Assembly (NCBI GenBank): GCA_963758525.1
Contig: CAVWVQ010000003.1
Span: 3,488,001-3,552,000, forward strand
Reading direction: 5' to 3'
DNA length: 64,000 nt
From: an uncultured Phycisphaerales bacterium
Lineage (GTDB): Bacteria > Planctomycetota > Phycisphaerae > Tepidisphaerales > Tepidisphaeraceae
Positions 1-64,000 of this stretch are shown here, one piece after another. The translations under genes and the position numbers were made by a program. Within the stretch, counting starts at the first letter, position 1. Each line of letters begins with the position of its first letter. Below the pieces are notes generated by a model. That model searched no databases. It was not told the DNA's origin and was given only the letters and a program-made list of their open reading frames with translations.

Positions 1-2147
1 CCCAGTCCCGTGCCGCCATATTTGCGGGTGGTGGATGCGTCAATCTGCGAGAACGGGAGAAAAAGCCGATCCATGCGATCCGGCGGGATTCCAACGCCGG
101 TATCGCGGACGGAGAAGCGCACGCTTGCTTTTCCATTGGCAGCGTTTGCACTCTCGACACGAATGACCACCTCGCCGTGTTCGGTGAACTTGACGGCGTT
201 GTTCGCAAGATTCACCAGCACCTGACGGATCCGCGAGGGATCTCCGCGAAGCCGGGCGGGAAGTTTCGGATCCACCCGGGACGAAAGCTCCACACCCTTT
301 GCCGAAGCGCGCGTCGCGAGCATTTCCGCGACTTCCTCCACGATGTTGCGCAGGTCAAAGTCGATACTCTCCAATTCCAGTTTCCCGGACTCGATCTTCG
401 AGAAGTCCAGAATCTGATTGATCACCACCAGCAGCGCATCGGCGGAGCTCTTGGCGATCTGGGCGTATCGCCGCTGATGAGGCGGGATGTCCGAATCGAG
501 CAGCAGCTCGGTCATTCCGATCACCCCGTTGAGCGGGGTGCGAATCTCATGGCTCATCGCGGCAAGAAATTCGCTCTTGGCGCGATTGGCCGCCTCGGCA
601 TCGAGTTTCGCATGGCGCAGTTGCTCCTGCGCCTCGCGCCGGTCAGTCACATCGGCCACCATGCCCTCGAAATACAGCAGCTTGCCGCTTTCGTCGGTCA
701 CTGCGCGGGCCTCTTCCGAGATCCAACGGATTGCACCGTCCTTGCGGTAAATCTGCGATTCAAACTGTGAGACCTTGCCGGCATGAGTGATCAGCCGGAC
801 GAAATCATCCCGCCGCATCGGATCGACATAGAGCTGATTGCAGATGTCCGTGACGCTCGCCCGCAGTTCCTCGGCCGACGCGTAACCGTAGATGTGCGCC
901 AATGCCGCATTGCTGCTGAGGTAGTGCCCGTCGAGTGTTGTCTGAAAGATTCCGTGGACGGCATTTTCAAAAATGCTGCGGTATTTTTCCTCGGCCTCGC
1001 GGACGGCCCGCTCGGCGCGTTTGCGTTCGGTGATGTCGCTCTCGATCGCGATGAAGTTGGTGAGCGTGCCTGCGGGATCGTGAATGGGCTGGACGCTTGC
1101 CGCGAGCCAATATTTGCGCCGGTCTTTCGCGTAATTGACGATCTCGACCTGAAATCCCTCGCCGCGTCGAAGTTTTTCCCGCATCTGAAGAACGGTGGCC
1201 GGATCGGTGTCTGGTCCTTGGAGAATCGTTCCCGGCTTGCGTCCGCGCACTTCGTCGGGCGTGTAGCCGGTAATGCGGGTGAAGCCTTCGTTGACCCATT
1301 CGATCTTGCCGTCAACGTCAGTGATAATGACCGCGTTATCGCTGCGGCTGGCCACCAGCGCCAGCTTCTCGGCGTGTTTCGCGTCTGCCTCGGCTCGCTT
1401 GCGGTCGGTGATGTCGCGGATATACGCGACAAACACGGGCGGGCCTTTCAGTTGCACCACATTGAGGGCCAGTTCGACAGGGAACTCGCTTCCATCGGCC
1501 CGCACCGCGGGAACTTCAAGCCGCTTCCCGGTGACCAGCCCTCCCTCCCCGGCCAGATATCTCTGAACTCCGGTGGCATGAACCTCGCGCAGCGCTGGCA
1601 CGACAAGCACCTCGCCGAGATGTTTGCCGACAACGTCACTGCGGGCATAGCCGAATGCACGCTCGGCCGCTGGATTGAACTCGGTGATCCTCCCGTCATC
1701 AGCCATCATGATGATGCAGTCCAGCGACGACTCTCTCACCGCGTCCAGTTCGGCATTGCGGCGCTGCAACTCGGCGGTGCGATCGGCAACCCTTTGCTCC
1801 AGATTGCCGATTGCGTCCAGGCGTTTGCGCAGCGACTCGCGCAGGATTCGCGCGATCAAATGCAAGGCTCGTGTCGGGTGTCGCAGGTCGATCAGTTGGA
1901 GCCTTGTGTGGAGTTGACGGTGCGATTGCCCCTGGTCGGCGGCCATTTCCGCAACCGGTCGTGGCTTCTCCTCGGTCTGTACTCCCGAGGTTCGGCGCGA
2001 GCGGTTGTGCATAATGCACACGGTCACCGCGCCGACCAGCAGCGCCTGGACTCCGTGTTCGTTGGGATCGCACCAGCCGCCGACCAGCGCGGCAGACAAC
2101 ACGAGCGCCACTCCTGCGCACGGAATCAGATATACCGGCGAACGCAT
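1..2147 (-). CDS. PAS-domain sensor histidine kinase (probably hybrid), runs off the window start
   Basis: Absent from the ORF track because it has no stop in the window. My minus-strand translation from ATG 2147 gives an N-terminal hydrophobic segment, PAS-like repeats ([14 protein letters not shown]...), H-box [23 protein letters not shown] and G2 box [19 protein letters not shown]. Confidence 0.92.
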
Positions 2148-2276
2148 GAACTCCTCACGAGCAGGCACCTTGGGCGCAGCCCAAACACGATCGGTGAAAC
2201 GGCATCCTCGTAAGATGTATCGGGGGGATCGGCGGCGCTATTTATGTGGCCGGCGTTATTTATGCCGGCAGCAGGC

Positions 2277-3560
2277 TCAGCCGCGCTCGGGCGCCACGAG
2301 GTCTTCGTAGGTTTCGCGCCGGCGGATGATCCGATAAGAATCGCCTGCGACAAGCACTTCGGGGGCTCGGGGGCGGTTGTTGTAGTTGCTGCTCATCGAA
2401 AAGCCGTAAGCGCCGGCGGTGAATACCGCCAGTAAATCCCCGCGCTGCGTGCGGGGAAGCGGCCGATTCCTCGCGAGAAAATCGCCGCTTTCGCAGATGG
2501 GTCCGACAATGTCAACGATCTCACCATGCCTCGGCGCGACATCCTTGCTGCGACGATCCAGCACGTTTCCCTCGTCCGGTTTTACCGGCCAGATGAAGTG
2601 GTAAGCATCGTAGAGCATCGGCCGAATCAGGTCGTTCATCCCCGCGTCTACGATCACAAAGTGCTTCTCGCCGCTGCTTTTGCGATAGAGAACGCGCGTG
2701 AGAACAATGCCCGCGTTGCCGGCAATGTAGCGCCCGGGCTCCAGCGCAATACGGTACGGCTTGCCGGAAAGCAGGGGCAAGAGGGCTTTGGCGTGCTCCG
2801 TGATCGGCAGTGCCTGTTCGGGCCGCTCGTAGTCGACGCCAAATCCGCCCCCCAGATCGAGCCACTCGATCTTGTGGCCCCGTTCGGCGAGGCGATCGAT
2901 CAGCGCCGTTACCTTCTCCACCGCATCGACGTAAGGCTGAATTTCATAAACGGGCGAGCCGATGTGAATGTGCAAGCCGCCGATTCTCAAATTTTTCAGT
3001 GAACGATACTGCTCGAATACGCGCTCGGCCCGCTCGATGTCCACACCGAACTTCGTCTCTTTCTTTCCTGTCGTCGTATGACGATGCGTCTTTGGATCGA
3101 CATCGGGGTTGATGCGCAGTGCGCCGATCGCCGTTTTTCCAGCCAGGCCGGCGACCCGATCGATGTTCTCGATTTCCGCTTCGCTTTCGATATTGAACGC
3201 GGCAATCCCCGCGTCGAGCGCTTCGCGAATCTCCTCGTCGGTCTTGCCCACGCCGGCATAGATGATTTTTTTCGGATCACCGCCGGCCTGGAGCCGCCGG
3301 AAGAGTTCTCCGCCGCTGGTCACGTCAAATCCGCAGCCTTCATTAGCGAGCAGCTTGCAGATGTTGAGGTTGCCGCAACTCTTGATCGAGTAGCAGACGG
3401 TCGCGTTGACCGGTGCGAAGGCCTTGGCGATCTGCCGATAATGGTGCAGCAACGTGGCTGAGGAGTAGACGTACGCTGGCGTTCCCACTTCGCGGGCAAT
3501 TTGTTCGGCCGAGACATCTTCGCAATAGAGCTCGCCGTTGCGATAAGCAAAAAAGTCCAT
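2277..3560 (-). CDS. lysA: Diaminopimelate decarboxylase
   Basis: YSIKS PLP lysine, HIHIGS, DLGGG, EPGR, GPICESGD and GAYGFSMSSNYNNRPRAPEV motifs. Confidence 0.97.
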   Translation of the reverse strand: MDFFAYRNGELYCEDVSAEQIAREVGTPAYVYSSATLLHHYRQIAKAFAPVNATVCYSIKSCGNLNICKLLANEGCGFDVTSGGELFRRLQAGGDPKKIIYAGVGKTDEEIREALDAGIAAFNIESEAEIENIDRVAGLAGKTAIGALRINPDVDPKTHRHTTTGKKETKFGVDIERAERVFEQYRSLKNLRIGGLHIHIGSPVYEIQPYVDAVEKVTALIDRLAERGHKIEWLDLGGGFGVDYERPEQALPITEHAKALLPLLSGKPYRIALEPGRYIAGNAGIVLTRVLYRKSSGEKHFVIVDAGMNDLIRPMLYDAYHFIWPVKPDEGNVLDRRSKDVAPRHGEIVDIVGPICESGDFLARNRPLPRTQRGDLLAVFTAGAYGFSMSSNYNNRPRAPEVLVAGDSYRIIRRRETYEDLVAPERG

Positions 3561-3575
3561 GGTTTGTCCGTGCGG

Positions 3576-4418
3576 TCAATCAGTGATCATCGGGCGCAGA
3601 TGCTCGAATGCACGCTGCGCCACGCCGGCGGCGGTTGTTTCGTAAGGATACAGCTCCACCGTCGTCCATCCCGTATAACCGACATCTTCAATTGCCGCAA
3701 AAACCGCGGGAAAATCGATCACGCCGCGGCCGGGGGTCAGATGCTGATGGACGCGGTTCTTCCCGATGTCTTCCAAGTGAATGTGCGCGATGTGTTCGGG
3801 CAGCGATCGAATGATCGTCGCCGGATCGTCTTCGACACAGAAGAGATGTCCGATATCGCAATTCATGCGAACCATCGGCTCATCTGGAAAAAAGCGATTC
3901 TTGAATTCGAGGTATTCGGCGGCGGTTTCGATGAACAGCCCTGGCTCCGGCTCGACCGCGAGAATAACGTTGTGCTGCCGCGCCGCGGGCACGACGCGCG
4001 ACAGCCCTTCTGCGAATCGCTCGCCCGCCTCATCGCGTGAGAGCGTCGTCCCGATCAGCGGTCCGCCTGGCTGAAGGCTGACTGTTGCCGCCCCCAGGGC
4101 CGCCGCGAGCTCGATAGCGCCGATGGTATGTTGCACACGCGTCTCGCGGAGCTTCGCGTCATCCTCAATCCAGGTCGGGTGATAGGTGTCGCCGCAGGCA
4201 AACAGCGTGAATGCGTTCACATTGCTCGCCTGCATGCCAGCGGTTTCGATCTGCTGGCGCACCGTGCGGCGTTCGACCGCGTTCAGGTTTGCGGGCAATG
4301 CATGCGGGATATCCGCCATCACTTCAACGCCGCGGTATCCGATGGTTGCAACGGAGTTGATCGCCTCTTCGAGCGTGTTCTTTTTGAAGGCGTTGCTGGA
4401 GAAGGCAAGGCGGATCAT
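3576..4418 (-). CDS. Sugar phosphate isomerase/epimerase (xylose isomerase-like TIM barrel)
   Basis: Metal-binding motifs AVEPEP, NCDIGH, HIHLED and TVELYPY. Confidence 0.85.
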   Translation of the reverse strand: MIRLAFSSNAFKKNTLEEAINSVATIGYRGVEVMADIPHALPANLNAVERRTVRQQIETAGMQASNVNAFTLFACGDTYHPTWIEDDAKLRETRVQHTIGAIELAAALGAATVSLQPGGPLIGTTLSRDEAGERFAEGLSRVVPAARQHNVILAVEPEPGLFIETAAEYLEFKNRFFPDEPMVRMNCDIGHLFCVEDDPATIIRSLPEHIAHIHLEDIGKNRVHQHLTPGRGVIDFPAVFAAIEDVGYTGWTTVELYPYETTAAGVAQRAFEHLRPMITD

Positions 4419-4566
4419 GCAAGGATTTTAGCGCGGCCGGAGAGGAACGCCAATGACGGGCCGCCCGAGTGCCCGGCGGGCGCGAAAGTCGGGGACAGCG
4501 TAATCCGCGACGATATCGGCTGCCTCCCCCTCGCCTGATACTGCTCCCGCGCCCGATGCCCTTGCC

Positions 4567-6002
4567 TCAATTCCCCTCAAAAGTGAGCCCAATCCTGAGC
4601 GGCAACATGTAGAGACTCTCCGGCGATTCGGTGAATGTGCCGGTGGCACTGATCGACCTTTCGTTTCTCTGCAACTTCACCGTCCCAAGGAAATCGATTG
4701 CCGGTTGGAGCGACGGCTGTGCCGGCAGGGCGGCTTTGAGAAGCGCCTCGCCCTCTGCGAGGAATCGGTTCAACTGCTGCAATGCCGCCGCCGCGGTCTG
4801 CACGTCCGGCGACTCGCCGCGCGCGGTCAAATTCAATGCGCCGTTGTTTTGATCCCCAACCAATGTGACCGTGTCAAACCCATCGAGCCCGGGAAGCTGG
4901 CGATACGCATCGGAAACCTGCACGGCGATCCACAGCGCGTGAGCCGCGTTGCTGGCGGAGGGCAGCATCTGCCGCACCATCGCCGCCATCTTCGGGGATC
5001 TCTTCAGCGGCGGCTCGCGCGTCTTCGCTGCGGCGATCATTTCCTGCACGGGAGCGTGCTCTCCACCGGGCGAAAACATGACGATGCATTCTCGATCCGA
5101 CGGAAAGAAGATCGTTGTTTCCTTGTCCGGCTCGAAAATTTCAACCCCGTCGACTGTGTGCAGAGCCGCTCCGTGTTCGCGAAGCGCCCGCGCCGCGTTC
5201 GCGGAATCAAATTGGCCGGAGGAAGTGATCGTCAGACATCCGTGATTCGGGTCGATGTTCTCCGACAGGCCGATGTTCAATGTGTCCAGCCGCATGTCGC
5301 CCAATTGCTCGGCAACATTGAGTGCTGTTCGACTCAAGCCCGCGACGAAGCGGGCGCTGTCCTGTCCGGCCCGCATGTGAAGGTGCGCGGCCACCTGACC
5401 CGCGTCGACCGGCCCGCTGTGGCGAGGAAGCAGTTGCGCGACCGCGCGGCAATCGGAAGGCAGCATCCACACTTCGTTTACGGCCTCTGCCCGCAAGTCG
5501 CGATTGGTCTGCTGTCCGTCGATTCCGGCGATTGCCGACCGCGCATAGTCAGAGACAAACATCTCGACCGACGAGAGTTGGGTTTGCAGAAACGGACGAG
5601 CCTTTGGGTCCCTCAATTCTCCAAGCGCTCGCAGCGCCATCAGCCGTCGCACGGCCGCGGCCGTTCGTTGCGGCTGCAGCAGTTTGATCAGCCTGGAGGA
5701 GCGTTCCGCTATTTCCGGATCAGCGCCGTCGGCGGCCTCGCGAAGCTGCGGAAGCGCCGGCACCCCAATCCGTAAAATCTGCTCCGACGCCGCATCACGA
5801 ACATGCGGATCAGCAGCCCCCAGATCGGCGATGACCTTCGCAAAATCCTGCGCCGCGCCGGTCCGGCTTCGTGCAGCATCGCATCGGTCGTTACAACAAT
5901 GCCGCGATCGTTCCAATAGCCCTGAGTCGGCACATAATCGAGGAGGTCGCCGCTGCCACCGCCGACGATAAAACTGAGCAGGACAAGGAAGCTGGGATTC
6001 AT
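4567..6002 (-). CDS. Exported HEAT-repeat-containing hypothetical protein, frameshifted near 5860
   Basis: The N-terminus MNPSFLVLLSFIVGGG... (frame of ORF 5709..6125) continues in ORF 4567..5916 with HEAT-like LGAADPHVRDAASEQI. Confidence 0.65.
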
Positions 6003-6072
6003 ATTAGAAAAGATACCGCGCGGCCAATCCGCTCGCATTGGGCCGGTGCGCGACCGTTGCTGCGTCCTAACC

Positions 6073-6106
6073 CCCTCTCCCGGAGTACCGGAGTACCGGG
6101 AGAGGG
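6073..6106. repeat. REP-like palindrome, family A (CCCTCTCCCGGAGTACC..GGGAGAGGG)
   Basis: Inverted repeat with an internally duplicated GGAGTACC; a related copy lies at 47948-47988. Confidence 0.7.
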
Positions 6107-6194
6107 TGCAACGGCGGCAAATCACAACGATCGAGGATCACATCCAAACGGTAGGGTGTAACTTTTATTTGTGGCGATTGCAGATTTTGCGATC

Positions 6195-6262
6195 GTAGGG
6201 CCGGATTCATCCCGCCGTTTTCTCAGCCGGCCAACAAATCGGCGGGATGAATCCCGCCCTAC
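6195..6262. repeat. GTAG-type REP doublet (REPIN-like)
   Basis: GTAGGGCCGGATTCATCCCGCCG ... CGGCGGGATGAATCCCGCCCTAC inverted pair; near-identical arms at 62905-62962. Confidence 0.85.
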
Positions 6263-6360
6263 TCGGAGCCGATCGCCACTTTCGAGCGCCACACCCAAAC
6301 GGTACGGCTCGATGAAACGGCGTTGAAGGACGCCAGCCACTCCGCTACAACCCGCCTTGG

Positions 6361-7464
6361 ATGAGCGGACTCAGTTACGAGAATAGCGGCGTGAACTACG
6401 ACCGGCTCGACGCTTTCAAGCGAGCCTGTCAGCGAGCGGCGGCGCCGACGGCCGATGCTCTGGCAGCACACCGCCTTTCGGAGCCGGCCGGGATTCGGGG
6501 GGAAAGCGCCTACCTGCTGGAAAGTCCCGAGGAATATCTTGCCCATGTCGAAGAGGGACTGGGAACGAAAAACTTGATTGCCGACGCAATGGCGAAGCTG
6601 ACTGGCAAGACGTGGTACCGGTCGATCGGAATCGACACGGTGGCCACGATCGTCAACGACCTGGCGACGACGGGCGCGCTGCCGGTCAGCGTGGCGATGC
6701 ACGCGGCGGTGGGGGACGCGGAGTGGTTTGCCGACGCGGCGCGGGCCGAGGCGCTGGCGGACGGCTTTGCCTCCGCTTGTCGCGCCGCCGGGGCGGTGTG
6801 GGGCGGCGGCGAAACCCCGACGCTGCGGGGAATCGTCGCGCCCGAGGCGATCGTGCTCGCGGGCTCGGCAGTCGGACGAATTCGGCCCAAGCACCTTCGC
6901 ATCGTCGGCGATGTGCACGCGGGAGACGCCATCATCATGGTCGCAAGCTCCGGCGTGCAGACCAACGGGCTGACGCTCTGCCGAACGCTGGCGGATCGAC
7001 TTCCCGACGGCTACCTCACGACCATGCGCGATGGACGCTTGTACGGCGAAGCCTTGCTCGATCCGTCGGTGATCTACGTGAAGCTGATCGCGGAATTGCA
7101 GAAGGCGCGTATTCGACCGCACTACGCCGTCCACGTTACGGGCCACGGATGGCGCAAGCTCATGCGTCTCGACGAGCCGTTTGTTTACCGGATCGAGACG
7201 TTGCGCGCTCCGCATCCGGTTTTTGAGTTCATCGCAGAACACGGCCCGGTGGAACAGCGGGAGGCATATGCCACATTCAACATGGGCGTCGGTTTTGCGC
7301 TGTATCTTGCCCCGGCCGACGTGAGTCGCTGCCTGGAAATCGCAGCCCAGTCCGGATATGACGCGTGGGAAGCGGGGGCGGTTTGCAGGGAGGACAAGCG
7401 GAAGGCTGTGGAGATTCAGCCGCTCGGAATTACCTTCGAAGGTGAGACACTCCAGGTGCGGTAA
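6361..7464 (+). CDS. purM: Phosphoribosylaminoimidazole (AIR) synthetase
   Basis: YENSGVN start, GLGTK, IDTVATIVNDL, GGETP, SSGVQTNG, HVTGHG and TFNMGVG. Confidence 0.9.
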   Translation: MSGLSYENSGVNYDRLDAFKRACQRAAAPTADALAAHRLSEPAGIRGESAYLLESPEEYLAHVEEGLGTKNLIADAMAKLTGKTWYRSIGIDTVATIVNDLATTGALPVSVAMHAAVGDAEWFADAARAEALADGFASACRAAGAVWGGGETPTLRGIVAPEAIVLAGSAVGRIRPKHLRIVGDVHAGDAIIMVASSGVQTNGLTLCRTLADRLPDGYLTTMRDGRLYGEALLDPSVIYVKLIAELQKARIRPHYAVHVTGHGWRKLMRLDEPFVYRIETLRAPHPVFEFIAEHGPVEQREAYATFNMGVGFALYLAPADVSRCLEIAAQSGYDAWEAGAVCREDKRKAVEIQPLGITFEGETLQVR

Positions 7465-7512
7465 GACACGCTTGTAAGATTCCGCAGCGAAATACGGCGT
7501 CGTTCGTTTACA

Positions 7513-7914
7513 ATGCAGCCGAACCTTCCAGGTTCGGAGCAGCATGTAATGCCGACAGAATTTATTGCAGTAAAGGCCGCGGGTGCGATCAACGTCGTAG
7601 AGCTGGCGTTGCCGGTAGCAATGGACGCCGAGGAATTTGATCGTCTGAACGCAGCCGTGTCACGGCTGCTGATCGATCCCGGCGGTAACCTTTGGGTGCT
7701 CGATCTTTCTCACGTCTCCTATTTGGGCAGCACTGCGCTGGGACTGATGGTCAACCTGCGGCAGCAAATCAAGACGGCGGGGGGGCGATTGGTCCTCTGC
7801 GGACTTTCGCAGCGGCTGGTGCAGATTTTCCACACGTGTTGTCTTGAGCGGCTGTTCACGATCGTCAAGACACAGGAGGACGCACTGCGCGAACTTAAAC
7901 ACGCGAGAAGTTGA
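7513..7914 (+). CDS. STAS-domain anti-sigma factor antagonist
   Basis: VLDLSHVSYLGSTALGLMV...GGRLVLCGLS. Confidence 0.9.
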   Translation: MQPNLPGSEQHVMPTEFIAVKAAGAINVVELALPVAMDAEEFDRLNAAVSRLLIDPGGNLWVLDLSHVSYLGSTALGLMVNLRQQIKTAGGRLVLCGLSQRLVQIFHTCCLERLFTIVKTQEDALRELKHARS

Positions 7915-7963
7915 TCGTGGTGCGGCAATGGTCCATCGCGGGATGGCCGGGTCGAGATGACCG

Positions 7964-8764
7964 TCAAACGTGCGCGCGGATGATGGCGGCCATGCGCCCC
8001 GTGCGGCCGTGTTCCCGGCGATGCGAGAAGAACTCGTCGGCATCGTGGTACGTGCAGCGATCGCTCGTGTCCATGCGATCGGCGGTAATCCCGGCAGCCG
8101 CAAGCTGCAGTCGAATGGCCTGGCGAAGATCGACGAATCCCTTTCCCCCGCCGGCGGCGCGAATCGGAGCGTCGTTGCCAAAACAACGGCCAAATTCCGC
8201 AAGCACTTCCGGTCCGACTTCAAACGCATCAAACCCGATGCAAGGCCCGATCGCCGCGAACACCTCGTCGGCCGAACGATCGGGCTCCAGCAACTCGCGT
8301 AACGCGGCGGGCACTACGCCGCCAACCACGCCGCGCCATCCGGCGTGAACCGCGGCCACCGTCTTCCCGTCGCGCAGGGCCAGCAACACCGGAACGCAAT
8401 CCGCAACCCGCACCGACGCGATGCGGTTCGGATCATCGCTGACAATGGCGTCGGCCTTTGAGGAGTTCTCGAAATGCTCGCCTCGCGCAGCCCGAAGCAC
8501 GCGCGCCCCATGCACCTGATGCACGCGCATCAGCTCCAGCGATCCGCATCCCGACGCGGCGGCCAACAAGCGGTAGTTTTCCCAGATCCGCTCGTAATCA
8601 TCGGCAACGTCGCAGCCGCTCGGATTGCCGAGATTCAGGGAATCAAACGGCGCCGGGCTGAGCCCGCCGAGGCGGGTGCTGAAGGCGTGAGGAATCTCCG
8701 CGGATTCGAGCAAAGGGGAAGCATAATAGACCACTCCGTTGGCAGCCGAGCGGCGCTCGAGCAT
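7964..8764 (-). CDS. pgeF: Peptidoglycan editing factor / polyphenol oxidase family (YfiH)
   Basis: FSTRLGG, QVHG, ADCVPVLL, HAGWRG, GPCIG and FFSHRR; start taken at MLERRS. Confidence 0.93.
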   Translation of the reverse strand: MLERRSAANGVVYYASPLLESAEIPHAFSTRLGGLSPAPFDSLNLGNPSGCDVADDYERIWENYRLLAAASGCGSLELMRVHQVHGARVLRAARGEHFENSSKADAIVSDDPNRIASVRVADCVPVLLALRDGKTVAAVHAGWRGVVGGVVPAALRELLEPDRSADEVFAAIGPCIGFDAFEVGPEVLAEFGRCFGNDAPIRAAGGGKGFVDLRQAIRLQLAAAGITADRMDTSDRCTYHDADEFFSHRREHGRTGRMAAIIRAHV

Positions 8765-8775
8765 TTTGCACTCCG

Positions 8776-10629
8776 TTACCCGTGCTGTTTTTGCAATAGG
8801 GTTGAAACCTTCGACAAACCGTTCCTGGCGCTGGCCAGGTTCGGATCCAAAATGAGGGCATGATGAAAATGCTCGGCGGCGTGCTGCAGATCGCCTCGCA
8901 TGAGAAATACGTTTGCCAGACTGGACTCGATCTTCGCGGACCCCGGATTCAATGCAATGCACCGTTCGAGTTCTTCGGTTGCGCTGGCCAAATCTCCCTC
9001 TGCCACGAACGCAACTGCCAGCCGGTAATGTGCGTCTTCGTCATTCGGTCTGGCGGCCAGGTAGAGCTTGTATTGTTTGACCGCTTGATCGAAACGCCCC
9101 AGGCCGACCAGTGCATCACCCCACTTCAGGCGGACGTGAAGTCTGGTCGGGTCGACTACCATTTCCATGTCATATAGCTGAACAGCTCCGTCCAACTCTC
9201 CCCGCTTGACCTCGGCATCGCCCAATGCTTCCTTCACGCCGGGTCTCACCGGGTGAAGCCGGATTGACTTGCGGAAATGCGCTTCGGCTCCCTCGTAATC
9301 CTGCTGTCGCGCCAGCTCACTGGCAATGTGACCTTCCGCCAGCCAGTTGTCCTCGACGGCGTTGTTCGCGTGGAGAAACAGCGAGTAATCGTCATGCCAA
9401 TAGCCGATCTGGCCCACCGTGAGGGCTGCGAGAACGGCGAGGATGGCGCCGATTCCCAGAGCGCATTTGCGCTGACCAAGAGGGTAGCGGTGTACAAACT
9501 CCGCGCCGATCCAGCAGATCGCGATCGTGATCCCGATAGACGGCAGATAGGTGTATCGATCGGCAATCGACTGCGACCCGACTTGCACCAGCCCGATCGC
9601 GGGAACCAGCAGTCCGCAGAACCACAGCCAGCCGACAATGAGATAAGGGCGACGTCGCGCCTGCCAAAGTGCGAGGGTCGTGAGCAGCGTCAGTAAAACC
9701 CCCGAGCAGGTGATCTCCCAGATGGGCCAAGTGGGGGACGGCAGCGGATAAAACACGCACAAGTCGATCGGCAAAAAGATCGCTTTCAAATATCGCGCAT
9801 ATCCGACACAACTGTTGGCGATCCGAAGGGGAAGCGTAAAGCTGCGTTCCATGACCGAACCGCCCGCGAACTGGGCTTCATAGGTCACGACGCACGAGGC
9901 GGCGGCCATGAGTAAAAACGGCACCTTCTCCAGCGCGAGCAGTGCTGCAGCGGACTTGTTCAATCTGCGCCATCGCTCGAGCGGCCAGTAATCCACAAGA
10001 ATCAAAAGGCACGGCAGGGTGACGATCATCGGTTTGGCCATCAATCCAAGGGCATAGCATCCGATCGCCGCCCAGTAAGATGCCGCTTTGGAATGGCGAA
10101 CGTAGTGTGCGTAGAACAGCAGTGTCAGAAAAAAGAAAAAACCGCACAGCACGTCTTTCCGCTCCGCGGTCCACGCCACCGACTCCACTCGCAGCGGATG
10201 CCAGGCAAAGAGGGCCGCGCAGATCGCGCTGGGCCATCGTTGACGAGTCGCGCCAAGAAGGAAAAGGAAAAGCAGCATGGCGTTGGCTGCATGCAGCAAG
10301 GCGTTGATCGCATGTGTCGCGGCAGGAAGATCCGCAAAGAGCTGGGCGTCGAGTTGAAGCGAGAGCCAGGTGAGCGGATGCCAGTTGGAGCCCTGCACGG
10401 TTGTGAAGGCCCACTTGAAATTGTCGACACTCAGGCCGGACAAAACGTGCTGATTATGGGCGACGTAGTCCATGTCATCGAAATCGACGAACTCATTTCG
10501 CAGGGAGGGGAGGTACAGCAGCAGTGTGAACAGGAACAGACTCGCGGCAATCCAGGGCGTTTTGATCGGCGGCGCGCTTTCCAGCGGCTGGGCGCTCTGC
10601 CTGGGGAATTGCGCGGTTCGTATCGACAT
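8776..10629 (-). CDS. TMTC-like (GT-C fold) membrane protein with C-terminal TPRs, paralog 1
   Basis: FVDFDD after TM1, WHPLTW, HPLRVESVAW..ERKDVL, LMAKPM, ADRYTYLP, then TPR helices. Confidence 0.85.
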   Translation of the reverse strand: MSIRTAQFPRQSAQPLESAPPIKTPWIAASLFLFTLLLYLPSLRNEFVDFDDMDYVAHNQHVLSGLSVDNFKWAFTTVQGSNWHPLTWLSLQLDAQLFADLPAATHAINALLHAANAMLLFLFLLGATRQRWPSAICAALFAWHPLRVESVAWTAERKDVLCGFFFFLTLLFYAHYVRHSKAASYWAAIGCYALGLMAKPMIVTLPCLLILVDYWPLERWRRLNKSAAALLALEKVPFLLMAAASCVVTYEAQFAGGSVMERSFTLPLRIANSCVGYARYLKAIFLPIDLCVFYPLPSPTWPIWEITCSGVLLTLLTTLALWQARRRPYLIVGWLWFCGLLVPAIGLVQVGSQSIADRYTYLPSIGITIAICWIGAEFVHRYPLGQRKCALGIGAILAVLAALTVGQIGYWHDDYSLFLHANNAVEDNWLAEGHIASELARQQDYEGAEAHFRKSIRLHPVRPGVKEALGDAEVKRGELDGAVQLYDMEMVVDPTRLHVRLKWGDALVGLGRFDQAVKQYKLYLAARPNDEDAHYRLAVAFVAEGDLASATEELERCIALNPGSAKIESSLANVFLMRGDLQHAAEHFHHALILDPNLASARNGLSKVSTLLQKQHG

Positions 10630-10707
10630 CCTACGGCCGATGATACTGTCGATCGCACCGAGTGTCCCAGACGCGACACACGAAGACACGAAGCATTCTG
10701 CGCTCCA

Positions 10708-12555
10708 TTACCAGTGACGCTGTTGAATGCGCGCTTGAACATCGGCCAACCCCGACCGGGCTCTGTCCAGTTTCGGATCCAAGGCGAGTGATCGCTGGTA
10801 GTGAGCCACCGCGCCATGCAAATCTCCTCGTGCGGCGAGCAACCCGGCGAGGCTGCATTCCGCTGAAGCCGACGTTGGATCCAACTGAATGCTCTTTTCG
10901 AGTTCCATGGTTGCGCCGGCATAATCATGCGCCGCTGCCGACGCGACCGCGAGGTTATTGTGCGCCTCCGCGTCATTCGGATTGGCCGACAGGTAAAGCT
11001 TGTAGTGCTCCGCAGCCTCATTGAAGCGGTTGTCCTGGAGCAGCAGGTTTCCCAATTTTCCATGCACACGCGGATTGTTGGAATCGACTTGCAATTCCAT
11101 GTCGTAGTATTGCAAAGCCTTCTCAAATTCCCCATTCTTTGCCAGGATATCGCCCAGCGCCTCCTTGACCCCGCGTTTTGTCGGGTGCCATTCCAACTCC
11201 TGGCGGAAATGCGCTTCGGCCCCTTCGTAGTCCTGCTGCTTCGCCAAGGCGTCGGCGATGTGGCCCTGCGCGACCCAGTTTTTGTCGACGGCATTGTCCG
11301 CGTGGAGAAACAACGAGTAGTCGTCGTGCCAGTAGCTGATCTGTCCTACCGTCATCGCCGCAAGAACGACAAGAATGCCGCCGGCTGCTAGTGCCAGCTG
11401 GCGTTCGTTGAGTGACCGCCGCCGCGCCAGTTCTTCCCCCATCCAACAGATTGCGATTGATATGCCAATTGAAGGAAGGTAGGTGTATCGATCGCCAATC
11501 GACTGCGAGCCGACTTGCACGAGCCCGATGGCAGGGACGAGCATGCCGCAGAACCAGAGCCAGCCGACGATCAGGAATGGACGGCGCCGGGTCTGCCAGA
11601 CCGCAATTGCAGTGACCACCGTGAGCAAAATGCCCGAGCTGGCGATTCCCCACACCGGCCACCGGGAAGGCAGCGGGTAGAACACCGCCAGATTGATCGG
11701 CAGGAAAATCTCTCTCAAGTAGCGCGCATACGAGACGCAGGCGTTGGCGATGCGCAGCGGGAATGCAAAACCTTCTTCCATTACCGCGCCGCCCGTTTTC
11801 TGAGCCTCGTAAGTCACGATGCTGGAGGCAATGGCCATGACCAGAAACGGAATTTTTTCCAGGCAGAGAACGAGAATTCGGGGCCTCGTCAGTTTTGACC
11901 AGCGTCGCAGAGGCCAGAAGTCCAGGAGGACCAGCAGACATGGCAAGGTGACGATCATCGGCTTGGCCATCAGCCCCAGGGCATAAAAGGCGATCGCCGC
12001 CGCAAGCCGTGGAGCACGCGACCTGCGGGCGTAGCGCACGTAACAGAGTAATGTCAGAAAGAAGAAAAACGCGCAGAGAACATCCTTCCGCTCCGCCGCC
12101 CATGCCACCGATTCCACTCGCAGCGGATGCCAGGCGAACAACGCCGCGCATATCGCGCTCGGCCAGCGCTGGTCGGTTGCGCCGAGAAGAAAGAAAAATA
12201 GCAGCATTGCGTTGGCGGCATGGAAGAGCGCGCTTACGAAGTGTGGGCCGGCTGGACGACCCGCGAACAGCTGACAGTCGAATTGGTGCGAGAGCCAGGT
12301 AAGGGGATGCCAATTGCATTGCCAAAACGTAGTGAAAGCCCAGATAGAATTGCCGGCGGTAAGACCGGTTAAAACGTGCGGATTGTCCGTGATGTAGCCG
12401 GGATCGTCGAAATTGATGAAGTCGTTGCGGAGGCTTGGAAGGTACAAGAGCAGCGTGCAGAGGAACAAGCCTGCCGCGATCCAATGGGTCTTGATCGCGA
12501 GCGTAACTCGGGTCTGTTCCAGCGGCCGGGTTAATGGCGCGGCGTTGGGGGCCAT
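10708..12555 (-). CDS. TMTC-like membrane protein with TPRs, paralog 2
   Basis: FINFDD, HPLRVESVAWAAERKDVL, GDRYTYLP, TPRs. Start taken at MAPNAAP; the longer upstream ORF extension overlaps the divergent paralog 3. Confidence 0.85.
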   Translation of the reverse strand: MAPNAAPLTRPLEQTRVTLAIKTHWIAAGLFLCTLLLYLPSLRNDFINFDDPGYITDNPHVLTGLTAGNSIWAFTTFWQCNWHPLTWLSHQFDCQLFAGRPAGPHFVSALFHAANAMLLFFFLLGATDQRWPSAICAALFAWHPLRVESVAWAAERKDVLCAFFFFLTLLCYVRYARRSRAPRLAAAIAFYALGLMAKPMIVTLPCLLVLLDFWPLRRWSKLTRPRILVLCLEKIPFLVMAIASSIVTYEAQKTGGAVMEEGFAFPLRIANACVSYARYLREIFLPINLAVFYPLPSRWPVWGIASSGILLTVVTAIAVWQTRRRPFLIVGWLWFCGMLVPAIGLVQVGSQSIGDRYTYLPSIGISIAICWMGEELARRRSLNERQLALAAGGILVVLAAMTVGQISYWHDDYSLFLHADNAVDKNWVAQGHIADALAKQQDYEGAEAHFRQELEWHPTKRGVKEALGDILAKNGEFEKALQYYDMELQVDSNNPRVHGKLGNLLLQDNRFNEAAEHYKLYLSANPNDAEAHNNLAVASAAAHDYAGATMELEKSIQLDPTSASAECSLAGLLAARGDLHGAVAHYQRSLALDPKLDRARSGLADVQARIQQRHW

Positions 12556-12651
12556 GTTGACGGCATCATGATACTGCCGGCCGGGTTGAGTGTCTCGGAC
12601 AAGGTCACGTCGAGCTTGACAGAACCGGTGGCTTGGTTCGAATGGCACGGT

Positions 12652-14517
12652 ATGGATCTCAGTCTCGCGACTGTGAATCGCGCAAGCGCCGGGGGGCGAC
12701 GAGCGGAGTTGCGCGCAGCCGGCATTGCGCTGCTCGCGCTGGCGCTGGCGATCCTCTGCGTATTCGGGCGGGCGACCCGCGCCGGGTTTGTCAGTTGGGA
12801 CGACCAGATTCACGTCTCGCATAACCCGGATTTGAATCCGCCGACGACGGAGTCGATCGCGAAATATTGGCGCGGGCCGCAGTTGGGCTTGTATATTCCG
12901 GTGATCTACACCGTCTGGGCCGGGCTGGCGTGGCTGGCGCGCTTGCCTATTGCGGATGCGGGCGGCATCACGCTCGATCCTTCGGTTTTCCATACCGCAA
13001 ATTTGATCGGTCACGGGCTGGCGAGCTTCCTCTGCTGGCAAATTCTTCGACGTCTGATTCCTGTCTCCAAGGCCCGCGACTGGGCGGCAGGCGCGGGAGC
13101 GATTCTCTTTGCACTGCATCCGCTGCAGGCCGAGCCGGTGGCTTGGGTGACCGGATTCAAGGACGTGCTCAGCGGCGTGTTTGCGTTTGGCGCGCTGCTG
13201 CTCTACGTCGTCGGACTGGAGAAGGAGCACGCGGGTGATCGCGCGTTTCAAGGGATCTGGTTTGCCCTGGCAACATCCGTCTACGCAGTAGCGCTGCTTT
13301 CCAAGCCTTCAACAACGTCTGTTCCGCTCATGGCGATCGTGATTGATCGCATGATTTTCCACCGGCCGTGGAAACGCAGCCTGCCTCTGATCGCTCTCTG
13401 GACGGCAATGGCGATAGTCCCTCTGCTCCTTACCCGCGGGGCGCAATTGTCGCTCATGATCTTTCGCCCGCAGGTGGAGTTGCGGCCGTTCGTAGCGCTG
13501 GACGCCATCGGATTTTACCTCGCGAAGTTGTTTCTGCCGCTTGGCTTGGGCGTGGATCAGGGGCGTTCGCCGATGACGCTGCTGCAACATGGAACGCTCC
13601 GGTGGAGTTGGATCCCAGCGGCATTGTTCTGCTGCGCGATCTGGCTCGGTCGAAAGCGATGGCCGGGGTTGATCGCGCCATCGCTGATCTTCCTGGCGGG
13701 GCTTGCCCCGGTGCTTGGCTTTTCGCCGTTCATCTTTCAGGATATCTCGACGGTCGCGGATCGATTCGCCTACCTCGCCATGCTTGGACCGGCGCTGTTG
13801 TTGGCGCAGATCGTCGCGGCATTTCCGAGGGAGATCACTTGGGTCGTCACAGGGACGGCGATTTTGCTGCTCGCGAGCCTCAGCTTCGTCCAAACGGGAT
13901 ATTGGCGCGACGATCTGAGCTTGATGACCCATTCCCTGCAAGTAGCGCCCCAGGTCGAACCTGTCACTGAGATGCTCGCCGCCGCGGTTTCAAGGGAAGG
14001 CGCTCTCGATCGCGGAGACACGCTGTACCGTCAGGCGCTTTCAATGAAGTGGGACGATGCGGCGGCGCTCATCGGTTTGGGAAGCAACATGCACAAGCAG
14101 CATCGCCTGCCCGAGGCGGCGCGATGCCTGCAAGAGGCGATCATCATCGAGCCGGGAAATGCTGACGCAAGATTCAACTACGGTAACGTGCTTCTTGCGG
14201 CGCGCGAGCCCGGCAGGGCTGTCGGGCAATATGAAATCGCGCTGCAGAGCCAACCGCGCAGCGTTCCGGTGCTGGTCAATCTTGGCGCCGCGTTGGCGAT
14301 GGCCGGAAGCTGGCAGCAAAGTGAAGCTATGTTCCGCAGGGCGCTCGAGGCGGCCCCCGCGAGCGCCAAAGCGCATTTCGGCTTGGGCCGCGTGCTCGAA
14401 CAGCGGGGTGATTTAGCCGCCGCGCTGGCAGAATATGAAGCCGCGCTGGAGCAGAATCCGCAGCTCGCGCAGGCGCAAAACGGGCGGACTCGGGTCGTTG
14501 CAATGATGCAGCGATGA
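12652..14517 (+). CDS. TMTC-like membrane protein with TPRs, paralog 3
   Basis: FVSWDD, HPLQAEPVAWVTGFKDVL, LSKP, VADRFAYL, TPRs. Confidence 0.85.
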   Translation: MDLSLATVNRASAGGRRAELRAAGIALLALALAILCVFGRATRAGFVSWDDQIHVSHNPDLNPPTTESIAKYWRGPQLGLYIPVIYTVWAGLAWLARLPIADAGGITLDPSVFHTANLIGHGLASFLCWQILRRLIPVSKARDWAAGAGAILFALHPLQAEPVAWVTGFKDVLSGVFAFGALLLYVVGLEKEHAGDRAFQGIWFALATSVYAVALLSKPSTTSVPLMAIVIDRMIFHRPWKRSLPLIALWTAMAIVPLLLTRGAQLSLMIFRPQVELRPFVALDAIGFYLAKLFLPLGLGVDQGRSPMTLLQHGTLRWSWIPAALFCCAIWLGRKRWPGLIAPSLIFLAGLAPVLGFSPFIFQDISTVADRFAYLAMLGPALLLAQIVAAFPREITWVVTGTAILLLASLSFVQTGYWRDDLSLMTHSLQVAPQVEPVTEMLAAAVSREGALDRGDTLYRQALSMKWDDAAALIGLGSNMHKQHRLPEAARCLQEAIIIEPGNADARFNYGNVLLAAREPGRAVGQYEIALQSQPRSVPVLVNLGAALAMAGSWQQSEAMFRRALEAAPASAKAHFGLGRVLEQRGDLAAALAEYEAALEQNPQLAQAQNGRTRVVAMMQR

Positions 14518-14591
14518 AGCGGCGTTCTTGGCCGGCTTACAAGCCGAAGGCCCTTTACCTTCTGCCGACGCGGGTTAAGCTGCTTTTCACC

Positions 14592-15128
14592 ATGCACGCC
14601 AAGCCGCAGAAGATCGGCGTCTTTCCCGGGCAGTTCGATCCGATCACCAATGGACACGTGGATGTGATTCGGCGGGGGGTCATCCTTTTTGACCATCTGA
14701 TCGTCGGCGTCGGGGTGAATCCCGGCAAGCACGAACTCTTCACGCTCGACGAGCGCGTGAGGATGATTCGCACCATCGTGTCGGACATTCCCGGCGTTAC
14801 AGTCGAAAAATATCGCGGGCTCACCGTCGACTTCGTGAGAGCCGCAAAGGCCACGGCGATGCTGCGCGGCATCCGCGACGTGTCGGACCTTCGCTATGAA
14901 TTTCAGCTTGCGATGGCGAATCGCACTGTCGGCGGCGTGGAAACCGTGTTTATCATGGCCGGCGATCAGTACGCGTTGACCAGCAGCAGCCTCATTCGGC
15001 AGGTTGTCGCGTTGGGAGGTGATGTGCGCAAGCTGGCGTCCGTCGTGCCGGCGCTGGTTGTCGAGAAGATGCAGGAAAAGCAAAAGAAATTCGCCGCCCA
15101 CTGGGCCGCCGATGCGCCGGCAGAGTGA
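14592..15128 (+). CDS. coaD: Phosphopantetheine adenylyltransferase
   Basis: FPGQFDPITNGHVDVI, RGIRDVSDLRYE and SSSLIRQ. Confidence 0.96.
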   Translation: MHAKPQKIGVFPGQFDPITNGHVDVIRRGVILFDHLIVGVGVNPGKHELFTLDERVRMIRTIVSDIPGVTVEKYRGLTVDFVRAAKATAMLRGIRDVSDLRYEFQLAMANRTVGGVETVFIMAGDQYALTSSSLIRQVVALGGDVRKLASVVPALVVEKMQEKQKKFAAHWAADAPAE

Positions 15129-15186
15129 TAGCACGCCAGAGGCGTAGGGGCCGCCCCGACAAGCCTGTTGCGCCCGGATTAATACC

Positions 15187-15214
15187 TTGACATGCCTCCC
15201 GGCGCAGTTAGGAT
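15187..15214 (+). promoter_or_regulatory. Putative sigma70 promoter about 300 nt upstream of the pilin-like gene
   Basis: TTGACA-N16-TAGGAT. Confidence 0.6.
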
Positions 15215-15517
15215 TGCTTGGAGAAATCGAGGCTGAGAACGCTCTGCTCCGGCGGATGACGAGGAACGGAGCGCTTACTGCGTTTTTGCCTGGGTTCGGA
15301 TTATGCTCTTGAGGGTTCCCTCCCAATTAAGGTATGTTGCGCCGGCGGTGTTCGCCGGCGCTTATTTCCCCTGCTTCAAACTTGTACCTTTTTCTACACA
15401 CCGGTAGCCGGTTCCGTTGAAAGCGGATCTGTGCATGGCACTCATTTTAATTCTATCTGTCACCGGTTTGCGGAATGCACGTCCAAGCGAGAAGCGCTTT
15501 CTGAAAGGAGCTTCTTT

Positions 15518-16462
15518 ATGAAGAAGCTGCGTAATGTACAGAAGAGTTCCGAGGGCTTTACGCTCGTGGAACTGTTGGTCGTGATCGGGATTATCGCACT
15601 CCTGATTTCGATTCTGCTGCCGGCGTTGAATCGCGCCCGTGAGCAGGCCAACAGAGTCAAGTGCGCCAGCAACCTCAAGCAGATGGGCTTGGCGATGCAG
15701 ATGTACTCCAACGCCGAGAAGACGGGCGGGTTCCCTCGCACGTATTACTCGACCGGCGCAGGAGTCATCGTCACCAACCAGGGTTACGTTGACAACGGCA
15801 CCACCTCGGTGAACAGCTTCAACGGCACTCTTACCGGGATCAACAACGTCGGCGCGAGCTTCTTCCTGCTCCTCAAGACTCAGGATCTGACGCCGGAAGT
15901 GTTCATCTGCCCGAGCAGCAACGGCACCCGCGGGTTCCAGACCTTCTCGGTCCAGAACAGCAACAACTTTGGCGGTTGGGGTCCGGCTTCCTCGGCGAAC
16001 GTCACGGTCGAGACGATTCCCGACGTAACCTATAGCTACTGCGCGGGCTTCCCGCAGGCAGCTGCCTTGTCGGGCGGGTTCAAGTTCAACAACACCCTCA
16101 GCTCCGACTTTCCCCTCGCTGCGGACGTGAACCCCGGCACACAGACCATCAATGGTATTACCGGCGGAAGTCCCTTGACCGTCGCGCCCACGGATGCCCC
16201 TGCGGCGTCGGCCGGCCCGCACGGTCAGGCGTTCGGCAACACCATCAATCACAAGAATCAGGGCCAGAACGTCCTGTACGGCGACGGTCACGTGGAGTTC
16301 CAGACCACCTGCTGGGTTGGAAGCTATCGCAACACCGGATCGGCGACCGTTCGAGACAACATCTACACCAGCGGCACAGATATTGCTGCGGGTGGCGGTC
16401 AGTCCCTCACGGGCGGACCGCTTGATGCGTACGACTCCGTCCTGTTGCCGACCTCGAACTAA
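15518..16462 (+). CDS. Prepilin-type N-terminal cleavage/methylation protein (DUF1559, H-X9-DG C-terminal motif)
   Basis: [49 protein letters not shown]; strong SD GAAAGGAG upstream. Confidence 0.93.
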
Positions 16463-16694
16463 CCTGGTCCTTCAGCCGGACGGGACTTGCGGTTGCGGAA
16501 ACGCGGCTGCGAGCGTCGTGCGGTGAAGTTCGGTGAAGTTTCGAGATTCGATACCACACCCTGCGATCTGACGATGGATTCACATCGTCGGTCGCAGGGT
16601 GGTTTTGATGAATCGCAAAGTCCAGTTGGTCGATTTGCCTTTTGCCCGCCGAATTTAATGGGAATCCTTCCCGCCCGGCGATAAGCTTGCTGCC

Positions 16695-17171
16695 ATGGAA
16701 GAAGTGCTTCCGCCGCAGACGCAGGAAGGGGCCGGGTTCGAGCTCACTCGAATTCGGCAATTCACTGTCTTTCTCGAAAATCGGGTGGGGCGTTTGCGAG
16801 GGATGCTCGAAGCGTTGGAAGAAAATGCGTGCAAGATCGTGGCCCTCTCGATCGAGGAATCCGCGGACTCGGCCCTGGTTCGTGTGATCTGCTCCGCGCC
16901 TGAAAACGGACGCCAGCAGTTGCAGATCGCGGGATTCAGCTTTAGCGAGTCGGAGATTCTGGCTGTCGAGCTGCCACGCCGGAATCGGCACCCCTGGATT
17001 GCCATCTGCTCGGCGCTCTTGGCCGCGGAAATCAATATTCACTACGCCTATCCGCTGCTGCTTCCACCGCGCGGACCGGCGATCGCGCTCTACGTCGATG
17101 ATACCACGCTTGCCGCTCAGTTGCTGATTCGCAAAGGCTTTACGCTTGTCGGTGAAAGTGATCTGGTTTAG
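16695..17171 (+). CDS. ACT-domain protein
   Basis: QFTVFLENRVGRL...SADSALVR and EINIHYAYP. Confidence 0.85.
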   Translation: MEEVLPPQTQEGAGFELTRIRQFTVFLENRVGRLRGMLEALEENACKIVALSIEESADSALVRVICSAPENGRQQLQIAGFSFSESEILAVELPRRNRHPWIAICSALLAAEINIHYAYPLLLPPRGPAIALYVDDTTLAAQLLIRKGFTLVGESDLV

Positions 17172-17212
17172 CTCTCCCTTTGATGTCTGCCCGACTGCGA
17201 GCTGAATGCTTA

Positions 17213-19051
17213 ATGGTGCCTGAAGCGCGAAGATTGGCAGACGCTCCGAACATTCACGGCAGTAAGATCGCTGGACTGGTCATCGCAGCGGTGATCGCGC
17301 TTACTCTGTGGCCCCTTTGCATTTGCGAATTTACCAGTTGGGACGACAGCTATACCGTTTCTCAAAATCCAACCCTGAACCCGCCGGCAGCAGACAGTTT
17401 CAAGACATGGTGGACGCGGCCGGTACTGGACATGTGGGACCCGCTCACCTACCTGGTCAACGGCGCGTTGGCCGAAGTCGCGACCGTGACGCCCGATCCG
17501 GTCACCGGCGTCCGCCTGAATCCGTATGTTTTTCACACCGCCAATGTGCTGTTGCACGTCGGGAGCGCGCTGCTTGTCTTTCTGATCCTCCGTCAACTCG
17601 GATTCAGCGTGCCGTCGTCATGTGCCGCCGCACTGGTCTTCGGCATACATCCGGTTCAGGTCGAAGCGGTGGGTTGGGTTTCCGGCCTCAAGGACGTGCT
17701 GTACGGCTTCCTGTCATTAGCCGCTCTTCAGCAGTATCTGCTCCCCGCGCGCTCGCGTTTTTGGACAGCAACAGCGCTGTTCGTGATGGCGACATTGTCA
17801 AAGCCGACTGCGATCGTCGTGCCGGTCATCGTCCTCATCATTGTCCGCTTCAGAGACGGCCGCGCTGCGAGGCGGGCGTGGCTGCAAATGTCGCTGTGGG
17901 CGCTCCTCAGCCTCCCTTGCATCGTTATCACGAAGCTAGTGCAACCGGCGGCCCGCGTCGCTCCCATTGCCCTCTGGAAGCGGTTGCTCGTCGCACTGGA
18001 CGCACTGGCATTCTACCTGTGGAAGCTTCTCTGGCCGGCCTCACTAGGAGTCGACTACGGCCGCAGTCCCAGCTCGGCAATCAGCCACGGCTGGATCTAC
18101 TGGACATGGATCGTGCCCGCGGGGATCGCCGTCGTCCTATGCATCGCGCGTCCGCGACCGCGCGGTTTAATCGCTGGCGCGGCTATCTTCGTAGCGGGAT
18201 TGTCGCCAGTGCTCGGCCTGGTTCCGTTCGACTTTCAAGGCATCTCCACGGTGACGGACCATTATCTCTATCTGCCGATGCTTGGCGTGGCTCTTTCCAT
18301 CGCCTGGTCGCTTGACGAGGCGCAGCGCTTGATCGCGGCGAAAGGAGGTGCTCCGCAAGTTAATGGAAAATACTCTGTTCGATTGGCACTGCCGGTCACG
18401 GTCATCTTGCTTTTCCTTGCGGTTCGAAGCTGGTTCCAAACCTGGATCTGGCACGACACGCGCACACTCTTTGCGCACGCCTTGGAAGTCAATCCCGCTT
18501 CGGACGTCGCGGATAACAGTCTGGCTTCGATGTACCTGGCCTCCGGCGACCTGGAGGCCGCTCACCGCTACGCGATGCAGGCGGTGAAGGCCGCGCCCGA
18601 AAAGCCGGAAGGACGTCTGACCCTGACCGCCATCATAGCCGCCGAGGGGCACTTGGAACTGGCAGCCAAGCTCTACCGCGCAATTCTGGAGGACAACCCT
18701 CGTGAGGCAATGGCCGCAAGCGAGCTTTCCTCAGTGCTTGCTCAACAAGGTCATTTCGACGAGGCGATTTCGTTCGCCCGACGTGCCATTGCGATAGACC
18801 CAAATATCGTTGACGGGCACACAAATCTGGGCGCGGAGCTCGGAAACGAGCGGAAGTTTCCTGAAGCGGTCGAGGAACTGCAACGCGCGTTGCAGCTCAG
18901 CCCGCGATCGTTTCTGGCGCACTTGAACCTCGCGTCCGTGTACGCGGCGATGGGCGAGCGTGAAAAATCCGCCGAGCAGTATCAGGCCGCATTGGACCTC
19001 AATCCGCAGTCCGAGGCTGCGCGTCGCGGCCTGGAAGGCGTGCGTAATTGA
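17213..19051 (+). CDS. TMTC-like membrane protein with TPRs, paralog 4
   Basis: FTSWDD, HPVQVEAVGWVSGLKDVL, LSKPTA, TDHYLYLP, TPRs; start uncertain (17180-17213). Confidence 0.85.
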   Translation: MVPEARRLADAPNIHGSKIAGLVIAAVIALTLWPLCICEFTSWDDSYTVSQNPTLNPPAADSFKTWWTRPVLDMWDPLTYLVNGALAEVATVTPDPVTGVRLNPYVFHTANVLLHVGSALLVFLILRQLGFSVPSSCAAALVFGIHPVQVEAVGWVSGLKDVLYGFLSLAALQQYLLPARSRFWTATALFVMATLSKPTAIVVPVIVLIIVRFRDGRAARRAWLQMSLWALLSLPCIVITKLVQPAARVAPIALWKRLLVALDALAFYLWKLLWPASLGVDYGRSPSSAISHGWIYWTWIVPAGIAVVLCIARPRPRGLIAGAAIFVAGLSPVLGLVPFDFQGISTVTDHYLYLPMLGVALSIAWSLDEAQRLIAAKGGAPQVNGKYSVRLALPVTVILLFLAVRSWFQTWIWHDTRTLFAHALEVNPASDVADNSLASMYLASGDLEAAHRYAMQAVKAAPEKPEGRLTLTAIIAAEGHLELAAKLYRAILEDNPREAMAASELSSVLAQQGHFDEAISFARRAIAIDPNIVDGHTNLGAELGNERKFPEAVEELQRALQLSPRSFLAHLNLASVYAAMGEREKSAEQYQAALDLNPQSEAARRGLEGVRN

Positions 19052-19105
19052 AGATGATCGCAGGCCCAGCAAGGCGAGAAGTTTCTTCGGATCGGTCGAA
19101 TCAAT

Positions 19106-21073
19106 TCACCGCGGTCGTTCCGGCAGATCCCGCAACGCTGTGATCCGTTTGAGCCCCGCGATCGCGGCGGGGGCATCCGGCTGGATCGCGAGCGCCTGAC
19201 GATAGTGGAATTCGGCTTCGTCCAAATGGCCGCTGAGCGCGAGAACTGCCGCGAGACTGCATTGAGTCGTCACTTCTGACGGTTTGAGTCGGGCAGCCTC
19301 GCGCAGCTCTCGTATAGCGGCGGCGCGGTCTCCGGTTTCCGCAAGCGCAGTTCCGAGATTGAGGTGAGCGATCCAGGATTCGGGACGGAATTGAACAGCG
19401 AGCCGACCGTACCAAATCGCCAGATCATTTTGATGCGCGCTGCCGTAATTGGACGCGATGCGAACCGCTTCATCGCTGACCTTCGCGGGGTCCACCGCAT
19501 GACCGGCACGATACGCTTCCGCCGCCCGGTCCCAATGTCCCAGCTTTACTTCAGCGTCGCCCAGAGACATGTAAGCTTCGCTCCACTCGGGGCGTGCAGC
19601 AATGGCACGATGAAGGAGTGCGATTTCGGTATGAACATCCCCCATGTTGTCGTAACAGAAGGCGAGATTGTTCAGCGCGACGGGACTGACCGGGTTCACC
19701 GCCACAGCGTGAAAAAGCAACGCCATCGAATCCTGCCAGTAGCCCGTTTGGTGCCAGCTGATTCCTGCAAGCACGGCCAGAAGCATGCTGGCGGCTATCG
19801 CTCCGGCCCGATTCGCCCGCTGCACGACCCAGGCAAAGCAAATTGCCGCACCGAGCATCGAAAGATAAAGATATCGATCCGCGACCGATGAGTATGTCTG
19901 GAAATCGAACTGCAGCAGTCCAAGGACGGGCAGAAGCGGCACGGTAAACACTACCGCCGCCACGCACAGGACGCGGGCGCGCGCGCGGAAGAGCACTAAC
20001 GCCACCGCGAGGGAAGCCGGAAGGATCCAGGTCCAGTATGCCCACGCGTTTTGAAAGATCAGCGCGGGGCGTCTGCCGTAGTCGATGGCGAGCGTGGCGG
20101 GCCAAACCAGTTTATAGAGATAAAATGCCAGCGTATCCGCCGCGATAAACGGGCGTTGCCAAAAGTCCACGTGGTGGCGCTCCGTTGCTCCCGATTGCAG
20201 AAGCTTGGTCACGATCATCATGGGCATCCCCAGTACGATCCAAACGCCCATCTGCAACCATATTTTTCTGGGAATCGGCGACCGGCGCAGCCATATCAGC
20301 GGCAACGCGATCAGCGGCAAGATCACTCCGGTTGGCTTCGAAAGGGTTGCTAGCACAAAGAGGACGCTGGCAAGCACGAACTGCGCATTCGATTTCCACG
20401 GTTCCGCCACCGACCCTTTCGGCTGGTCGTCGACCGAAAATCCATCGGCGCGCAACAGCGCCCAGATCGCGGCCACGGAGAGAAATCCGCAGAGAATATC
20501 CTTCAAAGCGGTTGCCCATGCCACAGGTTCAACCTGCACGGGGTGCAGACCGAAGAGCAACGCGCCGCAGCATGCCGGCCAACGGTCCAAACGCAGCAGC
20601 AGCAGCACTCTGTACACCATCAGCGTCGTTAGAACGTGGAGCAAAACATTGTTGGCATGGAAGATATACGGGTTGAGTTGCGTGCGGGTGATGGGATCGA
20701 CCGTGCTTGTCGTCGCAAGCGCGAGCAGCCCCCGCCAAGTTTCCGTGAGCGGATTCCACATCCGCATATCCGCGCTCGTCCACCAGACCCTCAGGCTGTG
20801 GAGTGTGGGTGGCAGGAGTGTGCGATTGCGGTAAATCAGCATGTCGTCGTCCCACATGACGAAATCCGCTGTGAATGCCCGTGAGAATGTGAGGAGGGTG
20901 ATCGCGACGATCAGGAGAAACGGACCCCGTCTGTTCCAGCGACCCGCAGCGTCGCCCCCACTGTCAGCGGGCAAAGTGGAAGTTTTGCGGTCTTCGTTCT
21001 TCAGAGTAAGCCCGCGACTGATAGCCGCCCGTGATTGTAACGCTTCTCCAACAGCCTCCGAATCGTACAGCAT
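19106..21073 (-). CDS. TMTC-like membrane protein with TPRs, paralog 5
   Basis: FVMWDDD, HPVQVEPVAWATALKDIL, LSKP, VADRYLYL, TPRs; start uncertain. Confidence 0.85.
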   Translation of the reverse strand: MLYDSEAVGEALQSRAAISRGLTLKNEDRKTSTLPADSGGDAAGRWNRRGPFLLIVAITLLTFSRAFTADFVMWDDDMLIYRNRTLLPPTLHSLRVWWTSADMRMWNPLTETWRGLLALATTSTVDPITRTQLNPYIFHANNVLLHVLTTLMVYRVLLLLRLDRWPACCGALLFGLHPVQVEPVAWATALKDILCGFLSVAAIWALLRADGFSVDDQPKGSVAEPWKSNAQFVLASVLFVLATLSKPTGVILPLIALPLIWLRRSPIPRKIWLQMGVWIVLGMPMMIVTKLLQSGATERHHVDFWQRPFIAADTLAFYLYKLVWPATLAIDYGRRPALIFQNAWAYWTWILPASLAVALVLFRARARVLCVAAVVFTVPLLPVLGLLQFDFQTYSSVADRYLYLSMLGAAICFAWVVQRANRAGAIAASMLLAVLAGISWHQTGYWQDSMALLFHAVAVNPVSPVALNNLAFCYDNMGDVHTEIALLHRAIAARPEWSEAYMSLGDAEVKLGHWDRAAEAYRAGHAVDPAKVSDEAVRIASNYGSAHQNDLAIWYGRLAVQFRPESWIAHLNLGTALAETGDRAAAIRELREAARLKPSEVTTQCSLAAVLALSGHLDEAEFHYRQALAIQPDAPAAIAGLKRITALRDLPERPR

Positions 21074-21103
21074 TGGGCCGCTCGCGGACCACTTCGCGAT
21101 TGT

Positions 21104-22940
21104 TCAAGGCTTGGTCGTTGTCGGCAGTGCCGTGCGGGTCTTCATGCGCTGAATCGCGTCTTGAGCAGCACCCCTGTCGGGATCGATCGCCTCAGCCATC
21201 CGAAAATGGATCATTGCACCCGCGCGATCGCCAAGATGAAGCAGTGCCGAGCCAAGGTTGTACTGTGCGGTATAGTCGGATGAATCGAGCGCGGCCGCCG
21301 TCTCCAATTCGGTGCGCGCCTCCGGCCAGTTTCCCTCTTGCGCCAATGCAATGCCGAGGTTCAGATGGGAACGCGCCGAAGGCACTAATTCCACCGCCAG
21401 TCGCGCGAATGCGAGTGCTTGCCGCAGGTCCTTCTGGCGCAGCAACGCCGTTGTAAATTCGTTCAGCGATGCGGTGATCGCGTTGTCCGCCGCAAACCCG
21501 TCCCGAAATGCCTGCACCGCTTGCGGCGTCCTTCCGAGCCTCGCCAGCGACTTGCCGAGCGTCGCATACGCTTCGCCTCGGTGCGGATCCAGCGCGATCG
21601 AGCGGCGGGCAATTTCGACCGAACGCTCATAGTCTCGTTGCGCGCCGAGTTCGGCGGCAACACTCGCGCACGCCACCGCACTTTGGGGATCGTTGTCCAG
21701 AACGTGCCCGAATAGAGTCAGCGAATCGTGCCAGCAGGGGACCTGCAGAGCGCTGCGAACCGCCAGGATCGCCAGCGGAATCACTGCTGCAATTCGGCAA
21801 CCGCGAGGCAATCGCTCGAGTATATCTGCTGCGATTAACGCGATCCCGAACATCGAAAGGTAAACATAGCGGTCGGCAACGGTGGAAAAATATTGAAAGT
21901 TGAAGCCGACGAATCCAAGGACTGGAAGCACGCCAATGACGAAGATGCAGGTTCCCGCGAAGATCAACGGGTCGCGTCGCCTATTGACCCAGGCAGCGGC
22001 AATCAACGTTGCGGGTAAGATCCAAGTCCACCAGATATACCCATGCTGGATGATGAACGCAGGATTGCGACCGTAAAAGACCAGTAGTGTTTTCGGCCAG
22101 ACAATCTTGAAGAGATAGAACGCCAGCGCGTCCGCGGCAACGAGGGGCGCAGCCAGATCGCGAGCCTCTGAGTGTAGGGAGCTGGCTGCGAAAGCTTGGC
22201 GATGATGACGAACGGGATTGTCAGGACGCCCAGACGACAAGCCCGCGCCACGCGTGCCTGGGTATTCGGCCCCAGCGTGCCCAGATCAACGGCAGCGAGA
22301 CCAGCGGCAAGATCACCGCCGTCGGCTTTGACAGCATTGCCAGAAGCAAGCAGATGGTCGCAAAAAGGTAATTCCCCAGACCCTGCCCCCTGCGATCGCG
22401 AGGAGTCGCATCTGATGCGGGCGTGGCCGGGACTGCATCAATTGCCGCCAGAAACCTCCAGATTGCCAGAAATCCGAACCCGCAAAATAGCAAATCTTTG
22501 ATTGATGTAATCCAGACGACCGGTTCGACCTGAAGAGGATGTATTGCAAAAAGCATCGCCCCGCCGCAAGCGGGCCAGGGCCGGACTCTGCAGCAGAGCA
22601 GGAGTTGATACACCACGAGTGTCACTCCGACATGCAGTACGAGGTTCACTCTATGAAACACACGGGGGTTAAGTGTGTATCCGGTGTTCGGGTCAGGAGG
22701 CGCCTGAGCAAGCACGGCGACGCCGCCGCGCACGCTGGCGGTGAGCGGGTCGTACAACTGAAGGCACGGTTGCGTCCACCAGACTTTCAAGCTGTGAAGC
22801 GTTGGCGGATTCATCAGCGGATTCAGTGCTACCGTCCTGTCGTCATCGAGATTCACAAAGCCGTACCCCGAGGCCTGCCAGAAGACCAGAAGGATCGCGA
22901 CCACCAGCACTGCCCGTGTCAGCAGGTGTGAGGATCTCAC
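21104..22940 (-). CDS. TMTC-like membrane protein with TPRs, paralog 6, frameshifted around 22150-22260
   Basis: ORF 22221..22940 (FVNLDDD, HPLQVEPVVW), bridging frame 22003..22251 (IPFVIIAKLSQPAPYTQRL) and ORF 21104..22240 (ADALAFYL, VADRYVYL, TPRs) together align with paralogs 7 and 8. Confidence 0.8.
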
Positions 22941-24754
22941 GGCGCGACTCCAGCCGTCCGAGCTGCGGTCAGCTGCGCCACGCCAGCGACGGCATCCGGG
23001 TTGCCGGGGTCGATCGCGATCGCCGCTCGATAATGGGTCAATGCCGCGCTCCGATCACCCAGGTGAGCGAGCACCATGGCCAAAGACAATTGCGCGTCCA
23101 GGAGATCCGGATTCAGCCGAACAGCCGTCTCCAATTCCCGTCTTGCTCCGGGCCAATCGTTTGTTCTTGCAAGCGCGATCCCAAGCGTCATTCGCGTGGC
23201 CGCGTTCGAAATATATTCGACGTTCAATCGAGCGAACCTCAGAGCACGGGCGGAATCACCCTGGCGTAGGAGCATTGCCGCATAGTCATTCAGGTACGCT
23301 CCGGTTGCGGGGTCCGACTTGAACCCCTCTCGAAACGCCAGCATGGCCTGGTCGGTCTTTCCAAGGCGATCCAGATCCCGTCCAAGGGTCGCATAAGCCT
23401 CGGAACGATGCGGATCCAAGCGGATCGATTGCCGGGCCAACTCGGCGGAGCGCTCATAGTCTCCTTCGAACGCGAATTCGCTGGCAAGATTGGCATTTGC
23501 AACGGCGCTGCCCGGGTCATTGTCCAGAACATGCGTGAACAGCGTGACCGAATCGCGCCAACAGGGAACTTGCATCATGCTGCGCCACGCGAGAACCGCC
23601 AGGAGCGGGCCACCCAATATTGAGCCGCCGCGCGGAAGTCGCTGCAGAACTGATGCGGCGATCAGCGCAATACCAAGCATCGATACGTAGAGGTACCGAT
23701 CGGTGACGGTAGAAAAATATTGAAAGTTGAAGCTGAAGAATCCCAGCACGGGGAGCAGTCCGCCAACGAAGACACAGATGCCTGCGAATGCGGCCGCGTT
23801 GCGCCGACGATTGAGCCAGAGGAGCACGATGGCAGCCGCTGGCACGGCCCAAGTCCACCAGATAAAGCTGTGCTCGATGACGTATGCCGGGCTTCGGCCA
23901 TAGAAGACGAGCAGGGTTTTCGGCCAGATGATCTGAAAGAGGTAGAACGCCAGCGCGTCGCCGGCCACCAGAAAGCGCTGCCAAGGCACCAGCCGCTGGG
24001 CATAGGGCGCTGGTTGAGCGGACTTGGCAATGAGGATGAACGGGAGCGCGATCAGGCACCAGATTCCCAGCCGGATCCAGGCTCGCATGGAGATCCGGCG
24101 GCAGGCCAGCCACACCAGCGGCAAGGCCAGCAGCGGCACGATCACGGCCGTTGGCTTCGAGAGAACCGCCAGCACGAAACACAGCGTCGCCAGAAGATAA
24201 TTCCCCAGGCCGCTGGTCGCATTCGCGCCACCAGCGGCATGGGGCTGTGCGCCACCGGAGCGGTCTTCAAGAGAAACCAGAAGCCGCCAGATCGCCAGTA
24301 ATGCGAAGGTGCCATACAGCAGGTCCTTGACGGAGGTGATCCAGACCACCGGCTCGACCTGCACGGGATGAATCGCAAAGAGCATCGCTCCGCCGCAGGC
24401 CGGCCACGGCCTGATCCGAAGATAGAGCAGGAGCTGATACACCAGCAGCGTCACCCCCATGTGCAGCAGCAGATTGACGGTGTGAAAGACCCAGGGATTG
24501 ATCGCGTCTCCCGTTTGCGGGTCCGGCGGAACGCGAGCGAGCGAAGCGATGGCAGCGCGGACCGTTGCGGTCAGGGGGTCATAGAGCTGGAATTGCGGCG
24601 TTGTCCACCACACCTTGAAGCTGTGCGGCGTGACCGGATTCATCAGCGGATTGCGCACCACCAACTGACGGTCGTCCAGATTCACGAAATCGTACGTGCA
24701 GGCCCGGCCGAACGTCAGCACAATGGCGACCACGAGGATCACGCGAGCCATCAT
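22937..24754 (-). CDS. TMTC-like membrane protein with TPRs, paralog 7
   Basis: FVNLDD, HPVQVEPVVWITSVKDLL, TDRYLYV, TPRs. By comparison with paralog 8 the true start may be ATG 24831, which is 1 nt out of frame. Confidence 0.87.
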   Translation of the reverse strand: MMARVILVVAIVLTFGRACTYDFVNLDDRQLVVRNPLMNPVTPHSFKVWWTTPQFQLYDPLTATVRAAIASLARVPPDPQTGDAINPWVFHTVNLLLHMGVTLLVYQLLLYLRIRPWPACGGAMLFAIHPVQVEPVVWITSVKDLLYGTFALLAIWRLLVSLEDRSGGAQPHAAGGANATSGLGNYLLATLCFVLAVLSKPTAVIVPLLALPLVWLACRRISMRAWIRLGIWCLIALPFILIAKSAQPAPYAQRLVPWQRFLVAGDALAFYLFQIIWPKTLLVFYGRSPAYVIEHSFIWWTWAVPAAAIVLLWLNRRRNAAAFAGICVFVGGLLPVLGFFSFNFQYFSTVTDRYLYVSMLGIALIAASVLQRLPRGGSILGGPLLAVLAWRSMMQVPCWRDSVTLFTHVLDNDPGSAVANANLASEFAFEGDYERSAELARQSIRLDPHRSEAYATLGRDLDRLGKTDQAMLAFREGFKSDPATGAYLNDYAAMLLRQGDSARALRFARLNVEYISNAATRMTLGIALARTNDWPGARRELETAVRLNPDLLDAQLSLAMVLAHLGDRSAALTHYRAAIAIDPGNPDAVAGVAQLTAARTAGVAP

Positions 24755-24783
24755 GGTGGTCCGCGGGAGCTCGAGATTGCTCC
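23911..24783. repeat. ~870 bp near-identical direct repeat, copy 1
   Basis: Matches 25857-26729 at an offset of 1946 nt with scattered substitutions. Confidence 0.9.
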
Positions 24784-24873
24784 TTGCGCTTCTTCCAGCG
24801 ATGACTCAAGGATCGGGCTCGCAGGCTTCATGAAGGGGAGTTCCAGCTCACGATTCTCTCGTTCTGCCGAGAT

Positions 24874-26778
24874 TCACGGTTGGCTTGTCACAGGCTGAGT
24901 TGCGGCGTGGCTGACCAACTGTTTCAGCCCCGCGAGCGCGGCCGGGTTCTCGGGATCGATTGATACCGCCAATTCGTAATGCAGCCGCGCGCCCGCGAGA
25001 TCGCCAAGATGAAGGAGCACCGAGGCGAGATTGCACTGCGCCTTGTAGTCATTTGGATCGAGTGCCGCCGCACTCTGCAACTCGCGTTTCGCTCCCTGCC
25101 AGTCGTTTGTCTTTGCGAGTGCCACGCCAAGATTCACGTAAGTCGACACCCTGGGGAATAGTTCGGCGCTCAATTCCGCAAATGCCAGAGCGTGCCGCGC
25201 GTCCCCATGGCGGACCAGCGCCGCCGTGTAATCGTTCAAGGGCCCCTTCATTCTCGCATCAGCGCGAAAGCCCGCGCGAAACGCCTCAATGGCCGCGGCT
25301 GTGTTTCCAGTGACGTCCAGGGATTTGGCGAGCGTGACATAGGGTTCGCAGCGATGAGGGTCGAGTGCGATCGATCGCCTGGCGTATTCGATCGATCGAT
25401 CATAGTCCCCCTGATCCGCAAACACGACGGCGAGACCGGCATGGGAGACAGCGCTCCGCGGATCGTAATCCAGCACATGGTTGAACAGCGTCAGCGAATT
25501 CTGCCAGTAAAGCACCTGCGCAAAGCTCCGCATCGCGAGGATCACAAGGAGGATACCCCACATTGCGCCATAACCTTTCGGAACGCGATCGAGGGCCGAG
25601 GCGGCGATCAGTGCGATGCCGAACATGGGGATGTAGAGGTAGCGGTCCGCCACCGTCGAGTAATATTGAAACTCGAAGCCGACAAATCCAAGAATCGGAA
25701 GCAAGCCAACGGCGAAAATCGACATACCTGCCAGTGCTGATGGGCAGCGGCGGCGGTTGACCCAGAGAATGGCAAATATTGTTGCCGGTGCGATCCACGT
25801 CCACCAGATGAACCCATATCGCAGGATGTACCCGGGAGTTCGGCCGTAATACAACAGCAGGGTTTTCGGCCAGATGATCTGAAAGAGGTAGAACGCCAGC
25901 GCGTCGCCGGCCACCAGAAAGCGCTGCCAGGGCACCAGCCGCTGGGCATAGGGCGCTGGTTGAGCGGACTTGGCAATGAGGATGAACGGGAGCGCGATCA
26001 GGCACCAGATTCCCAGCCGGATCCAGGCTCGCATGGAGATCCGGCGGCACGCCAGCCACACCAGCGGCAAGGCCAGCAGCGGCACGATCACCGCCGTTGG
26101 CTTCGAGAGAACCGCCAGGACGAAACACAGCGTCGCCAGAAGATAATTTCCCACGCCGCTGGTCGCATTCGCGCCACCAGCGGCATGGGGCTGTGCGCCA
26201 CCGGAGCGGTCTTCGAGAGAAATCAGAAGCCGCCAGATCGCCAGTAATGCGAAGGTGCCATACAGCAGGTCCTTGACGGAGGTGATCCAAACCACCGGCT
26301 CGACCTGCACGGGATGAATCGCAAAGAGCATCGCTCCGCCGCAGGCCGGCCACGGCCTGATCCGAAGATAGAGCAGGAGCTGATACACCAGCAGCGTCAC
26401 CCCCATGTGCAGCAGCAGATTGACGGTGTGAAAGACCCAGGGATTGAGCGCGTCTCCCGTTTGCGGGTCCGGCGGAACGCGAGCGAGCGATGCGATGGCG
26501 GCGCGGACCGTTGCGGTCAGGGGGTCATAGAGCTGGAATTGCGGCGTTGTCCACCAGACCTTGAAGCTGTGCGGCGTGACGGGATTCATCAGCGGGTTGC
26601 GCACCACCACCTGACGGTCATCCAGATTCACGAAATCGTACGTGCAGGCCCGTCCGAACGTCAGCAGAATGGCGACCATCAGGATCGCGCGAGCCGCCAT
26701 GGTGGTCCGCGGGAGCTCTCGATTGCTCCGCACGGATTCTTCCAGCGGCGGCTCAAGGGTCGAAGTCGCCGCTTTCAT
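24874..26778 (-). CDS. TMTC-like membrane protein with TPRs, paralog 8
   Basis: FVNLDD, HPVQVEPVVW, VADRYLYI, TPRs; start MKAATS overlaps the upstream stop (ATGA). Confidence 0.87.
   Translation of the reverse strand: MKAATSTLEPPLEESVRSNRELPRTTMAARAILMVAILLTFGRACTYDFVNLDDRQVVVRNPLMNPVTPHSFKVWWTTPQFQLYDPLTATVRAAIASLARVPPDPQTGDALNPWVFHTVNLLLHMGVTLLVYQLLLYLRIRPWPACGGAMLFAIHPVQVEPVVWITSVKDLLYGTFALLAIWRLLISLEDRSGGAQPHAAGGANATSGVGNYLLATLCFVLAVLSKPTAVIVPLLALPLVWLACRRISMRAWIRLGIWCLIALPFILIAKSAQPAPYAQRLVPWQRFLVAGDALAFYLFQIIWPKTLLLYYGRTPGYILRYGFIWWTWIAPATIFAILWVNRRRCPSALAGMSIFAVGLLPILGFVGFEFQYYSTVADRYLYIPMFGIALIAASALDRVPKGYGAMWGILLVILAMRSFAQVLYWQNSLTLFNHVLDYDPRSAVSHAGLAVVFADQGDYDRSIEYARRSIALDPHRCEPYVTLAKSLDVTGNTAAAIEAFRAGFRADARMKGPLNDYTAALVRHGDARHALAFAELSAELFPRVSTYVNLGVALAKTNDWQGAKRELQSAAALDPNDYKAQCNLASVLLHLGDLAGARLHYELAVSIDPENPAALAGLKQLVSHAATQPVTSQP
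25857..26729. repeat. ~870 bp near-identical direct repeat, copy 2
   Basis: Matches 23911-24783. Confidence 0.9.
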
Positions 26779-27443
26779 GAATGCGCTTTCAACTTCACGA
26801 CTTTCTGTTCCTCCTCGTGCGACATCAGGATCCCACCCAGTTCCGGCGCCCATTTCAGTTTTGCGACGGCTGCATCGAACGCGTCACGCGTCTTGAACCG
26901 TTCGCGCCGCAGCACGCGGTTCTGCTGGCCGACTTTTTCCCAGCCGCCGAACTCTTCTTCGAAGTACCAGAGCTCAACCCGCCAGATGACTTCGCCCTTT
27001 CCATTGTAAAAATCCTTGTCGCGTACCAATTGCACCAAAACGGTTGCGCGGGTGTGATCGCCACTCACGGCCAGGATGTCGCTTTTGTTGTAGAACGAAG
27101 GAATATCGACGATCGCTTTGATCGCGGCCCGGTCATCATCGGTCAGCTCGCCGGGGTACGGTTTGGGCGGCTCGTCGTTGTACCATCCGAGATCGACGCC
27201 CTGAATCACGCTGCCATCCGCAAGCTCCAGATGGACATCATAACTGGCGTGGGCGATGAGTTTGTCGAAGAAAACGGATTGATCGCCCACCACTCCCGAG
27301 GCAACGCTCTTCGGCTCGGCAGACGTGGCGGTCGCGGATGAAATCTTCATCCCTGCGGGCGTCTTGACGGTTAATGACAGCGGCCGCTCCGCGCCGAGGA
27401 AAGCCATCGCCAAGAGCGGAAAAACCCAGATTTTCGATCGCAT
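26775..27443 (-). CDS. Exported hypothetical protein
   Basis: Signal-peptide-like MRSKIWVFPLLAMAFLGA; translationally coupled to paralog 8. Confidence 0.75.
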   Translation of the reverse strand: MRSKIWVFPLLAMAFLGAERPLSLTVKTPAGMKISSATATSAEPKSVASGVVGDQSVFFDKLIAHASYDVHLELADGSVIQGVDLGWYNDEPPKPYPGELTDDDRAAIKAIVDIPSFYNKSDILAVSGDHTRATVLVQLVRDKDFYNGKGEVIWRVELWYFEEEFGGWEKVGQQNRVLRRERFKTRDAFDAAVAKLKWAPELGGILMSHEEEQKVVKLKAHS

Positions 27444-27488
27444 GAAAACCGCTCCAGATGGTGCCATGGTATCGACAAACACGGCGAC

Positions 27489-27516
27489 TTGACATGGGTG
27501 CGGACGCCGTTAGACT
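27489..27516 (+). promoter_or_regulatory. Putative sigma70 promoter of rplM-rpsI
   Basis: TTGACA-N16-TAGACT about 75 nt upstream of rplM. Confidence 0.7.
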
Positions 27517-27590
27517 GCCCGATTCTCTTGCGGCCGCTACAGAGGCGGCCGCTGTTCGTTTGCGGAATTGACGAGACAGAGGATTCCAGA

Positions 27591-28028
27591 ATGAGTACGT
27601 ACATGCCCAAGCCGCACGAAGTGCCTGCCAACTGGCACCTCGTGAACGCCGATGGGGCGGTGCTGGGCCGCCTGGCAGCGCGGATTTCGCTGATCCTGCA
27701 GGGAAAGCACAAGCGAACCTACACACCGCACGTCGATACCGGAGATTTCGTCGTCGTGATCAACGCCGACAAAATCAGGGTCACCGGCAAGAAAGCGGAA
27801 GTCATCGAGTACGATACCTACTCCCGCTACCCCGGTGGTCGGCACCTGTACTCCTTCGAGCGGATGAAAGATCTGCATCCGGAAAAGATCGTCGAGCTGG
27901 CTGTGCGGCGCATGCTTCCCAAAAACAAGATGGGCCGTAACATCCTGGGCAAACTGAAGATTTATCGCGGCGATCAGCATCCGCATGCCGCACAGCAACC
28001 GAAAGAACTGAAATTGGCGGCGCGGTAA
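27591..28028 (+). CDS. rplM: 50S ribosomal protein L13
   Basis: LGRLAA, GKHKRTYTPHVDTGDFVVVINADK, RMLPKNKMG and HPHAAQQP. Confidence 0.98.
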   Translation: MSTYMPKPHEVPANWHLVNADGAVLGRLAARISLILQGKHKRTYTPHVDTGDFVVVINADKIRVTGKKAEVIEYDTYSRYPGGRHLYSFERMKDLHPEKIVELAVRRMLPKNKMGRNILGKLKIYRGDQHPHAAQQPKELKLAAR

Positions 28029-28104
28029 TCGCGCTGGGATGCGGACGGCCGTTCGCAAGAGCCGAACGGCGAAAATCGCTGCAAAGAATTGAGACGAGCA
28101 ACGT

Positions 28105-28551
28105 ATGGCCGAGCAAGAAACGTCAACCACCGTGGAATCGGGATCGCAGGAAACCAAGACCAAGCCAACGTTTACGTGGGGCGTTGGTCGCCGCAAGAGC
28201 TCCGTCGCTCGGGTGCGCATCGCACCGGGCGCCGGAAAGATCGAAATTAACGGTCGCACGCTCAACGACTACTTCACGGGAGAGCGCGATCGCAAGGCGA
28301 TCTTCGGCCCGCTCGAAGTCACGAACACCGGCGGCAAGATGGATATTTTCGTCCGCGCCACCGGTGGCGGGCAGTGCGGTCAGGCCGGCGCGATTGTCAT
28401 GGGCCTTGCACGAGCCTTGGCTCGCTTTGACAGCGGCCTTGAAGTTGCGCTCCGCGGCGCCGAATTCATGACTCGCGACAGCCGCATGAAGGAACGCAAG
28501 AAGTACGGTCAGCGCGGTGCGCGTCGCCGCTTCCAGTTCTCCAAGCGATAA
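28105..28551 (+). CDS. rpsI: 30S ribosomal protein S9
   Basis: GRRKSSVARV, GQAGA and ERKKYGQRGARRRFQFSKR. Confidence 0.98.
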   Translation: MAEQETSTTVESGSQETKTKPTFTWGVGRRKSSVARVRIAPGAGKIEINGRTLNDYFTGERDRKAIFGPLEVTNTGGKMDIFVRATGGGQCGQAGAIVMGLARALARFDSGLEVALRGAEFMTRDSRMKERKKYGQRGARRRFQFSKR

Positions 28552-28926
28552 ACCGCGAATTGGCGGGCGCGATTTTGCGTCCCCCAATCTCTATTATGAC
28601 CAGTTCGATGCGTCTAATCCGGCGCTCGCGGCTTCGCAGCGCGCTCTCTCAAGCCGTTGGATCTCCTCGAGGGGCGACTCGAACTCGCAAAATTCTGCGC
28701 GGTCGTGAAATGCTTCCGTCGCCTTCGAGACGAGCCGCCGCAATGTGCGGAATGCCGGCGCCTCACGTTATTAAAGCAAATTTTGCCTTTTTTTTATTTT
28801 TTTAGGCTGCCGTTTCTAGCAACTGCGAAAATGGCCGATATAATCCGTTCAGCGGCTACGCAGACATCCCAAATTAACAAGAGTGACATTGCCGCCTTTT
28901 TCGAAAATCTAGCGTTCTTCCCTCCT

Positions 28927-28966
28927 TACCCCGTAGGTCTCACCCACGCCTACGGGGTACTTTTTC
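28927..28966 (+). terminator. Intrinsic terminator
   Basis: TACCCCGTAGG-loop-CCTACGGGGTA stem followed by CTTTTT on the + strand. Confidence 0.8.
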
Positions 28967-28985
28967 GCCCCAAGTTCTTGCATGA

Positions 28986-31199
28986 TTAGTGTCCGGCATT
29001 CCCGCCGGATTCCATTTTTTCTTCAATTGTTCGGGGAATGTAACCGGCTGGGAAAAAAATCGTTAAGCGATTGCGCCACTCAAAGTCGATTCTGCCGGCG
29101 GGATCGAGCCACACGCGCGTCGGCGAGTTTGTATCGGGAACGTCGTGAGTGAATGTGGATTCGATCCGAAATGCCTCCGCTCCGTTTGGCGTGGGCCGAA
29201 TGCGCATGATCCGCCCTCCCTGGTTGAACAAATACAGCAGTCCGTCCCCCGTCCGAACCAGATGCGCGGTCGCCTTCCCGCTTACAGCAGCAGGCAATGG
29301 CCACGCAGGTTGGACGCCGTTGGGATAGACCGCGCGCAGCGTCGTCTGTCCGTCGCAGTAGCGCGTGCCGTCGGAGGCGACCAGAATCGTCGGCCAGGCG
29401 CTTTGCGTTGTAGTGGGGATTGTCGATCCCGCCCGAGTTACTGGGATTGGGCCCGCGGCTGCGTCGTCAGGCCCACTGAAGATTTTTTCCTTTGGGTCGA
29501 GCAGCCGCCATTCGGTTTCTGTCAGCGCGAAGGCCGCGCCGCGCTTGACGACAGGCCAGCCGTCCTTATCCCAGCCGACGCTGTCGGCTGCCGCGAAAGT
29601 CCATGCGGGCAAACGAGGCAGGGGATCCGGCAGCGTCGGATCGATGATCAGGAAATCCGACTGATGCAGTCCGCCCGCGATATCGGAGCCGCGTGGCTTT
29701 TGCATGATCCATCGGCCGCGATGATCGATTCCGACGAATTCGCTGAACGCTGCTTCGTCTTGCCTGAGCAGATCGACGAAGCCGCTGCCGACAAATCTTT
29801 GCATTCCGCGCAGCGCTGACCAGACGATCCATTCGTCGCCAGCCGCCCATATCCTTGATGACTCGGGTTCGAGATCGGCCGTGAGCGATTCCGCCAGCAG
29901 CGCGATGGGCTCGCCCGGGCGGACGCTGATCCACGCCGGCGTTTGGATTTCGGGTTCTCCCCCAGCATGCGGAATCGAGACGCCATCGGGGGCGTAGAAA
30001 ATCACGCCTCCGTCGGCCAGGCGATCCGCGACGGTCAGCGACTTGCTCCCGACCAGTTTCATCCCACCCAGCGTGGGCTCGGTTTTGTCCTTCAATAATT
30101 GTTCGATCCGCTCCGCGGCTTCCGGCGGCTGATCAGGCGCGAGTTTCTCCAGGATCGGCCAGATGCCGGGCCCGTAGCGAGTGAGTTGCTGATACGCGTC
30201 GACGCGCTTCGCCGGTTCTGGATCGTTGAGCAGATCGACCAGCGCGAAGATCTCCTTCCCGCTCACATCGACTTTGTCCAGCGTCGCAACCGCCAGATGC
30301 ACGCCCGTCTCCGATCCCAACAACTGCAGTGCGCTGCCATCCAGCAGCGGAACGACATGCACCAAATTTCCAGGCCAGCCATTTTCGGCTGTCAGAGGAC
30401 TCCATTTCCCATGGACGAATCGCGCCGCCTGGCCGCTTCCTGCAATAAGGGCATCCCACGGGGTCCAGGCGAGAATTCCCTGCAAGTCCGTCAGAGCCAG
30501 CGGAATGACACGGACGGCGCCCGGCGTTTTCGCAAATTCGTAGTGCGACTCTTCCGTCGCGCCGGTGAGGTCGACAATCGAAACACCGCCGGCCGTCGGA
30601 ACCACCACGAGCCGGTTCCACGCAAATGCCGCCTCCCATCGATAATCGAAAGTGGCCTTGAGCACGGTATGTCCCGTGGGCCAAAACACGTCAAAACCGC
30701 CGCCCTCACGCGCGCAAACCACGTATGGCGTCCAACCCTCTGTGTCGCCAGGCATCCAATCCACAAAGGCCACCTTGCGATCGATGACGTGTGCGTCTAT
30801 GTCAGCATTCGGATCGGCCGCTTCGCGCAGAACTGTTTCAACGGGCGCCGCGTCTGCCCGCGTAATCCACAACTCAGCCCATGGCAACGGACTAAGGTAA
30901 ACCGGCTCGTGGAAATGCAAATGCGCAGCCTGCGTCAGGTCCAATAACTCAGGCAGAGGTTGCGTCGATGGAAAGTCGCTATAATTTGCTCTTACAACGT
31001 CCAGATAGGTGTGTCGCGGCGCAGGGGCTGTCGCCGGGTCGGCCACTGGGACTGCCGCAGTGGTGGGGATGACCGCCAGTCCGGCCAGTCCGGACGCGGC
31101 GCCCGGTCTGCGGCGGCAGCAGATATCGCAGAGAAGCAGCACAGATGTGATTGCCATCACAATCGCTGCTGCCATTGGCTTTGAATTGCGCAACTTCAC
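28986..31199 (-). CDS. Large exported or membrane-anchored hypothetical protein with a HEAT-like segment
   Basis: 737 aa ORF with N-terminal hydrophobic helix and LLNDPEPAKRVDAYQQL; start uncertain. Confidence 0.7.
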   Translation of the reverse strand: MKLRNSKPMAAAIVMAITSVLLLCDICCRRRPGAASGLAGLAVIPTTAAVPVADPATAPAPRHTYLDVVRANYSDFPSTQPLPELLDLTQAAHLHFHEPVYLSPLPWAELWITRADAAPVETVLREAADPNADIDAHVIDRKVAFVDWMPGDTEGWTPYVVCAREGGGFDVFWPTGHTVLKATFDYRWEAAFAWNRLVVVPTAGGVSIVDLTGATEESHYEFAKTPGAVRVIPLALTDLQGILAWTPWDALIAGSGQAARFVHGKWSPLTAENGWPGNLVHVVPLLDGSALQLLGSETGVHLAVATLDKVDVSGKEIFALVDLLNDPEPAKRVDAYQQLTRYGPGIWPILEKLAPDQPPEAAERIEQLLKDKTEPTLGGMKLVGSKSLTVADRLADGGVIFYAPDGVSIPHAGGEPEIQTPAWISVRPGEPIALLAESLTADLEPESSRIWAAGDEWIVWSALRGMQRFVGSGFVDLLRQDEAAFSEFVGIDHRGRWIMQKPRGSDIAGGLHQSDFLIIDPTLPDPLPRLPAWTFAAADSVGWDKDGWPVVKRGAAFALTETEWRLLDPKEKIFSGPDDAAAGPIPVTRAGSTIPTTTQSAWPTILVASDGTRYCDGQTTLRAVYPNGVQPAWPLPAAVSGKATAHLVRTGDGLLYLFNQGGRIMRIRPTPNGAEAFRIESTFTHDVPDTNSPTRVWLDPAGRIDFEWRNRLTIFFPAGYIPRTIEEKMESGGNAGH

Positions 31200-31258
31200 G
31201 GCGAGGCGTAATCTTACTCTTTTTTGGACGCCGCCGAGATTGAATCGTACGGAGAGAT

Positions 31259-31894
31259 ATGGAAAGCGTTACACCGCCAGGAGCCGCGGGTCGAAGAGTC
31301 TTAATCGTCGAAGACGATACGCTCGTCGGGCTCGGGCTGCGTTCTCAGTTGGAAAAATTCGGGCACGATGTGGTTGCTCAGGCCGCGACAATCACGGAGG
31401 CGACCGCGCTGTATCGGCTGCACAAGCCGGACTTCGTGTTGCTCGATATCCGACTTGGGACCGAAGACGGAATCGATCTGGCCGGGCAGTTGCTGAAGGA
31501 GCGGCGATGTCCGATGGTGGTTCTGAGCGCCTACAGCGATCGCGCCCTGATCGAGCGCGCCACCGCGGCCGGGGTTTTCGGATATTTGATCAAACCGGTC
31601 AGCGCCGAGGCGTTGCAGGCGCAGATCGAGGTCGCTTCGCAGCGCTTCCTCGAACACGAAAATCTCAGCCGCGAGAAAGACTCGCTGGCACAGACGCTGG
31701 AAACGCGCAAGCTTGTCGAGCGCGCCAAGGGGATTTTCATGAAACGGCTCGGGCTGGACGAATCGGAAGCGCACCGCAAGCTGCAGCAGGAGAGCCAGCG
31801 CCGCCGAATCGGCCTTGCGGAACTTGCCAAGCGGGTGATCGAATCCGAAGAGTTGCTCGGCGGGCCGCCGGGCGGTCCAGCCAAGTCGCTTTGA
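31259..31894 (+). CDS. Response regulator with receiver and ANTAR domains
   Basis: VLIVEDD, LLDI, GYLIKP and LETRKLVERAKGIFMKRLGLDESEAHRKLQ. Confidence 0.93.
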   Translation: MESVTPPGAAGRRVLIVEDDTLVGLGLRSQLEKFGHDVVAQAATITEATALYRLHKPDFVLLDIRLGTEDGIDLAGQLLKERRCPMVVLSAYSDRALIERATAAGVFGYLIKPVSAEALQAQIEVASQRFLEHENLSREKDSLAQTLETRKLVERAKGIFMKRLGLDESEAHRKLQQESQRRRIGLAELAKRVIESEELLGGPPGGPAKSL

Positions 31895-31951
31895 ATCGGC
31901 TTTCAGCGCCGCCGGTCCGTGGCTACAATCCCGCCCTTTACCGGGAGAACC

Positions 31952-33196
31952 ATGATGCATTTGAAGCAGACCGATCCCCAAGTCGCGGAAATCATCGAGC
32001 GCGAGTCGCAGCGGCAGGCAAGCACGCTGGAGCTGATTGCCAGCGAGAACCATGTTTCCGCGGCCGTGATGGAAGCCGCCGGTTCGGTGCTCACCAACAA
32101 ATATGCCGAGGGATATCCCGGAGCACGCTACTACGGCGGTTGCGAGTATTACGATCAGGTTGAGACGCTCGCCATCGAGCGCGCCAAGAAACTCTTCAAC
32201 TGTCGCTTCGCCAATGTGCAGCCCCACAGCGGCGCCAACGCGAATTTCGCCGCGTTCATGGCGATGATGAAGCCGGGAGATCAATTCATCTCCCTTAATC
32301 TCTCCAGCGGCGGTCACCTCTCGCACGGCATGAAGCTCAACGCGTCGGCAATTTTTTACAAGCCAGACCACTACGAACTGGATCCGGCGACGGAGCAGAT
32401 CGACTTCAACTCCGTCCGCGCCAAAGCGAAGGAATTGCGTCCCAAGGCGATTCTCTGCGGCTACAGTGCCTATCCGCGAACCATCGACTTCGCGCAGTTC
32501 CGCAAAATCGCCGACGAAGTCGGGGCGTTGCTGATGGCGGACGTGGCGCACATCGCCGGGCTCGTGGTCGCCGGCGCCCACCCATCCCCTTTCCCTCACG
32601 CGCACGTTGTCACCACCACCACTCACAAAACGCTGCGGGGTCCGCGCGGCGGCTTGATCCTCACGAATGACGAGGATCTTTCCAAAGCCATCAACCGCAG
32701 CGTCTTCCCGGGAAGTCAGGGCGGGCCGCTCATGCATATCGTCGCCGCCAAGGCAGTCGCCTTCGGGGAGAATCTGCAGCCCGCGTTCAAGACCTATGCG
32801 CATCAGATCGTGAAGAACGCAAAAGCCCTGGCCGAGTCATTGATGAAGCGCGGCTACCGTCTCGTCAGCGGCGGGACTGACAACCACCTCATGCTGGTCG
32901 ATCTCCGCGCCAAGGCCGAGCATCTGACCGGCGCCGACGTGGAAAAGGCGCTCGAAGCCGCCGGCATCATCGCCAATAAAAACGGCATTCCCAACGATCC
33001 CCGGCCGCCCAAAGTGACGAGCGGCGTTCGCCTCGGAACGCCAGCGCTGACCACGCGCGGGCTCAAGGAAGCCGACATGATCACCGTCGCGGCGTTCATC
33101 GACCGCGCCGTCGACGCGAAGGACGATTCCGCGGCGCTGGCAAAAATCCGCGGTGAAGTGGCGGACTTTGCGAGCCGTTTTCCGATGCCGCATTAG
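31952..33196 (+). CDS. glyA: Serine hydroxymethyltransferase
   Basis: [38 protein letters not shown] and SGGTDNH. Confidence 0.98.
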
Positions 33197-33286
33197 GCTC
33201 TGGCTGGAACCGCATTATGCAGGGTCTGCTCATCCGGCAGACCGTTCAATTTTGCACCCATTGTCGTTGAATGCACAATTAAGCGA

Positions 33287-33529
33287 ATGCAGCCCAACTT
33301 ACTTGAGACGCGTGGTCACACTGCAGGCGATGGCACGCTTCACCTCGACCTTGACGTGGGGGTCGCGGATGTTGATGTGACCATCATCATTCGGATCGCG
33401 CCGGCGCTATCGGCAAAGGTCGATGCCAACGGCTGGCCCATCGGCTTCTTCGACCAGGTCGCCGGATCGATGCCTGAACTTGAGCGCGGGTCGCAGGGTG
33501 AGTTCGAAGAACGGCTTCCTCTGGAATGA
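33287..33529 (+). CDS. Putative antitoxin upstream of a PIN toxin
   Basis: 80 aa with GWPIGFFDQVAGS...ERGSQGEFEER; ATGA overlap with the PIN remnant. Confidence 0.65.
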   Translation: MQPNLLETRGHTAGDGTLHLDLDVGVADVDVTIIIRIAPALSAKVDANGWPIGFFDQVAGSMPELERGSQGEFEERLPLE

Positions 33530-33709
33530 TTTGCCTTCCCGACCACCAACGCATGCATCGCATTGCTTCGGCTAAAGAATCCGGCAGTCATCGCCCGATG
33601 GCACGGAACCAAAGCGAGCGACATCATGCTCTGCTCCGTCGTCGTATATGAGTTGAGATACGGCGCGGAGCGGCCGCGAATCCGAGAGCTGGAGGATTGG
33701 GAGACTTGA
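33526..33709 (+). pseudogene. vapC: VapC/PIN toxin remnant (frameshift plus large internal deletion)
   Basis: Removing one base gives MICLPDTNACIALLR...SVVVYELRYGAER, which then jumps to a C-terminal ...LEDWET*. Confidence 0.75.
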
Positions 33710-33843
33710 GCTTCCCCGCAGCTTGGCGTCGGCCCGCTGGGATCGCGCCCAAGGCCAAAGGAGGCCGAGAAGAAGTGGACTCCGGCAGAAATATTTCGAC
33801 GTGTCCCGCTCGAGCGCCCTTCCGCACGTAAGGCCCGGTTAGC

Positions 33844-34224
33844 TCAGATTTCGTACCTCATGTTCGTTGTGCGGTTAATGACACGAATTAGCCTGCCTGC
33901 TGCATGTACCAGTGTCGCACGGTCTCGACTTCGGAGTTCAATATCTTCGGCGCACCGCCGTGTGAATTGAATGAACCGTTCAGTTCCATCATCGAGAATC
34001 ACCCTGACGTCAAAGTCTCGACACGGAGTGCGAGCAAAAAAGCCAACATCTATATAGCCTCGTGACCTTTTAGCACGGATTGTGCACTCAATGTTGGTGA
34101 TGGGGACGGGTCGAGGTGGGGCCGACGGTGGCGGCGCAAAAATACCCCTGAAAAACGCGAGAAGCGCGCCGCGATACCCAAGAATGATCAGACACAGCAC
34201 TAGCAACGGCACGAGCAATGCCAT
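33844..34224 (-). CDS. Membrane-anchored hypothetical protein
   Basis: N-terminal hydrophobic helix, Pro-rich linker and small beta-rich domain. Confidence 0.55.
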   Translation of the reverse strand: MALLVPLLVLCLIILGYRGALLAFFRGIFAPPPSAPPRPVPITNIECTIRAKRSRGYIDVGFFARTPCRDFDVRVILDDGTERFIQFTRRCAEDIELRSRDRATLVHAAGRLIRVINRTTNMRYEI

Positions 34225-34513
34225 ATTCCCATCGCCACTGATTTTCGCTTCCTCGGTCGGCCCCGCCTGCGGACGCGGACGGCCGCAAAGCATCGCGCGC
34301 CGCGGCGCCACGGTCAAATAAGCGACCAGTGTTCAGGAATGCGTGCGGTGACGTTCCGGGCCGTTGAGTGTCCAATGTCCGCTTCACTTCCGCTCGACGC
34401 CGTTCCACATCACGAACAGAGGGTCTGTCGCCACCTCAACATGGTGGCTATACCAGCCAATGGCGCTTACAATTTAGCACTGATTAGCTAGGCTCGGCTG
34501 ATCAAGGTGGCAT

Positions 34514-35182
34514 ATGACAGTCGTTGATGAGATCGCACACGAAGTCTCCGAATTTGAGTCCGAGCACGGCCGCAAGCCGGCGGAGATGTGGTTGACCAAA
34601 CGCGATAAGTTCGATATTGGCAAACTGGGCCGCGATGAGTTTCCCCTTGCGGGAAAGGTGATGCAGCAGGGTGTCGAGAAGGCGGTGTCGGCGCTGTTTG
34701 GGGTGCCAATTACGTCATGGAACGCGATGGAACGCGAATACCGGTTCTCCGGCACGAATGGAGGGATGAGCGCCGCCGGGGTCACACGGCATGTCGCTAA
34801 TTGGATTCAACGCCTCGATGCGCTTTTCGATCAGTTGGAGACATGGGCGGCGGCTGTTCCAGATTCCCGCATCGAGCGGGCTCACATGCCGCAGCAAATC
34901 GAGGAAATGTTAACGCGATTCTCCGTATCCGTTCGGGCGATACCGACACTGACGGTTTTCGTTGATAAAAAGTATCGCATTGCATTTGTGCCGAGCGCCC
35001 TTTGGATCACTGGCGCCAACGGTCGCGTGAACGTCACCACGAATTTTCGGCAATACGCGTTGCTGGATCTCGCCGAGCAGGGGAAGACGAGCGACTGGCA
35101 GCTTTTAGTCGCGGGAACAAAAACACATTTCAAGCCGTTCGACCAGGCAGTCTTTCTCAAACTCCTCTCAGAACGGTCATGA
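34514..35182 (+). CDS. Hypothetical protein, possibly two fused domains
   Basis: 222 aa ORF with SD-like AAGGTGG upstream; contains LWITGANGRV. Confidence 0.75.
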   Translation: MTVVDEIAHEVSEFESEHGRKPAEMWLTKRDKFDIGKLGRDEFPLAGKVMQQGVEKAVSALFGVPITSWNAMEREYRFSGTNGGMSAAGVTRHVANWIQRLDALFDQLETWAAAVPDSRIERAHMPQQIEEMLTRFSVSVRAIPTLTVFVDKKYRIAFVPSALWITGANGRVNVTTNFRQYALLDLAEQGKTSDWQLLVAGTKTHFKPFDQAVFLKLLSERS

Positions 35183-35625
35183 TCGATTTCACCGAGATCC
35201 TCAATACCTACGTCGAATCTGACGCGTACCTCGGCCGAAAAGAGGCTAACACACGCACGCCTGCGGGGACGAATAGGTGGGCTCGTCGTCGCAGGTTAAA
35301 CGATCAAGCATCCTTCTTGATGCTCTTCGCGCAATTGGAACAGCATGTCGATCGTCTTGTCACCGAACTGCTCCGCCGAAAGCGGGGGCTGGTTGGTTGG
35401 AGGGAGCGCCGATTGTGGCAGGACACGGAACTCCGACGGCTTCAGTTTATGCAGAAGGTTTCGTTGCTGACGCAACGAGGGCAAGCCTCGTACAACCGCA
35501 TCAGGGTGCTCTATCACGATTATCGCTGCGCTATCGCACACGGAAATATCGCGGCTGTCGGTCCCCTGGCCGTTCCGGTGATGGCGGCCGAACTGAGGGT
35601 TTTGGCGCGATCGTTGCGTGTTTAA
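35179..35625 (+). CDS. Hypothetical helical protein with HEPN-like motifs
   Basis: Start MIDFTEIL overlaps the upstream stop (ATGA); FAQLE near the N-terminus and RCAIAHG (RxxxxH) near the C-terminus. Confidence 0.65.
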   Translation: MIDFTEILNTYVESDAYLGRKEANTRTPAGTNRWARRRRLNDQASFLMLFAQLEQHVDRLVTELLRRKRGLVGWRERRLWQDTELRRLQFMQKVSLLTQRGQASYNRIRVLYHDYRCAIAHGNIAAVGPLAVPVMAAELRVLARSLRV

Positions 35626-35872
35626 TCGGTTCCACCATTTGAGCCGGGCAAACAACTCCATCGATTCGGAGCACCGGCCCAGAAGTTGGCGAAAGTTCAC
35701 CGTCCGCCACAAGGATGGTTTGATCAACCCGATTGCCCTTTCACGCCTGCCCAGAGCTGAACAACGATGCCCATTTTGCCGCAGGCCCTCCCCTTGCCTC
35801 CACAACGACCACTGCCCTGCAATACGCGATTCACCACTCGACTCACCGCCAGTTGTCGGGTTCAATATCCGG

Positions 35873-36841
35873 ATGTTCGCGACCCTGCGACACATTCCCC
35901 GCACCGAAGCCCGCGCCGCGATGATGTCGCTGGGGCTGAGCGTCACCCTGCTGGGGCTGAAATTAGCCGCCTATCTCTTCACTGGCTCGTCGGCGATTTT
36001 CTCGGACGCGCTTGAAACGGTCGTTAATGTGGTCGCGGCGGGCTTTGCCCTCTACGCGCTTTCCGTTGCGCACACTCCTGCCGACAAAGGGCATCCATAC
36101 GGCCACGGCAAGATCGAATTCGTCTCCGCGGCGCTGGAGGGACTGCTCATCATCGTCGCCGCGGCGATGATCTTCGTGCGAACCATCGATACGCTCCGCT
36201 ACTATCGTGTTCGTGTCGAGAACATCGGCGTCGGCCTGTTTATGCTGGCGCTGGCCATTCTTGGCAACGGAGCGCTTGGTAACCATCTCATCCGCACCGG
36301 CCGACGCATTAGTTCGGTCACGCTCGAGGCTGATGGGAAGCATCTGCACGCAGACGCCGTCACGAGTATCGCGGCTGCCATTGCATTGCTGATCGTGAAG
36401 CTCACGGGCTGGAAGTATGCCGATCCCGTCGCCGCTCTCCTGATCGCCGCGTATTTCGGCCGGCTCGGTATTGTCCTGCTGCGGCGCGCGGGCGGGGGCC
36501 TGATGGATCGGCAGGATACAGACGACGAACGGCTTATCGAGGGCATTCTTGCGAGTCATGTCGGCGCAACGGGCAAGCCGCCGGTCATATGCAGCTTTCA
36601 CAAACTGCGCCATCGCCACAGCGGGCGTTATCACTGGGTCGATTTCCACATCATGGTCGATCCCGTTCTGAGCGTCGGTGAAGGGCATGACGTCGCCAGC
36701 GCCATCGAATATGAGATCGAGCAGGCGCTGGGGGAAGGAAACGCGACCGCCCACATTGAGCCGTGCAACAACCGCGCATGCCGCCATTCCCGCGCCGATT
36801 CCGCCGTGCAGCATGCGGCTGCGAGCATTGCCGGGCTTTGA
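35873..36841 (+). CDS. Cation diffusion facilitator family transporter
   Basis: SDALE, HPYGHGKIE, ADGKHLHAD, ADPVAA and AHIEP. Confidence 0.93.
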   Translation: MFATLRHIPRTEARAAMMSLGLSVTLLGLKLAAYLFTGSSAIFSDALETVVNVVAAGFALYALSVAHTPADKGHPYGHGKIEFVSAALEGLLIIVAAAMIFVRTIDTLRYYRVRVENIGVGLFMLALAILGNGALGNHLIRTGRRISSVTLEADGKHLHADAVTSIAAAIALLIVKLTGWKYADPVAALLIAAYFGRLGIVLLRRAGGGLMDRQDTDDERLIEGILASHVGATGKPPVICSFHKLRHRHSGRYHWVDFHIMVDPVLSVGEGHDVASAIEYEIEQALGEGNATAHIEPCNNRACRHSRADSAVQHAAASIAGL

Positions 36842-36941
36842 TTGTCAGTGGCAAACGCTCTCCGGTCCCGTCCCCCGATGCTCGCGACGCCCGCGCTGCG
36901 GTGGCTGTCCTTTGAGAGATCGCTTCGGTATTCTTCCTCCT

Positions 36942-38246
36942 GTGTCAACCGGCTCGGACTCGCCAGCTCTCACGCTGCAACTCGACGCGCCGGAGCGCGA
37001 CCCGCGCGGGAAGATCTTCCCCTGGGTCATTTGCGGGCTCCTCTTTCTGGCGACCACGATCAGCTACATCGATCGAATGGTCTTCAGCATTCTTGCTCCC
37101 GAGCTGCAAAAGCGATTTCATATCAGTGAGATTCAGTATGGTTATATTGGATCGGCCTTCACGCTTTGCTACGCCATGTCACAGCTTCTTTCCGGTCCGC
37201 TTCTCGACCGGATCGGCACGCGCATCGGATTTCTGCTGGCGATGATTCTCTGGAGCATCGCGTCGATGAGCCATGCACTGGCTCGCAGCGCGATGCAGTT
37301 TATTGTCGTGCGCACCGCGCTGGGCGTCAGCGAATCACCCGCGTTCCCGGCCGCGACCAAGGGGATTGCCGAGTGGTTTCCCGCCAGACAGCGGGGCATG
37401 GCGATGGGCGTGGTCAACTCCGGCTCCAACGTCGGAGTTCTCCTGGCAGCGATCCTCGTCCCGTGGCTCACGACGCGCTTCGGATGGCAATCCGTCTTCC
37501 TCATGACGGGCGTCTTCGGATTCGCCTGGGCCGCGATCTGGATTCCGATTTACAGGAGTCCGCGGGCACGGCAAAGTCCGCTCGCGGGCCAGGAGATGCC
37601 GCCGCCTCCGGTGCGCGTTCGCTGGAGATCGCTGCTCACCTACCGCCAGACCTGGGCGATTTGCATCGGCAAATTTCTCACCGACCCCTCCTGGTGGTTC
37701 TACGTCAATTGGCTCCCGAAATTCATGAACGAGCATCATGCCTTGGATATCATGCACCTCGGGCCGCCGCTTCTGATCATCTACTTCATGGCCGACATCG
37801 GAAGCGTCTGCGGGGGCTGGATATCGTCGTCGCTGCTCTCCCGCGGCTGGAGCGTCAACGCCGCTCGAAAAACCGCCATGCTGATCTGCGCGATCACGGC
37901 GTTGCCGCTGATTGTCGCGCCTCATGTCGCCAGCGTCTGGGTGGCTTCTTTGCTGATCGGAATGGCAACCGCCTCTCACCAGGGTTTCAGCTCCAACCTT
38001 TACACGCTCGTCTCCGACGCCTTTCCCACCACCTCGGTCAGCACCGTCGCGGGAATGGGAGGCACGTTCGGCTATTCCGGCGCGATGCTGATGTCGGCGA
38101 TCATCGGATACATCCTGACCTGGACTCACCAGAACTATAACGTGATTTTCGCCATTGCCGGGGTCTCCTACCTCGTCTCGCTGGGTGCGATGCAGCTGAT
38201 CCTTCCCTCGTTTGAAGCCGTTGGCGAGCCGCGCGCACGTCGTTAG
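36942..38246 (+). CDS. MFS transporter, ExuT-like hexuronate transporter
   Basis: ISYIDR, AEWFP, KFLTDPSWWFY and ASHQGFSSNLYTL; directly upstream of uronate isomerase. Confidence 0.85.
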   Translation: MSTGSDSPALTLQLDAPERDPRGKIFPWVICGLLFLATTISYIDRMVFSILAPELQKRFHISEIQYGYIGSAFTLCYAMSQLLSGPLLDRIGTRIGFLLAMILWSIASMSHALARSAMQFIVVRTALGVSESPAFPAATKGIAEWFPARQRGMAMGVVNSGSNVGVLLAAILVPWLTTRFGWQSVFLMTGVFGFAWAAIWIPIYRSPRARQSPLAGQEMPPPPVRVRWRSLLTYRQTWAICIGKFLTDPSWWFYVNWLPKFMNEHHALDIMHLGPPLLIIYFMADIGSVCGGWISSSLLSRGWSVNAARKTAMLICAITALPLIVAPHVASVWVASLLIGMATASHQGFSSNLYTLVSDAFPTTSVSTVAGMGGTFGYSGAMLMSAIIGYILTWTHQNYNVIFAIAGVSYLVSLGAMQLILPSFEAVGEPRARR

Positions 38247-38248
38247 AA

Positions 38249-39585
38249 TTGTCCGCTGTGAACCCAACCCATCTGCCAATCGTTCGTGACCAAGTCGGTT
38301 CGGTCGTACATGAAGTGCTCTTTGCGCAGCCGGTGCGCGATATGCATACGCATTTGTATGCTCCTGCATTCGGAACGCCTGTCACAAACGCCGGCGGTGC
38401 AGCCGATCCGAAAGGCCTTCTGCTCTGGGGCATTGATGAACTGGTGACCTATCACTATCTGGTTGCCGAGGTCTATCGCGTTGTTCCCGCGACCAAGCTT
38501 CCGTATGAGCAGTTCTGGAAGATGAGCAAGCAGCAGCAGGCTGACCATATCTGGAAGCACCTGTTCGTCGAGCGCACGCCAATCAGCGAAGCCTGCCGTG
38601 GCGTGCTCACCACGCTCCAGAAGCTGGGGCTCGATCCCAACGAGCAATCCCTCGATCGCTATCGCCCGTTCTTCGCTGAACAGAAGCCCAGCGCCTACAT
38701 CGACCGCGTCATGCAATTGGCCAACGTCTCGTCGATCACGATGACCAATGAAGTGTTCGACGATAACGAGCGCGATCGATGGCTCAGCAATCCCAAGCTC
38801 GGCAGCGATCCCCGCTTCAAGGCCGTCTTGCGGATCGACTTGCTGCTGCGGGATTTCCCGGTAGCCGCGAAGCGAATCAGTCAATGGGGATATGCAGTGA
38901 ACGCGGCGATAGACGACAGGTCACTTGAAGAGGCGAAGCGCTTTTGCGCGAGTGGGTCGATCGGACCAAGGCAATCTACATCGCCGTGAGTTTGCCGCCG
39001 ACGTTCCGCTTTCCCGCCGATCGAACAGATGCCGTCGCGCAGGCCGGCCAGCGAATGCTCACCGATGTGGTGCTCCCGGTCTGCGCGGAGCTCGGCCTGC
39101 CCTTCGCGGCGATGATTGGTTCTGAAAAAGGGGTGAATCCGTCTCTTCGCGACGCCGGCGACATCGGGCGCATTTCCGACGTGACGTCAGTGACAAATCT
39201 TTGCCGCCAGTTCCCCGAGAATAAGTTCTTCGTCACGATGCTCTCGCGCGAAAACCAGCATGAGCTCTGCGTTGCCGCCAGAAAATTCGGCAACCTGATG
39301 ATCTTCGGCTGCTGGTGGTTCCTGAACAATCCATCGATCATCAATGAAATGGAGCGCATGCGATTTGAGCTGCTCGGAACCAGCTTCATCCCCCAGCATT
39401 CCGATGCGCGGATTCTCGATCAACTGATCTACAAATGGGATCACAGCCGGCGGATCATCGCCCGGGTCTTGGAAGACAAGTATGCCGACCTGCTCGACAC
39501 CGGTTGGAAGCTGGAACGATCGCATATCGAGCGCGACGCCAAGCTGCTGCTGGAAGCCAACTTTGCGGAGTTCGTGAGCCGGTAG
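38249..39585 (+). CDS. uxaC: Uronate (glucuronate) isomerase, frameshifted near 38945
   Basis: DMHTHL, GIDELVTYHYL, then LSRENQHEL, FGCWWF and QHSDARILDQLIYKW in the next frame. Confidence 0.85.
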
Positions 39586-39589
39586 TCGC

Positions 39590-39647
39590 AAACCAGAAAC
39601 CAGAAACCCGAAACCAGAATCAAAATTTGATTCTGGTTTCTGGTTTC
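39590..39647. repeat. Heptamer-based inverted repeat between convergent genes, possible bidirectional terminator
   Basis: (AAACCAG)n ... GAATCAAAATTTGATTC ... (TGGTTTC)n. Confidence 0.6.
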
Positions 39648-39671
39648 GTCATTCGGGCTTCCCGCGGTTCT

Positions 39672-41381
39672 CTAGGGAATTCGCGCCACGATCAGCGTGA
39701 CGTCGTCGGTGCGCTTCGCGAGTCCCGCGAACTTGCGCATCTCCCAGAGCACATTCTGGGTGATGATTTCCGCGGTCTCTCCCCCGCGCTCCAATGCCTC
39801 GATCAGCCTCACCCGGCCGAAGGTTTCCTGGTCGAAATTCATGGTGTCGGTAAGCCCGTCGGTGTACAGCAGGAGTACGTCGTTTTTCTGCAGTTGCACG
39901 ATGCTCTGCTTGTACAGTTCCTCGGGATTCACGCCCAGGACCATGTTTTCGCCTTCCAGTGCGATCACCTTTCCGCCGCGAAGCAGCAGGGCGGCGGGGT
40001 GTCCGGCGTTGCAATAGGTGAAGCGCAGGGTGCGCGCATCGAGCACGCCGTAGAACAGCGTGACGAATTCACCCAACTGCGTGTCGCGGCAGAGCATCAG
40101 GTTGATGCGGCGGACCACTTCGTAGAGGTAGTAAACGTAGTCCACCTGCGCCCGCAGGAAGGCGCGAACGGTCGCCATGATGAGGCTCGCGGGAACGCCC
40201 TTCCCGCTGACGTCGGCGACGGCGAGTCCGAGGTTGTCGTCCTGCAGCGGAATGAAGTCGTAGAAGTCGCCTCCCAGGGCAAAGCAGGGGACGTAGACGC
40301 TTGCCAGCTCAAGCCCTGGAACGGACGGCGGGGTCTGCGGCACCATGCGGTGCTGCACGTCGGCCGCCATGCGCACCTGCTCTTCCAGCGCCGCGGCTTC
40401 CGCCGCCTCGCTCAACAGCCGGGCATTCTCGATCGCGGCCGCCGCCTGCGCGGCGACTGCTTTCAGCAGATCGATCTTCAGCGGAGGAAACACCTGCTCT
40501 TCGGCCGTGTAGACCCGCAAGACTCCGATCGGCTTTCCCTTGTACCGCAGTCCGACCGAGAGCATCGAAAAGATTCCCTCGCGCACCGCTTCCTGCGGAT
40601 AACGCACGCGCGGGTCGGTCGCCATGCTGCGCACATACTCAAATCCCGTCGGCGACAGCGCGATCTGATCGATTGCCGCCGTGCTGAGTCGTACGGGTCC
40701 TTTGTTGAGGTATTCGCGCGAGAGGTTGTAGACCGCCTTGATGACCAGTTCGTCGCGCTCGGTGTCGATCAGTCGAAGGGATGACGCTTTGGTCTGCATC
40801 ACGTCGCAAACGACCTGCACCGTGCGCTGCAGGACCCATCGCAGGTCGCGCCCGCCGGCCAGCATCATCGCGACATTGTAAACCGCCGTCAGCTCGTGGA
40901 TGCGCTGGCGGAGCTGAAATTCCTGGTAGCAGAGCCGCGCAATCGCATTTGCCATCAGGAAGAGAAACTGCACTGACGCCGCCCGGGTGTTGCGGCCGCG
41001 CGCCAACTGATTGACGACGCTCCTCAGCTGCCTGGGCTCAATTCCCAGCTTCAGCGCTAGGCTGGCGAGCTTCGCCTCATCGGCGGGATCCCCGGTGTTG
41101 CGGGCTCGCATCCGGATCGTCCCCAGGCGTTGATTATTAACGATGATCGGCGCCACGTATTCCTGCCCATCGCGCTGCGGCTGGTCGCTCGCATCCGCCA
41201 GCGTGCGCTGCCGCCGCAAAAAGGCCGACGTCGGATTCGCCTGCGTGAGAACGTTCTCCTGCGCATCGGTGATCGTTGCCTTGACGCCCGCGACGGCGGC
41301 AAAGCTGTCCTGAATTTCCTGGAGCGTTCCCACGTCCACGAAATCGGTCAGGCGAATATTTTCAGAATCGAAAGAGGCCAT
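39672..41381 (-). CDS. SpoIIE/PP2C-type phosphatase with PocR-like and GAF sensor domains
   Basis: LQEIQDSFA N-terminus, GAF segment, GGDFYDF, ADVSGKG, NAGHP, YTDGL and DDVT. Confidence 0.92.
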   Translation of the reverse strand: MASFDSENIRLTDFVDVGTLQEIQDSFAAVAGVKATITDAQENVLTQANPTSAFLRRQRTLADASDQPQRDGQEYVAPIIVNNQRLGTIRMRARNTGDPADEAKLASLALKLGIEPRQLRSVVNQLARGRNTRAASVQFLFLMANAIARLCYQEFQLRQRIHELTAVYNVAMMLAGGRDLRWVLQRTVQVVCDVMQTKASSLRLIDTERDELVIKAVYNLSREYLNKGPVRLSTAAIDQIALSPTGFEYVRSMATDPRVRYPQEAVREGIFSMLSVGLRYKGKPIGVLRVYTAEEQVFPPLKIDLLKAVAAQAAAAIENARLLSEAAEAAALEEQVRMAADVQHRMVPQTPPSVPGLELASVYVPCFALGGDFYDFIPLQDDNLGLAVADVSGKGVPASLIMATVRAFLRAQVDYVYYLYEVVRRINLMLCRDTQLGEFVTLFYGVLDARTLRFTYCNAGHPAALLLRGGKVIALEGENMVLGVNPEELYKQSIVQLQKNDVLLLYTDGLTDTMNFDQETFGRVRLIEALERGGETAEIITQNVLWEMRKFAGLAKRTDDVTLIVARIP

Positions 41382-41684
41382 TCAGCAAGCACGGTAAGAA
41401 AGCTCCGCCCAAAATCAAACATCTACTGCCGGTAATGGGATACTGCCCCCTGGCGGGTTCGTTCAACATTCGTTCTGGAAAAATCGCGGCTGGTTATCGG
41501 ACATCAGTCAACATCGACGGCTTGGCGCGCGTCTTTCTGCTATTGTATCGGAAAGCATCGCTAAACAAGCCCGCGCGAGTATGCACTGCGCGAGTACGCG
41601 CTTCCCAAAGCCGTTTAGCGGCTGCCCCTCGGGCAGCAGAGTCTCCCGCACGTGAGCGTACTCGCGCACGTTCATCGACAACAC

Positions 41685-42482
41685 ATGCAGCACTCGAAAA
41701 TGATTTTCACGGAAAATGGAACGGGAATTCCTCTGGTACTGGTGCATGGTTTTCCCGTCGACGGCCGCATGTGGCTCGAGGTGAGCGGGGCGTTGAGCCA
41801 CGCGTTTCGTGTAATCGTGCCCGATCTTCCCGGCTTCGGACGCTCAACGCCGGCTGTTCCATTTACCATCGATTCGGTTGCAGATGCGCTGGTTGCTCAA
41901 CTGGCGGCGATCGAGGCGCTTCCATGCGTGCTCGCCGGTTTCTCAATGGGCGGTTATATCGCGCTGTCGCTCGCCGCGCAACGCGCCGAAGCAATACGTG
42001 GACTCGTGCTGGTTGACACGCGAGCCGATGCCGACACGCCCGAGGGGCGCGAGGGACGCGGGCAGATGATCCAGGTCGCGCGCACCGCCGGCTCGGTTGC
42101 CGTTGCTGAGCTGATGCTTCCGAAAATGCTCTCGGCTGGAACACTGGCAGAGCGTCCCGACGTAGTGACTGCCTTGCGAAGGATCATGGAGTCATCTTCG
42201 CCGTCAGCGATCGAACACGCGCTCGCCGCCATGCGCGATCGCGCCGATCGCACCAACGACCTGGCGTCAATCAACGTGCCGACACTCATCCTCGTCGGCG
42301 ATGCCGACTCGATCACTCCTCCAGCGACGGCTGAAGCGATGAGCCGGCGAATCCCCGGCAGTGTCGTCCGCATCATTCCCGGCGCCGGTCACATGTCCCC
42401 GTTGGAGCAGCCTTGCGAGGTAAGCCGTGTCATGCTGGAATGGCTAGCTCACTCCGTGGCACGGGCGTCCCGCCTGTGTTAG
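41685..42482 (+). CDS. Alpha/beta hydrolase
   Basis: VHGFP, PDLPGFG, GFSMGG nucleophile elbow and GAGHMS. Confidence 0.92.
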   Translation: MQHSKMIFTENGTGIPLVLVHGFPVDGRMWLEVSGALSHAFRVIVPDLPGFGRSTPAVPFTIDSVADALVAQLAAIEALPCVLAGFSMGGYIALSLAAQRAEAIRGLVLVDTRADADTPEGREGRGQMIQVARTAGSVAVAELMLPKMLSAGTLAERPDVVTALRRIMESSSPSAIEHALAAMRDRADRTNDLASINVPTLILVGDADSITPPATAEAMSRRIPGSVVRIIPGAGHMSPLEQPCEVSRVMLEWLAHSVARASRLC

Positions 42483-42567
42483 CGACGTGAGAGTAGAAGA
42501 AATGTTCATACCGAGGCGGCTGCTTCTTGGGCTCCGTGATACCAGCATGGAGGGACGCCCATGCCAC
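42456..42567. repeat. GTGG-type REP doublet (family C)
   Basis: GTGGCACGGGCGTCCCGCCTGTG ... CATGGAGGGACGCCCATGCCAC imperfect inverted pair. Confidence 0.65.
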
Positions 42568-42595
42568 AGGCCGGCGTTCCTGCTAGATTCGCGAC

Positions 42596-42979
42596 GTGGC
42601 CAAGCGACTGACGTTTCCCAAGACCCTGCGCGTCCGCACCCGAGGCGACTATTCCGCGGTCTTCGAGCCACGCGTGCGCATGGCGCGGGGGCCGCTTGTC
42701 TTGTACGGAGTTCCAACCGATGCGGAGGCCACCCGATTCGGCCTGAGCACGCCACGGAAGGTTGGCAACGCCGTTCGCCGCAATCGCATTCGCAGGCTGT
42801 TGCGGGAATCGTTCCGCGCCCTGCAGCACGCGCTGCCAGCCGGCTATGATTTGGTGGCTGTCGTACGCTCGCACGAACCGCTGAAGCTTGCCGACTATCA
42901 GTTCCTGCTCGCGGCGATGTGCAAGGAGCTGCACGCTGTGTGGCAAAAGAAGAGTTCGAGGCCCCCGGCGAAGAAGTAA
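42596..42979 (+). CDS. rnpA: Ribonuclease P protein component
   Basis: FPKTLRV and RFGLSTPRKVGNAVRRNRIRRLLRESFR. Confidence 0.95.
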   Translation: MAKRLTFPKTLRVRTRGDYSAVFEPRVRMARGPLVLYGVPTDAEATRFGLSTPRKVGNAVRRNRIRRLLRESFRALQHALPAGYDLVAVVRSHEPLKLADYQFLLAAMCKELHAVWQKKSSRPPAKK

Positions 42980-42981
42980 AA

Positions 42982-43197
42982 ATGCGAATCACGCAACGCA
43001 TCTGTATTGCGTTCGTTTTGCTTTACCGTGCGACGCTCGGAAAGCTCTTGGGCGGTCACTGCCGATACCATCCGACCTGCAGCCAGTACGCGATCGACGC
43101 GATCACCCAATATGGTTCCCTGCGGGGAGGATGGAAGGCGCTTAAGCGCGTCGCCCGTTGCCATCCCTGGGGCGGCCGGGGATATGATCCCGCGTGA
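42982..43197 (+). CDS. yidD: Membrane protein insertion efficiency factor
   Basis: CRYHPTCSQYA and RCHPWGGRGYDP. Confidence 0.95.
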   Translation: MRITQRICIAFVLLYRATLGKLLGGHCRYHPTCSQYAIDAITQYGSLRGGWKALKRVARCHPWGGRGYDPA

Positions 43198-43218
43198 ACA
43201 GGCGTCGGAGCCGGCTCT

Positions 43219-44301
43219 TCAAAGCATCCCCTTCCACTTGTTGAATCGCTTCTCAAGTCGATCCTTCAACTGTGCATGTCCCGGCTCATAGGTGTGACCG
43301 TTTCGCGCAAGCTGCACGAAAAGCTTCACCATGCTCTCCCAATCGTTCACGTCGATAAATTCCGGCCCGATCTTCTTCTTCGCGATGTCCATGTTGTGAT
43401 AGTTGCCAAGTGCGACGCAGATCGACGCGGCGGTGAATCCGTAGACGTCGTAAACCGTCGCTTCACAAGTCCCGCCGGGCATGAGGGCTCGTTGATAGGC
43501 AAAGCTCCGATCCCGCTTCGCCAATTTCGCGGCCTGCTGTGAAATGAAATAACTGAGACTCGAATTGAAGACACTGGTCCGATCCCCGATGCGGATGATC
43601 GCTCCCTTCCCCTGCGGCGCATACGACTGCATCGCAGAGCACTCGATCGCAATCAGACGGTCTGTTTTGCGCAGCAACTTCGGTTCGACCGAAGCGGCAA
43701 TCGCGCCGATAAACCCTTCCTCTTCCGCTCGCGTCAACAGAACGCCGACGGTCGTTGCCGCCGGGCGCGTGCAGAGCAAGTCGAGCATCTGCAATGCCGC
43801 CGCCGCTCCGGCAAGATCGTCACAGACCCGCGAGTAGAACTTTCCGCCCTTGATCCGTCCGACTCCCTGATCCCACATGCCGGGCGCGCCACGCGGCACC
43901 GCGGCGCCAACACGCAGCAACGCCGTGCGCGGGACCGGCCGGTCCTTCCCCTGCACGTGCGAAAGAACAACCGCTGGAATTTCGCGCTTGCCGTCGAAGA
44001 ATCGCACCTTCTCGCCATCGAAAAAGTCGCCCATCACATAGCCGCGAAAGGCAGCTTCGACCGTTCGCTCATCGATCATGCGTGTCGCGACAAAGCCGGG
44101 ATGGTCCATGTGGGCGGTGAAGATCCAGCGCGGCAATCGCTTCTTCCCCGGCACTTCGATGAGCAGATTGCCATGCCGATCCTCGGAGACGCGCAAGCGC
44201 GGTCGCGCAGCAACGAATCGCCGTACGTACTGCACGACATGGCGCTCAACAAACGGCGCGGTCGGCAGCGAGCAAATCTCTCGTAGGATTCTGTTCTGCA
44301 T
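43219..44301 (-). CDS. M20/M28/M42-type metallopeptidase or hydrolase
   Basis: AHMDHPG, CDDLAG, AEEEG, GTCEA and NYHN. Confidence 0.85.
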   Translation of the reverse strand: MQNRILREICSLPTAPFVERHVVQYVRRFVAARPRLRVSEDRHGNLLIEVPGKKRLPRWIFTAHMDHPGFVATRMIDERTVEAAFRGYVMGDFFDGEKVRFFDGKREIPAVVLSHVQGKDRPVPRTALLRVGAAVPRGAPGMWDQGVGRIKGGKFYSRVCDDLAGAAAALQMLDLLCTRPAATTVGVLLTRAEEEGFIGAIAASVEPKLLRKTDRLIAIECSAMQSYAPQGKGAIIRIGDRTSVFNSSLSYFISQQAAKLAKRDRSFAYQRALMPGGTCEATVYDVYGFTAASICVALGNYHNMDIAKKKIGPEFIDVNDWESMVKLFVQLARNGHTYEPGHAQLKDRLEKRFNKWKGML

Positions 44302-44373
44302 CAGAGGCGAGATTCAACCATGTTCGCTGGCGATCGCCAAATGGTCTCTTGATCCTTTGGCCGGACAAGCGGG

Positions 44374-44673
44374 CTATGCCGCGCGCCGCGACTCCTTCGG
44401 CTCAGGTACAATCAGCAGGCTGTTCCACGTTCCACGGCTGCGCTCGATCCCGTTGGCGGCGTGATCGGTGTACCATTCTCCATCGGCAACATACCGAAAC
44501 TGATGGCTGCCGGGCATCAGATTCAGCCGCAGCGTCCACCAGCCGTCCCCTTGCCAGACCATCGGCGCGGCGCCGATGCACCAGTTATTGAACGTGCCCG
44601 CCACAAAGACATCGAGCACGTTGGGTCGAAAGAATCGGAAGGTGACCTCGCCGCTGGGTGAAACTTCCGTCAT
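44374..44673 (-). CDS. Glycogen-binding (CBM48/AMPK-beta-like) domain protein
   Basis: VFVAGTFNNW...L.PGSHQFRYVADGEWYTD. Confidence 0.85.
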   Translation of the reverse strand: MTEVSPSGEVTFRFFRPNVLDVFVAGTFNNWCIGAAPMVWQGDGWWTLRLNLMPGSHQFRYVADGEWYTDHAANGIERSRGTWNSLLIVPEPKESRRAA

Positions 44674-44988
44674 GTGCCTCTCCGCAGGAAGACATCCGCC
44701 CAAAGACTGTTGACAATCGAATAATCGGAATAGATGCGAGCATGCTTTATCGCTTCCGCCCCGCTTTCTGCAATTCTTGCCGGTGCCCGGCAGTCTTTTC
44801 CAATCTTCTGGTTTTGCTGCGGGGGGAGGGGGAAAACCTTGAGGCACACGCTCCGCCGACACCGTCACGGACCCTCGCCGATCTCACAGTCGCCGATCTC
44901 GCTGGACAACTTGGGAAATTATCATCAGTATTTCCGGGCGTTTACCGGTCATTCAATCCGTACACCGCCCGCCTTGCGATGCGATCCC

Positions 44989-46596
44989 ATGGGTTTTCCC
45001 TGCCAGTCACCCTTGATTGCATATTTCGCCGTCGCCTCGCTGCTCGGCGGGACGATCGCGGTTACCCCGCTCAGCGCCCAGCCGATCGCGGTTGAGCCCT
45101 ACTACCAGGGCAAATCGCTCACTCTGTGGTCGCACGCCCTGGCGGAAGCTAATCCGGAAATACGCGTACGCGCTCTGACGGCCATCGGACAGATGGATCT
45201 TCGCGCCAAATCCGAGATCGACGAAATTGCCCGCCTGCTGGCCGATCCCGATGCGCGCGTGCGGGGAGCGGCTGCGCTCACGCTCGGCGGATTTGGGCCG
45301 CTCGCGAAGCGGGCCGTGTCGGCGCTGATCATCGCCCTGCGTGACCCCGACGCCGAAGTCCGCGAGGACGCGGCTTTCGCTTTGGGAGAGATCGGCGCGG
45401 ATGCGTACGCTGCCGCGCCGGCACTGGGACAATTGCTCTTCAAACCCGACGAAGACGTGGTGGTTTCGTATGCGGCTGTGGCGCTGGGAAAACTCGGCGC
45501 GGCCTCTTCGCCGCAGCTTGCGGCGGCGCTGCGATCCCCTTTTCCGTTCGTGCGCGATCTGGCGGCCGACATGCTGGTCGCCGACGCCGCGGCAGCTTCG
45601 CTGTCGCTCCCGGCGCTTTGCGAGGCGCTAAACGACAGGTCGAGCAAGGTCCGCGCTTCAGTCGCCGCCGCCATTGGAGGGATTGGGCCTTCGGCAAAAT
45701 CTGCTGTCGGAGTGCTGACCGCTGCTTTGGACGATCCTGCCCTGCCCGTCCGTATCAAGGCTGCCGAAGCTTTGAGCCGCCTTGGGCCATCGGCGTCGGC
45801 TGCGCTGCCGACGCTGCGCAGCGTCATTTCCGCGCCGCAAGCCGAGCTTCGAATTGCCGCGGCTGACGCGATCTGGTCAATTGCCGGTGACTCCGGGACC
45901 GCGCTTCCCACGCTGCTCTGGGCTGCTGACGACACCGACCCCAGGAATCGCGCCCGTGTATTTTGCCTCCTCGGCGCGATCGGGCCGAAGCTGACCGGCG
46001 TCATCGGCACTCTCATCACCGCTCTCAGTGACACCGATCGCAACGCGCACTGCGCCGCGATCGCGTCGCTCGGTCAGATTGGTCGCGCTGCCGAGGCGGC
46101 GGCGACGTACCTTCGGCCGTTGATCAACGATGCCGATCCGGAAATCCGGTTGTTGAGCGCCGAAGCCCTCTGGCAGATCGATCATCGGCCCGGCGATGTG
46201 ATCACGACAATGCACGTGATGCTGGAGAACAAGGATCCCGTCCTTCGCGCCTGCGCGGCGCTGGCGCTGGGTGAACTTGGTCCCTCCGCACTGGCCGTCG
46301 TTCCGGCGCTTCGCAAAATGATCGCTGATCCATATTTGATCGTGCGGATCGCCGCCGCTGAGGCCTTGTGGCGCATCACGGGCGCAACAGATCAGACGCT
46401 CCCTGCGCTGATTGCGATCACAACCGACCTCACCACCCGGGACATCTACTCCCGGCAGCGGGCGATCGCCGCGCTGGGAAGAATGGGCGTCGCCGCGAGG
46501 CCCGCCATCGGGGCGTTGCAAAGCGCGGAGTCCGATGATTTCCCCGCCGTTCGGGTTGCCGCTGCCGCTGCGCTGGCGAAAGTCCAGGCGAGATAG
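44989..46596 (+). CDS. Exported HEAT-repeat protein
   Basis: Signal-like segment, YQGKSL..W, and many L.D.D..VR..AA.ALG repeats. Confidence 0.88.
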   Translation: MGFPCQSPLIAYFAVASLLGGTIAVTPLSAQPIAVEPYYQGKSLTLWSHALAEANPEIRVRALTAIGQMDLRAKSEIDEIARLLADPDARVRGAAALTLGGFGPLAKRAVSALIIALRDPDAEVREDAAFALGEIGADAYAAAPALGQLLFKPDEDVVVSYAAVALGKLGAASSPQLAAALRSPFPFVRDLAADMLVADAAAASLSLPALCEALNDRSSKVRASVAAAIGGIGPSAKSAVGVLTAALDDPALPVRIKAAEALSRLGPSASAALPTLRSVISAPQAELRIAAADAIWSIAGDSGTALPTLLWAADDTDPRNRARVFCLLGAIGPKLTGVIGTLITALSDTDRNAHCAAIASLGQIGRAAEAAATYLRPLINDADPEIRLLSAEALWQIDHRPGDVITTMHVMLENKDPVLRACAALALGELGPSALAVVPALRKMIADPYLIVRIAAAEALWRITGATDQTLPALIAITTDLTTRDIYSRQRAIAALGRMGVAARPAIGALQSAESDDFPAVRVAAAAALAKVQAR

Positions 46597-46614
46597 TCAC
46601 CCCGTCACTCTGGA

Positions 46615-47841
46615 TTATTCCTCCCCAGCGCTTTCAAATTGAATCGCGCGTTTCTCCGTACCCAGCGCCACGACGACGATGGCGCCGACAAAAATCAGCG
46701 TGGCGGTGATCGCCATGGAACTGGCGTAGGTGGAATGGCTCGCGCGATGTGCCTGGTAGTAGACGACGCTGCCGGCGATGAGCACGCCGCACTGATACGC
46801 GAATCCCGGCAGGAACCCGCGAACGGAATTCGGCGAAAGCTCGCTGATATGCGCCGGAATGATCCCCCACGCGCCCTGCACCATGAACTGGAGAAGGAAG
46901 CCGCCGAGCACGATCAGGCCGATCGAGTGCGAGAACGCCAGCGGCACCGTGACGATCGCCAGGCCAAACGCGATCAGCATCGCCCTGCGTCGCCCGATTG
47001 AATCCGATGCCAATCCAAACACGACGCCGCCGGCGATGGCGCCGATCATTGTGAACGCGGTAACCGTTCCGGCCTGCCGGGCGGTAAAGCCGAAGTCCCG
47101 TTTGAGCAGCGTCGGGTACATGTCCTGAGTCCCGTGCGACGAGAAGTTCATCATCGTCATGAGCAGCACGAGATAGACGAACAGAGGCAGATGTGACGCA
47201 ATGCTTGTCGTCAGCGAGCTCCAATCCTTTTTCGCGGTACGCTCCCACACTTCCGACTCGCGCACGCCGAAGCGAACAAACAGCGCGAGCAGCGCCGGCA
47301 GCCCGCCGATGAAAAAAAGCGGCCGCCAGCCGAAATGGGGAAACATCGAGCGGTAGACCAGCGCCGCCATCAGATTTCCCGCCGCATATCCTTCCTGGAG
47401 CAGCCCCGAAAGGATGCCGCGCCAGCGCGGCGGCACCTTCTCCATCGCCAGCGATGCGCCGACTCCCCACTCCCCGCCCATTCCGATGCCGAACAACGCG
47501 CGCAGGACCAGAAATTGCGTGAAGTTGTGCGAGAATCCGGTCATCACTTCGATGATCGAATAAAAAACCAGATCGAGCATCAATGGCATGCGCCGCCCGT
47601 ATCGATCCGCGAGCATGCCGAAGATGAACGCGCCGACCGGGCGAAACGCCAGGGTGAGCAATAGTGCCACGCTCATCTGCGCGTCGGTCTTGCCGAACTC
47701 TTTGCCGATATCCGTCAGGCAGAAGACAACGAGGAAGTAGTCAAACGCATCGAGCGTCCAGCCAAGAAACCCGGCAAAGACTGCGGCGCTTGAGCCCGTG
47801 GCGGCAAGAGATCGCCCGGAAAGCTCCCGTGCGGATGGCAT
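46615..47841 (-). CDS. MFS transporter (JEN/NanT-like carboxylate:H+ symporter)
   Basis: GWTLDAFDYF, ADRYGRR, GMGGEWG and SHGTQDMYPT. Confidence 0.9.
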   Translation of the reverse strand: MPSARELSGRSLAATGSSAAVFAGFLGWTLDAFDYFLVVFCLTDIGKEFGKTDAQMSVALLLTLAFRPVGAFIFGMLADRYGRRMPLMLDLVFYSIIEVMTGFSHNFTQFLVLRALFGIGMGGEWGVGASLAMEKVPPRWRGILSGLLQEGYAAGNLMAALVYRSMFPHFGWRPLFFIGGLPALLALFVRFGVRESEVWERTAKKDWSSLTTSIASHLPLFVYLVLLMTMMNFSSHGTQDMYPTLLKRDFGFTARQAGTVTAFTMIGAIAGGVVFGLASDSIGRRRAMLIAFGLAIVTVPLAFSHSIGLIVLGGFLLQFMVQGAWGIIPAHISELSPNSVRGFLPGFAYQCGVLIAGSVVYYQAHRASHSTYASSMAITATLIFVGAIVVVALGTEKRAIQFESAGEE

Positions 47842-47921
47842 GGGAGGTCAGTGTAACGGATGTCACCATGTGAGCCACTCCGCTCGGAAGACGCGGGCCT
47901 GCGCAAATTTCCCAGGGCAAT

Positions 47922-49280
47922 TTAACTCCCGGCGAGACCCCCTCCGGCCCCCTCCCCTGGTACTCCGGGGGGAGGGGTGGGGTGGGGGTTCGTTCGTTCC
48001 GGCGGGCGATCCGCCTCGGCCACCGGCTGCGAGGGATCCGGTCGCTGCGCCGCCGACGCGTCCAGTTCCTGCCGCGGCGGCATCAGCGCCTCAACCTTCC
48101 GCTCATCAAGTCCCGCGAGGTTCGGCCCGGTGTTGAACCCCGAATCCGCGATCATTTCCCGGGGCTTGCGGCCAAAGTGCTCCTCGATGTTTTGCACCGC
48201 CGGCAGCACCGTCGACGCCTCGTCGTTGCCGGCCAGCACCTGCGTGTCCACGATGAAGCCATGATCCGCGTCGGTGGCCAGCACCGCGGTGTAAGCGGGC
48301 GCGTAGCCTCCCTGCTTGGCCGGCAGCACGCGAGACTCGGGGTCGGTGGTCGGAATCGCCGGCCCCTGCGGCATGTCCTTGCGGTTCCCACGCTGCTTTT
48401 CCATCTCATTGAGGCTGTCCATCGCCTGTTGCAGACGCGCCTGACGGGCCTTGAGATCGCTCAGCTCCCGGGGCAGCTTCGTCGGAGAACTCTCCCCAAA
48501 CAACTGAGCGTCGGCCTTGTCCGCGGCGTCCGCCTCGGCCATCAAGCGATCGACCTGAACGTCCAACGCATCGAGCTTCTGCTGCAGCGACGCCCGGCGG
48601 TTGGTCGCGTAGCGGCTGTTGTTCGCCTTCAGCTCCGTCCCGTCGAGCATCACCGAATTGAGCGACACCAGCCCCAGCGACATCGCCACCCGGCCGACCT
48701 GTCGGAACAGGTCCTTGATCTGCTTGCCAAACTGCGTGCGGAATTTGCAGATCGTTGCGTGATCGGGGACGCGTCCCTCCAGCAGCCAGATGAAATCCAG
48801 CCGGTTGGCGGCCGCGTCCTCCAGCTTGCGGCTGGAACGGATTCCCAGCGACAATCCATAGAGAATGCATCCCGCCAGCACCCGCGGATGGATCGGAGGC
48901 TGGCCGACCACCCGCACGTACGATGCTTCCCAGGGGGAGAAGTCGATCCTCCCCAGCGTCTCGTGGAAGAGGCGTACGGGATGATCGTCGGCAATCGACG
49001 CATCGAGAGTAGGCGCGAAAAGCGTGACCTGTTTGCGATCCAGACGGGGAGTTGCCCAGTGACCCATTGCGAAGCCTCCGTGCTTGGGCAAGCATTTCAG
49101 CGCCACGTCGGCAAAGATGCAATGGGTGTTCCACATAAATCGACAGGCCCAGTACCAGGGGAGTGGGAAAGAGTTGCGAGCTCCCGGAAAATCGGGCGCG
49201 CCCCTTTCCGGGGGACCTGATCTCCCGAGCACTTGCTCGCGTACCGCCCCAAAGACCGGCCGGGTCCTTGTGTGGACGAT
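47922..49280 (-). mobile_element. IS1182-family-like element, 3'-truncated transposase (CDS about 47922-49067)
   Basis: DHPVRLF, GIRSSRKLE, PDHATICKFR, LDGT.LKANNS, TTDPESR and ADSGF. The ORF ends inside a REP palindrome. Element boundary near 49280 is approximate. Confidence 0.8.
47948..47988. repeat. REP-like palindrome, family A
   Basis: Reverse complement CCCCTCCCCCCGGAGTACCAGGGGAGGGG resembles 6073-6106. Confidence 0.7.
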
Positions 49281-49347
49281 CAACCTTGGAGCGACGATGA
49301 TGCCGATCCACTAATTGCACGAATTGAGTGTGGTGGTATCTGAGTTG

Positions 49348-50983
49348 ATGACGGCGCTGGCATCTTCCAATTTTTCGCCCGATCCCAAGCCGTGGGTGCT
49401 GCGCTATTTATGGCCGCTGCTGGCGGGAATGCTGGTGCTGCGCGTGCTCGTCGACATGCGGTTTTCGCTCGTGCCCGACGAAGCGGTCTATTGGTCATGG
49501 TCGCGGCATCCGGCGCTGGGATACTTCGATCATCCGCCGATGATCGCCTGGATCAACTGGATCTTCTCGCATCTGCTCGGATCGACCGAGCTTGGCGTGC
49601 GTCTGCCCGCGACGCTGATGGCGCTCGGTACGCTGGCCGTGATTGTCACCACCGCCCGTCGGATCATTCCTGAGACGATCGCCGTGAAGTGGGTGGCAAT
49701 CATCTGGCTGGTCAGCCCGCTGCTGGTGGGCGTCGCGACCATCTCGACGCCCGACACGCCGGCGATCTTCTTCTCAACTTGCGCTGGCGTGCGTGCTGCG
49801 GATCGCCTCTGCAGACGACGTGACCCATCGAATGTCGCGCTCGGTGCCTCGATTGTGGCTGTCGTTCGGCGTTTTCTGCGGGCTGGCATCTCTATCGAAA
49901 TACACGACGGTGCTGCTTCCCGCGGCAGTCATCTTCTCGCTGATCCTGTCGCGGAAAGGCCGGGCGCATCTTCGCCAACCCTGGATCTATCTGGCGGCGG
50001 TCATCGCCGTCTTGATCTTCTCGCCCGTTGTCTGGTGGAATTACCGGCACCAGTGGGCGTCATTTCTCTACCAACTTCATCATGGCGTGAGCGATGAGCC
50101 GGCACAGGCGCCGGTTTCTGGCGCTGCGGGGGTGCTGCACATCTGCCGAAACATGCTGCTCTATCTCGGCGGGCAGGCCGCGCTCTGGACGCCTGTGCTG
50201 TTCGTGATTGGCATTGTCATCATGATTCAGAAGATCAGAACATTTTTTTTCCTGACGGAAGTGGATCGAGTGTTGCTGGTGTGCGCGCTGTTGCCACTGG
50301 CGCTGTTCGGCGCAGCGTCGGCCCACAAACTCGGTGAAGTGAACTGGCCTTCATTCGCGTATGTTCCGCTGAGTCTTCTCACCGGGCGATGGATTGCCGA
50401 AGAGGACAGCGACAACTCCGAGGCGGAGCCTTCCTCTTCCCCTGGCACGACCCGCAGCCAGGGCACTGGCCCAGTCCTCAATTACGACGGCGGAGCTATT
50501 CAGGGGAAAAGGCGAGGCCGCGCGCATGCCGTGATGGAGGGGTGCAAACTCGCGCTGATTTTCACGCTGGTGATCCACGTCCTGTTTGTTCCGGGTATTC
50601 CGCAATTATTGTCGCGTCTGCACGTGCCGTTGCCGCACAGCGCCCGGGATCTGCTGGTGAACGACCGCCATCAATATGGCCGCGAGCTGCTAGCGGCGGC
50701 GGACAGCGCGCCGGTCGTCTGCAACCGGCACCAGGACGCGGCAGAGGCGTCGTTTTACATGCCCGGACAGCCGGATGTATGGTGCGACGGGGTCGGGTCG
50801 CGGCCGACCGCGTATGACTACTTTGACGTCAAGCCCGATTTTTCGACAATCAACCGTGTTCTGTTCGTGGGCGGCCACGCCGCGTTGTTCGTGGCGAAGC
50901 ACCACTACTCAAAAGCCCGCATGGTATCGCTCGCGCCCGCGGGCACCGGGCATCCCCGCACCGCGGTCATGGCAAGTCGATGA
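49348..50983 (+). CDS. GT39/ArnT-like (PMT_2) membrane glycosyltransferase, frameshifted near 49790
   Basis: PDEAVYWSW..GYFDHPPMIAW, TPDTP, then SKYT and PVVWWNYRHQW in the next frame. Confidence 0.85.
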
Positions 50984-52269
50984 ATCCACATTCCATTCGA
51001 GCGATTGACATCTGGGTCGGCAGGCCGATCTGCTTTGCCCTGACTGCGGTACGCCGCCTCGGAGCAATTTTTAAATCCCCCCCGGCGGCGCCGGCGCCCG
51101 TTCGCACCATTCTTCTCATCAAAATGATCGAGCAGGGCGCGACCGTGCTTGCCTATCGTGCCATCGCCCGCGCCGTTGAGATGGTCGGCAAAGAGAACGT
51201 CTACTTCATGGTTTTTCAGGAAAACCGGTTTATCCTCGATCTGCTCGGATTGATTCCGCCGGAGAACGTGCTGGTGATCCGCGCCAAAAAGCCGGGCACG
51301 CTGTTCGCGGATCTGATCGGTGCGATCTTTCGGGCTCGGCGGCTGGGGATCGATGCCACCATCGACATGGAGTTTTTCTCCCGCGCCTCGGCAATTCTGG
51401 CATATCTCACGGGCGCGAAGGTGCGGGTCGGACTGCATCGCTTCACCAGCGAAGGCCCTTATCGCGGCGATCTTCTGACTCATCGCCATCAATACAATCC
51501 GTTCGTTCACGTCGCGCCGTCGTATTACCTGCTGGTCGATTCGGCCCGGTGGGATCCCGCGCAGACGCCGATGGGAAAAGTCGTTGTCCCCGCGATCGAC
51601 TGGGCTCCTCCCCGCTTCGTGCCGTCGTTGGAGGAGGTCGCCGCGGTGCAGAGAACGCTCGACCGCCTGGCGGGGCGCACTGTCTCTCGACCGATCGTTC
51701 TACTAAATTCAAACGCGAGCGATTTGCTTCCGCTGCGCCGCTGGCCGAGCGAAAATTTCGTTGAACTAGGGCAGCGCGTTCTGCGGGATCATCCCGACGT
51801 GACATTGGTCATTACCGGCGGCCCAGACGAAGCGGTCGCCGCAAAACTATTGGCCACGCGGATCTCCCCGCGCACCATCAGCACCGCCGGCGAGACAACG
51901 CTGCGCGAGTTGATCGTTCTCTACACCATGGCCGACGTGCTGGTTACCAACGACAGCGGCCCGGGACATTTCGCGACGCTCACTGCCATCGCATCGATTG
52001 TCCTCTTCGGCCCCGAAACCCCCGCGTTATTCGGACCGCTTGGCAGCAACAGCGAAGTGGTGCGACAAAATCTCGCATGCAGTCCATGCGTCAACGCGTT
52101 TAACCACCGCTTCTCCCCCTGCGACGATCCGGTCTGCATGAAGGGTATCACCGTTGACACGGTGTTTGAGCGCGTTCACCAGCGACTGCTCGAGGGACGT
52201 CGAGTGCCGCTGGCTCTGGCACCCTCGCCGCAACAAACTGAAAGCCCGGCGGTAGTGACTTTTTCGTGA
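50980..52269 (+). CDS. Glycosyltransferase family 9 (ADP-heptose:LPS heptosyltransferase-like)
   Basis: RRWP, TNDSGPGHFA, LFGPE, CSPC and CMKGI; ATGA overlap with the upstream gene. Confidence 0.9.
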   Translation: MNPHSIRAIDIWVGRPICFALTAVRRLGAIFKSPPAAPAPVRTILLIKMIEQGATVLAYRAIARAVEMVGKENVYFMVFQENRFILDLLGLIPPENVLVIRAKKPGTLFADLIGAIFRARRLGIDATIDMEFFSRASAILAYLTGAKVRVGLHRFTSEGPYRGDLLTHRHQYNPFVHVAPSYYLLVDSARWDPAQTPMGKVVVPAIDWAPPRFVPSLEEVAAVQRTLDRLAGRTVSRPIVLLNSNASDLLPLRRWPSENFVELGQRVLRDHPDVTLVITGGPDEAVAAKLLATRISPRTISTAGETTLRELIVLYTMADVLVTNDSGPGHFATLTAIASIVLFGPETPALFGPLGSNSEVVRQNLACSPCVNAFNHRFSPCDDPVCMKGITVDTVFERVHQRLLEGRRVPLALAPSPQQTESPAVVTFS

Positions 52270-52384
52270 CAGACAGTGTTATTGGAGGCCACAACCGGGA
52301 GCGTCGGCGCGGCTTTGACTCGCGGACATCCGGCCATAGAATCGCCCAGCATCTGACGTACCGTATTTTCACACGATCCAATCT

Positions 52385-54166
52385 ATGGCGATTCATCGAT
52401 TCCTTTCGTCCGCTCCCCGTGGCGCGGCCCGTTGCATTGCGCTCCTGCCGGAACTGGCCGTTGTCTGTTTGGTGACGGCGGGGTGCGCCGTCAATCAGCG
52501 AAAGGAAGTTGCGCCTCTACCGTCAGGAACTGGACGGCAAGAACCCTTTGACCTTGAGCGAAACATTCGATGGTAAGCCGCTGTCGCTGGAAGAGGCGCT
52601 GATTCTCGCCAACCAGCGGAATGAGCAACTTGGCATTTCCGGCGAGACATACGTGCAGGCGCTGATTTCCAAGCAGCGGGCTTTCGCGGCGTTTCTGCCG
52701 ACAATTACCCTCGCGCCCACCTTCACGTGGATTCAGAAACCGCAGTCCATCAACTCTACGGGAAATGCGGGAACCACGGGGACTGGAGGAACCGGGGGGA
52801 CCGGAGGAACCGGGGTCACCGGCGTCACCAACAACAAGCATTTCGTCAAGGACGTTCCCATCACCGGCACCGGAAATGTGTTCAACGGCTTTCAGGATGC
52901 CGCGACGCTCGAGGCAACCGGCTACACCGCCGAGCAGCGCAAGGCACAGTTGCTCGATCTGCAGGCGACCATCTTCCTCGACGTTGCCCAGACGTACTAC
53001 CAGGTTCTCAGCGCCGAGCGATCGGTTCTGGTGCTGACCAACAGCGTGAAGGTGCAGGACGCGAACGTGGCCGATAACATCGATCGCGAACGCGCCGGCG
53101 TCGCACGTCCGCTGGATGTCGCCCAGGCCCAGGCGCAGGACTCTTCCACGCGGCGCAACTCATCACCGCTTATGAAAATGTGAAGAACGCGCGGACGATG
53201 CTCGTTTATCTGATCGACGCGCCCGTGCAGAATGCAGTGCTGGTGGATCGCCTGGACGTTCCGCAGGAACTCATGCCGATCGAAACCGCCCTGGCAACGG
53301 CGCGCCAGACGCGGCAGGATGTCAGTGCCGCGCGTCAGGGGGTGGAGGCTTCGCGACAGGAAGTGATCGCGGCGCTCGGGCAATGGTATCCATCTGTCTC
53401 ACTGGAGCTGGAGTACTTCCTGCACCGCGACTCCCTTCCCACCGCAAGCTTGTGGGAAGGATTCATCAATGTGAATCTGCCGCTCTTCGATGCGGGCATC
53501 ATCTACGCGAATGTGCGCACCGCCTGGTCGCAGTTGCGGGTCGCACGTTTGAACGAAATGATGACTGTCCGCCAGGCGGATCAACTGGTGCGGACCGGCT
53601 ATGACACGCTCGTCGGCAGTCGCGACCGTGTCGCTGAATTGAAGATCGAAACCAAGGCGGCGAGCGATGCTCTTTTTCAGTCTGAGCAGAGTTACAAAGC
53701 GGGCGTGGCAACTTATCTCGACGTGCTGACTTCCCAGGATCAGCTCCTCACGGCGCAGCTGAGCCTGGCAACCGAGGAGCTGAATTACAAATTTTATTAT
53801 TTGCAGTTCCTGCGCTCGATGGGACTGCTGCTGCGTCCCGAGCACATCATTCCCGCGACAATGCCGACCTCCGAGCCGTCTTCAATTGAAGTGACTACTC
53901 CCGGCCTGCCAGTCGGACCGCAGACGTCGCAGCCGGGGATTCAACCATTCCCTTCGCTGGGAACGCAGCCGGCAGGTACTCAGCCGATCGCGCCGTACAC
54001 GCAACCCGCCGGAGCGGACACCCAACCGAGCGACACCGGCGTTGTGCCGACGCAACCAGCCGGAGCGGCCACGCAACCCAGCGACACCGGCGTTGCGGCG
54101 ACGCAGCCCGCCAGCACGCAACCGGCGGTTCCGCAGACCGCGCCGGTGACACCCGCGACGCAGTGA
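52385..54166 (+). CDS. TolC-family outer membrane lipoprotein with TQP-repeat tail, frameshifts near 52510 and 53150
   Basis: Lipobox VTAGC, LSLEEAL, DVAQTYYQVL and YKAGVATYLDVL across three frames. Confidence 0.8.
53960..54163 (+). repeat. Coding tandem repeats (TQP-containing units)
   Basis: TQPAG..TQPSDTGV unit duplicated; about 8 TQP triplets. Confidence 0.8.
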
Positions 54167-54268
54167 ACGTCAACATTCACCGCTTCGCTCTGGTACGATG
54201 ATCGGTTCGGTGCGGCAACGCTCTTGATCGACGCAGGAGTCTTCCGCACGCCTTTTTCCGGAGCTTCC

Positions 54269-56819
54269 ATGCCATTGCGCCGCGCGCTGTCCCTGCAAGG
54301 TGTTCTGCTTTGCTTTTCCGCTCTCTTGACCACCTGGGCTTCCGCTCAAAGGAGTCCGGAGCAGACGGTCGCCGGGCTGAAAACGCCCAGCGACCTGGAA
54401 CTGAAGCTCTGGGCGAGTGAGCCGTTCGTGCAGAAGCCGACGAGCATGGACATCGACGCCCGGGGCCGAATCTGGATCTGCGAGGGGACGAACTATCGTC
54501 GCGTCCACTACAGCCCCGATGGCGACAAGATCATGATCCTGGAGGATTCGCGCCACACCGGCGTCTGCGACAGCTATAAGGTCTTCGTCCAGGACAAGCG
54601 GCTCAACGCACCGCTGGGAATCTGCGTGCTGGGCGACAAAGTCATCGTCGCGATGTCGCCCGATGTTCTCATCTACACCATCGACTCAACGGACGATCAT
54701 CCCGTGGGTCCGCCGGAGGTGCTCTTCACCGGATTTGAAGGGGCCAATCATGACCACGCGGTCCACAAGGCGGTATTCGGGCCCGATGGACGCCTCTATT
54801 TCAACAGTGGCAATGAAGGCACCAAGGGATACATCCAGCACGACGGCAAGCCCGTCGTCGACCGTCATGGAAGCGAAATCGGGCTTCACTCCAAGGTCTT
54901 TCGCGGACATACCAAAGCGCCGGGCGAAACCGGATATCAGGACGGCCTGGCATTCAGTTGCAATCTCGACGGGTCCGACTTTGAAGTCGTCGGCGAGAAC
55001 TTCCGGAACAATTATGAACTGTGCGTCGACTCTTTCGGAACGGTCTGGCAAAGCGACAATGACGACGACGGCAACCAGGGAACGCGAATCAATTACGTGA
55101 TGGAAGGGGGAAACTTCGGCTACAAAGGACCGACGGGCACGAGCTGGGACCGCGATATTCCCGTTTTCCCCGGCCAGACCAAGCAGGAAGGGGAATGGCA
55201 CCAGCGCTGGCCCGGGATCGTGCCAAATTTGTTGAATACCGGCGCTGTGCGCGCCGACCGGCATCGTCTGTTATGAAGGCGACCTTCTCCCCTCGATCTA
55301 CCACAATGCGCTGATCGGCGCGGACGCGGGTCGCAATGTCATCCGGGCCTATCTCATCTCCCCAAGTCTTGAAGTTCCCGTGGGAATCTTCAATCCGGTA
55401 ACGCCGGATGCCAAGCCCGACGAAGCCGCGGCCCATCCCGGCGCCGGTTACACCGCCAGCGCAATCGATGTGGTAAAGCTCGGCGACAACGGCGATCGCT
55501 GGTTCCGACCATCTGATATCGCGGTGGCCCCCGATGGTTCGCTCTACATCGCCGACTGGTACGACCCGGGCGTGGGCGGACATGCCACCGGAGACACCAA
55601 AGGCCATCTTCACGGCCGCGTCTATCGCCTTGCGCCCTCCGGTTTTGTGCCACCGCGGATCGATGGGGATGGCTCCACCATTCCCGGGCAGATCGCCGCG
55701 CTCTGTTCCCCCAACACGGCAACGAGGTTTCTGGGGTACACCTCCCTGCTGAAAGGCGGAGAGACCGCCGTTCCGGCACTGCGGGAACTCTATCGTTCGC
55801 CAAATCCGCGGTTGCGCACGGGCGCTATGGCTGCTGGCACGAACGCATGACGGACCTGAATTCGTCCGCACCGTGTCGAAAGACGCCGACTCGGACATCC
55901 GCGTCACTGCAATTAGAGCCGCGCGAGCCATCAAGATGGACATGATTGCCTTTGCGGATGCAATGATGACCGACTCATCCCCTGCCGTTTGGCGCGAGCT
56001 GTGCCTTGCGATGAGTTTCGAGCCGACGGACAAGGCCGTGCCGATGCTCGTCAAGCTGGCGGGAAAATACGATGGCCAGGACCGCTGGTATCTCGAAGCC
56101 TTCGGCATCGGCTGCACGGGACGTGAGAAACAGGTGCTTGCCGCCTGGCAGCAGGATAATCCCAACGCCGACAGCAAAATCGCCCGTGGTATCGTCTGGC
56201 GGCTAAATAAGGTGCCGACGCCCAATGAAGTTCCCGAAGTGGTCAAGAGCGGGGAAATCGTCTCGCGCCGCACGTTCCCACGACCCCCCCGCCGCCGGCC
56301 GCATTCACGCTCTCTTCCACCGCCGATCCGAACAAGGTGTTCAAAAGCAAGGACGGGAATACCCTTCCGTCCATTGAGAAGCTGATGGCGATGAAGGGAA
56401 ATGCCGAGCGCGGCGCTGCCGTCTTCCGAAACACCAGCGGCGCAAACTGCATCCATTGCCATCAGATCGGCAATGAAGGCAACATGATCGGGCCGCCGCT
56501 GACTGCCGTCGGCGCCAAACTCAACAAAGGTCAGCTCTACGAAGCGATTCTCTATCCGAGCGCTTCGATTCTGATGCACTACGAGTCGTGGGTCGTTCAG
56601 ACAAAGAGCGGCGACGTGATTAACGGTCTGCTGGTGGGAGAGACCAACGATCACGTAACGATCAAGGACACGGATGGCAAATTCCACGACATCAAACTGG
56701 ATAACATCGAAAAGAAGGTGATGCAGAAAGTCTCACTGATGCCCGAAGGCCTCAGCGAAACCATGACGGCGAAGGACCTGGTGAATCTCGTGGAGTATCT
56801 TTCCGAGCAACGGCCCTGA
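54269..56819 (+). CDS. PVC-type heme-binding CxxCH / membrane-bound dehydrogenase protein, several frameshifts
   Basis: LWASEP..IDARGRIW, FGPDGRLYF, NFRNNYE, FRPSDIAVAPDGSLYIADWYD, HEAT segment and CIHCH...IGPPL...SLMPEGL spread over ORFs 54224, 55380, 55873 and 56337. Confidence 0.85.
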
Positions 56820-56897
56820 ACTCGAAATGACGCTGCGCCGAATTACGCGTTTAGCGGCCGCCCGGAGGGCCGCGATGCATCGGCGCGACTCAACGGA

Positions 56898-57623
56898 TCA
56901 CTTCGCCGCCCGAGTGGTCGGCGGCGCGTCCAGATCGCTGGATTCCTTCGCCATGATCAGCAGATCGCGCACGAGGTTTCGCTGAGTCTGCTGCTGCGGC
57001 GACAGATGCTTTCCTTCGGCCAGCAGATTCAGCCCGTTGACGATGTCGCCGGAATTCTTGATGTAATCGGCGTGAATCTGATTCACGAACCCGGAAGTTT
57101 CGGTGCCGTACACGACGGCCAGGGCTCCGAGCATTCCGCGGAAGCGATCTTCGTCGCTCTTCCCCGCGCCGGCTTGATTCGCGGTCTGCTGTGCCTGCGC
57201 CAGCCCGTTCTTCATCGATTCGTACAGCCGGTCCTCCACCTGCGGCATTTCCGAATCCAGCGTGCTGCGGACCTGCGTGCGAAACGCGTCTTCCATGTGC
57301 TCGGGGACGGCGTGAAGCTGCTTCTCGCCTTCATCGACCACGTGCGGGGCGTTGGCCTCCAGTGAATCCTGAAGCTGCACGCTCGCCGACGGCAGGTAAT
57401 CCTCGATGTACTTTTGCGCAACGCTCGCGACCAGCTGCGGCGTGACTTCATTGGCGAAACGCCCGTGCGCATAATACAGCCAGTATCCGATGAGCAGCGT
57501 GCTGATCGTGCCGAAGATGATCGTCAACGTGTTTCGACGGTGCGAGGATCGCGTGATGGCCGCGATCTTCCGGTCGAGGGCGTCGAGCTTTGCGGAAGTT
57601 GCCGCGTTCGGGTCGAGAGTCAT
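56898..57623 (-). CDS. Single-TM helical hypothetical protein
   Basis: N-terminal coiled-coil-like segment, one TM helix, amphipathic helices. Confidence 0.75.
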   Translation of the reverse strand: MTLDPNAATSAKLDALDRKIAAITRSSHRRNTLTIIFGTISTLLIGYWLYYAHGRFANEVTPQLVASVAQKYIEDYLPSASVQLQDSLEANAPHVVDEGEKQLHAVPEHMEDAFRTQVRSTLDSEMPQVEDRLYESMKNGLAQAQQTANQAGAGKSDEDRFRGMLGALAVVYGTETSGFVNQIHADYIKNSGDIVNGLNLLAEGKHLSPQQQTQRNLVRDLLIMAKESSDLDAPPTTRAAK

Positions 57624-57685
57624 TGTGAATCTCCAGACAATTGAATGTTGCGCGAAATGACTGACTTCAAAGCGGTGCCAGGGAA

Positions 57686-58522
57686 TCAGTTGCCAGACGA
57701 ACTCCCAGGCGCGGGCTTGGCCAACACAGTCAGCGCCGAATCCGGGGCGTCAGGTCCGACGGCAGCGCGGCCGGGAGGGCCGAGCGTTGAAAGGTCCACG
57801 CTCACGTCTCCGTCCATGATGACGTCCACCAGCGCGTGCAGAAATTCACGCTGCCGAGCCGACGCGCTCATTTTTCCCACGTCGCCGGGAATGTCGAACT
57901 TGTCGAGAACCGTGCGGGTGGACTCCTGTTCCTTGACGTAAATATCCGTCACATGCTGCGCGACCTGCTCGTTCTGCGCATCAATGAGCTTCTGGAACTC
58001 CGACTTCATGATTTCCGTTTTGCGCTCGTCGGAGAGCGACGGATAGGTGCCCTTGATATCGGGCGCAAGGCGCGTCATCGCCTTGGCGAACGCGGCGTCG
58101 AGCCGGTCGCGCATCTCCGCACCGTTCTCTTCCGGAAGCTTCTCCAGCCGCCCCATCGCGTCCTTGGCGACGGCCGGGCCCGCGACCTGAAACCGCTTCA
58201 GCGCCTGTTCGCGGTAGACGGGCAACGCGTGCTGCGCAACGCGCACCAGTTGATCGCGCAATTCCGGAGTGATGTCCGGAAGGCGGTCTGCGATCGCCTT
58301 CTGCACGCTCTGATCGTCGAAATTTTCCTCGACGTGACGCCGGGTCATGAACGCAAACGCGGCAAACTCGGCGGCGACCACCAGCAGAATGATCAGGGAA
58401 AAGCGCCGCGAGCTGGCCTGAATCCGGTCCAGGTCCGCGATCCGCTGCTCGATTCTCGAGACCTTGGAATCCAGACCCGGCAGCGATTCGGCGCCGACCC
58501 GGTGGAAGTGGAATCACTCATC
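57686..58522 (-). CDS. Single-TM helical hypothetical protein, probable frameshift near 58500
   Basis: The frame of ORF 57686..58381 extends upstream (LDSKVSRIEQRIADLDRIQASSRRFSLIILLVV). ATG 58522 has a GGAGG SD, but there is an in-frame TGA near 58515 in the frame I read, so the 5' end needs an indel or a correction. Confidence 0.65.
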
Positions 58523-58821
58523 GATTTGCCTCCGTCCGTTGCTCCGCACTTTGAACTGATTGGGCCCGCCGCACCCCGCCGTGCCCGCATTTTCATCTGC
58601 CCGCCGAGTTCAAAGGGTAACGCCGGAAGTGGCGAAAAAGCAAATTTCCAAGGGGCAATGCGCGGTTCAAACCCTTCGTGGCTACGGGCAAATCACATGA
58701 CGGACTTGTTGAATTTTCCCGAGTTTTCCGCTACCATACAATTACCTAACAATCTCTGAGTATACGGCTGGAGATTTTCGAGTTGGGCGGCCGATAACGA
58801 TGGAGCGCGGAGGCCAACAGT

Positions 58822-60917
58822 ATGACCAGGATTGCAAACGCGGTAATGGAAAAATCACCAAAAAGCGGCCGGACTCGCGAGACGGCCGAGTCGATGGCGG
58901 GGAAGCAGAAGGACATCGCGGTCTCGGAGTTTTTCGCGAAGAACCGCCATTTGCTGGGATTCGATAATCCGCGCAAGGCGCTGCTGACCACCGTGAAGGA
59001 GGCAGTCGACAACTCGCTGGATGCCTGCGAGGAAGCCGGCGTTTTGCCGAACCTCGCGATTGTCATTGAAGACCTCTTGCCCGATCGGCCCGCCGCCGCC
59101 AAGTCGTCGCGCTACCGCGTAACGGTGGTGGACAACGGGCCAGGCATTGTTCGCAAACAGGTGGAAAACGTTTTCGGACGGTTGCTGTTCGGAAGCAAGT
59201 TTCACCGTCTCAAGATGAGCCGCGGGCAACAGGGCATCGGCATCAGTGCCGCGGGCATGTACGGGTTGATCACCACGGGCAAGCCGATGGTCATTCACAC
59301 CCGTCCCAGCGCCAGGAAGGATGCCCATCACATCGAACTGGCGATGAACACCAAGACCAATCGGGCGGAGGTGACCGTCGATCGGGAAACTGACGACTTT
59401 CCGCCGCAGCGTCTGAAGACCATCAACGCCGGAACGCGCGATCCGGGTTTCCTCAACTCCGAAGACTTCATCACCGGCACCAGCGTCAGCATCGAACTCG
59501 AAGGGCTCTACCGAAAGGGACGCGGCTCCGTCGACGAGTTTCTCGAGCTGACTGCCATCGCCAATCCGCACGCGCGCATCATGTTCGTTCCCCCGACTCG
59601 CGTGATGGCCGAGGAGCAGGACGAACTGCCGATGCCCGTCGTCAAGAGCGCGACTCCCGCCGAGCCGGCCCCGACCGCGGCGCCGCCGCCGGCCCCGACC
59701 GAGGAGGTGGCCGACATCGATACCACGCTCACGACCGTCGAGCAGGATGGCGTAATCCTCTTCCCGCGCGGGACCGATCAGCTTCCTCCCGAGACGCGCG
59801 AGATTCAGCCGCATCCCAAGGGCATCGAGCTGGGCATTCTGATTCAGATGATGCGCGACTTCGAGGCCGCCAATCGCGGCGGAGGGACGCTCTATAATTT
59901 TGTGCAGGAACAGTTCTGCCGGGTCAGTCCCGCGACCGCCAGCAAGTTTTGCGCGGATGCCGCGCGCATAGCCGGACCAAGGTCGGTGATCTTTCACCGC
60001 AGCAGATCGAAAAACTTTACGCATCGTTCCAATCGACGCGTTTGGCTCCCCCGCCGACCGACTGCCTCGCGCCGATCGGTGTGCGGCAACTTCTTGCCGG
60101 CATGCTCAAGGGAGTGAAAGCCGAGTTCTACGCCGCCAGCAGCCGCGAGGCGGATGTCTATCGCGGCCGACCGTTCCAGATCGAGGCGGCCATCGCGTTT
60201 GGCGGCGAACTGCCGGCCGACGACAGCGCGCGGGTGATTCGCTTCGCCAATCGCGTCCCGCTGCTGTTTCAACAGAGCGCCTGCAGCAGCATGAAAGCCG
60301 TCATCGAAACCGGCTGGCGCAACTACAACCTCTCGCAGCCGCGCGGCAGTCTTCCGGTCGGCGCCCTGGTCGTCATGATTCACATGGCCAGCGTCTGGGT
60401 CCCGTTCACCAGCGAGAGCAAGGAAGCGATTGCCGACTACGACGAGATTCGCAAGGAGATGAAGCTCGCCCTGATGGAATGCGGCCGCAAGCTCGGTTCG
60501 TATCTCCGCAAGATGCAGAAGATGAAGCGTGAAGCCGATCGACGCGACGTATTCGGGCGCTACATCGGCGAAATCAGCAAGGCGGTCCACGCAATTAATG
60601 GGACCGACGCCAAGAAGCTCTACGACAAGTTGCAGGCCGAAGCCCGAAAACGTACGGCGATCGCCGACGCCGAGTTGGATCAGGAAGGCAAAGTCATCAA
60701 GAAGGATGAGGCCGAAGATCTGAAAAACGATGACGGGGTGGTCATGGTGCCGACGCGCGCCGTTCACCTGGCGAACCCGTCGGCCGCTGCTTCTGCATCG
60801 GCGACCGCAGCTGCGGACGCAGCGATCGCAGACACCGACAGCGATGTCGTCAAGCTCCCGAGCGGTCGCAAAAAGGCGCCCAATCGGCGCTCCAATGACC
60901 AGGGACAGTTGTTCTAA
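58822..60917 (+). CDS. top6B: DNA topoisomerase VI subunit B, frameshifted near 59960
   Basis: SEFFAKNRHLLGF, KEAVDNSLDACEE, DNGPGI, GSKFH..SRGQQGIGIS, RFANRVPLL and WVPFTSESKEAI. Confidence 0.93.
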
Positions 60918-60940
60918 CTCCGCGATCCGGGATTCAAGCC

Positions 60941-62104
60941 ATGGCAAAAAAGAAAAGCAACAGTGCCGCTGTCGATCGCGTTAATAAGCGCATTCGCGAG
61001 CGCGATAAAACCACGCTGAAGAAGATCGTCGGTCTGGCCGACGATGTGGCGACTTCGGCATTCAGGGGCGGCGACATTTCCATCGCCATTCCCCAGCGCA
61101 CCCGCTCCAATACCCTCTGGAACAAGAAGCAGCGCATCCTTCAGATGGGGGATGCCAAGGCCAAGCGCGAGCTGTTTAACCTGAACCAGGCGAAGCAGTT
61201 CATGCAGACTTGCCTGCACGGCAATTCCGTGAAGGAGCTGATCGAGGCGGAAAAATCACTGAGCCTCCGCGGCATGTTTTACAAAGGGTTGCATGACATC
61301 CTCGATGAAGCCGGCAAGAAGGTCGGCGAGAAGACCTTCGCGGGGCAGGATGAGTCCGATGGAATCCTTGAAGATCTCGAGGTTTCGCTATCCTCGCTAC
61401 GAGAAGAGCTGCACATCTTCGCCGAGAATAAAGGATCGATGGTAGGGAACATCACCATCGTCGATAAGGGCGACGAAATTGATTGCCGGCGGATGGGCAG
61501 CGGCGGATATGCCATCCCCAGTATTACCGAAGGGGACGTCATCGAGTTCAAGAAGATCGACGCCGACTTTGTGCTGCACGTCGAAAAGGGAACCGTCTGG
61601 AACCGCTTTAACGAGGACCGATTCTGGGAGAAAAATAACTGCATCCTCACGCACGGCGGCGGCCAGCCGCCGCGCGGCGTGCGACGATTGCTGCAACGCT
61701 TCAGCCGCGAGGCGAAGCTTCCAATCATCTGCCTGCTCGACTGCGATCCATGGGGACACTACATCTACAGCGTCATCAAGCAGGGTTCGATCAGCCTCGC
61801 ATTTGAGAGCGAGCGCCTTGCCATTCCCGACGCCAAGTTCCTCGGGATTCGCGCGAAGGATTATCAGGAATGCGACTTGAGTGATGACGTGCAAATCGAG
61901 CTGAACGACAACGACAAAAAACGAGCCGGCGAAATCGCCGCCTACCCGTGGTTCAAGGATCACAAGGGCTGGCAGCGGGAGATCGACAAGATGCTCACTA
62001 ACGGCTTCAAGATGGAAGTCGAGTCGCTGATCACCAAAGACATCAGCTACGTCACCGAAGAATACGTCCCCGAACGTCTGAAAAAGCGCGACTGGCTGGA
62101 CTGA
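60941..62104 (+). CDS. top6A: DNA topoisomerase VI subunit A
   Basis: LRGMFY (catalytic Tyr region), QDESD..LEDLE, VEK, G.GQP..G.RR and TOPRIM DCDPWG. Confidence 0.95.
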   Translation: MAKKKSNSAAVDRVNKRIRERDKTTLKKIVGLADDVATSAFRGGDISIAIPQRTRSNTLWNKKQRILQMGDAKAKRELFNLNQAKQFMQTCLHGNSVKELIEAEKSLSLRGMFYKGLHDILDEAGKKVGEKTFAGQDESDGILEDLEVSLSSLREELHIFAENKGSMVGNITIVDKGDEIDCRRMGSGGYAIPSITEGDVIEFKKIDADFVLHVEKGTVWNRFNEDRFWEKNNCILTHGGGQPPRGVRRLLQRFSREAKLPIICLLDCDPWGHYIYSVIKQGSISLAFESERLAIPDAKFLGIRAKDYQECDLSDDVQIELNDNDKKRAGEIAAYPWFKDHKGWQREIDKMLTNGFKMEVESLITKDISYVTEEYVPERLKKRDWLD

Positions 62105-62110
62105 GCGCCA

Positions 62111-62119
62111 TGCTATAAT
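62111..62119 (+). promoter_or_regulatory. Extended -10 promoter, leaderless start of the Uma2 gene
   Basis: TGCTATAAT 7 nt before ATG 62127; no SD. Confidence 0.7.
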
Positions 62120-62126
62120 CCGCTCG

Positions 62127-62774
62127 ATGTCCACCACTGCTATCACGATCCCTGACTTTGATGTCCATCTGCGGCTGCACGATGTTTCCTGGGAGGCATA
62201 CGAGCAGTTGCTGGCGGACCTCGACGCAGAGCATCGTCGGCTGCGGCTTACCTACGACGAGGGGGAGCTTGAAATGATGTCGCCTGCCGATCCCCGTGAG
62301 CGGTGGAAAGGCCGAATAGGCCGGCTGATCGAATTAATGGCCTTTGAGCTTCGAATTGAAGTTGAGAGCCTGGGGGCCACGACATTTCGAAAACGGGCGA
62401 GACGCAAGGGCCTGGAGCCGGACGAGTGCTACTATGTCCAGAACGTAGTTAAAGTGCGGGACGGAAAGCTGCTCGATCTCAACATCCATCCCGCGCCGGA
62501 CTTGGCGATCGAAGTTGATTACACCAATTCGTCGCTGCCTCGCGAGCCGGTCTATGCGGGACTGGGAATACCGGAACTTTGGCGTTTTGATGGTGAAAGG
62601 CTCACGGTTCGCCGGCTTGGCGACGACGGGCGGTACCATGATGCACGCGAGAGTGCCGCTTTCCCGTTCCTTCCAATGAGGGAATTTGCGGCGTTTCTCC
62701 AGCGACTTGACAGGGAAAGCTCAATGGCAGTGCTGCTTGAGTTCCGCGACTGGGCGCGATCGCTGAAGCTTTGA
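62127..62774 (+). CDS. Uma2 family endonuclease
   Basis: VSWEAYE, RLTYDEGELEMMSP, EPDECYY, PDLAIEVD and YAGLGIPELWRFDG. Confidence 0.93.
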   Translation: MSTTAITIPDFDVHLRLHDVSWEAYEQLLADLDAEHRRLRLTYDEGELEMMSPADPRERWKGRIGRLIELMAFELRIEVESLGATTFRKRARRKGLEPDECYYVQNVVKVRDGKLLDLNIHPAPDLAIEVDYTNSSLPREPVYAGLGIPELWRFDGERLTVRRLGDDGRYHDARESAAFPFLPMREFAAFLQRLDRESSMAVLLEFRDWARSLKL

Positions 62775-62801
62775 GCTGTTAACGTATTTTCAGCAAACAA
62801 A

Positions 62802-62838
62802 TGGGCCACCCCCGCGAGGAGGTGGCCCGGTGTTTTTT
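62802..62838 (+). terminator. Intrinsic terminator-like hairpin, duplicated at about 63000-63032
   Basis: GGGCCACC-loop-GGTGGCCC followed by GGTGTTTTTT. Confidence 0.65.
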
Positions 62839-62904
62839 CGAACTGTCGCCCGCCGCGTCGCTATAGGTCCGTTGCAACAGAATTAACGGTTCGATCGATC
62901 CATG

Positions 62905-62962
62905 GTAGGGCGGGATTCATCCCGCCGCAGCTTGCGAGGCGGCGGGATGAATCCCGCCCTAC
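62905..62962. repeat. GTAG-type REP doublet (REPIN-like)
   Basis: GTAGGGCGGGATTCATCCCGCCGC ... GCGGCGGGATGAATCCCGCCCTAC perfect inverted arms. Confidence 0.88.
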
Positions 62963-63053
62963 ACACTTTGAGCTTTTAGCGTGTTTTCGGCAAACAAATG
63001 GGCCACCCCGCGAGGGGGTGGCCCGGTGTTTTGTCGGACTATCGCCCGCATCG

Positions 63054-63485
63054 CTACTCTTTTTCCACAAGCGTCGAAACCGGCTGTCTTCCCGCCGCGC
63101 CCGCGTCCAGTTCATGCCAGTAGGCGATGGTCGGCTCCCCGAGCCTCCAGCACAGGCAGACGTCCCGGCCGCGATGTCTGCCGGTGAAGTCGATCAGCCC
63201 CTGTTCGTAATCCTTCAGATCGCAGCCGATTTCGGTCAGCTCATCGACATAATCTTCCAGAAGGCTCATCGCGCCCTCCAGATCGCGCTGCAGTGCCGGC
63301 TGATCCTTGGCCGACGTTCCTTCCAGCGATGCCTGCATCCTCGCAGCCCGGTCATGCGTGCTGACAATGTCTTTCACAACGCGCGCGACCAACGGGAGCG
63401 TGCTGATTGCCTGCTGCAGTGTAAAGTGCCGACGCGGACGCGAGGGCTTGACGGACTTGGGGGTGAAGAACTGAGGACCCGCCAT
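63054..63485 (-). CDS. DUF2203 family protein
   Basis: FTLQQA..LPLV, LKDYEQGLIDF, LCWRLGEP.IAYWH and GRQP. Confidence 0.88.
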   Translation of the reverse strand: MAGPQFFTPKSVKPSRPRRHFTLQQAISTLPLVARVVKDIVSTHDRAARMQASLEGTSAKDQPALQRDLEGAMSLLEDYVDELTEIGCDLKDYEQGLIDFTGRHRGRDVCLCWRLGEPTIAYWHELDAGAAGRQPVSTLVEKE

Positions 63486-63800
63486 AAACTTACCGCCTTT
63501 CTGGGCGACGCATGGAGCGCCGAATCGAAGCGCGAACGGAACAAGCCGATTATGCCATCACTGCGAAATCAGTCAATCCATGCGTCAGATTTTGAGCGGC
63601 AAATTACGTGCCTTTTTTGAAATGTGCTGCAAAGAGCCCACTGAGCATGTGGGATATGCCGAAAATGCAGGCAGAACCGCCGGATGGCAGCGGAGCCGCG
63701 CGGACAACTCCAGCGCGCGGTGTGCCGCGGCTGATTGGATTCTGCGACATAAGCAGCGCATGCAGTCGCGCAACTTTATCGCGGAACCGACACGCAACGT

Positions 63801-64000
63801 TCAGCCAGGACGTGCTGTCTGGAGAGAGTGATCCGCCGCCCCCGGCTCTTTGATGGCTTCGAGCAGCTTCTCCACCACCTGATCGGCCCCGATTCCCTCC
63901 GCGTCCGCGTTAAAATTGGTGAACAGACGATGCCGCAGCACCGGCTTGGCCACCGCCCGCACGTCGTCGCAACCGACGTTCAGCCGCCCGTTGAGAATCG
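63801..64000 (-). CDS. MoxR-family AAA+ ATPase, C-terminal end (gene starts beyond the window)
   Basis: My translation: ILNGRLNVGCDDVRAVAKPVLRHRLFTNFNADAEGI...ARPG*. Confidence 0.85.
   Translation of the reverse strand, partial: ILNGRLNVGCDDVRAVAKPVLRHRLFTNFNADAEGIGADQVVEKLLEAIKEPGAADHSLQTARPG

Follow-up and report, generated by a model that had tools for sequence, protein, structure and literature searches.

A planctomycete of the Tepidisphaeraceae encodes eight GT-C+TPR proteins within 18 kb of the 64,000-nucleotide stretch analysed here (the window). Their likeliest role, which we favour with modest confidence from sequence and a structural model, would be to move sugars from polyprenyl phosphate onto periplasmic acceptors, for which Ser/Thr side chains on exported or surface proteins are the best candidates. 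The locus is an old neighbourhood common to the bacterial family and enlarged in this bacterium. Its eight genes have three separate origins (g1/g2, g3 and g4-g8), and two of them, g7 and g8, swapped 5' halves after the paralogues had expanded. These 18 kb of a 6.47-Mb genome hold 8 of its 11 GT-C+TPR family members, a clustering above chance.

The first two genes, g1 (8776-10629; 617 aa, from a widespread subfamily, with FVDFDD, AERKDVL and DRYTY) and its old duplicate g2 (10708-12555; 615 aa), lie on the minus strand. They are followed on the plus strand by g3 (12649-14517; 622 aa), which belongs to a separate subclade, and g4 (17180-19051), in which the last loop motif has DH instead of DR. 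On the minus strand again are g5 (19106-21073), a member of the g4-g8 clade, g6 (21104-22940), g7 (22937-24754) and g8 (24874-26778). For all eight, the start codon used is the best choice among the alternatives. The initial annotation described an array of eight genes in both orientations. The genes are present on both strands, but the run is broken between g3 and g4 by coaD (phosphopantetheine adenylyltransferase; 14514-15128, plus strand; TIGR01510 above cut-off), by a gene for a DUF1559/N-methyl pilin-like protein (15515-16462, plus strand) and by one for an ACT-domain pair protein (16695-17171, plus strand); moreover, seven genes are intact, while g6 consists of two ORFs (239 and 378 aa) rather than one frame. 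The longest coaD start overlaps the g3 stop by 4 nt, and the g8 start overlaps the stop of an upstream ORF for a 235-aa protein without a known family (26775-27482, minus strand), homologues of which, in a few relatives, lie close to coaD or to a GT-C+TPR gene. Promoter and terminator scans gave hits at chance level (5 versus 5.2 expected; 16 versus 19.7 expected).

Every one of the eight proteins has an Asp-Asp dyad in loop 1 (FVDFDD, FINFDD, FVSWDD, FTSWDD, FVMWDD and three times FVNLDD), the motifs HP..xE.V.W, KD.L, [SA]KP and D[RH][YF].Y, and C-terminal TPRs above Pfam cut-offs, in agreement with what had been read from the sequence at the outset. Across an alignment of 123 sequences, conservation of the motif residues D, H, E, K and D is 90-100%.

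The likeness to animal TMTC1-4 proposed in the initial annotation holds for architecture, motif order and the DD. TMTC1-4 (CAZy GT105; PF08409 plus TPR) likewise have a membrane GT-C domain followed by TPRs, and their motifs M1-M7, as tabulated in the available part of PMC7801869 and mapped here by motif order rather than by alignment to a TMTC sequence, come in the same succession of DD after the first helix, FAxHP..E.V, M3 Asp, M4 Lys and M7 Arg. The M1 DD, M3 Asp and M4 Lys are kept in all eight proteins and the M7 Arg in seven. The likeness does not extend to the residues that the same source proposes as a mannose contact (M2, SHKSYRP) and as metal ligands (M4 Glu and M5 Asp): M2 has shrunk to Y/W-x-P, with SHKS missing, and M4 Glu is replaced by Pro, each in 8/8, and M5 Asp is kept in 3/8 and is never followed by Trp, where TMTC has DW. 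PF08409 (DUF1736) remained below its cut-off of 27 bits in this genome; its highest score, 12.8 bits (E 0.68), fell in the g4 loop before the predicted eighth helix. At E<=1e-4, it had no match in 201 genomes of the class, where control queries were likewise silent. The TPR arm of TMTC3 has also been described as longer than the arm found here. Given the altered mannose and metal motifs and the sub-threshold PF08409 score, we label g1-g8, on their motifs, as TMTC-like and not as mannosyltransferases. TMEM260, a GT-C+TPR enzyme that O-mannosylates IPT domains, resembles them in its TPRs, its 11 predicted helices and its catalytic Asp in loop 1 (PMC10214176, in the part available), but forms a family of its own: in the Atlas, clusters of TMEM260 type reach no more than 0.81, and PF11028 had no match in the Pfam search.

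A GT-C fold of the membrane domain is supported by an AlphaFold2 model of g3 (pLDDT 95.5, pTM 0.92), the one paralogue modelled; by homology, the other seven would share it. A membrane-domain model built from one sequence was set aside (pLDDT 45). The membrane part of the g3 model aligned to six GT-C structures (Z 17.5-19.4, 313-347 residues, 9-13% identity), with Pmt1-Pmt2 scoring highest (6p2r, chain B; Z 19.4, rmsd 4.3, 344 residues), followed by Pmt4 (Z 19.2), AglB (19.1), human OST-B (18.3), ArnT (18.2) and ALG12 (17.5). Solved GT-C enzymes of the Pmt or OST type carry MIR or OST soluble domains. The g3 model is alike in membrane fold to Pmt/POMT, AglB/STT3, ArnT and ALG12 at low identity, and has TPRs in place of those domains. 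In the Atlas, the g3 membrane domain adjoins PMT_2 clusters (score 0.98) and lies near a eukaryotic DUF1736 cluster (0.93, 193 of 256 features in common), the latter serving as a lead only. When the g1 and g3 membrane domains were searched by sequence against the PDB, no match reached E<=10; a search that used the full alignment had only TPR proteins among its best 60 matches listed. Foldseek on the full g3 model returned TPR matches only, among the matches listed, and no TMTC chain was among the best 50 structural matches listed for this model. Short predicted cytoplasmic loops of g3 are richer in Lys/Arg than short outer loops, and this charge bias by itself fits an outward-facing DD and TPR arm.

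In the mechanism that we propose, the g1-g8 products would sit in the inner membrane, each combining a predicted GT-C fold with a TPR arm. The lipid carrier may be loaded by a GT2 resembling DPM synthase, whose gene lies elsewhere in the genome; the donor phosphate would be held by Lys in SKP and Arg in DRxxY, and the loop-1 Asp-Asp would activate the hydroxyl of an acceptor recruited by the TPR arm. One sugar, not necessarily mannose, would be moved from the polyprenyl-phosphate carrier. Proteins are the acceptors of both characterised GT-C+TPR families, TMTC and TMEM260 (PMC7001481 and PMC10214176, as far as available), and an O-glycoprotein is on record in a planctomycete (PMC5088730, available part). 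Two genes are candidates for donor synthesis: a 235-aa GT2 (C2:68.8-69.5 kb), which in NCBIfam comes closest to lipid-phosphate sugar synthases, with every such match below its cut-off, and a GT2 adjoining a GtrA gene (C5:155-156 kb). Neither a donor synthase nor a flippase was found in the cluster (across the window, PF00535 and PF04138 gave no match), GT2 matches come no closer than ~200 kb, and no clear acceptor gene was found within the cluster.

The acceptor cannot be read from the fold, since ArnT and ALG12, which act on lipid or glycan acceptors, score within ~1-2 Z of the protein-acceptor enzymes. It is therefore possible, though we think it doubtful, that the proteins are active GT-C transferases that decorate lipid or envelope polysaccharide, in the manner of ArnT or three-component systems, with the TPR arm used for docking only. 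GT-C homology by itself leaves activity unfixed, as noted in the available part of PMC7801869, the mannose-related TMTC motifs are altered, and GT2 genes are numerous in the genome (47 matches). However, it also has a separate PMT_2/ArnT-like GT-C set (11 matches above cut-off), the cluster has no polysaccharide genes as neighbours, and the characterised families of this architecture modify proteins, which leads us to prefer protein acceptors.

That some or all copies are instead non-catalytic membrane anchors for TPR scaffolds appears improbable. The proposed metal ligands are missing, g6 is split, in g4 His replaces the putative phosphate-binding Arg, and inactive proteins of the GT-C fold exist (for example, PIG-U; PMC7801869, in part). 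Against this, DD, Lys and Asp are retained in all eight proteins and across the 123 sequences, and the KP form of M4 is common to the whole family rather than a sign of decay at this locus.

The surroundings of the cluster are those of the family at large. The conserved neighbours are coaD, the DUF1559 pilin-like gene, the ACT-domain gene and, next to g1, pgeF/yfiH (7964-8785, minus strand; TIGR00726 above cut-off). At this neighbourhood, 40 relatives examined have 0-3 GT-C+TPR copies and this bacterium has eight. Contig scans for gene context covered distant relatives (28-41% identity), the closest g3 relatives lying outside them. Synteny shows a site that is old and family-wide; its copy number of eight is particular to this bacterium among the regions examined.

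Phylogeny of the paralogues gave the three origins: one resident gene produced g4-g8, and next to this line are two others, g1/g2 and g3, from unrelated subfamilies. Descent of the whole set from one tandem expansion was rejected (AU p 9e-5, seven intact genes), as was a grouping of g3 with g4, g5, g7 and g8 that was chosen after the tree had been seen (AU p 1e-5). A recent burst of duplication was also rejected because, apart from the 5' half of g7/g8, every pair tested is close to saturation at silent sites; where measurable, the paralogues are under purifying selection. The TPR tails were expected to be divergent, and they do diverge faster than the membrane domain (g1 and g2 share ~70% amino-acid identity in the membrane domain and 52% in the TPRs). 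The housekeeping neighbours common to the family, the lack of a donor-synthesis gene in the cluster and the three gene origins do not support the earlier framing of the region as a dedicated O-glycosylation locus.

Within the neighbourhood, the DUF1559 pilin-like protein is a possible, unproven acceptor. The TfpW gene of Pseudomonas aeruginosa adjoins its pilin gene. The g4-g8 line could be a dedicated TfpW-like transferase for the neighbouring Ser/Thr-rich protein, its expansion diversifying pilus glycans, which we regard as unlikely. TfpW is a membrane enzyme that arabinosylates pilin and has a periplasmic loop 1 (10.1101/2020.04.19.049825, available part); the pilin link here is purely positional. 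Of the 40 regions examined in relatives, 29 have a pilin homologue within ~10 kb of coaD, and 21 have a family gene there. At 20% Ser+Thr, the protein ranks first of 18 DUF1559 ORFs scored (27 matches in all), and 32 homologues range from 13 to 24%. However, 36 other prepilin-like ORFs span 11-22%, and both genes may simply ride with coaD: by our own count, 17 of the 21 regions that have a family gene also have the pilin homologue, as do 12 of the 19 that lack one. Furthermore, pgeF and coaD, the closest neighbours, are implausible acceptors.

Full-length TMTC homologues in prokaryotes were noted in print in 2021 (PMC7801869, available part); they are usually labelled 'TPR protein' and sometimes, by JGI, 'protein O-mannosyl-transferase'. 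Against the g1 membrane domain, 7,690 of 8,000 scored candidates reach E<=1e-60, and 112 of 141 genomes of the bacterium's family, this one included, have a match at E<=1e-40. The protein family is very common in bacteria and already noted, and what differs here is the presence of eight copies at one site, where uncharacterised homologues of the same architecture number at most three per site in the relatives' regions examined, and the g7/g8 pair. The literature searched, mostly without subscription papers and supplements, contained no experimental study of a bacterial member. Proof of protein O-glycosylation in so large a family of environmental bacteria would therefore establish a bacterial pathway not described before and shed light on where animal TMTCs came from; its value would belong to the family rather than to this locus. 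What the locus itself contributes is a fixed, family-wide neighbourhood with a pilin-like candidate acceptor, and the g7/g8 pair.

Codons 17-281 of g7 are 98% identical to g8, and the remainder is 53-55% identical. The common half has 17 differing codon sites, 13 synonymous and 4 nonsynonymous (dS 0.064, dN 0.007). The 5' half has been recently homogenised and the 3' halves are old and divergent, making the pair a natural domain swap. Since the assembly is prone to indels (splits affect 14 of the 79 conserved genes tested) and has a listed contamination of 6%, the near-identical half and part of the array might be thought an assembly artefact; errors do not give such a substitution pattern, and we find this explanation hardly credible. 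The breaks in g6, by contrast, are likely assembly errors: relative to g7, there are two one-base gaps, near 22230 and 22145, each within a short single-base run.

At its most ambitious, our reading would make these proteins the protein O-glycosyltransferases that serve the periplasm of Tepidisphaeraceae-like planctomycetes, a TPR-guided, possibly metal-independent bacterial counterpart of TMTC, in which the coaD-linked line glycosylates its pilin-like neighbour and the expansion of paralogues, with conversion of half a gene in g7/g8, joins one donor-handling N-half to different acceptor-selecting C-halves, varying surface glycans; as a whole, this is a long shot. With a common DD-bearing N-half and a different C-half and TPRs, g7 and g8 are well suited to revealing which half selects the acceptor. 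The converted pair was seen in this genome alone among the relatives' regions examined.

We recovered all eight genes (g1–g8; window 8776-26778) and every motif that the initial annotation had quoted for them; each also carries C-terminal TPRs, as claimed, with TPR families over cut-off in its last third. Over the membrane part of g1–g8, no Pfam family exceeded its cut-off (best match: PMT_2 on g2, E = 0.0017). A membrane-domain profile search of the 6.47-Mb assembly (G000) found 11 family genes: eight at the cluster, two at G000:C3:669443-673272, one of these split, and one at G000:C3:2199718-2201904. Among the three extra-cluster members, the dyad of the split one reads YIWDDD, and another is divergent and sits on a long branch. 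Relative to g7, g6 has two one-base gaps, both within short single-base runs. The assembly is indel-prone, with 14 of 79 conserved genes tested (about one in six; located by querying with 700 of the 706 ORFs of relatives) split by an indel, which makes decay of g6 less likely than an intact gene. Given such split genes, apparent pseudogenes in this assembly call for read-level checks.

The proposed GT-C fold was supported by a g3 model (pLDDT 95.5, built with 123 aligned sequences). In a structure search of 48,161 chains, the top ranks were matches to the TPR arm, while the membrane part (residues about 14-446) aligned to six GT-C enzymes: Pmt1-Pmt2 chain B (Z = 19.4), Pmt4 (19.2), AglB (19.1), OST-B (18.3), ArnT (18.2) and ALG12 (17.5). 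Because these scores lie close together, they support the fold but not an acceptor. GT-C fold and topology are both predictions, and g3 loop charges are compatible with an outward-facing DD and TPR.

To compare motifs, we mapped M1-M5 and M7 of the seven TMTC motifs tabulated in PMC7801869 by motif order rather than by TMTC alignment. The resemblance to TMTC noted initially held in part: the M1 DD, M3 Asp and M4 Lys are present in 8/8 genes and the M7 Arg in 7/8, but M2 has shrunk to Y/W-x-P, the M4 Glu is Pro in all eight, and the M5 Asp is kept in three; the M3 Arg occurs in two. We read the g1–g8 products as TMTC-like GT-C enzymes with a donor site unlike that of animal TMTC. PF08409 (DUF1736) gave a sub-threshold match on g4 alone in this assembly, at the expected loop (E = 0.68), and had no match across 201 class genomes, where controls were equally silent. 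In the Atlas, a eukaryotic DUF1736 cluster scored 0.93 for g3; once PMT_2 and TPR clusters were set aside, the top cluster for g1 was bacterial and unnamed (0.90).

The paralogue phylogeny, run on membrane domains (trees of 131, 43 and 36 rows, subsets hand-picked to cover each paralogue's neighbours), yielded three origins. The coaD-linked copy from a same-genus genome, G002, clusters with g4, g5, g7 and g8 (support 96/82 in the 36-row tree, bootstrap not fully settled), and the g6 N-terminal piece joins g7 and g8 (43-row tree). g3 and metagenomic proteins make up a clade of their own, with full support, and g1 and g2 fall within a widespread subfamily. AU tests (LG+G4) rejected monophyly of the seven intact genes, as well as a clade uniting g3 with g4–g8. 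One g1-like and one g3-like protein, each recorded on a 36,478-base contig, hint that this mix is common to another organism too.

Silent sites were near saturation in the paralogue pairs tested, except g7/g8, so the duplications are old. In g7/g8, codons 17-281 (dS 0.064, dN 0.007) are best read as a recent gene conversion under purifying selection; elsewhere the two are 53–55% identical, and the switch bounding the converted half is sharp, falling on a conserved loop motif around nucleotide 845. The TPR tails, described initially as divergent, indeed diverged faster than the membrane domains (dN 0.39–0.44 versus 0.16–0.33), which is compatible with acceptor diversification but also with the looseness common in repeats. 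The likely g1 and g2 starts share a promoter-like site, G.GACA-17-TATCAT, 11–13 nt upstream (window 10640-10668 and 12568-12596, minus strand; from a promoter scan overall at chance level) and was probably duplicated along with the gene.

The family is widespread. For the g1 membrane domain, 7,690 of the 8,000 candidates scored reached E ≤ 1e-60, their source names including Verrucomicrobia, Acidobacteriota, Nitrospiria and Thermodesulfobacteriota, and the g5 membrane domain matched 112 of 141 genomes of the taxonomic family at E ≤ 1e-40 (G000 counted). Searches with g3 gave 0 to 10 matches among 30 relatives versus 11 in G000 (split pieces counted); total copy number therefore tops the range, not far past it. 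Full-length TPR-bearing homologues occur across many poorly characterised prokaryotes, according to PMC7801869, and our searches of an open-access library listed no characterised bacterial member. The cluster is real and well formed, and belongs to a known family.

It holds more family genes than the corresponding site in any relative examined, and brings together three lineages in a conserved housekeeping neighbourhood. The suggested synteny check found a shared set of neighbours in relatives' loci, namely lysA, purM, a STAS gene, pgeF, coaD, a DUF1559 pilin-like gene and an ACT gene. Among the matches listed, at least 38 of 128 coaD-bearing relatives have a family match ≤10 kb away, a lower bound because many contigs are short. 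Across 40 coaD-centred regions, a family gene occurred in 21 (at most three per region), the pilin gene in 29, pgeF in 24 and the ACT gene in 20. These regions were picked down the coaD ranking after family-gene positions were known, some short or already-fetched contigs being skipped, and a family gene was in 6 of the first 20 and 15 of the second, so 21/40 is not an unbiased rate. An unpublished genome, G004, is one of the 38, counts as one genome in the family-genome, copy-number and coaD tallies, and contributes loci to the neighbour comparison and 131-row tree; no conclusion rests on it.

The GT-C enzymes would very probably catalyse transfer from a polyprenyl-phosphate sugar. The window holds no GT2 or GtrA match; donor-synthase candidates lie elsewhere, a 235-aa GT2 (C2:68.8-69.5 kb, below every NCBIfam cut-off) and a GT2-GtrA pair (C5:155-156 kb). 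The acceptor, pilin case included, is rather likely to be a protein, given the precedent of TMTC and TMEM260, whose TPRs face the lumen (PMC7001481, PMC10214176), and of an S-layer protein from a planctomycete, O-glycosylated at 13 sites (PMC5088730). TMEM260 activity requires the loop-1 Asp (PMC10214176). The TPR arm would select the acceptor.

The DUF1559 pilin-like gene is the sole positional acceptor candidate at the cluster, and TfpW offers a precedent for a transferase acting on pilin (10.1101/2020.04.19.049825). The pilin-like product is Ser/Thr-rich, though still within the high end of the range for its class, and its gene occurs in 17/21 regions with a family gene versus 12/19 without, which makes the link weak. 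Several relatives (loci L056, L061, L063 and L066) carry near-identical tandem copies of this gene, as expected for a protein needed in bulk.

Elsewhere in the window, four ORFs had no Pfam or NCBIfam match (783-2213, 26775-27482, 28986-31199 and 31301-32803); in loci of four relatives, homologues of the 235-aa product of that at 26775-27482 are encoded close to coaD or a family gene. At 49315-52269, a PMT_2/ArnT-like GT-C gene that is split adjoins a GT9 heptosyltransferase-like gene, possibly for LPS modification, and an IS1182-like transposase (47922-49283) scored below the NCBIfam cut-off. At 58822-62104 this bacterium has genes for topoisomerase VI, B and A, the B gene apparently split into two ORFs.
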